Below, piece by piece: positions 1-46,145 of a stretch of DNA of 46,145 nucleotides. The notes under the pieces were generated by a model. That model was not told the DNA's origin. It made no database searches and was given only the letters and a program-made list of their open reading frames with translations. Within the stretch, counting starts at the first letter, position 1. Each line of letters starts with the position of its first letter. The translations under genes and the position numbers were made by a program. This DNA is from a virus, in the IMG/VR virus record IMGVR_UViG_3300037087_000773; one strand, given 5' to 3'.

Positions 1-8715: not shown

Positions 8716-10632
8716 ATGTTAGATTCTATAAGTTTTCAAAATAATGGTTGCCGTTTTAATTATCTTTGGATGGGCGAAAATGGTTTAAATTTAACAGTTT
8801 ATATAATAGATGGATATACAAAATTAATCTATCATAGAGGACAGATGAACACGGCTTACAATTGTGGTTATTATATGGAAACTTCTGTTGATGTAAAACA
8901 TAAAATATTCGCAATATATGATGATTCCGAAAAAGATTTTATATTTAAAATTGAAAATAATTACGGTAGTATTGATTTAAGCGAAATTGATTATAAAGGA
9001 TATTTTAAAAATATAGGTAAGGATATTCCAAGTGATTCAGAATATAAAAATGTTTTAATACCGTTATATGAATTATTTATAGGTAAAACATATGAACACG
9101 ATAGATGTAAAATTAATTCAGGTGATGTTGTTTTTGATATAGGGGCCAATATAGGTGTTTTTACATATCATGCTTTATATAGTGGATGTAAGAAATGTTA
9201 TGTGTTTGAACCAGTTTATAAGTTGACAGACCTAATAGAAAAAAGACTTCAAGATGTTGTATACACCGGCCAAGTTGTGATAGAAACAGCAGCTATTAGT
9301 AGTCAGGATGGTATAGACGAAGAATTTTATATTAGTGAGGGTGGAATTACCTCTTGTTTAGTAAAAAATAACGATTCTATTTTTTATGATGAAAAAATCG
9401 GATTATACCGTCGCCTAACTGTTCCAAATAATGACTTTTATAATAAAGTATATGTACGAACCATTAATATTATGAATTACATAAAACAAAACAATATTGG
9501 AAAAATTGATATGTTGAAATGTGATTGTGAGGGAGGTGAATACGATATGATTGATAGTCTTGATAATGATTATTTATCAAATAACATCGAAAAAATGATA
9601 ATAGAATATCATTATCATTGGAAAGACAAATCAAGATATCATAAGATGTTGGATAAATTAACTCAATGTGGTTTTCAATATACCAACAATAGGGGTGAAG
9701 AATTCGAAAATTTTGATGATGGTATTGTATTCCTTTGGAAAAAAACCAAATTTGGTGAAAATAGATTTCATGTTTACTATGATGATAAAAATAGAATAAA
9801 TATATCAACTTATATGAAAAATTTAGATGCTAAAGTTTCAATATTTGTTGGTGATGAATTGGTTCAATCAACCAAAACATTTTTTAATTTCAATGAATTC
9901 TGGTACAACACAGGTAGGAATATGAATAATCTTGATAATATAAGGGTAGAAATAAAAGATCAAAAAGATAATATAATTTATAAATCATTTCTAAACACTC
10001 AGGAAAAATATTACGGAGAATTCGAAACTGACAGATATATCAGAAATAATTTCTTTCCAGACTTATCATACAAAGGTATAATGGTAGAAGTTGGGGCCGG
10101 TCCACCTGAATTTTATAGTATGTCCAAACACTTCAGAGATAATGGGTGGAGATGTATTTGTGTAGATCCGAATCCGAAATTTGTTCAAGAACACAAACAA
10201 TTGAATAATGAGATATACGAAATAGCCTGTTCATTCGAAGAAAAAGAATCCACCTTTAAAATTGCTCTTCCTAATTGGATTGAAAAAATAGAAAATGAAT
10301 GGGATAAAAATCAAGGGATTAGTTTTTCAGCCTTAGATATAAAATATCCGTTAGATAATGATTTTAGAATCGAAGAAATTCCAGTTAAAGTTAAAAAATT
10401 AGATTCGTTATTGGAAGAATTAAATATTGAAAAAATTGATTTTTTATCTGTGGATACAGAGGGTTGGGAAATAGAAGTGATGAAAGGATTTGATGTGGAT
10501 AAATATCAGCCAAAGGTTATACTTTTAGAAAATGTTTTGCATTTAAAATCATATGAAGAATATATGTCTGAAAGGGGATATGAATTAGAATATATAATAC
10601 GATATAATTATATTTTTATAAAAAAGAATTAA
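8716..10632 (+). CDS. protein with two tandem FkbM-family methyltransferase domains (638 aa)
   Basis: Domain 1: VVFDIGANIGVFTYHAL...CYVFEP...IDMLKCDCEGGEYDMI. Domain 2: MVEVGAGPPEFYSM...CVDPNPKF...IDFLSVDTEGWEIEVMKGF. Both match the FkbM pattern (G-A-N-x-G...E-P...D-x-L-K-x-D-x-E-G-x-E). Confidence 0.7.
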   Translation: MLDSISFQNNGCRFNYLWMGENGLNLTVYIIDGYTKLIYHRGQMNTAYNCGYYMETSVDVKHKIFAIYDDSEKDFIFKIENNYGSIDLSEIDYKGYFKNIGKDIPSDSEYKNVLIPLYELFIGKTYEHDRCKINSGDVVFDIGANIGVFTYHALYSGCKKCYVFEPVYKLTDLIEKRLQDVVYTGQVVIETAAISSQDGIDEEFYISEGGITSCLVKNNDSIFYDEKIGLYRRLTVPNNDFYNKVYVRTINIMNYIKQNNIGKIDMLKCDCEGGEYDMIDSLDNDYLSNNIEKMIIEYHYHWKDKSRYHKMLDKLTQCGFQYTNNRGEEFENFDDGIVFLWKKTKFGENRFHVYYDDKNRINISTYMKNLDAKVSIFVGDELVQSTKTFFNFNEFWYNTGRNMNNLDNIRVEIKDQKDNIIYKSFLNTQEKYYGEFETDRYIRNNFFPDLSYKGIMVEVGAGPPEFYSMSKHFRDNGWRCICVDPNPKFVQEHKQLNNEIYEIACSFEEKESTFKIALPNWIEKIENEWDKNQGISFSALDIKYPLDNDFRIEEIPVKVKKLDSLLEELNIEKIDFLSVDTEGWEIEVMKGFDVDKYQPKVILLENVLHLKSYEEYMSERGYELEYIIRYNYIFIKKN

Positions 10633-10634
10633 AT

Positions 10635-10883
10635 ATGGATACATTCGGTAATTTAATAGATAAACTTACAATTGTCAATCTGAAAATCTGGAATTATGAG
10701 GATATTAAACGAGATTCCAAGGATGATAAAGAAATAGCTGATGCTACCAAAAAAACTAATATACTGAATCAACAAAGAAATGACTTAATTCAGGAAATAG
10801 ATGAAATGTTGATAAATGCTTCTAAAGGAAAAATCAACTTCAAAAATTATAAACAAGGAGAAACAAAAAAATATGGCAAGTAA
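10635..10883 (+). CDS. hypothetical small protein (82 aa)
   Basis: ORF starting 2 nt after the stop of the previous gene. Charged and K-rich. Confidence 0.35.
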   Translation: MDTFGNLIDKLTIVNLKIWNYEDIKRDSKDDKEIADATKKTNILNQQRNDLIQEIDEMLINASKGKINFKNYKQGETKKYGK

Positions 10884-11664
10884 TCTGGTTATTGGAAACA
10901 CTTCTCAATTATCATATTTCTTCCCAGAAGATTATGTCAAGATATCTTCCAGAAATATTGATATGTATTACTTGAAAAATAATTATTGGGATTCAGTTTA
11001 TATAACATTTGCTGAACAAAGAATTCATTCAAATGATGTAAATTATATAACCCCCAATTATTTTTTAACAACAGACATCATAGAAAATCTCACTCTTAAT
11101 TCAAATAAAATTGTAGTTTATACCACTTGTGAACTCTGGAATAATTATGTTGGAAAAGTATCTATTGATGATCCGATTAATTATACCTATTTTAATGATT
11201 ATTGTGATTCAAAATCAATGTTAATGAAACTTATTCAATTCAATAGAAACTCTGGAAAATGGGAAAATGTAATTATGATCCACCCATTCAATTTCAATTC
11301 GACATACAGAAAACAAGAATTTTTATTTGGAAAAATATTTGATTCCATAATCAATGAAAAGAAAATCGAAATCGGTGATACTTATTTTTATAAAGATATA
11401 GTTCACACTAAATATATGGTTGAAAGATCTATTAAATCCACCTCTGATGAAATGGTTGGAAGTGGTAGATTAACCTTTCTCAACGATTTCATCAGGGATT
11501 TATATTATCATTTCGATATGGACTATGATTTCTGGGTAAAAGAAAATTTAGATAAATCATCCCCAGATAGAATGTTTTATCCTAAACAAAAAAACATATA
11601 TACATATACTATGTTATTGAATGATACGAGGAAAGATATATGGGATATTAAAAGAAAAAAATAA
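10873..11664 (+). CDS. hypothetical protein (263 aa), possibly a nucleotide-sugar-modifying enzyme
   Basis: The ATG at 10873 (MASNLVIGNTSQL...) is preferred over the in-frame upstream ATG at 10816, which overlaps the previous ORF. The N-terminus resembles a Rossmann-like start, but no SDR catalytic motif could be confirmed. Confidence 0.5.
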   Translation: MASNLVIGNTSQLSYFFPEDYVKISSRNIDMYYLKNNYWDSVYITFAEQRIHSNDVNYITPNYFLTTDIIENLTLNSNKIVVYTTCELWNNYVGKVSIDDPINYTYFNDYCDSKSMLMKLIQFNRNSGKWENVIMIHPFNFNSTYRKQEFLFGKIFDSIINEKKIEIGDTYFYKDIVHTKYMVERSIKSTSDEMVGSGRLTFLNDFIRDLYYHFDMDYDFWVKENLDKSSPDRMFYPKQKNIYTYTMLLNDTRKDIWDIKRKK

Positions 11665-11665
11665 T

Positions 11666-12028
11666 TTACTTCTCTTTCTCTTCTTCTGGATCACATTCAC
11701 ACTCACAATCACATTCATCCTTTTTTATTCCAAATAATTCATTAATAGTAGTATCTTTTGTTAAAGATTCTAATGCTTCCATTACTTGTGATCTGTTTTG
11801 AATTGGAAGTTCTTCTAATACTTCATAAACACCGTCATTATTAAACTCTTTTTTTTGAATCCATAGAATTTTTTCATTAAACATATCCAAATAAAAAGTG
11901 TTTTTCACAGTCGATTTGAAAAGTATTTTATAACAAGTTTTTGTGGATTCCAAACATTCGATTTCACGAATTATTGTTTTTTTATCATTCTCATGAATCA
12001 ACACCAAATAATTTCTTCCTTTTTCCAT
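11666..12028 (-). CDS. hypothetical protein with acidic Cys/Glu-rich tail (120 aa)
   Basis: C-terminus DECDCECECDPEEEKEK. The start is 2 nt downstream of the stop of the GT gene. Confidence 0.4.
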   Translation of the reverse strand: MEKGRNYLVLIHENDKKTIIREIECLESTKTCYKILFKSTVKNTFYLDMFNEKILWIQKKEFNNDGVYEVLEELPIQNRSQVMEALESLTKDTTINELFGIKKDECDCECECDPEEEKEK

Positions 12029-12032
12029 ATAT

Positions 12033-13004
12033 TTATTTATTTTTTAACCTTTTAAAATCAGGTAATATGTATTGATATATTTCATTTAATTTTAAAGCTA
12101 TATTTGACCAATCAAAATCAATACCTGTTTGACGAGCCTTTACTCTATAATCCTCATAATTATTTATTACATCCTTCACTCCCTCTAAAACTGATTGATT
12201 ATCTAACTTTACTTCTCTCAGACCATTTATTTTCTTTCGATTGGAATAAGTACCAACTACTGGTAATCCACATGATAGAGCCTCTGCAATTGTTAAATTC
12301 GGTAAAGCTGTTTCCACCTCGGAAACATTCATGAATATGGTATGTTCATTTAATGTTTTTATAAGTTCATCCTCAGTTAAATTATCCAAAATGGTTAATT
12401 TGGAATAATCCTTATATTGTGGATAAGCATCGAAAAACCAATAATTTTTTTCAGGGCCAGCTATCGTTATCGGAAGATCCAAATCAATAGCTGCCTGAAT
12501 GGCAAATCGGAAACCCTTTCTATCCACTGGTTGATCTTTTGCTGTACATATAAGTTTGTGAGATTCGACTTTATTATTATGAAATGGTTTATATTTATCT
12601 GAATCCACTCCATGAGAAACATAAAACATTTTATTTCTAAATTCTTTATAAAATTCCATCATCAAATCACAATGTTGAATGACTAAAACAGCATTCTCCA
12701 TCGCCTTTTTATTACTCTCATAAATCCAACTTCCAACACCATCAATATAAGGTGTGGTATCATCGGGGGCAAAGATATAAGGTATCCCTCTTTCGTGTAA
12801 ATGATGTCCCTGATTGTGAACACAAGTATAAACGATATCAAACCTATCGAAATTATAATAGTCGGATAGGACATATTCTACGGTATGGCCCATTTTTTCA
12901 AATTGTATTCTGTAATTATGTAAATATTTTTCGATAGCACCCCAACCAACAGGTGGGATGGGAAGTAATCCCGGAGATAAAAGAGCTATATTTAATTTTT
13001 CCAT
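12033..13004 (-). CDS. glycosyltransferase, GT-B fold (GT1/GT4-like)
   Basis: N-terminus IALLSPGLLPIPPVGWGAIEKYLHNY...GHTV is the typical GT4 N-terminal signature. The C-terminal IAEALSCGLPVVGT matches the EAMAxGxPVVAT motif. Confidence 0.65.
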   Translation of the reverse strand: MEKLNIALLSPGLLPIPPVGWGAIEKYLHNYRIQFEKMGHTVEYVLSDYYNFDRFDIVYTCVHNQGHHLHERGIPYIFAPDDTTPYIDGVGSWIYESNKKAMENAVLVIQHCDLMMEFYKEFRNKMFYVSHGVDSDKYKPFHNNKVESHKLICTAKDQPVDRKGFRFAIQAAIDLDLPITIAGPEKNYWFFDAYPQYKDYSKLTILDNLTEDELIKTLNEHTIFMNVSEVETALPNLTIAEALSCGLPVVGTYSNRKKINGLREVKLDNQSVLEGVKDVINNYEDYRVKARQTGIDFDWSNIALKLNEIYQYILPDFKRLKNK

Positions 13005-13036
13005 TTAATTAATTAATTTATATTTTATATAATAAG

Positions 13037-13058
13037 AATTAATTGGGGCCAATTAATT
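13037..13058. promoter_or_regulatory. palindromic hairpin AATTAATTG-GGGC-CAATTAATT (9-bp stem, 4-nt loop)
   Basis: Read directly from the sequence at 13037-13058. It lies between two co-directional minus-strand genes, 3 nt after the stop of 13061..13501 and 33 nt before the GT start. It contains GGGGCCAAT, a one-mismatch reverse complement of the ATTGACCCC motif described below. Confidence 0.45.
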
Positions 13059-13060
13059 TA

Positions 13061-13501
13061 TTATTTTTGTTCTGGTGATGTTAAATTCCATGATTTGTCA
13101 CCACCATTTTCAACGCTGTCATTTTCAACAGGCTCCCACACTGTTTTACCAAATTTGAGTACCTGTTTTACTTCATTCTTTCGTTCCATTTTATCAAATC
13201 TACTATCCACTTTAGAAAGAACTCCCTTTATTTCTTCTTCAAGAGAAGAATAAAGATTATTTACTGCAGTCGATATACCATCATCAATTTTTGCATCAAT
13301 CCTTTTGATTTGATCGTCATATCTTGTAAGAATTTCACCTACATTGGATGTCAAAGAGTTATTCACAGCTTCGACCATCTCTGCATTTTCTTTTGACAAT
13401 TTCTTCGTTTTCCAAGAAGTTACCGATAACCATACTAAAAGTATGACTACACCAACCCCTAACAATGTGAATAAAACTGTCAATAAAATTGTTTGTATCA
13501 T
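13061..13501 (-). CDS. membrane-anchored coiled-coil protein (146 aa)
   Basis: N-terminal transmembrane segment ILLTVLFTLLGVGVVILLVWLSV, followed by a charged helical region. Confidence 0.45.
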   Translation of the reverse strand: MIQTILLTVLFTLLGVGVVILLVWLSVTSWKTKKLSKENAEMVEAVNNSLTSNVGEILTRYDDQIKRIDAKIDDGISTAVNNLYSSLEEEIKGVLSKVDSRFDKMERKNEVKQVLKFGKTVWEPVENDSVENGGDKSWNLTSPEQK

Positions 13502-13521
13502 AATTGTTTTTTATTGTTTTT

Positions 13522-13533
13522 TGAATTGACCCC
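13522..13533 (+). promoter_or_regulatory. GC-rich 12-mer TGAATTGACCCC in a divergent intergenic region
   Basis: This copy sits in the 144-nt divergent region between 13061..13501(-) and the 1615-aa gene (+). A second copy, TGGATTGACCCC, lies at 24987-24998 in the other divergent region heading glycan cluster II. Confidence 0.4.
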
Positions 13534-13645
13534 AATCAACTCATTTTTGAACTGAATAACTTTTCTATATAAAGTATCAAAAACAATTTGTTTTAACAAA
13601 CTTTAATGATTTTTATACCATATAATGAAAAAATCAAATTAATCA

Positions 13646-16600
13646 ATGAATCAGATTGATGATATTATCAAAAGTAGTAATTCCCAAGCCGGTCAAGATG
13701 TATTTGCTTATTATATATGTGACACGAACAATGGATATTTTATTGATATTGGATCTGGAACTCCAATCGGTATGAATAACACATATTTATTAGAAAAAAA
13801 CGGATGGAATGGATTAAACTTTGATTTTTGGGATAATAGAAAATCATATGAGGAATCCAGACGAACACCTTACATTATGGAAGATGTAAATAAAATAAAT
13901 ATGTCGAATTTTTTAGAAAAAATGAATTCTCCAAAAGTCGTAGATTATTTATCAATAGACATAGATGAAAATACTGATTATTTTCTATCTAATAATTTTC
14001 CTACTGATTACGAATTCAAAGTCATCACATTTGAACATAATTTATATCTCGATGGAGATTCATTGAAAAACAAATCAAAAAATTTCTTCATAGAACACGG
14101 ATATACTTTATTATGTGAAAATGTTGCACTCAGTTTCACATCCAAATATGATGTTTTTGAAGATTGGTACATCAATGAAAAATATATTGATATTAAGAAA
14201 TTCGAATTTTTGAAATCTTGTGGTTTACACTTTACTGAAATAATAAACAAAATAAAAGAACATGAATTGAATAATATAAAAATTTGTCTTTATACCATGT
14301 GTATAAATGAAGAAGAATTCCTGCCATTTTTCTTGGATTATTACACAAATTATGTCGGGGTGGATAAAATAGTTATTTATGATGGTGGTTCAACAGATAA
14401 ATCACATAGTATAATAAATAGTTATCCGAATACGGAATTAATACTGGAGCATGATGATAAAACTGATTCCTTCAGAGATCTTAGGATATGGAATGAAGAA
14501 TGGAAAAAATGTCGTAATGATTATGATTGGATGATTGTATGTACACCAGATGAATTCTTATATCATCCAGATTTAAGGAATAAATTAATCGAATATAAAA
14601 AAAATGGAATTACCATCCCAAATGTAGAGGGATTTGATATGATATCTTTGAATCATCCTAATTATGATAAAGGAAATTATTTACCAAACCAAATAAAAAG
14701 AGGAATAAAAGATTCAACATTCTTAAACAAAAATATCATATTCAATCCAAAAGAGATTGATATTAATTATCATGTCGGTTGTCATGGTTGTAATCCCACT
14801 GGAAATATCAAATTCAGTGAAGAATATGATTTCAAATTACTTCATTATAAATGGATATCTTATGATTTTCTAATGAGAGATTCTAAAAGAAAATATGAAA
14901 GATTATCTGATAAAATGTTAGAAACAGGGGCTGGTGGACATTATAAAGTCTTTATTCAAAAAACATATGAAGAATATGTTCAAAGATATAATCAAACGAT
15001 ACAGGTTCTTGAAGAAGAAAAAGATATAAATCTTTTTTGGCATTGTTATCTCATTAATAATTGGGTGAAAATATTCAAAAATCAATTAAATAAAATTGTA
15101 GATAGTGGATTATATGAAAAACTTAATACCATTCATTTACATTATTTTGGAAAACCAGAAGAAGTTAAAATTTTATCAGAACTAATTTCAAGATATGATA
15201 AAATAAAGTCTTATGAAATAGAAGATAATTTTTATGAATATCCGACAATAAAACATATTCATAAATTTTCATCTGTAAACAATTCGTATGTTGGTTATAT
15301 TCATTTAAAAGGTGTCTGGAGTTCCATGAATAAAGAAAAAAATATTGAGGCTATAAATAGTTGGAGAAAATGTTTAGAATATTTCAACATAGAAAAATGG
15401 GATAACTGTATATCTAAGATAAATGAGGGTTATGAAGTGGTAGGGGCTTTATATAATTACAATGAAAAAGATCCCTTATTTAGTGGAAATTTTTGGTGGA
15501 CTACAACAGATTATATCAAAAAATTAAAATATCCTCAATATGATCCTTCAAAAAATCCATATCCAATGGATGATGGTACTTGGTGTAGGGTAGAATGTGA
15601 GAAATGGATAAATACAATACCGAATAAATTTTACAATTTTTATATACCAAAAGATTATGGTTTTTATCAAGTACCGATAGACGAAAATGATTATAAGGAT
15701 AAAAAGACAATAAATCATATTTATGAAAATATAGAGGGATGGTTTGATTTCGAAAAAATTTATTCTGATATGGTTAATAGATTTCCAAATGGATCTCATT
15801 TTGTTGAAATAGGTTCTTGGTTAGGAAAATCCACTTCTTATATGGGAGCTGAAATATCTAATTCGGGAAAAAAGATAAAATTCGATTCTATTGACACATG
15901 GGAGGGATCAAAAGGAAGTTGGGATGAACAAGTCCAGAATGACACAATAAATAATTTGAATATATCTTTATATCAAAAATTCTTAGAAAATGTAAGACCA
16001 GTTAAAGATTATATTAATCCAATCCAAGGATGGTCATATGATGTTGTTAATAGATATGAGGATAAATCCCTTGATTTTGTTTTTATCGATGGTGCTCATG
16101 ATTACGAATCTGTTAAAAAAGATATAAATGATTGGTATCCGAAAGTAAAAGATAATGGTGTTATAGCGGGTCATGATTATAATATTCACGATTGGCCGGG
16201 GGTCGTTCAAGCGGTAAATGAATTTTTTAATGAGGGAAATGTCTCAAGTGTCAAAAAAGATACTTGGTCTTGGATTGTAGATAAAAAAGAATTCGAAGAT
16301 TCGAAACAAAAAAATCATAAAATATCAATCATTATTCCGACATATAATCGTCCTGATATTTTAACAGAATGTATAAATTCAGTTTTAAAACAAAATTATG
16401 AAAATTTAGAAATACTTATTTGCCATGATGGTTTTTTTTCTGAATTTTATTGTTATGATTATAAGACCACAGACAAGAGAATATTCTATTACAATACAGA
16501 CAATCAATACAACAATCTGGGGGCGGCACAAAGAAATATGATGATATCAAAAGTAACTGGTGATTATATTCTTTTTTTAGATGATGATAATATTCTTTAT

Positions 16601-18493
16601 GATGGATATTTACAAAAGATGATAGAACAAATTGACAAAAATACAGGGATGGTTGTTTGTCGTATTCATTTTAATGATAAAGAATGGCTGAATTTAATAT
16701 TACCCCCTGATGATAGATTGATACCAGCCAAAATAGATCATCTTTCTATCCTCTTTAAAAGTGATATAGCAAAGAAATTTACATGGGATAATGATTGGGG
16801 TCAAGATCATCGTTTTATAAATAATTGTGAAAGATTATGTAATGAAAAAGGATTTGAAATAAAATATATTCCAAATATTCTTGCCAATCATCGTTATTTA
16901 AAAAGAGAGAATAGAATTGACGAATTATTAAAAGAAAAAAGATTAGAACAATATGATGATGATAATGGTGTAAATAGATTATTTGGATTAAAAAACATGA
17001 TAGATGAAAATCTAAACAAAGAATCTATAATATGTGAAGTAGGATCGTTTGATGGTAAATCCTCTGAATTGTTTGCACTATTAACTAAAAAGGTTTATTG
17101 TGTTGATCCTTGGGTTTTATATTCTCAGATAGATGATGAATCTATGATTAAATCCGAAGAAAAATTTGATAAATTATTGAATAAGTATAACAATATAATT
17201 AAAATAAAAAATTACAGTATAGAAGCCTCGAAAACATTTGAAAATGAATTTTTGGATTGTGTTTATATTGATGGTAATCATGATTATGAACCAGTTAAAC
17301 AAGATATCTTACATTGGATTCCAAAAATAAAAAGGGGAGGGTTCATAAGTGGACACGATTATCATTTTGAGGGAGTAAGAAAATCTCTAAATGAATTATT
17401 TCAAAATATTCCGATAAAAGTTTATTCCGACCAAAGTTGGGTTGTAAAAATAAATGATTATAGAAAGGGTGAAAAACCACATAAAGAAGTAGTCATTATG
17501 ACATCTCACCCAAACTATAAAATGTCAGAAGATATAACTAAACTGGCCATTAATTCTTTTGATAATAAAGATGTGATATTATCTGTACATTGTCCAGTAT
17601 CCATAGAATTACAAAATAAAGTAAAATATTTATTATATGATAAAAATAATCCCTTAATTCGTCATGATTATTATAATCAAAGTTGGTTTGAAACGACTGA
17701 ATATTATTCATTGATTAAACTTCATTATAATGATAATGATTTTCAACACGCTTTGGCTGTTTATATTAATTATTACAATGGTATAATGTATGCTAAATCA
17801 TTGGGTTATACGACAGCTATTTGTACCAATTTTGATATAGTTTTCAGTAAAGAAGATCTGAAAATAGTTGACGAAAAAATTAGTGAAATGTATCAATCTG
17901 GAAAAAAATCATTCTTTATGACATCAAATCCGAGTGAGGGAATACATTATAAAACAATTTTCTTTATAACAGATGTGGATTTCTTTTTGAATAATTTTAA
18001 ATATGTAACCAATGAGAAAGATTATAACAAACTAACCAGAGAAGTAGGATCTGAAACAAATTGTTTAGAGAATTTTTTCTATGAAACTTTAAAAAATTCA
18101 GATAAATTATTACTTCAACAAATAGAAGAAAAGGAATTATTTTCAAAAAGTAAGGTGAATATGTTCTCAAATATAGAATATTTCACTATTCTCCCACTGA
18201 GAGATGATAATGAACATTTTGTTATTTGGTTTAGTTCAGCAAATTCGATTGATAATAGGTCTATTGGAATCCATGTCCTAAAAGGAAGGGAAGCTATTTT
18301 TAGCCACAGTGGAAATATCAGTAAGGATTATAAATTCTATAAGGAAATAAAATTCGAGAAGGACTGTAATTATGAAGTAATATGTAATGTATATTACGAT
18401 GATATGGTAAATCAGAAAACAATTACCGTCAATAACGATGTTTTCTATAACAAATTAAAAGATTACGGAGATTTCTGGAAGAAATCAGTATAA
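13646..18493 (+). CDS. 1615-aa multidomain glycan-tailoring enzyme (FkbM-MT / GT-A / unknown / class-I MT / GT2 / class-I MT / unknown)
   Basis: Around aa 10-190, FkbM-like (AGQDVFAYYI...GYFIDIGSGTPIGMNNTYLLEKNGWNGLNFD). Around aa 205-330, GT-A domain (ICLYTMCINEEEFLPFFLDYYTNYVGVDKIVIYDGGSTD). Around aa 700-870, class-I SAM methyltransferase of Methyltransf_24 type (HFVEIGSWLGKST...DFVFIDGAHDYESVKKDINDWYPKVKDNGVIAGHDY). Around aa 890-1100, GT2 (ISIIIPTYNRPDILTECINSVLKQNYENLEIL...FLDDDN). Around aa 1130-1250, a second Methyltransf_24 domain (ICEVGSFDGKS...CVYIDGNHDYEPVKQDILHWIPKIKRGGFISGHDY). The aa 440-690 region and the C-terminal roughly 330 aa are unassigned. Confidence 0.8.
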   Translation: MNQIDDIIKSSNSQAGQDVFAYYICDTNNGYFIDIGSGTPIGMNNTYLLEKNGWNGLNFDFWDNRKSYEESRRTPYIMEDVNKINMSNFLEKMNSPKVVDYLSIDIDENTDYFLSNNFPTDYEFKVITFEHNLYLDGDSLKNKSKNFFIEHGYTLLCENVALSFTSKYDVFEDWYINEKYIDIKKFEFLKSCGLHFTEIINKIKEHELNNIKICLYTMCINEEEFLPFFLDYYTNYVGVDKIVIYDGGSTDKSHSIINSYPNTELILEHDDKTDSFRDLRIWNEEWKKCRNDYDWMIVCTPDEFLYHPDLRNKLIEYKKNGITIPNVEGFDMISLNHPNYDKGNYLPNQIKRGIKDSTFLNKNIIFNPKEIDINYHVGCHGCNPTGNIKFSEEYDFKLLHYKWISYDFLMRDSKRKYERLSDKMLETGAGGHYKVFIQKTYEEYVQRYNQTIQVLEEEKDINLFWHCYLINNWVKIFKNQLNKIVDSGLYEKLNTIHLHYFGKPEEVKILSELISRYDKIKSYEIEDNFYEYPTIKHIHKFSSVNNSYVGYIHLKGVWSSMNKEKNIEAINSWRKCLEYFNIEKWDNCISKINEGYEVVGALYNYNEKDPLFSGNFWWTTTDYIKKLKYPQYDPSKNPYPMDDGTWCRVECEKWINTIPNKFYNFYIPKDYGFYQVPIDENDYKDKKTINHIYENIEGWFDFEKIYSDMVNRFPNGSHFVEIGSWLGKSTSYMGAEISNSGKKIKFDSIDTWEGSKGSWDEQVQNDTINNLNISLYQKFLENVRPVKDYINPIQGWSYDVVNRYEDKSLDFVFIDGAHDYESVKKDINDWYPKVKDNGVIAGHDYNIHDWPGVVQAVNEFFNEGNVSSVKKDTWSWIVDKKEFEDSKQKNHKISIIIPTYNRPDILTECINSVLKQNYENLEILICHDGFFSEFYCYDYKTTDKRIFYYNTDNQYNNLGAAQRNMMISKVTGDYILFLDDDNILYDGYLQKMIEQIDKNTGMVVCRIHFNDKEWLNLILPPDDRLIPAKIDHLSILFKSDIAKKFTWDNDWGQDHRFINNCERLCNEKGFEIKYIPNILANHRYLKRENRIDELLKEKRLEQYDDDNGVNRLFGLKNMIDENLNKESIICEVGSFDGKSSELFALLTKKVYCVDPWVLYSQIDDESMIKSEEKFDKLLNKYNNIIKIKNYSIEASKTFENEFLDCVYIDGNHDYEPVKQDILHWIPKIKRGGFISGHDYHFEGVRKSLNELFQNIPIKVYSDQSWVVKINDYRKGEKPHKEVVIMTSHPNYKMSEDITKLAINSFDNKDVILSVHCPVSIELQNKVKYLLYDKNNPLIRHDYYNQSWFETTEYYSLIKLHYNDNDFQHALAVYINYYNGIMYAKSLGYTTAICTNFDIVFSKEDLKIVDEKISEMYQSGKKSFFMTSNPSEGIHYKTIFFITDVDFFLNNFKYVTNEKDYNKLTREVGSETNCLENFFYETLKNSDKLLLQQIEEKELFSKSKVNMFSNIEYFTILPLRDDNEHFVIWFSSANSIDNRSIGIHVLKGREAIFSHSGNISKDYKFYKEIKFEKDCNYEVICNVYYDDMVNQKTITVNNDVFYNKLKDYGDFWKKSV

Positions 18494-18754
18494 TACCTCT
18501 TTTAATTCCGTAATCGAATAATCACTTTCTTTTCCAATAATCTTGATGTCTTTCACATCAGATGGAAAAGGAAGTAAGGTTTCATAGGAATTGAAATTTG
18601 CTGGATCATTTCCGTATTTAAATCCACCGAACAAATTCAAACCTATTTTGAAAGTCCTGAGGTTGTTTTTGAAAATATCTTTCTTGGTGACATTCAAAAG
18701 AATATAACAACCTTTCTTTCCTTTCACTTTAACAATGTCCAATTCATTTAACAT
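18485..18754 (-). CDS. hypothetical protein (89 aa)
   Basis: ORF convergent with the 1615-aa gene and overlapping its end by 9 nt. No motif recognised. Confidence 0.35.
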   Translation of the reverse strand: MLNELDIVKVKGKKGCYILLNVTKKDIFKNNLRTFKIGLNLFGGFKYGNDPANFNSYETLLPFPSDVKDIKIIGKESDYSITELKEVLY

Positions 18755-18823
18755 ACTGTTTCAGGTTTAAGAATACAAAGATATGACAACTTTTCAGATA
18801 AAAAAATTAATATATAAGAAAAA

Positions 18824-19351
18824 ATGAATAATCCAATTATGAAACCACTTAAAAAATTCGAACAGTTTGTGAATGAAGATGTATTGAAAGAAGCCCCAGC
18901 TTCTGTTCAAATGAAATATAATAATTATACTGAACTCGAACAAAAAGCTGTAGCTAAAAGAATTCTTTCAAAAGACAATTCGTTTTCTCCGTATGAAGCT
19001 GAACAATGGGCAAAAAATTATGATTTTTTAAAACAAGAATACGGTGAAGATTACGATTCCGTGGCAGATGAAATAATAAAGGATAGAAACAAGGAAAGAG
19101 AAGAAAAAATGAAAAATCCTATCTTATTAAAGGTTGTTGATGGTATCAACTCTGGTAAATTAAAAATTCTAAGGGGTGGTGAAAAAATGTATGGAAATAT
19201 AAAATTATCCATTACCGAATTAGTTTGGGCTCGTAACTTTGAAGATGGTTTCGACATCGATGTGTATGATGGTAAATTTGGTAGTCATGTTGGTTCAATC
19301 TCTTTGACGGCATCCACCGATTGGAAACCAAAAATAACAGAAGCTTTTTAA
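18824..19351 (+). CDS. small protein with N-terminal KKFEQFVNE leader (T4 capsid-targeting-sequence-like)
   Basis: MNNPIMKPLKKFEQFVNEDV... A second Met at 18839 would place the leader at residue 1. V-N-E fits the (I/L/V)-x-E pattern. Confidence 0.5.
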   Translation: MNNPIMKPLKKFEQFVNEDVLKEAPASVQMKYNNYTELEQKAVAKRILSKDNSFSPYEAEQWAKNYDFLKQEYGEDYDSVADEIIKDRNKEREEKMKNPILLKVVDGINSGKLKILRGGEKMYGNIKLSITELVWARNFEDGFDIDVYDGKFGSHVGSISLTASTDWKPKITEAF

Positions 19352-19353
19352 TT

Positions 19354-19653
19354 ATGAAATCACTTAAAAAATTCGAACAGTTTATAAATGAGATGAAAAC
19401 CAATCTATATTATGCACATATTGATGAGTTATACAAAGAAATAGAAAAAGATGAATATCTTCTATATGAATATCAGTCCTATGTTAGAGTAAATGATTTT
19501 GATGGTTTAAAAACATTCGTTGATAAAAATTTCGGATATTCTGAACAACAGTTTGAATACCTAAAAATGAAATTCGAGAAAGATGTAATCGAATACAAAA
19601 AGGATGATGAATCTGAAACAAAATCATTTAAACAAGAACACAATTTAGATTAA
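19354..19653 (+). CDS. small protein with N-terminal KKFEQFINE leader
   Basis: The ATG at 19354 lies 2 nt after the upstream stop: MKSLKKFEQFINEMKTN... The ORF track's start at 19321 is a TTG and is rejected. The body is unrelated to that of the upstream gene. Confidence 0.5.
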   Translation: MKSLKKFEQFINEMKTNLYYAHIDELYKEIEKDEYLLYEYQSYVRVNDFDGLKTFVDKNFGYSEQQFEYLKMKFEKDVIEYKKDDESETKSFKQEHNLD

Positions 19654-19830
19654 ATGATAACACAATTCGAAAAATATATTCTTGAGGATAATCAATTTTT
19701 GAATTCCATAAAAATTGTTTATGAAGATGATTTAAAATCAAATTCAATAATAACAATAAGGGCATTTCATGAGAAAGAAGAAGTAGGTTCAGTAATATTA
19801 GAAGAATGTATGGGGTTAACCAACTGCTAA
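19654..19830 (+). pseudogene. N-terminal fragment of a GNAT acetyltransferase (58 aa) truncated at the left end of the TnpB element
   Basis: MITQFEKYILEDNQFLNSIKIVYEDDLKSNSIITIRAFHEKEEVGSVILEE resembles GNAT beta2-beta3. It ends at TAA 19828-19830, immediately before the left inverted repeat. Confidence 0.4.
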
Positions 19831-21230
19831 TAAAAATCTAACATTATCTACAAGAAATTACCAAAACTTACAAGTAAAAATAAATATGGAAAAAATCGGT
19901 ATTTTTAATTAATATATAGTATTTATAAGAAAGGGAATAAAACACCACCTTTTTTGTAATCTATGTTGAAAGCAATTAAAATACGATTATATCCAACGAA
20001 AACTCAAACAAGTTACATTAACCGCTTGTGTGGTTCATATCGTAAAGTATATAATATGTGTCTGGAAAAGAAGATAAACGCTTATAACAATGATAAAACC
20101 AGTTTAGGACTAACTGAACTTGGTCATTATTTTCATAACGAACTGACCAAGACAGAAGCGTTTTCATACCTGAATGAACATAACACCAAAGTGCTGAAAC
20201 AATCTGTCATAAATTTGTTAGATAGTTACAAACGATTCTTTGTTAACAACACAGGTTTCCCAAAATATAAATCCAAACACGATAATCAATCAGCCAGATT
20301 TCCGATTGAAGGTATATCAAAGTATAATATTTATTCAGATAACCGTGTAACGCTTGGTAAGTCATTGAAGAAAGTTAAATTTGAATGCTCAGACAGAGAT
20401 AAAACATATCTAACCAATTATAAAGATAAAATAAAGTCAGCAACACTATCCAGAACTAAATCTGATAAATATTTTCTTTCTATTTTGATTGAAAATATTA
20501 TAGAACCGATGGTAAATCCGACCAATGATATCATAGGTGTTGATGTTGGCATCAAGGATTTTATGGTTTGTTCAGATGGTCAGGTATTTGATAACTTGAA
20601 ATTAAAACGAAATAATGAAAAGACATTGGTTAAACTTCAACGCCAGTTATCGAAAAAAGTTGTTGGGAGTCATAATAGATATAAAGCCAAGGTAAAACTT
20701 GCAAGAAAATATGAAAAATTAAATAATAAGAAAATAAATTACATACATAACATTACAACTCAATTAGTTCGTGAGAACCAAACGATTGTTATTGAAGATT
20801 TGAATGTTAAAGGTATGATGAAAAACCATTGTTTGGCAAAGTCAATTCAAGACCTTTCAATTAATGAAACATTTAGACAATTAAAGTATAAATGTGAATG
20901 GTATGGAAGAGATTTGGTAGTGATAGATAGATGGTTTCCAAGTAGTAAACTATGTTCAAACTGTGGATATAAGTATAAAAACTTATCATTAAAAGAAAGA
21001 GATTGGGTGTGCCCTGATTGTGGTACACACCATTCAAGGGATTTCAACGCAGCGACAAACATAGTTAACGAAGGAAAGAGATTGATAGGTAGCCGTTCTA
21101 CCGAATTTACGCTTGCGGAGTATCCGCTTATGGATGACAAGGGAGTAATCCCCCTAAAAAGTAATGATACGATGAAACAAGAAGAATCAAATTTAACAAG
21201 GTTGTAGATTTTGTTAGATTTATTTTAACG
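19826..21230 (+). mobile_element. IS605/IS607-type (TnpB/Fanzor-like) element inserted into a GNAT gene
   Basis: Imperfect terminal inverted repeat: AAATCTAACA at 19834-19843 is reverse-complemented by TGTTAGATTT at 21212-21221. About 20 of 25 flanking positions match as an extended inverted repeat. The only ORF inside is tnpB. The GNAT reading frame stops just before the left repeat and resumes right after 21228. Confidence 0.55.
19963..21207 (+). CDS. tnpB: TnpB / OrfB RNA-guided-endonuclease-like transposon protein (414 aa)
   Basis: N-terminus IKIRLYPTKTQTSYINRLCGSYRKVYN (OrfB_IS605 N-terminal). RuvC-I IGVDVGIKDF. RuvC-II TIVIEDLNVKGM. Zinc finger CSNCGYKY...CPDCG. RuvC-III HSRDFNAATNI. 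All catalytic residues are present. Confidence 0.85.
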   Translation: MLKAIKIRLYPTKTQTSYINRLCGSYRKVYNMCLEKKINAYNNDKTSLGLTELGHYFHNELTKTEAFSYLNEHNTKVLKQSVINLLDSYKRFFVNNTGFPKYKSKHDNQSARFPIEGISKYNIYSDNRVTLGKSLKKVKFECSDRDKTYLTNYKDKIKSATLSRTKSDKYFLSILIENIIEPMVNPTNDIIGVDVGIKDFMVCSDGQVFDNLKLKRNNEKTLVKLQRQLSKKVVGSHNRYKAKVKLARKYEKLNNKKINYIHNITTQLVRENQTIVIEDLNVKGMMKNHCLAKSIQDLSINETFRQLKYKCEWYGRDLVVIDRWFPSSKLCSNCGYKYKNLSLKERDWVCPDCGTHHSRDFNAATNIVNEGKRLIGSRSTEFTLAEYPLMDDKGVIPLKSNDTMKQEESNLTRL

Positions 21231-21534
21231 GTCTTATTGGTATTTTGAAGATGATTTTTCAGAAGATGAATACAATGAATTATTTCCAGATGACCAATTC
21301 ATGAAAATACAACACTTAGAAATAAAACACAAGAAAAGTGGATTGGCTCGAAAATTAATGTTATTAGCCATTGAGAAATGCAAAGAATTAGGATTCAATA
21401 AAATTTATTTAAATGCCTCACCAATTGGACAAGAGGGATTGGAAATAACTGATTTGGTTTGGTTTTATAAAGGTTTCGGTTTTAAAGAGATACTAAATCA
21501 GGGACATAATGTTCAAATGTTATTGAATGTCTGA
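21229..21534 (+). pseudogene. C-terminal fragment of a GNAT acetyltransferase (frame open from 21229; first ATG at 21301)
   Basis: ...HLEIKHKKSGLARKLMLLAIEKCKELGFNKIYLNASP...FYKGFGFKE contains GNAT motif A (R/Q-x-x-G-x-A, acetyl-CoA binding) and the C-terminal beta strands. The frame is open for 24 codons upstream of the first ATG with no Met, which is consistent with a split gene. Confidence 0.55.
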
Positions 21535-22029
21535 CTTCAATAAAAAAGAAATTACATTTTGTAAAGGGGATTGTAACGATTTGATTATTTCCACTATTTT
21601 ATCATTTTTATTTTCATATTTAAAATCCATGTAAAATAGCGTACCACTTGGTGCATTTAATGGTTCACCAAAAGATTTGGTGAACTCCTTTTTCATATCT
21701 TCCAACTTCTGGTAATCTGTATCTACCTCATTAAAGATATCTTCTAATATCTTTTTTCTTTTCTCATTGGTATATTTTTCTTCATCTAATTCGTCTAATA
21801 AATCCAATCCCATTGTTTGTGCTGCTATTTTCATAGCGATTGGAAGAAGTATACCATCGAAAGAAGATGTAACACCAGATGGTGTAGAATCATCATTCTC
21901 TATTTTTTCTTCGATAGATTCAGCATATTCTGATAACCATTTCTTTTTCTCTTTATCTTGAATATTTAAAGAATTGATAATTGGTGCCCATTTTTTATAA
22001 AGGGATTCCTTATCTGGAGATTCGAACAT
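21520..22029 (-). CDS. hypothetical acidic protein (169 aa), last gene of the minus-strand accessory operon
   Basis: Intact ORF convergent with the GNAT fragment. No motif recognised. Confidence 0.45.
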   Translation of the reverse strand: MFESPDKESLYKKWAPIINSLNIQDKEKKKWLSEYAESIEEKIENDDSTPSGVTSSFDGILLPIAMKIAAQTMGLDLLDELDEEKYTNEKRKKILEDIFNEVDTDYQKLEDMKKEFTKSFGEPLNAPSGTLFYMDFKYENKNDKIVEIIKSLQSPLQNVISFLLKSDIQ

Positions 22030-22164
22030 TTAATCATTCAATAATTTTTTGAGATTTTTCAATCTTTTTTCATTTATTTTCATAGATTCTAACATGATGA
22101 TTTCATTTTCAAACCACACTATTTCTTCCTCTAATGTATCCTGAGATTTTTCTTCCTCTGTCAT
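22030..22164 (-). CDS. small ORF (44 aa) not in the ORF track
   Basis: Read directly from the sequence. It reads MTEEEKSQDTLEEEIVWFENEIIMLESMKINEKRLKNLKKLLND. The ATG overlaps the upstream stop as ATGA (22161-22164), and the TAA is directly followed by the next gene's ATG. Confidence 0.3.
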   Translation of the reverse strand: MTEEEKSQDTLEEEIVWFENEIIMLESMKINEKRLKNLKKLLND

Positions 22165-22631
22165 ATCAATATTCCTTTCAGTTTATATTCTCTCATTCTA
22201 TTGATAAATTCTTCATATGTATATTTTTCGGAAGAATCAACTTCGAATTTAAAATCAACACTATTTACATCTGATGTGAGATCCCAAAAATGTTTTTCAA
22301 CCGTTTTTAATCTGTTTTTAAAATACTCCATAATATTACGCCTATCACTCCAGATTAAATTTTCATACCAGACATCATTTCCACATGGACAATCCCAAAT
22401 AACAACATTATTCCCCATATCCATATAATATATACAACCATAATCAGATTCGATATATTTTTCTGGTTGTTCATCAGATAGTTTTTTCAGTCTTTCATAT
22501 TCACCATCTTCATAATCACCATGAGATTTAGCTGGATCACAAAAATATACACGACCACACATACACTCTTGACTTACGAATGATCCCCCACCTAACATGG
22601 AATTTCTAAAATCCTCAGATACTTCCATCAT
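22161..22631 (-). CDS. hypothetical Cys-rich protein (156 aa)
   Basis: Cys clusters (CMCGRVYFC...GCIYY...WDCPCG) suggest metal binding. Both neighbours overlap it by ATGA. Confidence 0.45.
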   Translation of the reverse strand: MMEVSEDFRNSMLGGGSFVSQECMCGRVYFCDPAKSHGDYEDGEYERLKKLSDEQPEKYIESDYGCIYYMDMGNNVVIWDCPCGNDVWYENLIWSDRRNIMEYFKNRLKTVEKHFWDLTSDVNSVDFKFEVDSSEKYTYEEFINRMREYKLKGILI

Positions 22632-22768
22632 CCATTGAGTTTTTTAGAGTTAATACGAATTTTTCCATTTTCATCAATTATCCAATACTTTTTCTTTTTT
22701 GGAAAATTATCCACAAATTTTTTGATTTGGTTCAAGTCCGATGACACACTTACTTCTTTTTTCATCAT
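22628..22768 (-). CDS. small ORF (46 aa) not in the ORF track
   Basis: Read directly from the sequence. It reads MMKKEVSVSSDLNQIKKFVDNFPKKKKYWIIDENGKIRINSKKLNG. It starts 1 nt after the nusG stop and overlaps the next gene's start by ATGA. Confidence 0.3.
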   Translation of the reverse strand: MMKKEVSVSSDLNQIKKFVDNFPKKKKYWIIDENGKIRINSKKLNG

Positions 22769-22769
22769 A

Positions 22770-23309
22770 TTATCCCTTTCTAAGTTGATTAAATTCTAAT
22801 GTCAATGGAGTTTTTCTACCAAATATTTTTACTGATACAGTAATTCTTCTTTTTTCCTCATTAATTTCATCAACAGTAGCATTGAAATTAGCGAAAGGAC
22901 CATCTGAAATAGTAACATTTTCCCCAATAACAAAAGGTATTTTAACTGAATCTGGACTTTCATTCATTTCATCAAGTTTCCCTAATATTCTCGCCACTTC
23001 AACATCTCTTAAAGGTTCTGGTGTACCACCCTTTGGTCCAAGAAAATGAAGAGCCCCAGTAATACTTTTTAAAATTCCTGTGAATTCACCACACATTTCG
23101 GCCTCTAAGAGGATATATCCCGGAAAATAGTTAACTTCACGAGTAACTTTCTTTCCATTTTTCACATAAAATTCCTTATGAGTAGGTATCACAATTTGAG
23201 ATACCTTATCTTTAAGCCCGTATTTTTCTATTTCACTTTCAAATTGTTTCTTAACTCTTTTTTCCCATCCACTATTTGAACGGATTACATACCATCTCAT
23301 ATTTGACAT
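22770..23309 (-). CDS. nusG: transcription termination/antitermination factor NusG (bacterial type, 179 aa)
   Basis: NGN domain: RWYVIRSNSGWEKRVKKQFESEIEKYGLKDKVSQIVIPTHKEF...VNYFPGYILLEA. The E. coli equivalent is RWYVVQAFSGFEGRV...VMVPTEEV...RKFFPGYVLV. KOW motif: FVIGENVTISDGPFANFNATVDEINEEKRRITVSVKIFGRKTPLTLEFNQL (E. coli [51 protein letters not shown]). It is not in the canonical secE-nusG-rplK context. Confidence 0.85.
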   Translation of the reverse strand: MSNMRWYVIRSNSGWEKRVKKQFESEIEKYGLKDKVSQIVIPTHKEFYVKNGKKVTREVNYFPGYILLEAEMCGEFTGILKSITGALHFLGPKGGTPEPLRDVEVARILGKLDEMNESPDSVKIPFVIGENVTISDGPFANFNATVDEINEEKRRITVSVKIFGRKTPLTLEFNQLRKG

Positions 23310-23327
23310 ATTTATAAATATTATTTT

Positions 23328-23756
23328 TTAATCTTCTTCTGCCATATAACAATTTTCATTATGATTTATGAAATTAATAACTGGTAAAAATAAATCCATA
23401 TTATTCATTTCATGTGGATAAAACCATCCAATATCTGAAAATTTATTTGGTTCATTTATTATTGGTTCACCATCCAGATAATAAGCAGACATCCAAATAG
23501 TCACATAATGTTCGTTCTCTTTTTCGAAAAAATCATTTGTTATTCCAACAAATAATGGTTTGGATATAACGATATTATCACCAGCTTCTTCTTTAAATTC
23601 TCTCATTGCACAATTATCAATACTTTCTCCGAATTCGATCTTACCTCCCGGTGGACACCATGTATTCGTACCCAATACACCAGTTCTTTTTAATAAAAGA
23701 TATTTACCATCTCTTTCTACATTAACGGCAACTCCAACTCTAACTACTTTATCCAT
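23328..23756 (-). CDS. NUDIX hydrolase (142 aa)
   Basis: Nudix box GGKIEFGESIDNCAMREFKEEAG (G-x5-E-x7-R-E-x2-E-E-x-G). Confidence 0.75.
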   Translation of the reverse strand: MDKVVRVGVAVNVERDGKYLLLKRTGVLGTNTWCPPGGKIEFGESIDNCAMREFKEEAGDNIVISKPLFVGITNDFFEKENEHYVTIWMSAYYLDGEPIINEPNKFSDIGWFYPHEMNNMDLFLPVINFINHNENCYMAEED

Positions 23757-24448
23757 ATTATTTTTTTTAATACATTTTCTTTTATTTTACCATATAGTTC
23801 ATCATCTTTTATTCTTATAAATTGGCATTTCAACGATTCTTCTATAATTTTTTGTCTTTTGATATCTTTATTTTTTAAATTTCCAAATACATCATAATGA
23901 TGTCTTTCATCCACTTCTAAACAAATATTAAGTTCTTTAACATATCCATCTACAGAATACGCCTTTACTTTAAATTGTCTTATTATTTTATAATTAATGA
24001 AATTTTCGATATAATCTAATATTTTAATTTCGTTTACTCCAATGCGTATATAACCAAGTTTTTCACATTTTTCTATCAAAAATTTTCTTCTTTTCTCTTG
24101 TACTTCTGGATCAAACAAAGGATTATTTTTCTTCATTCTTTCACTCTGATCAAAATTTTGTTTCCCCTTCCAATATTTAGGATTATCATTCCCTGTTAAT
24201 TTACCTTTTCTGTTTTTAGATATTTTCTCTCTAACCTCCGATCTTTTGGCTGGATTTTTATCACCCATCTTCGTTATTCTTATCTTATTTCCTATTTCCT
24301 GTGACTTTTCAGATCCAAAAACCTCAACAAAAGTTTTTCCTTTTAATTTAGATGGATGTCCCTTCTTCCCACGACCATTATGACCATTAATATAAGTATT
24401 ACCCGATTTTACTTCTTTACCACAACCACAGTCACATAAATTATTCAT
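23744..24448 (-). CDS. free-standing homing-endonuclease-like protein (N-terminal Cys cluster, NUMOD3 repeats, C-terminal PD-(D/E)xK/EDxHD-like nuclease)
   Basis: N-terminus CDCGCGKEV...NGHNGRGKKGH. It carries repeated NUMOD3-like units (GDKNPAKRSEVREKISKNRKGK; KGKTFVEVFGSEKSQEIGNKI). The C-terminal YSVDGYVKELNICLEVDERHHYDVFGNLKNKDIKRQKIIEESLKCQFIRI resembles Vsr/DUF559-type and EDxHD (I-Bth0305I-like) nucleases. It overlaps the NUDIX gene by 13 nt. Confidence 0.55.
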   Translation of the reverse strand: MNNLCDCGCGKEVKSGNTYINGHNGRGKKGHPSKLKGKTFVEVFGSEKSQEIGNKIRITKMGDKNPAKRSEVREKISKNRKGKLTGNDNPKYWKGKQNFDQSERMKKNNPLFDPEVQEKRRKFLIEKCEKLGYIRIGVNEIKILDYIENFINYKIIRQFKVKAYSVDGYVKELNICLEVDERHHYDVFGNLKNKDIKRQKIIEESLKCQFIRIKDDELYGKIKENVLKKIIWIK

Positions 24449-24468
24449 TTTTAATATATTATTTACTA

Positions 24469-24927
24469 TTATATATTAAAAGTTAACCCATTTTTTAACT
24501 TTTCAAATAATTCTTCTATACTAAAACAGACATTTCCACCATTACACATACAAAAAGCATACATTATATCCCACCTTTCGGGTTCTTCATCAAATAAAAC
24601 GAAACATTTTTTTCCACATCCAACCATATAACCTAATTCCAAATGACAAGATTTCCCAGCTGGCATTACCAAAATAGCTATATCACTTCTATCCAAATGA
24701 CTTTTATCAAATTCGAAAATATGTTTACCAGCCCATCCATTTAAAGCTTGTTTATAGGTACTATTTTTTGTTTTTTCGTATTTTCTCCAAAATTCATCAG
24801 CTTCTGGTCCGGGAGAAAACCAATCATCAAATACTTCAAATCCTATTTCTCTCAATTGATTTCCAATAATAGGAATATTTTCATTTCTTAATGATCCTAT
24901 TAAATAAATACATGGTGTTTTCTTCAT
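24469..24927 (-). CDS. nucleoside 2-deoxyribosyltransferase-like protein (152 aa)
   Basis: N-terminus IYLIGSLRNENIPIIGNQLREIGFEV (IYLAGPF-type). The conserved acidic core is DIAILVMPAGKSCHLELGYMVGCGKKCFVLF (compare DSGTAFEIGYAYALGKPV). Confidence 0.55.
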   Translation of the reverse strand: MKKTPCIYLIGSLRNENIPIIGNQLREIGFEVFDDWFSPGPEADEFWRKYEKTKNSTYKQALNGWAGKHIFEFDKSHLDRSDIAILVMPAGKSCHLELGYMVGCGKKCFVLFDEEPERWDIMYAFCMCNGGNVCFSIEELFEKLKNGLTFNI

Positions 24928-24986
24928 TAATTCTAAATTATTTTCTGTTTATATGAATCCGTATCTAAATTGTTTATCTTTTTAGT

Positions 24987-24998
24987 TGGATTGACCCC
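24987..24998 (+). promoter_or_regulatory. GC-rich 12-mer TGGATTGACCCC in the divergent intergenic region heading glycan cluster II
   Basis: This is the second copy, sharing 11 of 12 positions with 13522-13533. It lies 34 nt upstream of the 25032 ATG and 60 nt upstream of the 24927 start on the other strand. Confidence 0.4.
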
Positions 24999-25031
24999 GT
25001 TTTCTCCAATATATAAGAATAAAAAACCAAC

Positions 25032-26399
25032 ATGATTAAATTAATTGTATTTGATTTAGATGGGGTTTTAGTATCTACAAAAGAACTTCATTACTTTTCC
25101 CTGAATAGGTCTTTATGTGATATTGATTCTAAATATGAAATTGGTTTAAATGAACACTATGAAATGTATGATGGACTACCGACAATGAGGAAACTAAAAA
25201 TGTTAACTCAATATAAAGATTTACCATCGGAATTATATGACCAGATAAATAGGAATAAACAAAAATACACATTTGATCTTATCAGAGAAACCATCAAAAA
25301 AGATGAAAGACTTATAGAGTTATTGAAAAAGCTAAAGAGTGAAAATTTCAAAATTTATGTCGCATCAAATTCAATTCGTGAAACAACTAAACTTTTATTA
25401 TATTACACTGGTTTATTAGAATATGTTGACTTCTATATATCAAATGAAGATGTAAAAAATCCCAAACCAAATTCAGAAATGTACTTACATTGTATGATTG
25501 ATGCTGGGGTTAATCCAGATGAAACATTAATTGTCGAAGATTCTCCAAGAGGTATCGAATCGGCCAGAAACGCTAAAAGTCATATATTGATAGTCCAGAA
25601 TCCAGAAGATTTGACATATGAAAAAATACACCATTCCATGATACATGATAATAAACCAGTAAAATTAAAACTATCTAACTTTAATATTTTAATTCCAATG
25701 GCTGGGGCTGGAACAAGATTTCAAAAAGCCGGGTTCACTTTTCCTAAACCATTAATTGAAGTCAATGGAAAACCAATGATACAAGTTGTAATTGACAATT
25801 TGGGATTTGAAGCCAATTATATTTATGTGGTTCGTAAAGAACATTATGAAAAATTTAATCTCAAGAATTTCTTGAACTTAATAACTCCAAATTGTAAAAT
25901 AATTCAAGTGGATGAATTAACTGAAGGAGCGGCTTGTACAACCTTGTTAGCTAAAGAATATATAAATAACGACAATCCATTAATTATAGCCAATTCCGAT
26001 CAGTTTTTAGAATGGAATCCGATGGATTTTTATTATAAAATGATTGAAACTAAATCAGATGGTGGAATTGTAACATTTCGTTCAACTCACCCAAAATGGT
26101 CATTTGCGAAAATAAATGAATTCGGAAATGTTGTTGAAGTGGCCGAAAAAAACCCGATTAGTGATATTGCCACCGTTGGTGTTTATTATTATAAAAAAGG
26201 TTCTGAGTATGTCAAATATGCCGAACAAATGATAAGTAAAAACATAAGAGTAAACAATGAATTCTATGTCTGCCCAATATACAATGAATATATTGGTGAT
26301 GGTAAAAAAATTAGAACACATGATATAGATAAAATGTGGGGTATAGGTACACCCGAAGATCTCGAATACTTCATAAACAATTATAATCAAAAAAAATAA
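25032..26399 (+). CDS. bifunctional HAD-superfamily hydrolase/phosphomutase-like (N-terminal) plus sugar-phosphate nucleotidyltransferase (C-terminal)
   Basis: N-terminus IKLIVFDLDGVLVST (DxDG motif I)...LIVEDSPRGIESARNA (HAD-IA). C-terminus ILIPMAGAGTRFQKAGFTFPKPLIEVNGKPMIQ (NTP_transferase G-x-G-T-R signature)...IANSDQF. Confidence 0.75.
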   Translation: MIKLIVFDLDGVLVSTKELHYFSLNRSLCDIDSKYEIGLNEHYEMYDGLPTMRKLKMLTQYKDLPSELYDQINRNKQKYTFDLIRETIKKDERLIELLKKLKSENFKIYVASNSIRETTKLLLYYTGLLEYVDFYISNEDVKNPKPNSEMYLHCMIDAGVNPDETLIVEDSPRGIESARNAKSHILIVQNPEDLTYEKIHHSMIHDNKPVKLKLSNFNILIPMAGAGTRFQKAGFTFPKPLIEVNGKPMIQVVIDNLGFEANYIYVVRKEHYEKFNLKNFLNLITPNCKIIQVDELTEGAACTTLLAKEYINNDNPLIIANSDQFLEWNPMDFYYKMIETKSDGGIVTFRSTHPKWSFAKINEFGNVVEVAEKNPISDIATVGVYYYKKGSEYVKYAEQMISKNIRVNNEFYVCPIYNEYIGDGKKIRTHDIDKMWGIGTPEDLEYFINNYNQKK

Positions 26400-26406
26400 A
26401 AAACAC

Positions 26407-26646
26407 ATGAAAACATTAAAAAATGAATTGAATTTAAAAGGAATTAAAAATTGGAGTTTAATATTTGGAGGATCTGATCCAGATATAAAACCAACAATCT
26501 TATTAAGATTTAATGATGATAGAATTGAATCTTTACTTCTTAATAAAGAAGAAATAAAAAAAATAAAAAATTCAAAAGAAGGAGAATTCCAAAAGGAAGT
26601 AGAAAAAATCATATTGAATAAATTGCAAAAATCCGAATTAGAATAA
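26407..26646 (+). CDS. hypothetical small protein (79 aa)
   Basis: ORF within the operon, starting 7 nt after the upstream stop. K/E-rich. Confidence 0.35.
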   Translation: MKTLKNELNLKGIKNWSLIFGGSDPDIKPTILLRFNDDRIESLLLNKEEIKKIKNSKEGEFQKEVEKIILNKLQKSELE

Positions 26647-27314
26647 TGAAAGTAGCTCTCCTTTTAACTGGTTATTTAAGAAAATATAAAGAATGTTTCA
26701 ATAGTTTATATCAAAATTTATTATCCAAATATGATATAGATATTTATTGTTCGACTTGGAATAAACAAGAAAATGGAATCATAATTGACGAAAAATATTT
26801 CGATATTTATAATCCAAAAAAAATCATCATAATTGATGTTGATGAATATAATAAAATCAAACCAATATTCAAAAAATTACAAAGAGAAAACGATGTTTTT
26901 GATATTGATCAAAGAGCTAAATGGCATGGTGAATATTGGGTTAATAGATTAATGGATCAATGGTATATAGTGAAGAAATCTTTTGAATCCATAGAGAATT
27001 CAGAACAATATGATAAATTTTTCAGACTTCGTTATGATGTTTTATTGAATAATTTTATTTTATTAGATAACGACCATCTAACAATTCCACGAGATGAATC
27101 TTTTGTGTGGGATTATAGTGATCACATGGCTTATGGAAATTATGATGCTATGTATAAATATTGTCATTTTTATGACCATATTTTCAAACTTTATGAAAAA
27201 TATAATATAGATGTATCACACGCGGTTAATATGCTGAAATTCTACATGGGTGAATATGAACCAAAAGTTGAAACAACAGTAGATGTTAATCTCGTGTATA
27301 AAATAAACAAATAA
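26646..27314 (+). CDS. hypothetical protein (222 aa), weakly paralogous to 30102..30896
   Basis: VALLLTGYLR...IYCSTWNKQENG versus the 30102 gene's VIFRGSVLYAG...VIVSTWKGQEEH. The similarity is low. Confidence 0.45.
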   Translation: MKVALLLTGYLRKYKECFNSLYQNLLSKYDIDIYCSTWNKQENGIIIDEKYFDIYNPKKIIIIDVDEYNKIKPIFKKLQRENDVFDIDQRAKWHGEYWVNRLMDQWYIVKKSFESIENSEQYDKFFRLRYDVLLNNFILLDNDHLTIPRDESFVWDYSDHMAYGNYDAMYKYCHFYDHIFKLYEKYNIDVSHAVNMLKFYMGEYEPKVETTVDVNLVYKINK

Positions 27315-27316
27315 CG

Positions 27317-28444
27317 ATGAACATATTAATACCAATGGCCGGTTTAAGTACCAGATTTCTTAACGAGGGTATAAAAACACCTAAACCATTAATTAAAGTA
27401 AATGGAAAGACACTCATTGAACATTCTGTTAGTTCATTAAATATTCATGGACATTATATATTTATTACTCGTAAATATGAAAATCCACAAGATAATATCG
27501 ATTTATCAGAAGAACTAAAAAGATTAGTTCCTAATTGTTTGGAAATTTGTTTAGACAAACCAACCAGAGGAGCCACCGAAACCTGTTTAATGGCCGAACA
27601 ATGGATTAATACTGATGAAGAACTCATAATAACAAATTGTGATCAAATAACAAATTGGAAATCTGGTGATTTTTTAAAAAATATCGGTCAATATTCAGAT
27701 TTTCCAGATGATTATCCTTTTCCAGATGGTGGTTGTGTAGTAACATATACTTCTGATAATCCAAAAAACAGTTTTGCTATTGTTGAAAATGGGCAAGTAA
27801 CACAAATTGTTGAAAAAAAGGTCGTATCTAATATAGCCCTTATCGGTGTTCATTATTGGAAAAAAGGAAAATATTTTGTCGAATCGGCAAAACAACTCTT
27901 AGAAAGTTTTGAAAAAACTGGAGTACCCGAATGTTATATTTCCGAAACTTATAATTTTCTTATTAAAAAGGGACTCAGAATTACAAATTATCATGTCAAA
28001 GAAAATCAATATATTTCCCTTGGTACACCCTATGATTTAATGATTTATGAATCAAAAATAAAGGAATATTTCACTGATAAACCAAAAACCATTTTCATTG
28101 ATTTAGATGGAACAATAATTCATCATCTTCATAGATTTAGTGATGTCGTGAAAGAAGAACCAACTTTGTTAGAGGGGGTTATTGAAAAAATAAATGAATG
28201 GGATTCACATGGTCATAGAATCATTTTTGTAACCGCAAGAAAAGAATCAGCAAGAGAGATGACTGAAAATCAATTGAGAAAACTCGGTTTATGTTGGGAT
28301 CAATTAATAATGGGTGTGTCTAATGGAATCAGAGTGATGATTAATGATAAATTAGACGAAGATAATCCAGATCGTACAATATCAATTAATTTGAAAACCA
28401 ATAGTGGATTTAAAAATATAAAGTGGGGTGATTACGGATTATGA
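27317..28444 (+). CDS. bifunctional sugar-phosphate nucleotidyltransferase (N-terminal) plus HAD-like phosphatase (C-terminal)
   Basis: N-terminus MNILIPMAGLSTRFLNEGIKTPKPLIKVNGKTLIEH (NTP_transferase). C-terminus TIFIDLDGTIIHH...IIFVTARKESAREMTENQLRKLG...MINDKLDED (HAD motifs I-IV). The domain order is the reverse of the 25032 gene. Confidence 0.75.
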   Translation: MNILIPMAGLSTRFLNEGIKTPKPLIKVNGKTLIEHSVSSLNIHGHYIFITRKYENPQDNIDLSEELKRLVPNCLEICLDKPTRGATETCLMAEQWINTDEELIITNCDQITNWKSGDFLKNIGQYSDFPDDYPFPDGGCVVTYTSDNPKNSFAIVENGQVTQIVEKKVVSNIALIGVHYWKKGKYFVESAKQLLESFEKTGVPECYISETYNFLIKKGLRITNYHVKENQYISLGTPYDLMIYESKIKEYFTDKPKTIFIDLDGTIIHHLHRFSDVVKEEPTLLEGVIEKINEWDSHGHRIIFVTARKESAREMTENQLRKLGLCWDQLIMGVSNGIRVMINDKLDEDNPDRTISINLKTNSGFKNIKWGDYGL

Positions 28445-29403
28445 AATTATACAGAATCGAAGATATGAAAGGTGGTTGGTTCGTTGGTAATTTTGAACCA
28501 ACCATTTTTAAAACAAAAGAATGTGAAGTATCTTATAAAGTCCACAAGAAAGGTGAAATTTGGGATATTCATTATCATGATGTTTGTACAGAGATAAATC
28601 TACTCATAAGAGGTGAGATGATAATGCAAAATAAAACTTTAAAGCCGGGAGATATATTTGTTCTCGAACCATTTGAAATAGCAGATCCGACATTCTTAGA
28701 AGATTGTGAAATTATATGTGTTAAAGTTCCATCAATAAATGACAAAATATCTGTGATTAAAAAGGAAATCACACAGGTAAAAGAATCCACGCAAAGAACA
28801 GAAATGGACTTCAGAGAATTGATAAAACCAAAGGGATGCACTTTTATTCAAATTGGTTCTAATGATGGAATTAAAAATGAAAATTGCGGTTTTAGAGAAG
28901 AAGTTTTAGAACATGAACATAATGTTATAATGATAGAACCAATTCCTTCTTTTTTTAATCAATTAAAATTAAATTATAAAAATAGTAAATCTCATATACA
29001 ATTTGAAAATTGTGCAATAACTGAAAGTAATCAAGAAAAAAGCATTTATCTCAATGATGAAGAAAGTTCTTTTTGTGTGATTAAAGATAGAGACCCGAAT
29101 AATTTTTTAAAAGTAAAATGTAAAACAATTCACGATATTATAAAAGAATATAACATAACACATATAGATGGTTTATTTATTGATGCCGAAGGTTATGAAT
29201 ATTTGATATTAAAAAATTTATTTGAAAAAAAGAACATCCCGAATATAAATTTCATAAGATACGAATTTGTACTTAGTGAAAATATTAATGGATTAGATGA
29301 ACTATTAGTAAACAATGGATTTAGAATATTCAAGGATTCAACTGAAGGTGGAGATAAAATCGCTGTTAATAATAAATTAATACAAAAATTAAAAATAATA
29401 TAA
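28441..29403 (+). CDS. cupin-domain (N-terminal) plus FkbM-family methyltransferase (C-terminal) fusion
   Basis: Cupin: GGWFVGNFEP...HKKGEIWDIHYHDVCTEINLLIRGEMIM...KPGDIFVLEP. FkbM: CTFIQIGSNDGIKNE...IMIEPIPSFF...IDGLFIDAEGYEYLILKNL. It overlaps the upstream gene by ATGA. Confidence 0.65.
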   Translation: MKLYRIEDMKGGWFVGNFEPTIFKTKECEVSYKVHKKGEIWDIHYHDVCTEINLLIRGEMIMQNKTLKPGDIFVLEPFEIADPTFLEDCEIICVKVPSINDKISVIKKEITQVKESTQRTEMDFRELIKPKGCTFIQIGSNDGIKNENCGFREEVLEHEHNVIMIEPIPSFFNQLKLNYKNSKSHIQFENCAITESNQEKSIYLNDEESSFCVIKDRDPNNFLKVKCKTIHDIIKEYNITHIDGLFIDAEGYEYLILKNLFEKKNIPNINFIRYEFVLSENINGLDELLVNNGFRIFKDSTEGGDKIAVNNKLIQKLKII

Positions 29404-29409
29404 AAAAAT

Positions 29410-30102
29410 ATGTTTGGACAATTATCAACCCATGTGGGGAAAAGAGTTAATTTCGTTATAAATAAGATGGACTTATCCAATATAAAGGAAATATTAGACA
29501 TCGGATCATGGCATTTAAATCAAAGTCATGAATTTCATGATATTTTTCCTGATGCGAATGTAAATGCATTTGAACCAGTACCAGATTCATATCAACTTTG
29601 TTTAAATAACAATCGTTGTCCAGATAAAATATCTGTTCACAATTTGGCATTAACCGATTTTAATGGTGAAACTAATTTTTATCCAGTAGATCCTGTTAAA
29701 AGTTCAGATCCAAATGTGGGAGCTTCATCACTACTGAAATTCATGGATGGTTTAAATGGTAGTTTCTTTAACCAGAACTGGATTCAAAATGAGATTATTG
29801 TTAAATGTTCAACTTTGGATAATTGGTGTCAAACTTATGGAAAAAAAATAGATATAATTTGGATAGATGTTCAAGGAGCCGAACTTAAAGTTTTCAAAGG
29901 GGCAGACAATACATTGAATGATGTGAAAATAATATTTACTGAAGTTGGACTTAAACCTTATTATGTAGGACATAGTTTAAAAAATGAAATTGATGAATAT
30001 CTAATAAGTAAGGGATTTGTAGAATTAACCGAATCTTTTGAATTGAACGGGTTTGATTACGAAGCAAATACTATATATTGTAAAAAGGAATTTTTATTGT
30101 AA
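29410..30102 (+). CDS. FkbM-family methyltransferase (230 aa)
   Basis: ILDIGSWHLNQSHEF...VNAFEPVPDSY...IDIIWIDVQGAELKVFKGA. Confidence 0.7.
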   Translation: MFGQLSTHVGKRVNFVINKMDLSNIKEILDIGSWHLNQSHEFHDIFPDANVNAFEPVPDSYQLCLNNNRCPDKISVHNLALTDFNGETNFYPVDPVKSSDPNVGASSLLKFMDGLNGSFFNQNWIQNEIIVKCSTLDNWCQTYGKKIDIIWIDVQGAELKVFKGADNTLNDVKIIFTEVGLKPYYVGHSLKNEIDEYLISKGFVELTESFELNGFDYEANTIYCKKEFLL

Positions 30103-30896
30103 TGAAGAAATCTGTCATTTTTAGGGGTAGTGTTTTATATGCCGGTGCTGCAAGTCGAGATATTCCAAAAAATTATCTGAAAGAATCTGTAATTAAATTA
30201 AGAGAATGGTTTGATGGGGAAGTCATTGTTTCAACTTGGAAAGGTCAGGAAGAACATTTAAAAGGAATTGACGGGATAGATAAAGTCGTACTTACTGATG
30301 ATCCCGGTCCGGGACCAGTTCAACACATAAAAAGACAAACATTATCTTATATAAATGGAATAAAGGAATCAACTGGAGATTTATTAATGGTTACACGAAC
30401 TGATATTTCTCATGAAGTAGATCCCTTCCCATATTTATTTGAATTAAAACAAAATGATGGTGCTTTTAGAGTATTTGATGAAAGAATAATAACTGGAAAT
30501 ATGATGACCATCTATCCAGATGGCCCAGAATATCCAAGTCATTTTAGAATTTGTGATTGGTTTCAAATTGGAAAAAGAGAAGATATTTTCAAATGGGGTG
30601 ATATTTTTGGATTAATAAACAATGATATCATTATTGGTAATCCCTGTACGGAACAAATTTGGTCTTTATCTGTATTGAAAAAATACTATGATGATTCAAT
30701 AGACTATCACAACATCGAACCAATAAAAAAATACGCTTGGGATTATTTACTTAATAATTTCAGAATCTTAGACATGAAATCTACCTTGAAAGCTCTAAAT
30801 CATAATTGGAATTTTCAACCTGAATACCTCCCATGTTATATAACAGAAAAAATGTATAATGATGTGTACATTTCAAAATATAAGGAACTAAAATGA
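30102..30896 (+). CDS. hypothetical protein (264 aa)
   Basis: Intact ORF with a 1-nt overlap (TAATG) with the upstream gene. It is weakly similar to 26646..27314. Confidence 0.45.
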   Translation: MKKSVIFRGSVLYAGAASRDIPKNYLKESVIKLREWFDGEVIVSTWKGQEEHLKGIDGIDKVVLTDDPGPGPVQHIKRQTLSYINGIKESTGDLLMVTRTDISHEVDPFPYLFELKQNDGAFRVFDERIITGNMMTIYPDGPEYPSHFRICDWFQIGKREDIFKWGDIFGLINNDIIIGNPCTEQIWSLSVLKKYYDDSIDYHNIEPIKKYAWDYLLNNFRILDMKSTLKALNHNWNFQPEYLPCYITEKMYNDVYISKYKELK

Positions 30897-31822
30897 AAGA
30901 TATACTATTTTTTAACTTCGATTGGGTGCCGAACTCGACCTATATTTTTAAATCATTTGAAAATTGTGGGTATTCATGTGATTGGGTAAATGAACAGTCA
31001 GTGTATGGATTTGTTCCAACAACAGAATATAAAATGATGATTGTTTATTTACATGAAAGGAATTATGCGGTTAATCCTATTTTAGTTCATCCTCTTTTAA
31101 AAAATACATTCATGGTTCAACATGATGATACTGATTTTGAAAATGTACAACAATACTATGTTCGTAAACCAGATATGATAATGCAAAGGGAACTCACCCC
31201 AGATACAGTAAATCCTTATGATTGTCCAGTTTATCCACATCATTTTCCAATTTATACGATTTACAAAGAGGGAATAATTAAAGACATTGACATATCTTTT
31301 ATAGGAACGCCCACAAATGGTAGAAGATTAAGTTTTATTGAACATATTATTAGATTATCAAAGAATGAATTGAAACATTTGAAATGGTATATACTTTATG
31401 AACAAAATAGACAAAGAGATAATTATGTAAATATTGTAAATAGAACCAAAATAGGGTTGAATTATCCGGGGAACTCATATGATACATGGAGAAATTGGGA
31501 ACAAGCAAGTGCGAAAGTTGCGACCATTCAACCGAAATTAAAAGTATTATCCTGTTCTGAGGGTCATATGCCTTATAATGATTATTTGGAAATAAAACTT
31601 GATCATTCTGATCTGGAAGAAAAGATTAATTATTTACTGGAAAATGAAAGATATAAAGAATTAGCTGAGAAATCATTTAATTCATATAACAATTTTCACA
31701 CCCCAGAAAAATGCTTCGAAAAATATTATGAAATGATAATGCGACACGCCCCCGAATCATTGGAAAGAAAACCGATTATTCCATTATCAGCTGAACCATT
31801 TTATAGAAATGTACATAAATAA
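30893..31822 (+). CDS. hypothetical protein (309 aa), possibly a glycan-processing enzyme
   Basis: ATGA overlap with the upstream gene. No confident motif. Confidence 0.45.
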   Translation: MKDILFFNFDWVPNSTYIFKSFENCGYSCDWVNEQSVYGFVPTTEYKMMIVYLHERNYAVNPILVHPLLKNTFMVQHDDTDFENVQQYYVRKPDMIMQRELTPDTVNPYDCPVYPHHFPIYTIYKEGIIKDIDISFIGTPTNGRRLSFIEHIIRLSKNELKHLKWYILYEQNRQRDNYVNIVNRTKIGLNYPGNSYDTWRNWEQASAKVATIQPKLKVLSCSEGHMPYNDYLEIKLDHSDLEEKINYLLENERYKELAEKSFNSYNNFHTPEKCFEKYYEMIMRHAPESLERKPIIPLSAEPFYRNVHK

Positions 31823-31825
31823 AAT

Positions 31826-32035
31826 ATGGAATGTACAATAAAAAAATTGACAGATAATAAAATACCGGGTGTAAATTACCTGATAAGATATCGTGATGGT
31901 AAATATGATAGAACTTTATGGGTTGATACCTTTGATATTGACGAAATTAAAAAAAATTTCTCTAATCTTCCTGATGAAGTTATGTCAGGTATTATAAACT
32001 TAGACAGAAAAATAAAATTGGACGATATATTATGA
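31826..32035 (+). CDS. hypothetical small protein (69 aa)
   Basis: ORF within the operon, with ATGA overlap with the downstream gene. Confidence 0.3.
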   Translation: MECTIKKLTDNKIPGVNYLIRYRDGKYDRTLWVDTFDIDEIKKNFSNLPDEVMSGIINLDRKIKLDDIL

Positions 32036-32484
32036 AATTAATATCACACCGAGGAAATATAAATGGTAAAATTCCAGAAAGAGAGAATTCCCCAGATTAC
32101 ATTTTAGAAGCCTTACAAAAAGGATTTGATGTAGAAGTTGATATTTGGTGGACATGGAAGAATGAATCTTTTGGATGGTATACTGGACATGATGAACCAA
32201 CATATCCAATCATTCTATTTGACTTCTATAAATATTTTAATAGATTGTGGTTTCATTGCAAAAATTTAGATGCTTTATATAAGCTAACTGTATATGACTT
32301 TGAATGTTTTTGGCATCAAAATGATGATTTTACTTTAACCTCAAAAAATCATATATGGACATTTCCGGGGAAACCATTAAGTGAACATTCCGTTTGTGTT
32401 CTACCAGAACAAACTGATCTCTTAAAAGACTATAGCAATTGTTACGGAATATGTAGTGATTACATAGAAGAATATAAGGATTAA
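32032..32484 (+). CDS. short glycerophosphodiester-phosphodiesterase (GDPD)-like protein (150 aa)
   Basis: N-terminus LISHRGNINGKIPERENSPDYILEALQKGFDVEVDIW resembles the GDPD motif block (HRG...EN(T/S)...E-x-D). It is much shorter than canonical GDPDs. Confidence 0.4.
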   Translation: MKLISHRGNINGKIPERENSPDYILEALQKGFDVEVDIWWTWKNESFGWYTGHDEPTYPIILFDFYKYFNRLWFHCKNLDALYKLTVYDFECFWHQNDDFTLTSKNHIWTFPGKPLSEHSVCVLPEQTDLLKDYSNCYGICSDYIEEYKD

Positions 32485-32544
32485 TATTTTTTTATTTCGG
32501 ATATTTATCGTACCTTTGTACTGTCAATCTAAAATCATATCATT

Positions 32545-34653
32545 ATGTCAAAGGAATTAGATAAATATCATCAGAATGAAATTATAAAGTCAACAATCGA
32601 AAAAGAATTAGGAACAGATGGTTTGGCGGTTGGTGATATATTTATAAATCCATCATCTTCAACTATTGCTGTAAAAATCACCAGTATCACATTCAAAGAT
32701 AATAAATATCAAAATCAAGATCCGGCTTATAAAGTAATAATCGGTTATAAAGAAACCGCCAATTATGAATTGACCGATTGGGAAGAAGAAAAACATGAAG
32801 ATTTCTATAACTTTAATTATTTTCATGTTAAAAATTCAATAAGAGTTAAATGTGGTGAAGATATTTCCCAATACTTAGATAAGGCCAAAAAGGTTATGTC
32901 TGGTGAACTCAGTATTGAAACATTAAATGATGATAATACTGATAATAGTCTTAACAGTGAAACATCCATTATTTCAAAAGATTCCAAAACTAATCTCACA
33001 ACGATTCAAAATAGTCTCGAAGAAAAAAAGAAAAATGCTGAATTAATTCAGGCCTTTGTTTCGATTGAAATGGAAAAAAAGAAAAGAGAACTTGAACAGG
33101 TGAGACAAAAGTTAAATGGAGTGATTGAGGTTTTCAAGAAGAAAATAAGTAAAATAATGAGAGTTATCACTACCATTGAATTATATCTTGGTATTGATGA
33201 AGAATTATTTCAAATTCAAGAGGGGGAATTGGCTCCGAAAGAAACTCCAATATCATTCCGTCAGGCTGTTCTTTATATGGACGAAGAAATTGGTCATTGG
33301 AAAAATGGTGGATTGGATTTTACCAACATTGATTGGTTTGATCAATGGCTTGTGAAAGATGAAAATTTTAAGAAATTGTTACCTGAAGAAAAAGGGTTGG
33401 TAGTTTTTAGACCAAGAAGATATGATAAGGATTATGGTAGTGATCCTCACTATAATGCTTCCATGAATCAGGAAAACAAATACAGAACCTATCTTCTTAT
33501 CAGAAACGGAGAATGTCTTTACAGGGTTTATACTGAAAATATTGTAATTCTTCCAAGATTATTTCCTAAACGAGATGAACTACAAAAACTAATGGAAGAA
33601 ATTCAGAAAGAAAACCTGAGATCATGGGATGAAGAAAAAAAGAAGGATAATATTGATGATCTTGTTCATCAATATAAAAAAAGAGCCATACTTTTACAGG
33701 GTCTTGTTGACAGGACTGATGTGTTTCACCCATTACCAGTTGATAAAATCAACATCTTTGATATGTCAAATCTGGAAGGTAAAGTAAATTTCATTTATGA
33801 CGATGAAGCAACATTACCATCTGGTAGATTATCTTTCTGGGATTGGCACAAAGAAATAAACAGTAAAATTGGAAAAGGTAGTAGGGTTTTGATTACTGGA
33901 TTTGATGGGAAAAATGATGAGGTGAAAGATAGAATTTATTATTATACCACCAATTATGTAAGTCCTCCTTCAGTTGGTATTTATGAAGTTGAGGAATATC
34001 TACATAAAGGCACCAAATCTATGAAAAGATCCGACTTTGAAAATCTCAAAGTGGAATGGGATAAAAGAGGAATCAAATATGAAATAACTAATGTCCGTGA
34101 AAAAGTATATCACATAAATTACCAAGAGAGTTCTTTTCCACATAAAGAAAAGCCGGGTTATGTTCCAATTTATGAAGATGAAGTTACGGTAAGGAGCACC
34201 TACATTCATTTAACTATCCTTTATAATCCCGGTGATACGGTTTATGGTCCTTGGGGGACATATGATCCTCATGACCGTAAAAAAAGGATTCGTTTGAGAA
34301 TATATCCAACGGATGATTTCGTTCTGAATTATGACCAAATAAGTCTTGAGGATATCAATTTTTATCTTACGAGTAGAGTTGATAGACCGAATTATTTAAA
34401 AATGTTACCACTTCTTGATGATGTCAAAAACTGGCGTATCGAAGAATTAGAAAATGAAAAGAATTTCGCGAAAATGGTCTACGCTCAAGTGTACCAGAAA
34501 TTGAAGAAACAAACTGAAGAATATATTTATCAGAAGATTTTAGAAGCTATTGATTGGTGGAAATTCAAGAATATGTGGAAAAGACCAATTGATAAAGATG
34601 ATACCAAAGCATTAAGAATGATTACAAACAGAATACTAAATAAGAAAAATTAA
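32545..34653 (+). CDS. hypothetical large protein (702 aa)
   Basis: Long intact ORF after a 60-nt gap. It has a central coiled-coil (EEKKKNAELIQAFVSIEMEKKKRELEQVRQKL). No domain recognised. Confidence 0.5.
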   Translation: MSKELDKYHQNEIIKSTIEKELGTDGLAVGDIFINPSSSTIAVKITSITFKDNKYQNQDPAYKVIIGYKETANYELTDWEEEKHEDFYNFNYFHVKNSIRVKCGEDISQYLDKAKKVMSGELSIETLNDDNTDNSLNSETSIISKDSKTNLTTIQNSLEEKKKNAELIQAFVSIEMEKKKRELEQVRQKLNGVIEVFKKKISKIMRVITTIELYLGIDEELFQIQEGELAPKETPISFRQAVLYMDEEIGHWKNGGLDFTNIDWFDQWLVKDENFKKLLPEEKGLVVFRPRRYDKDYGSDPHYNASMNQENKYRTYLLIRNGECLYRVYTENIVILPRLFPKRDELQKLMEEIQKENLRSWDEEKKKDNIDDLVHQYKKRAILLQGLVDRTDVFHPLPVDKINIFDMSNLEGKVNFIYDDEATLPSGRLSFWDWHKEINSKIGKGSRVLITGFDGKNDEVKDRIYYYTTNYVSPPSVGIYEVEEYLHKGTKSMKRSDFENLKVEWDKRGIKYEITNVREKVYHINYQESSFPHKEKPGYVPIYEDEVTVRSTYIHLTILYNPGDTVYGPWGTYDPHDRKKRIRLRIYPTDDFVLNYDQISLEDINFYLTSRVDRPNYLKMLPLLDDVKNWRIEELENEKNFAKMVYAQVYQKLKKQTEEYIYQKILEAIDWWKFKNMWKRPIDKDDTKALRMITNRILNKKN

Positions 34654-34671
34654 TTTTAAAAATTTAAAGCC

Positions 34672-35247
34672 ATGACAGACAATCACAAAAAGATTATAAA
34701 AGAATTCTTTGATAATAGCTCGTGCTACGGGAATCCTCATTGGGTTTGGGTGTATACTCAAATAAAAGGATTCGGTAAAATAAAAGTCCTTTATAATAAG
34801 GGTGAATTCGGCCAAATCAAAATTGGTGGAGTTGGTAAGATGCTTATTGAAGAACTTGCCGACTATAAACTTGATATACTGACATCTTGGATGCAAGATC
34901 AGCTTGATTTTCTAAATGAGATCAAGCAAATGCCTTTTATCAAGGAACTCAAAAATTTAAATGAAATTAATTTCGATTTATATGATACCAAAACCACTCG
35001 TTTGCGTATTACTTTTACTCACTTTCCATTGGAAAAAAGTGCTAAGAAGCAAACAGGGTTATTAAAAGCGACACTAAAATCTCAGGGTTATGGTGTTGGT
35101 CAAGAGTTTGGTGATATTTATATGGTCAAATACCATACGAATTATAGTCAGATGAATTTGTTCAAACGAATTCTATATAATTTCAAACTTGGTATTGCAC
35201 ACGATATTGTACGACCTAATTCATGTTTCAGTCCAATTCTTTCTTGA
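34672..35247 (+). CDS. hypothetical protein (191 aa)
   Basis: Intact ORF whose 3' end overlaps the convergent minus-strand gene by 27 nt. Confidence 0.45.
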   Translation: MTDNHKKIIKEFFDNSSCYGNPHWVWVYTQIKGFGKIKVLYNKGEFGQIKIGGVGKMLIEELADYKLDILTSWMQDQLDFLNEIKQMPFIKELKNLNEINFDLYDTKTTRLRITFTHFPLEKSAKKQTGLLKATLKSQGYGVGQEFGDIYMVKYHTNYSQMNLFKRILYNFKLGIAHDIVRPNSCFSPILS

Positions 35248-35901
35248 AGATGAATATAAATTATAATCCTGTTTCCTATTTAGATGATAAAATAGTTGTT
35301 CCGATTTGATATTAATACTATCCGCTATTAATTTAAAAGTACTGTCAATACAATGTAATTCTTTGGCGTTTTCGATTAAATAGCAATAATCAAATATATT
35401 GTTTGTCAAACTCCTATTTGGTCTTATTATCGGAATGTTTTTATTTCTTACTTCAGTAATATCGTTGATTACATAATTTCTATCAGCATCGTCATGAATT
35501 AATACATACTCGTTCTCAATAACATTGAATCTTTTAAACAATTCCATTTCCTTATAGTTGTCTCGTTCAATATAAAAATCAGTCCATCTTTTCGTGAAGT
35601 CCAAATTTGACCCCATATAAAACGATCTGTCGAATTTATAATTGAATACATCCAATTTATGAAAACCAACTCTCAAAACATTGCTTTTGTTTGCTATGGA
35701 TTGTTCTACATCATTATCATTAAATATTTTCAAATATTCAATGTTTTTTAGATCTCTGAACATGAAACTGACGGATTCGAAATTATGATGCTTAACAAAA
35801 AGAAAAATTTTGTCATGTGATTTTGAATAATTTCTAACAATGGCATTACAAATTATATGATCACCCAATCCCAAATGATGATAAATGTACAATTCATTCA
35901 T
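35221..35901 (-). CDS. hypothetical protein (226 aa), possibly a glycosyltransferase
   Basis: It is the last gene of the minus-strand glycosyltransferase operon. The N-terminal LYIYHHLGLGDHIICNAI is faintly like GT9/GT-B N-termini, but this is not convincing. Confidence 0.45.
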   Translation of the reverse strand: MNELYIYHHLGLGDHIICNAIVRNYSKSHDKIFLFVKHHNFESVSFMFRDLKNIEYLKIFNDNDVEQSIANKSNVLRVGFHKLDVFNYKFDRSFYMGSNLDFTKRWTDFYIERDNYKEMELFKRFNVIENEYVLIHDDADRNYVINDITEVRNKNIPIIRPNRSLTNNIFDYCYLIENAKELHCIDSTFKLIADSINIKSEQLFYHLNRKQDYNLYSSSRKNWTET

Positions 35902-36599
35902 TAATATCCTAATTCTTTTCTATTTATCCAAAGAGTATATTGTTCTTTCCTATTATCATTTTCATCATAAATTTCCCCAATAAAACGATGATCTTCCATT
36001 TTTGTTGGAAATGGTTTTGAATATGGATACCTATCAAAACAGGAATCATGACAAATGACATCTCCCTCTTTTACAAACCTCTCGTATACGAATTGATTTA
36101 AAAATGGGGTATCAATGTATTTATTGTATAAAACAGTATTTATTGGATTTGTATTACTAACATACAAAATAATATCCTTTTTTAAATTTAAATCCTCAGA
36201 TACGACCAATCCGAATAAACCGGCATACATTTGAACTCCATGATGTGGGTGGTCTCTCATTATATGTAATGTTTTACCAGATTCGATCCATTCATCAACC
36301 GCGTGTTTTTCCCTCATGGATAATCTACTGTCACCATCTCTACTGATAAATCTTTCCACATCTTCTTTCGGTGTGAATCTCCAAAGAACTCCGGGGCCGG
36401 GAAAATTTGTCATATCAAATAATTCACAATTATCAAATTGCCTATATTTTTCTATTATATCACTTGGTACGGAATTATTGTAATAAACATAAACTTTCCA
36501 ATCTGGATAAATAATCTTAGCCAATTCCAAGTTTTTCAAGACCCCAATAGTATACATTGGTTGATTTCCATAAATACTAAAGCTAATTACTTTCTTCAT
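35901..36599 (-). CDS. hypothetical protein (232 aa), possibly a glycosyltransferase
   Basis: N-terminus MKKVISFSIYGNQPMYTIGVLKNLELAKIIYPDWKVYVYYN resembles the start of small GT-A enzymes. The ATG was verified at 36597-36599, preceded on its own strand by the AGGAAT repeat. Confidence 0.45.
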   Translation of the reverse strand: MKKVISFSIYGNQPMYTIGVLKNLELAKIIYPDWKVYVYYNNSVPSDIIEKYRQFDNCELFDMTNFPGPGVLWRFTPKEDVERFISRDGDSRLSMREKHAVDEWIESGKTLHIMRDHPHHGVQMYAGLFGLVVSEDLNLKKDIILYVSNTNPINTVLYNKYIDTPFLNQFVYERFVKEGDVICHDSCFDRYPYSKPFPTKMEDHRFIGEIYDENDNRKEQYTLWINRKELGY

Positions 36600-36620
36600 T
36601 CCTATTCCTATTCCTATTCT
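36598..36620 (-). repeat. (AGGAAT)x3 hexamer tandem repeat abutting a start codon
   Basis: The plus strand reads ATTCCTATTCCTATTCCTATTCT. The minus strand reads AGAATAGGAATAGGAATAGGAATG, with the final ATG being the start of 35901..36599. These AGGA elements are the only SD-like sequences seen upstream of any gene in the window. Confidence 0.6.
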
Positions 36621-37322
36621 TTATTTTAAATATTCTACCGATGGTGGTATATTTTTTGTCCTATAAATGTTTTTATTATTTTCCAGAATCATATATCCAT
36701 AATTATTATCATCTGGATTGGTTCTTTTTTCAACGACAGAACGATTCACGGAATTTATTTCCATTACTCTTACACCTAATAATGTTTTTCTTTTCAACCC
36801 AAATTGCATACATCTTTCTGTCATATCACTATCACACCAATAATATTGAAATTGTGAATCATACATTCCAATTTTTCTAAAAACATCTTTTTTATATATC
36901 CCGAAATTCATACAACCATCAAATAATATCTGTGAATTTTTAAACACACTGTTTTTATCCACCGCGAATTGTTCCAGTGAACCTCTTGTCCAAGGAAACA
37001 CATAATAATCAGAATCATCTATTTCTTGTATGATATCATCCCAATCATTACACAAAAGAACATCATCATTCCATTGAGCTATTAATTCATAAGAGGCATT
37101 CTTTATACCCAAATTCATATAATGCGGATAACTGCTTCTACCACCTACCTCAATTAATTTGATTCTGGGGTGATTTAAGAGCTTCAGGTACTCGATTGTA
37201 CCATCAGTGGAGCCACCGTCCACTAAAATCAGCTCGACCTTTTCTGAGCTCCCTACGGTGTTATTTATGATATGACTTAATAACACCAATCTATTTAATG
37301 TTCCAGTAACTACACTTATCAT
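36621..37322 (-). CDS. glycosyltransferase family 2 (GT-A fold)
   Basis: MISVVTGTLNRLVLLSHIIN...VELILVDGGSTDGTIEYL...QWNDDVLL. It overlaps the upstream gene by ATGA. Confidence 0.65.
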   Translation of the reverse strand: MISVVTGTLNRLVLLSHIINNTVGSSEKVELILVDGGSTDGTIEYLKLLNHPRIKLIEVGGRSSYPHYMNLGIKNASYELIAQWNDDVLLCNDWDDIIQEIDDSDYYVFPWTRGSLEQFAVDKNSVFKNSQILFDGCMNFGIYKKDVFRKIGMYDSQFQYYWCDSDMTERCMQFGLKRKTLLGVRVMEINSVNRSVVEKRTNPDDNNYGYMILENNKNIYRTKNIPPSVEYLK

Positions 37323-37972
37323 AATATACTTTTTATTTTTCCTTTATCAATTTCTTTCTCAACCATCCTATCTCTTTGACTCATAGATTTAATCATATTA
37401 TCATTTTTCTCAGGAACTTGTTTTATTTCGTGAAGATCTCTATGAAGAATCGTAATGGGAACTCTCTCCCATATTCCAAGTTCATTGGCTATCATTAACA
37501 AATATCCATCATAGGATGGACATCCCGTTATTCTTCCTACTGTTTCATAATATTTTCTTGATATATAAGGAAAATAATAATCACCAATATCACCAACTCT
37601 ACCCTCACACGGTTGATGTCTTAATATCCAAGGTTTTTGAGGATCATAATTTTCTAAATATTTATCCCAATTTTTGGTTTTCATTATTGTATCATCGTTT
37701 AATGGTTGAAGCCAATCACCAGTTGCTAATTTGGCCATATCATTTATAAAATTATGAATTTCACCATAACCCAGACCCCTTTCTGAAATAATAATTTTCA
37801 AATTTTGCCAATAAGGTAAATCGTTTAATTTTGAAATTATTTCATCACCAAAATCCAATTTTATTAAAACTTCGATGTCATTAGAACCAGTAGAATTTTC
37901 GAATATAGATTCTATACAAGTTACTAATAAATTATATCCATTTATACTTGGAATTAAAATACTTACTTTCAT
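37319..37972 (-). CDS. GT-A-fold glycosyltransferase-like protein (217 aa)
   Basis: VSILIPSINGYNLLVTCIESIFENS...DIEVLIKLD...WLQPLNDD has the GT2-like N-terminal beta-alpha-beta arrangement and a DxD-like element. Confidence 0.5.
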   Translation of the reverse strand: MKVSILIPSINGYNLLVTCIESIFENSTGSNDIEVLIKLDFGDEIISKLNDLPYWQNLKIIISERGLGYGEIHNFINDMAKLATGDWLQPLNDDTIMKTKNWDKYLENYDPQKPWILRHQPCEGRVGDIGDYYFPYISRKYYETVGRITGCPSYDGYLLMIANELGIWERVPITILHRDLHEIKQVPEKNDNMIKSMSQRDRMVEKEIDKGKIKSIL

Positions 37973-37976
37973 ATAT

Positions 37977-40376
37977 TTATTTTCTTTTTATAAAACTTCC
38001 TCTATAAGAAAATGGTCTCCCATATACTTCGAAATGTTCATTGAGAAATGATATATTATCTCCACTTGTAACTGAACTATCAAAGACCATATTTCCATTA
38101 AATGAAATTACGAATGGAACATTATTTTTCATATATTCTTCACATATTTCTTTCGGTGATTTTGTTGCTGGTTGTTCAACTGGTAATATATCTATTTTCT
38201 TCTTTGGTATATCAGGTAATTGAACTGTCTCTTTAAATCTGGAATTTAATATTGTATAATTCATATCCTTCGTTGTAATATCGGATCTGGTATCTAATAA
38301 TTTCACAAAAAATGGTAAAAACACATAAGCATAAATTTTTGGAAACAATGATTCAATATAAACATCGATTGGTTTTTCTTCTTTTTTACAAGCATCAATA
38401 ATTTTTTGAAACAATCCGTTTTTATTATTCAATATCATAGCAAAGCATCCAGTTGATCTCCAGACTCTATAAATCATAAATCTTACCTGAACAATCGGTG
38501 TTAATAAGGGTGGTATGTCAGAACCCAGATACATTATTTCCCAATCTTCAGGAACAGTATTCATATAATATTCGAATCTACTCTCGAAATCATCACAAAA
38601 AATAACATCATCCTCGAATATTGCTATTTTATTATATTCTTTTTCTATGGCATCTTGTAAAATACTTATATGTGACCTAAGACATCCGATTTCACATTTT
38701 CTCTGGTCATTACCTTCTACCTTTAATTTTTGACCATCAATCCCATTTATAATTTGATATGAACCCAATTTAATTCTACTAAATTGATCAACTATATGAT
38801 TCAGTTTATCTTTTCTTTTAGGAAGATTTATACAATACACATTATCTACAAATCTATCCAAAGCATTATTTTTGATCCTAAGTCTTGGTTTAAATTTTTG
38901 ATATTCAGGACTTTTATAATCTAAGAAATTCACAATGTTTTTGAAGTATTTATTAACCAATTCATACGAAAAAGGTTTTTTATTTTCACTTATATCGGAA
39001 ACAGTATTTATTGTCTTGACGAAAAATGGAGAGAAAATATATATGTTAAAATCTCCCAACATTTTACAATAATATTCGTCAATGGGTTCACTTTCCGATT
39101 CGGTCAGTTCAATAATTTTTTGAAATAATCCACTTTTATTATTTAATATCATGGCAAAAGCCCCATAAACTCCGTTCACTTTATTTATAAAAGGTTTCAT
39201 TTCAAGACCCTGATTAAAATGTGCACCACCAAGATACATTATATCCCAATCACTGGGTACGGCCGCGGCGTAGTATTCAAATCTTTTTTCAAAATCATCA
39301 CAAAATATAATATCATCTTCAAATATAGCTATTCTATCATATCCGTTTTTTAAAGACTCTTTTATAACACCAACATGACTTCTTAAACAAGCTACTTGTG
39401 ATGATCTTACATCTTCTCCCATCTTTTTTCCATCAATGGCATCAAATCTTTTAAATGTTATATTGAATTTATCAAATTCTTTCGTAATATGTTCTAATCT
39501 GTCTTTCCTTCTTTCTAAATTTATAACCCAAGAACAATCAACAAATTTATTTAAAATTGATTTTCCATTCCCATTATTTGGTTTTGAAACGACTTTCGGT
39601 AAAGAAGAATTTGGAACAAATTTATATGGTTCTTTTAGTCTGTTTTTTTCTATTTCTTGATAATCATAATTCTTTTCAGATAAATGATAATGATAAACCT
39701 TAATATCTTTTGATGGATTTAATACCTCATATCCATTTTTTTCGAATTCGTGAGCGAGAACATTATCACAACTTGGAGTCCCCATTTTAAAATCACAATT
39801 TAAATCATTTATTTCACCTAAAAAAGCCCAAGCACTCTGACTGAATTCAACATCAAAATGTTCCGATTTAAATGGGACTAAACTCACTATATTCCAAGTT
39901 GAAAGACAATATACTGTACCAAATTTAATGTTATTCAAAATCAATTCAATATTATCACCATCAAAATAACAATCAGAATTCAATAATATGTTCAAATCGC
40001 TATTTTTTGTATTAAAATTAATAATATTAAACATATCCCTGAAAGTTGGTTGTAAATTGATCATATTGATTTTTACAATTTTTTTATCCAACTTTTCAGA
40101 ATATTCATCAGAACACACTAAAAATATTTTGTCTATCTTCTTATTTGAAATCAATTTATTCAAACAATATTGTATTTCCTTATTTCTTTTTTCTGTTTTA
40201 GATTCGAAATAATTAAAATACACATTCACTTTTGATTTTTCATGAGTATGTTTTTCTGGTAATATGATTCTATTTTCTTCTTTTAAATAATATCCATCCC
40301 CATGACTATCATTAAAAAATATTGAACCATTATCAAATAGATAATAAGATGTATCTTTATTGGTTGATTTATTCAT
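37977..40376 (-). CDS. multidomain glycosyltransferase with two tandem GT25 (LgtB/Lic2A-type) domains (799 aa)
   Basis: Repeat 1: CSWVINLERRKDRLEHITKEF...FKRFDAIDG...ACLRSHVGVIKESLKNGYDRIAIFEDDIIFCDDFEKRF...DWDIMYLGG. Repeat 2: VYCINLPKRKDKLNHIVDQF...INGIDG...GCLRSHISILQDAIEKEYNKIAIFEDDVIFCDDFESRF...DWEIMYLG. Both align to Neisseria LgtB (ISL...ERR.HI...F.FFDA...ACFMSH..LW...IAVFEDDV). The N-terminal roughly 270 aa are unassigned. Confidence 0.75.
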   Translation of the reverse strand: MNKSTNKDTSYYLFDNGSIFFNDSHGDGYYLKEENRIILPEKHTHEKSKVNVYFNYFESKTEKRNKEIQYCLNKLISNKKIDKIFLVCSDEYSEKLDKKIVKINMINLQPTFRDMFNIINFNTKNSDLNILLNSDCYFDGDNIELILNNIKFGTVYCLSTWNIVSLVPFKSEHFDVEFSQSAWAFLGEINDLNCDFKMGTPSCDNVLAHEFEKNGYEVLNPSKDIKVYHYHLSEKNYDYQEIEKNRLKEPYKFVPNSSLPKVVSKPNNGNGKSILNKFVDCSWVINLERRKDRLEHITKEFDKFNITFKRFDAIDGKKMGEDVRSSQVACLRSHVGVIKESLKNGYDRIAIFEDDIIFCDDFEKRFEYYAAAVPSDWDIMYLGGAHFNQGLEMKPFINKVNGVYGAFAMILNNKSGLFQKIIELTESESEPIDEYYCKMLGDFNIYIFSPFFVKTINTVSDISENKKPFSYELVNKYFKNIVNFLDYKSPEYQKFKPRLRIKNNALDRFVDNVYCINLPKRKDKLNHIVDQFSRIKLGSYQIINGIDGQKLKVEGNDQRKCEIGCLRSHISILQDAIEKEYNKIAIFEDDVIFCDDFESRFEYYMNTVPEDWEIMYLGSDIPPLLTPIVQVRFMIYRVWRSTGCFAMILNNKNGLFQKIIDACKKEEKPIDVYIESLFPKIYAYVFLPFFVKLLDTRSDITTKDMNYTILNSRFKETVQLPDIPKKKIDILPVEQPATKSPKEICEEYMKNNVPFVISFNGNMVFDSSVTSGDNISFLNEHFEVYGRPFSYRGSFIKRK

Positions 40377-41214
40377 AATAATCTTTCAAATAATTTTCAA
40401 ACATATAATCTTCAGCGATTAGATATTTCTTAGCTAACTCGAAATTTTCCTTAACACTCTCCAATTTATCTTTATACATATTCAAACTAATACTGTTTAA
40501 AATATATTTCATTTCGTGTATATCATTGAAACATATCATTCCATTTGGATTAAAAAATTTCCATATAGACGGACATCCCCAATAAATAGGAATCGTTCCT
40601 GTCATAAAGCAATCGATTAATTTCTCAGTAAAATAATAATCTTGTTTGGTGTTTTCAATAACCATAGAAAAGGCGTAATCTTTCAGTCCATATATTTTGT
40701 TTGGTAAAGGAAAATATCCCCTACCAAAAGTATCAATATTATTTTTAAACAATGTTACTATTTGATGTCTTAGTGCCTGTCCTGTTGTATATTTCTTATC
40801 AGAAAAGATAGCCGACAATAATTTGGTTTTATCATAAATCATTTGGTCTTTTGGTAATATCCAGCACCCAGCTGTTGGTGAAAATTTAAAAATAGGACTC
40901 TGATCAAGATGTTCTTTATTATTAGTGAGAATGAAATCAAAATTTCTATAATTATCAGATTTTGAAATCCACTCATGCTGTGGTTTGGTTATAGCTGGAG
41001 ATTCTAACATCCAACCCACTCTAACTTTTGGCCAAGTTAACTCTCCTTTTTCATTTCTGAGAAAAATATGATCCAATGAAGTATCAGTATAAACCGCCAA
41101 TTTATCATCTCTGGTTATTGGTGTTCTATCCCATGTAATATATTTTGATTCTTGATTATCCGTACTATATTTAGCATGTACGAAATGAAGATCAACTAAC
41201 TTAATGTTGTGCAT
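40369..41214 (-). CDS. alpha-1,3/4-fucosyltransferase, GT10 (Helicobacter FutA-like)
   Basis: YAFSMVIENTKQDYYFTEKLIDCFMTGTIPIYWGCPSIWKFFNPNGMICFNDI matches H. pylori FutA YKFSLCFENSQGYGYVTEKIIDAYFSHTIPIYWGSPSVAKDFNPKSFVNVHDF almost motif-for-motif. Confidence 0.8.
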   Translation of the reverse strand: MHNIKLVDLHFVHAKYSTDNQESKYITWDRTPITRDDKLAVYTDTSLDHIFLRNEKGELTWPKVRVGWMLESPAITKPQHEWISKSDNYRNFDFILTNNKEHLDQSPIFKFSPTAGCWILPKDQMIYDKTKLLSAIFSDKKYTTGQALRHQIVTLFKNNIDTFGRGYFPLPNKIYGLKDYAFSMVIENTKQDYYFTEKLIDCFMTGTIPIYWGCPSIWKFFNPNGMICFNDIHEMKYILNSISLNMYKDKLESVKENFELAKKYLIAEDYMFENYLKDYYE

Positions 41215-41303
41215 AAAAATCTTGTTTGTTTTTATATATTGTGGATAGTGATGTCAAAACCAATCACAATAATTAATATATAGTTAAAAAGAAACAAAAA
41301 GTT

Positions 41304-42275
41304 ATGTCTAAAATAAAAAATTTCAAAGAATTTTTGAAAGAAGAAGTATATGTTCAACCACAACCGGCTGTTCAACAGACACAACCACCTGTTCAAAATT
41401 CTGTTCAACCAACTCAATCTCAACCAGAAGCTAAGAAATTAGATCCAACAAAAGTGAACAAGAAGATTGATTTTACCTACTTAAACAAAGATGCTAATGT
41501 AGATAAAATAAGACAAATTTGTGAAACAGCTAAAAGTCCTGAAAATTTGAATTATATTTTCGGGGTTGTTGTTGGACCAGAATTTGTTTCGGAAACAAAA
41601 AAATATTTGGAAGATAGTGGAATAAAGACAATAACTGTCATTTCTTATCCTGATGGAGATGATAAGAATTCAATAAAAATGAAAGCATTACAAAAAGCTA
41701 TTTCAGAAGGTGCCGAAGAAGTTAATGTTGTTATGGATTATAAAAAATTAACAGATGCATTAATCGAGACTGATAAGGAAAAACAAGAAAAGATGATACA
41801 AACTATCCAAACAGACATAAGATCTTTGGTGGAGTATTGTAAAGAAAGAAGTACAATAATAAAAATAATCATTGAAATGGAAGCTTTGTCTGATACTAAA
41901 ACCATTTCAAAGGCCGTTGAAATTTGTAAAAAAACAAATGTTGATTTCATAACAACATCAACTGGTATGTATACAAGAAATACTAATTATACTTTCGAAA
42001 AGAAAATGAAAGATGTAACTGAAGTAATTGTACCTATGATTGAAGGAATGGATGATATAAATATAAATGTTTGTGGTGGAGTAAATGGAAGTGACAAATT
42101 AATGTTGTGTTTAAGTAATAATAAAATTCAAAGAATTTCAAGTTCCATGACGCCACAAACCTTACTAAATAAACAATCTCCACCACCACAAACTCAAATA
42201 CAATCACCTGATTCACCAGCTCAAACAACACAATCTCAGCCTATACAACCACAATCTCAACCACCTCAACAATAA
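41304..42275 (+). CDS. protein with N-terminal KNFKEFLKEE leader and P/Q-rich low-complexity termini (323 aa)
   Basis: MSKIKNFKEFLKEEVYVQPQPAVQQTQPPVQNSVQPTQSQPE... The C-terminus is QSPPPQTQIQSPDSPAQTTQSQPIQPQSQPPQQ. Confidence 0.5.
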   Translation: MSKIKNFKEFLKEEVYVQPQPAVQQTQPPVQNSVQPTQSQPEAKKLDPTKVNKKIDFTYLNKDANVDKIRQICETAKSPENLNYIFGVVVGPEFVSETKKYLEDSGIKTITVISYPDGDDKNSIKMKALQKAISEGAEEVNVVMDYKKLTDALIETDKEKQEKMIQTIQTDIRSLVEYCKERSTIIKIIIEMEALSDTKTISKAVEICKKTNVDFITTSTGMYTRNTNYTFEKKMKDVTEVIVPMIEGMDDININVCGGVNGSDKLMLCLSNNKIQRISSSMTPQTLLNKQSPPPQTQIQSPDSPAQTTQSQPIQPQSQPPQQ

Positions 42276-42286
42276 AGCACAAAAAA

Positions 42287-42314
42287 ACCCAGAAAAATCT
42301 GGGTTTTTGTTTTT
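42287..42314. terminator. bidirectional intrinsic-terminator-like hairpin
   Basis: ACCCAGA-AAAA-TCTGGGT (7-bp stem, 42287-42304), preceded by an A-run (42281-42287) and followed by TTTTGTTTTT. It sits between the convergent genes 41304..42275(+) and 42313..42783(-). Confidence 0.6.
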
Positions 42315-42783
42315 ACATAGTTGGTAAAAGATATCCAAATTCCTGATATATATCTTTACAAAGTTGAATTAATTTTTCTCTGTGCTCTTTTTCAGTATCA
42401 CTCAATTTACCTGCGATTGTATCCATATTTTTATAACAATCTTGTAATTCCTCGTAAGTATTCTCGAACCTGCAATGGCTCATGTTCGTTTCATTAATAA
42501 CACTTTCACTGACCTCAATTGATGGGAATTCTTTTTTTACGGCTCTTTTAACAGAATTTTTCAATGAGTCTAAATCACCATCATACCAAGGTGGTACACT
42601 TTTATATTGTTCAACTCTTGCTAATGCGTTTCTTCCTTGACCCAAATCATTTATTGTGAAATGGTCTTTCTTTACACCTTTCACCTCTTTTACTTTTGGA
42701 TGTTCAGCTGGAAAAATACATTTTCCCCTGTTCCTATATTTAGGAATCCTTTTTTCATTTACAAATTCATTAAATTTTTTCAT
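42313..42783 (-). CDS. small protein with N-terminal MKKFNEFVNE leader (156 aa)
   Basis: MKKFNEFVNEKRIPK... Its C-terminal region (EKEHREKLIQLCKDIYQEF) is paralogous to the next gene (EREYYYKLVDLCREFL). Confidence 0.5.
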   Translation of the reverse strand: MKKFNEFVNEKRIPKYRNRGKCIFPAEHPKVKEVKGVKKDHFTINDLGQGRNALARVEQYKSVPPWYDGDLDSLKNSVKRAVKKEFPSIEVSESVINETNMSHCRFENTYEELQDCYKNMDTIAGKLSDTEKEHREKLIQLCKDIYQEFGYLLPTM

Positions 42784-42791
42784 TTTATCAA

Positions 42792-43061
42792 TTATAATTT
42801 TAAAGATGGATGTGATCTTGTAGCTAAAAACTCTCTACAAAGATCCACTAACTTATAATAATATTCTCGTTCTCTTTTTGATAAATCAACACCAGTTCCA
42901 CTCAAATTTTTGAATGATTTTTTCGAATCATCAATTCCATTTGACATGATATCAAAACAATCCGATAATTTATTATAAGCTTCTTCGAAACCAACATTCA
43001 ATCCGTATTTATCACCACTCAGATTGAGTTCTTCATTAATAAATTCATTAAACTTTTTCAT
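42792..43061 (-). CDS. small protein with N-terminal MKKFNEFINE leader (89 aa)
   Basis: MKKFNEFINEELNLSG... It is a paralog of 42313..42783. Confidence 0.5.
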   Translation of the reverse strand: MKKFNEFINEELNLSGDKYGLNVGFEEAYNKLSDCFDIMSNGIDDSKKSFKNLSGTGVDLSKREREYYYKLVDLCREFLATRSHPSLKL

Positions 43062-43389
43062 TTAATCTTTTCTTTAATTGTTCAATCTGTTCATTAAGTT
43101 TAGTAAAATTAAAAGGACCAGCAACTAAGATTGTTTTAATACTTTCCAGAGTTACAATTTCTTCTTTCATTTTTTCTTTCTGAACAAAATTGTATAATTT
43201 ATCAGTGAGTTCATCAACACCAGTTAAGGATATCTCAGCATCTTCAATTTGGGACATTTTTTCACCACTTGGTTCAATATTGGCTTTTACTGTTTCCTTA
43301 ATCAATGAATAAATTTCCTGTTTTGTTTTATCAAAGAACTTTACTGGTTCTTGAACAGATTCATTTTGTCTATCTGTGAATTTTTCCAT
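43048..43389 (-). CDS. small coiled-coil protein with a degenerate leader (MEKFTDRQNE)
   Basis: K-F-x4-N-E spacing matches the KFNEFINE leader. It overlaps the next gene by 14 nt. Confidence 0.45.
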   Translation of the reverse strand: MEKFTDRQNESVQEPVKFFDKTKQEIYSLIKETVKANIEPSGEKMSQIEDAEISLTGVDELTDKLYNFVQKEKMKEEIVTLESIKTILVAGPFNFTKLNEQIEQLKKRLNEKV

Positions 43390-43408
43390 TAGATTTTTTA
43401 GTTATTTT

Positions 43409-43702
43409 TTATGCTTTCGGACCAGTTTCAGAACTTTTTTCTTCTGTCTTTTTCTTTTCCTTTTTCTCTTTCTTTATAACACAATTTTCAACCATGTGGT
43501 ATATTTTCTGAAGTCTTTTTTTACCACATTTCTTTATGTTTTCTTCAATAAACTTTATCTGTCCGGCTGAATCACCTTCCAAATGATGTTCTAAAACAGC
43601 AAATCCACCAACTTCTGTTCTTTTGGTTGATTTTTGCTTTGGCTGTAAATTCTGATATTCAGTGAATTTCAATAAATTTTGTAATTTACTATCTTTTGCC
43701 AT
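43409..43702 (-). CDS. hypothetical basic protein (97 aa)
   Basis: The ATG was verified at 43700-43702. The tail is Lys-rich (KKEKKEKKKTEEK). It has a partial leader-like LLKFTEYQNL at residues 10-19. Confidence 0.4.
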   Translation of the reverse strand: MAKDSKLQNLLKFTEYQNLQPKQKSTKRTEVGGFAVLEHHLEGDSAGQIKFIEENIKKCGKKRLQKIYHMVENCVIKKEKKEKKKTEEKSSETGPKA

Positions 43703-43753
43703 TGTATTCGTGATTATTTTTTATGTATATATTAATATTAAAAATTCATTTTA

Positions 43754-44341
43754 TTAATTGTATGAGGCTAAATCATTAGCCATTTCTTCTGCACAATCAA
43801 AATCAGAGGGTGAATCATATTCATCCCATCTATAAGAATCATTATCCATTAATCTTTTGGATAAATAATTCCTCAATTTTTTATCTGATTGTACTTGATC
43901 CAGTGCCATATCCATCAATTCACTATGATTATAGGGTTCGCCATTTCTATCATCCAATCCTGAGGTCGCTATACTTTGACATATTTCCTTGTATTCTTTT
44001 TCGGATATCATTTTTTCTTTTGATAACTTGGGTGTTTTTACTGGTTTCGTTTTTTCCTTATATTCATTCTTCAATTTTGCTGGCATAATGTATTCATAAT
44101 GTCTTGGATTATCTAATACGATTTCTCTTACCCCATTTCCATCACATTGTTTTAAAGTTGGTGTTTTTCCCGGTGTAATTACCACAAAATCATATTCTTC
44201 TTTCCAAGATGGATGTTTCAATGTTACAACCTCATCCTTTGTATACTCATAATCTTTAATTATATCGTCATTTACTTTATAATCATATTCAAATTTCTTT
44301 AATTCGAATATAAAACTTTGATAATCTTTTATATTTTTCAT
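43754..44341 (-). CDS. hypothetical protein (195 aa)
   Basis: Intact ORF with LKKFEYDY near the N-terminus. No domain recognised. Confidence 0.45.
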   Translation of the reverse strand: MKNIKDYQSFIFELKKFEYDYKVNDDIIKDYEYTKDEVVTLKHPSWKEEYDFVVITPGKTPTLKQCDGNGVREIVLDNPRHYEYIMPAKLKNEYKEKTKPVKTPKLSKEKMISEKEYKEICQSIATSGLDDRNGEPYNHSELMDMALDQVQSDKKLRNYLSKRLMDNDSYRWDEYDSPSDFDCAEEMANDLASYN

Positions 44342-44353
44342 GTAAATATATAT

Positions 44354-45109
44354 TTATTTTTTAAATTCATTTCCTAATTTCAAAGCTTCTTCCTCGGTCA
44401 TGTTTACCATATCATTCTTTGTTAGTTTATCAGGTCTTTTACTCCATTCCACCTTAGCTGCTATATTATGGGCATTATCATACTTCATCCCTTTCTCTTT
44501 CATTAATGTTCTTTCAACATACTCATGTATGAGGACAAATGGGATTTCCTTATCTTTCAATCCATCTTCAATCCAAATTTCATTATTAGGAATCCATTTA
44601 TAAACATAGCCGTGCCCGCCCTCCATAAAATCCGTCTTATATTTATCTCTAACCATTTCTGCATCAACCAGCCAAACCGTCAAATCATCATCTTTTATTT
44701 TACAATATTCTTTCTTATAAATTTTTTCATGACCTTTTTCATCCGTCTTTTCTGGATTCTTATCTCTTTCTTCTCTATATTTCTTATCCATTTTTTCGGC
44801 TTTATGATAAGCATCCCACTTTTCCATCCCATTATCAATCAACTTTAACTTATACAATTCGATATGAATTAGAATATTTCTTTCATCTGTTTTAACATCA
44901 TCCTCAATCCAGATCTCATTTTTTGGAATAAGATTAGGAAAATATGGATATGATGACGATAATCCGAATTCTTCATCACCTTTCGTTAAATCTCTCACTT
45001 TCTCTCCATTTACTGTATAAACTTTATATTTACCGTATTGTTCCACAAGTTCTTTTCCAACATCCTCATTTTTCTTTTCATTAATAAATTCAACAAAGGT
45101 CTTGATCAT
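44354..45109 (-). CDS. protein with N-terminal MIKTFVEFINE leader and an internal tandem-duplicated domain
   Basis: The ORF-track start at 45148 is a TTG. The first ATG is at 45109 and gives MIKTFVEFINEKKNEDV. Two repeats are present: NLIPKNEIWIEDDVKTDERNILIHIELY...GMEKWDAYHKA and KWIPNNEIWIEDGLKDKEIPFVLIHEYV...GMKYDNAHNIA. Confidence 0.5.
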   Translation of the reverse strand: MIKTFVEFINEKKNEDVGKELVEQYGKYKVYTVNGEKVRDLTKGDEEFGLSSSYPYFPNLIPKNEIWIEDDVKTDERNILIHIELYKLKLIDNGMEKWDAYHKAEKMDKKYREERDKNPEKTDEKGHEKIYKKEYCKIKDDDLTVWLVDAEMVRDKYKTDFMEGGHGYVYKWIPNNEIWIEDGLKDKEIPFVLIHEYVERTLMKEKGMKYDNAHNIAAKVEWSKRPDKLTKNDMVNMTEEEALKLGNEFKK

Positions 45110-45204
45110 GTAGTAATTTTTTCTTTTATATATTAATTTTTTGACCAAAAGAAAACCCAGTGGCGAGCTATGACCGAAGTCACAACAGGTCCTAAGCTGT
45201 TTCT

Positions 45205-45478
45205 TTATTTTACGATAAGTAATTCAAATTCTTTCCAGTTTTGAATACCATGTGAATCATTAGAAATTAATATTTTTCTATCTCCATTCTTTTTCCAATC
45301 ATTATTTGTATATACACAACTATCAGGATTTGATATAAATTTCAATTCCATCAGATGTTAATCTGGCATATAATTTAGTACCAGCTTTTTGTATCACTAC
45401 TAAATTATCATAAACATTAACATCATCAAATTTGTTTGAATATTCTTCGTTTAATTTAAATTCATTTAAATGTTTCAT
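45205..45478 (-). pseudogene. frameshifted leader-family gene (MKHLNEFKLNEE...)
   Basis: Read directly from the sequence. Segment 1 (45326..45478) reads MKHLNEFKLNEEYSNKFDDVNVYDNLVVIQKAGTKLYARLTSDGIEIYIKS*. Segment 2 is in the +1 frame (45205..45333) and reads SNPDSCVYTNNDWKKNGDRKILISNDSHGIQNWKEFELLIVK*. The frame break is near ATCAAATCC (about 45323-45333). Confidence 0.35.
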
Positions 45479-45488
45479 CGTAAAAATA

Positions 45489-46142
45489 TTATTTTTTCAT
45501 CTCGGATAAACATAACAAAATAGCTTGCTTTGTTCCGTCAATAACATATTCATATAATCCTCTTACTCCTTGATTTTTAGTAAAAAAACCATCTTTAACT
45601 AAAAATTTATCTATATCTTCCTTATGTTTCAAATAGAAATCGAAAATATCTTCATCTTGAATCAATCCCTCTAAGGTAACAGTCTTTTCTGTTTTCTTGG
45701 GTGGGGTGGAGTTCTCATTAACCCAATCAGTAATAAAATCATTAGTGTCAACATTCTGTGTTTGTGATGATTTTTTAACTAACTCCATTAAATCATTTTT
45801 CAATACTTGAAATTCTATGGCCTCGTCAATTTGATTGATATTAAATGAATATAAATATGTCTGAATCATGTTATATAGCATATCCATATTATAGTAAGCT
45901 TCATCTACTGATTTCTCAATGCCATCTCTATCTGTAATTTTATCCTTTGTTATGATATAATACTTATCACCATTAAATGTGAAATCAACAATATATCCAT
46001 CTTTTGTTTCTGTTATAGAATTGAAATATTCATTTTGACTAACTTCGTTGTTATAAGTAAAATCTTTAATTTCTCTGGCCAAATTATGAAGATCATTCAT
46101 AGAATGATAAGTTGATTTTTCTAAAAATTTTTTATAAGTCAA
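45489..46142 (-). CDS. hypothetical protein with a leader-like N-terminus (MTYKKFLEK), 217 aa
   Basis: Intact ORF starting 3 nt from the window end. K-K-F-L-E-K resembles the leader with an L-x-E element. Confidence 0.45.
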   Translation of the reverse strand: MTYKKFLEKSTYHSMNDLHNLAREIKDFTYNNEVSQNEYFNSITETKDGYIVDFTFNGDKYYIITKDKITDRDGIEKSVDEAYYNMDMLYNMIQTYLYSFNINQIDEAIEFQVLKNDLMELVKKSSQTQNVDTNDFITDWVNENSTPPKKTEKTVTLEGLIQDEDIFDFYLKHKEDIDKFLVKDGFFTKNQGVRGLYEYVIDGTKQAILLCLSEMKK

Positions 46143-46145
46143 TAT

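Follow-up and report, generated by a model that had tools for sequence, protein, structure and literature searches.

A probable T4-type capsid-targeting system enlarged to dozens of cargo genes in a ~736-kb huge phage

Introduction

Bacteriophage T4 provides the closest described parallel to the genes reported here. Its capsid targeting sequence (CTS) proteins IPI, IPII, IPIII, Alt and gp24 carry a 10–13-residue N-terminal peptide on unrelated bodies (Mullaney & Black; PMC9026906), and mutagenesis has shown that CTS residues 4 and 7 are needed for targeting and residues 8 and 10 for processing (PMC9026906). In the T4 record IPII and IPIII begin with MKTYQEFIAE, the sequence quoted in an initial annotation of the DNA studied here, IPI with MKTFKEF, gp24 with MAKINELLRE and Alt with MELITELFDE. 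The same annotation had T4 prohead protease cutting after L/I-x-E, and this is confirmed for gp21 (PMC9026906).

Other phages and shells offer partial parallels. Encapsulin cargo-loading peptides and P22 scaffold fusions resemble the present case in that a short peptide sends unrelated cargo into an HK97-fold shell. Those signals are C-terminal, either binding the shell (encapsulin) or consisting of entire scaffold domains (P22), and they are not removed by a protease. The giant phages phiKZ, SPN3US and 201phi2-1 package ~50 head proteins, which a gp21-related protease (gp175/gp245, MEROPS S80) processes after x-x-E; most head propeptides of this type exceed 100 residues, and cleavage is at S/A-x-E (PMC5694885, PMC9026906). 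Rak2-like giant phages (Cronobacter GAP32, Serratia BF) have a T4-type cluster of portal, protease, scaffold and capsid genes.

Here we analyze a window of 46,145 nucleotides (IMG/VR record IMGVR_UViG_3300037087_000773) that matches ENA scaffold WOOD18-1 scaffold_11 with an identity of at least 99.9% and comes from a ~736-kb "huge phage", which probably infects a member of the Bacteroidetes. A T4-type capsid-targeting system has probably been enlarged in this phage to dozens of cargo genes.

Results

The initial annotation listed seven genes between positions 41304 and 46142 that begin with a shared leader, every one ending in [VIL]-x-E; both statements hold for five of them (41304, 42783, 43061, 45109 and 45478, with the motif or a close variant) and fail for the other two. 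We defined the strict motif as [FY].[EQ][FY][VIL].E. The 323-aa protein encoded at 41304–42275 (plus strand) has the leader MSKIKNFKEFLKE at 41304–41342, with the strict motif six residues past Met and TTAATATATA 21 nt upstream of the gene, followed by a P/Q-rich linker, a DeoC-like aldolase body (Pfam DeoC, 4.7e-9; PDB deoxyribose-phosphate aldolases down to 1e-17) and a P/Q-rich tail. Its orthologue LR_337628 in LR756501, a related genome of 735 kb with 1024 ORFs, retains the leader MVKNFDKFVRE. Two neighbors on the minus strand, 42313–42783 (156 aa; MKKFNEFVNE at 42754–42783) and 42792–43061 (89 aa; MKKFNEFINE at 43032–43061), both match the strict motif, and their leader DNA is identical at 27 of 30 nt. 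The claim that the bodies are otherwise unrelated is mostly borne out by BLASTP; the exception is this pair, which has a C-terminal domain in common, the similarity being limited to a 54-aa C-terminal stretch. In the 42783 protein this domain matches phrog_8760, of unknown function.

The strict motif recurs in the 251-aa protein encoded at 44354–45109 (minus strand; MIKTFVEFINE at 45077–45109), which also has TTAATATATA upstream of its gene. Its body consists of a domain that is duplicated internally, and a search of its AlphaFold model (pLDDT 92.7) against the PDB gave no fold match; the leader is modeled as a separate N-terminal helix at residues 5–12, with lower confidence. There are 163 homologues, the closer of which retain M-x-x-F-x-E-[FYW] leaders. 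The 51-aa product of 45323–45478 (minus strand) begins with the variant MKHLNEFKLNE, in which one extra residue stands between F and L (F-x-L-N-E), and leaders of this type are also found in L001 (MKHIKEFSLNE, MKYIKDFQLNE) and in LR756501 (LR_67735, MKHVKKFTINE). At 45489–46142 (minus strand, TTG start) the protein begins TYKKFLEK, ending in K instead of E, and since its orthologue LR_712884 begins MPLTFQKFFEE we regard it as a degenerate leader at best; for its counterparts on other contigs gene callers picked later ATG starts. The start at 43389 (minus strand, MEKFTDRQNE) was rejected as a leader because it has neither the second aromatic nor [VIL]-x-E and because its LR756501 orthologue starts MDKFTQKIGK.

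Three leaders had been overlooked. The 195-aa protein of 43754–44341 (minus strand), to which family searches gave no match, has the looser leader MKNIKDYQSFIFE, with aromatic, aromatic, I, x and E correctly spaced. The 152-aa protein of 3336–3794 (minus strand; MKMIKAYNDFIKE) has a loose motif six residues past Met, and its C-terminal transmembrane segment, odd in a capsid cargo, counts against a packaging role. The third, of 143 aa, is encoded at 4187–4618 (minus strand; looser leader MKKVYEDLIKE), the first gene past a TTAATATATA motif, and its orthologue LR_295153 is 78% identical and begins MKKVYENLTKE. The three copies annotated at 18.8–19.8 kb were all found, on the plus strand. The 170-aa protein of 18839–19351 has the strict leader MKPLKKFEQFVNE, its start being favored over 18824 because TTAATATATA ends 23 nt upstream of 18839; the 99-aa protein of 19354–19653 has the strict leader MKSLKKFEQFINE, with leader DNA identical to that of 18839 at 35 of 39 nt and no BLASTP match between the bodies; and the 58-aa protein of 19654–19830 has the looser MITQFEKYILE. 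In all, 17 leader genes lie in the ~78 kb of this genome that we examined.

Two further minus-strand genes of the window are related to head proteins. The 127-aa product of 3804–4187 contains three internal 14-residue units of the scaffold type (YSNYIKE.., YQEYLAN.., YNDFIVQ..) and has BLASTP matches to the protease-scaffold repeat array of LR756501 and to LR_619760 (E about 2e-7). The 169-aa product of 21520–22029 is a paralogue of the N-terminal region, propeptide and N-arm, of the Gp23-like capsid protein, aligning with residues 6–161 of the major capsid protein LR_76415 (BLASTP, 30% identity, E = 1.5e-14) and having in common with it KKW-P-I-I, W-L-S-E-Y-A-E and LLPIAMKIAAQT.

The leader motif is restricted to N-termini. 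Six-frame translation of the whole window gives seven occurrences of the strict pattern, six of which begin 3–6 residues past the start Met of a real ORF. When residues 2–20 of each N-terminus were shuffled, 0.01 matches were expected and at most one was seen in 2000 shuffles, against the six observed, which upholds the earlier statement that composition does not explain the motif; none of 248 20-residue stretches beginning at internal Met residues contains it. In LR756501 the N-termini give 20 matches against 0.34 expected from shuffles, and 34 of the 37 strict occurrences are either N-terminal (21, beginning at ORF residues 4–15) or in scaffold repeats (10 within the protease-scaffold protein and three in another protein that has these 14-aa repeats), leaving only three elsewhere. 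Where F, E and N are conserved, the choice among synonymous codons matches genome-wide usage, indicating that conservation acts at the protein level. Orthologues whose bodies have diverged still have a leader, as in the DeoC pair, the 4618 pair and the 251-aa family. Among 55 leader proteins searched with Pfam, none fell in replication or transcription core families and matches were confined to a few enzymes (DeoC, a SAM methyltransferase and a radical SAM protein).

The initial annotation proposed looking for capsid and prohead-protease genes, and both are present on the matching scaffold, ~114 kb from the leader genes. Three adjacent head genes there encode a portal (Pfam Portal_T4, E = 1.5e-64), the 818-aa protein P0146 and a Gp23-type major capsid protein (Pfam, E = 1.4e-27). 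P0146 is a fusion of a gp21-like protease with a scaffold region. Its protease matches Peptidase_S77 (3.2e-5) and S80 (5.4e-5) in Pfam, the S77 score of 23.9 bits falling below the curated cut-off of 27, which counts against the assignment. In BLASTP the protease matches T4 gp21 at 2e-8, the alignment showing His85 and Ser140 to be conserved, and the best Foldseek match of the protease model is T4 gp21 itself (5jbl, E = 2.6e-5). This domain matches 451 phage records, most of them from T4-like cyanophages and Rak2-like phages and annotated as prohead core protease. The scaffold region consists of ~10 tandem 14-residue repeats with Y-x-E-Y-I-A-E, which is the leader heptad, and the repeats are invariant among 38 homologues. 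Sites of the [IVL]-x-E type are also found at the protease N-terminus (KINE) and in the capsid protein, as LHINE|NVAY, located where T4 has LTE|AE.

As a positive control, the strict pattern derived from the window was applied to 50 kb of T4, where it matches IPII, IPIII and one further N-terminus; a broader pattern additionally finds gp24 and Alt. The window-derived pattern also matches T4 UvsW.1, which is not known as a packaged protein, and this counts against the capsid-targeting reading. The leader, the scaffold repeats and the T4 CTS carry the same motif; leader and T4 CTS share the pattern M-x-x-[aromatic/hydrophobic]-x-E-[F/L]-[I/L/V]-x-E, and the conserved leader positions F4, F7, I/V8 and E10 are the four T4 determinants at 4, 7, 8 and 10. 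The computational checks proposed in the initial annotation all came out favorably, and its capsid-targeting interpretation is supported.

Discussion

We consider it probable that the leader acts as a CTS of the T4 type. It would form a short helix at the N-terminus, dock a protein on the prohead scaffolding core and then be removed by the prohead protease. Assembly would begin with the T4-like portal nucleating a core of the 818-aa protein, with its N-terminal gp21-type serine protease and a central, long helical array of ~10 tandem 14-residue Y-x-E-Y-I-A-E units. Cargo, with one [FY]-x-[EQ]-[FY]-[IVL]-x-E heptad right after the start Met, would mimic a scaffold unit and enter the core, docking through the two aromatic residues of the leader. 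Once the Gp23-like shell had closed over the core, the protease would cut after [IVL]-x-E, reducing the scaffold to ~14-residue peptides, taking off the leaders and trimming the capsid protein at I-N-E. The mature cargo would then be retained in the head and probably ejected with the DNA. We infer docking, cleavage, virion retention and ejection from the motif and the head genes, and some observations weigh against them: the residue following the final E varies (E, A, K, N, S), a few leaders terminate in D or N (Asp blocks T4 processing), and about 45–70 of the 1024 ORFs in LR756501 bear leaders, T4 having 4–5.

The likeness to T4 extends beyond the leader. The genome encodes gp20, gp21 and gp23 homologues in the order portal, protease, scaffold, capsid protein, as in the T4 gp21/gp22 region; P0146 is a serine protease of the same fold as gp21; the cargo genes are hypervariable among relatives; and the T4 gp22 scaffold is likewise rich in I-A-E/L-A-E sites (LIAE, KIAE, KIAE, WLAE). 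Unlike T4, whose gp21 and gp22 are separate genes and whose gp22 has no regular array, this phage combines protease and scaffold in a single polypeptide whose regular 14-residue (two-heptad) repeats are CTS-like. The cut-site consensus is I-N-E rather than I-A-E, the Met-to-Glu distance is 10 to 13, the genome is ~4.4 times larger with a probable Bacteroidetes host, and tagged genes number dozens rather than 4–5. P0146 scores weakly on Peptidase_S80, the family of the phiKZ-type proteases; in contrast to those phages, the head module here scores on the T4 families Portal_T4 and Gp23. In Rak2-like phages the GAP32 scaffold candidate GAP32_249 begins with the same leader type (MSKLDKFLNE), but protease and scaffold are separate genes and there is no 14-residue repeat array.

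The leader could instead dock on the core proteins that, like T4 gp67 and gp68, act transiently in assembly or size determination, are degraded or expelled as the head matures and never reach the host. That the leader motif is the scaffold repeat unit, that the 3804–4187 protein and LR_619760 bear internal repeats instead of an N-terminal tag, and that many leader proteins are very small (50–100 aa) would all agree with such a role, which we nevertheless consider unlikely: part of the bodies are enzymes, and bodies are diverse and quickly replaced from one related genome to the next, LR756501 having homologues of few window leader proteins, a pattern that suits the T4 internal proteins and other arms-race cargo better than structural factors. 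Less probable again is a motif unrelated to the capsid, a general tag of many phage ORFans that serves, for example, as an AT-rich start enhancing translation, as a degron or as a helix for chaperone binding. The genome is AT-rich and codons for Lys, Asn, Phe and Glu are cheap, many genes are tagged and there is a DnaJ-domain gene in the vicinity, yet the shuffles preserved composition and gave almost no matches, the genome-typical synonymous codons indicate no nucleotide-level constraint, the motif recurs internally only in prohead scaffold repeats, and its aromatic spacing is kept in relatives of other composition (e.g. MEFREWLLTE, MLTFLEYVQ).

Two further explanations seem to us highly improbable. 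The leader might target another shell, a vault-like particle, as window positions 1–2424 encode a major-vault-protein (MVP) homologue (MVP_shoulder 6e-26, Vault_3 2e-11) that is 69% identical in LR756501 and ends a minus-strand gene run holding two leader genes and the scaffold-repeat protein. However, the motif repeats sit in the capsid scaffold and not in MVP, the MVP gene in LR756501 is unlinked to these leader genes, and eukaryotic vault cargo uses an INT domain at the C-terminus rather than a decapeptide at the N-terminus. Least probable of all is a chance or paralogy artefact of recent duplicates still alike at their 5' ends: the adjacent pairs 18839/19354 and 42783/43061 do have near-identical leader DNA, but leaders are spread across the 735-kb relative, where the bodies bearing them show no similarity in BLASTP, and are kept in orthologues at 37% body identity.

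The T4-type CTS thus stands as the best explanation of the leader. Because the tag resembles that of T4 and the scaffold is built of tag repeats, a large set of proteins that this phage probably packages can be read from its sequence.

The window and its relatives

The window has a G+C content of 27-34% and carries many ORFans together with glycosyl- and methyltransferases, TnpB, a NusG-like protein and a major-vault-protein-like ORF. Positions 34354-46145 are 99.9-100% identical to WOOD18-1 scaffold_11, a 222-kb scaffold in ENA, and a database protein present on contigs of up to 736,551 bp has exactly the sequence of the 251-aa product of 44354-45109. When window positions 41-46 kb were compared by blastn with the GenBank phage collection, the sole phage with DNA similarity was LR756501, a 735-kb uncultured phage genome sharing a 149-bp match; because it was the only match, we took it as the relative and used the whole genome, in which 1024 ORFs were called. 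Protein-level synteny between the window and LR756501 is extensive. LR756501 comes from Al-Shayeb et al. 2020, where the largest genomes belong to the Mahaphage clade, with Bacteroidetes as predicted hosts. A 53-nt exact-match search of IMG/VR and an Rfam search of the whole window both returned no match. The NusG-like gene at 22770-23309 (minus strand; NusG 7.5e-18, KOW) has a 56% identical orthologue in LR756501.

Unrelated proteins share an N-terminal leader

Gene starts and N-termini in the window were re-derived. The initial annotation had described a block of leader-sharing genes at 41304-46142, and most of that block stands: clear leaders begin at 41304 (+), 42783 (-), 43061 (-) and 45109 (-), and 45478 (-) carries a variant ending F-x-L-N-E. 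The gene at 43389 (-) was rejected (orthologue N-terminus MDKFTQKIGK), and the leader at 46142 (-) is degenerate and needs a TTG start (orthologue N-terminus MPLTFQKFFEE). A looser leader at 44341 (-) had been missed, further copies lie at 3794 (-) and 4618 (-), and the trio reported at 18.8-19.8 kb was confirmed by the re-derived N-termini. Within ten kb past the window end are four more (MKNISSFNEFTNE, MKYLKLFEDFISE, MITKFENFINE and MKHIKEFSLNE). The window and the ENA scaffold differ by an indel or short tandem difference at 46020-46074, within ORF 45489-46142, which accounts for gene calls of 130, 186 and 203 aa on different contigs.

The strict pattern [FY].[EQ][FY][VIL].E matches the six-frame translation of the window seven times, and six of these matches begin 3-6 residues past a genuine start Met. 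Shuffling the N-termini gives an expectation of 0.01 matches against the six observed, and none of 248 internal-Met stretches matches, ruling out a composition artefact in agreement with the initial annotation. Synonymous codons at the conserved leader positions follow genome-wide usage (TTT:TTC 24:13, GAA:GAG 25:9, AAT:AAC 15:6); what is constrained is therefore the peptide rather than DNA or RNA, and a signal at the nucleotide level is ruled out. Adjacent genes whose bodies differ have nearly identical leader DNA, with 35/39 nt and 27/30 nt in common, which looks like either leader-mediated shuffling or strong purifying selection.

The same bias toward N-termini is found in LR756501, where 21 of 37 strict motifs in the 1024 ORFs begin at ORF residues 4-15; of the remainder, ten fall in one 807-aa protein, three in a 207-aa protein that shares its repeats and only three elsewhere. 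With broader patterns, 45-78 LR756501 ORFs have a leader-like N-terminus compared with ~12 expected from the internal frequency. Our survey of the window's own 736-kb genome covered ~78 kb, comprising the window, the ENA stretch that runs beyond its end (L001) and the head-gene stretch (L023). As the set of 62 leaders was chosen by regular expression, recurrence outside the regex positions was counted separately: Asn occupies position 9, before the final Glu, in 31 of 62, Lys occupies each of the two positions ahead of the first aromatic in 24, and Ile recurs at leader residue 2. In 49 of the 62 the closing Glu falls at residues 10-13.

The bodies behind the leaders have little in common. All-against-all BLASTP of 62 bodies yielded only a few small paralogue groups, bearing out the proposal that they are otherwise unrelated, and Pfam and PHROGs searches of the leader-gene bodies gave almost no matches, the few Pfam hits being as diverse as DeoC, a SAM methyltransferase and a radical SAM protein. 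Leaders are kept in orthologues despite diverged bodies, and related genomes carry very different cargo, just as cargo at T4 internal-protein loci is highly variable between relatives. In the AlphaFold model of the 251-aa protein the leader forms a helix of its own, of lower confidence, preceding a confidently folded body; that body has no PDB fold match even so, and tblastn of the protein against cultured phages gave partial matches only, all to uncultured records. The leader-tagged DeoC-like aldolase at 41304-42275 (+) retains an equivalent of the Schiff-base Lys (IIKIIIE), has Thr in place of the second active-site Lys (K201 in E. coli DERA numbering) and is flanked at both ends by P/Q-rich low-complexity linkers. 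A 97-aa ORF lies at 43409-43702 (minus strand, with upstream sequence to 43737). Its residues 1-38 (MAKDSKLQNLLKFTEYQNLQP..GGFAVLE) are 79% identical to the LR756501 ORF LR_714575 and mark the one part of 41-46 kb whose DNA can still be aligned to LR756501 (78%, 149 bp). They are followed by a Lys-rich tail, and the product is possibly a basic head protein that associates with DNA.

A promoter-like element, TTAATATATA or T[TA]ATATATA (window positions 4642, 18807, 19909, 24470, 41273, 43726 and 45127), is located 17-30 nt upstream of leader-operon start codons. Variants of T[TA]ATATATA occur upstream of the portal, protease-scaffold and capsid genes in both the window's phage (L023) and LR756501, and TTTATATA is 3.5-fold enriched upstream of LR756501 leader genes. 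In sequence, the element resembles the T4 late promoter TATAAATA. TTAATATATA is also found upstream of a TnpB/IS605 OrfB-type gene (19963-21207, plus strand; OrfB_IS605 2e-22, Cas12f1-like TNB domain 1e-22) immediately 3' of the leader trio at 18.8-19.8 kb.

A gp21-like protease is fused to a scaffold of leader-like repeats

Searching LR756501 by phmmer with T4 head proteins identified adjacent genes for a gp20-like portal (1.4e-29), an 807-aa protein weakly matching gp21 and a gp23-like capsid protein; Pfam confirmed the portal and capsid genes as Portal_T4 and Gp23. The orthologue of the 807-aa protein in the window's genome is P0146, an 818-aa protein with 54% identity to it; the longest contig that carries P0146 has 736,551 bp, and its family comprises 5260 homologues. 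P0146 is encoded ~114 kb from the leader block on the window's ENA scaffold, between Portal_T4 (1.5e-64) and Gp23 (1.4e-27) genes. The prohead protease and major capsid genes for which the initial annotation had proposed a search are thus both found on that scaffold.

Several lines of evidence indicate that the N-terminal domain of P0146 is related to T4 gp21. BLASTP aligns the two at 2e-8, pairing the catalytic His85 and Ser140 of gp21 with H76 and S131, both invariant in 38 homologues. Pfam scores for residues ~25-175 fall just below cut-off (Peptidase_S77, 23.9 bits against 27, E = 3.2e-5; S80, 22.9 bits against 23.4), and many close homologues carry precomputed PF03420 matches. For the AlphaFold model, of moderate confidence (pLDDT 60-83 in the protease domain), Foldseek ranks gp21 (5jbl) first among PDB structures (E = 2.6e-5, TM 0.60 normalised to the target). 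By tblastn the protease domain matches 451 phage records, most of which are from T4-like cyanophages, coliphages, Rak2-like giants, Lak phages and phage PAU. Matching I-N-E sites are present at the protease N-terminus (…KINE) and in the capsid protein (…LHINE/NVAY, where T4 has …LTE/AEIGG). At 21520-22029 (-) the window encodes a separate 169-aa protein that is paralogous to the propeptide and N-arm, the first ~160 residues, of the Gp23-like major capsid protein; LR756501 has a second such N-terminal paralogue, LR_565330.

After the protease domain, P0146 is predicted to form a long helix (residues ~239-480) that contains ten 14-residue units: YQKYIAE, FIEYVAE, YSEYIAE, YADYIAE, YAEYVAE, YADYISE, YTQYIAE, YGEYVAE, YSEMLAE and YQKYEAE. 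The LR756501 orthologue has thirteen, and the consensus of the family is I-x-Y-S-E-Y-I-A-E-N-L-D-K-x. Judged by sequence, the scaffold repeat unit is the leader heptad, and almost the T4 capsid targeting sequence (CTS) core YQEFIAE. When a profile of the whole protease-scaffold protein family was searched against PDB sequences, the sole match was a designed coiled coil, which fits a two-heptad helical repeat and is uninformative on the protease; evidence on that domain had to come from pairwise BLAST and the fold search. Scaffold-type units also occur in a 127-aa window protein (3804-4187, minus strand), which has three internal 14-residue units (YSNYIKE.., YQEYLAN.., YNDFIVQ..); the similar LR_619760 protein of LR756501 has three perfect ones.

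The leader resembles the T4 capsid targeting sequence

In the T4 record, IPII and IPIII begin MKTYQEFIAE, IPI MKTFKEF, gp24 MAKINELLRE, Alt MELITELFDE and gp22 MLKEQLIAE. As a positive control, the strict window-derived pattern was used to scan the six-frame translation of 50 kb of T4 and found only the N-termini of IPII, IPIII and UvsW.1; a broad pattern recovered gp24 and Alt as well. The UvsW.1 match (MLLEFKQFLYE, AF158101 position 114222, plus strand) starts a small reading frame located at the end of the annotated uvsW gene, whose product is not known to be packaged.

The gp21 protease cleaves after L/I-x-E, and the first ten residues of IPIII are enough for packaging (PMC9026906). Amber-suppressor work assigned targeting to CTS residues 4 and 7 and processing to residues 8 (I/L) and 10 (E), with Asp at position 10 blocking cleavage and leaving targeting intact (PMC9026906). 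These four determinants are the conserved positions of MKKFNEFINE (F/Y twice, I/L/V, E). The window leaders are likewise peptides within the 10-19-residue range of a CTS, at the extreme N-terminus of unrelated bodies; their sequences include a candidate cleavage context, [IVL]-x-E, and the window's ENA scaffold encodes a gp21-family protease with a T4-type core, portal and capsid. The scaffold candidate of phage GAP32 begins MSKLDKFLNE, so this type of tag extends across the T4-like head superfamily. GAP32 is a phage for which mass spectrometry of virions is reported to be published.

Discussion

The reading best supported by these data treats the leader as a pseudo-repeat of the scaffold that docks cargo on the core and is then cleaved off. 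Docking would involve the two aromatics of the leader; the fused gp21-type protease would then remove the leader, and the same protease would cut the scaffold at every repeat and mature the capsid protein. Docking followed by cleavage is consistent with the detached leader helix, the leaders on diverged orthologues, the variable cargo and the shared promoter-like element. We infer leader cleavage as well as packaging and ejection into the host.

Other explanations were weighed against docking and cleavage. Sec, Tat and lipoprotein signals have a hydrophobic core of 7-15 residues following a basic N-region; K-K-F-N-E-F-I-N-E alternates polar and aromatic residues, is acidic and lacks such a core, and this class was rejected. 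Propeptides of the phiKZ type mostly exceed 100 residues and are cut at S/A-x-E (PMC5694885); the leaders, which are 10-13 residues long and carry I, L or V at P3, do not fit this class. We rank lower than docking and cleavage a transient role of leader proteins confined to the core, a tag that acts independently of the capsid, and an artefact of paralogy. A vault cargo signal could be imagined, as the window encodes a major vault protein (MVP)-like gene, but the recurrence of the motif in the capsid scaffold leaves it a low probability. The MVP-like ORF (1-2424, minus strand; 807 aa; MVP_shoulder 6e-26, Vault_3 2e-11, weak Band_7) has an orthologue, LR_17179-19608, that is 69% identical and conserved far above its neighbours, and is the last ORF in a minus-strand gene run with two leader genes and the scaffold-repeat protein.

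The concept of a CTS paired with gp21 is classical; we found no paper describing such a system in huge phages, and the dozens of tagged genes, the protease-scaffold fusion and the scaffold of tandem CTS-like units appear to be new. A broader proposal, which we regard as a serious possibility somewhat short of probable, is that in the Mahaphage clade, the largest known phages, the T4 CTS system has become a general address label, with at least 50 unrelated proteins per genome loaded by a decapeptide modelled on a single unit of a modular scaffold (a protease fused to 10-13 tandem docking and cleavage units).

The identity of leader and scaffold repeat provides a concrete, testable model of how a prohead core and a CTS recognize each other; if the proposal is true, it suggests that a CTS in general, T4 included, binds as a pseudo-repeat that inserts in the helix bundle of the scaffold. 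Foreign proteins have already been loaded into the T4 capsid with such a tag, and the leader could serve to load them into large capsids. Huge phages are uncultured and their genes are mostly ORFans; a capsid cargo tag that can be read from sequence would give dozens of genes per genome a location and a likely role, in early host takeover or anti-defence. If the proposal is true, the set of proteins that these phages package and eject could be listed from sequence alone.
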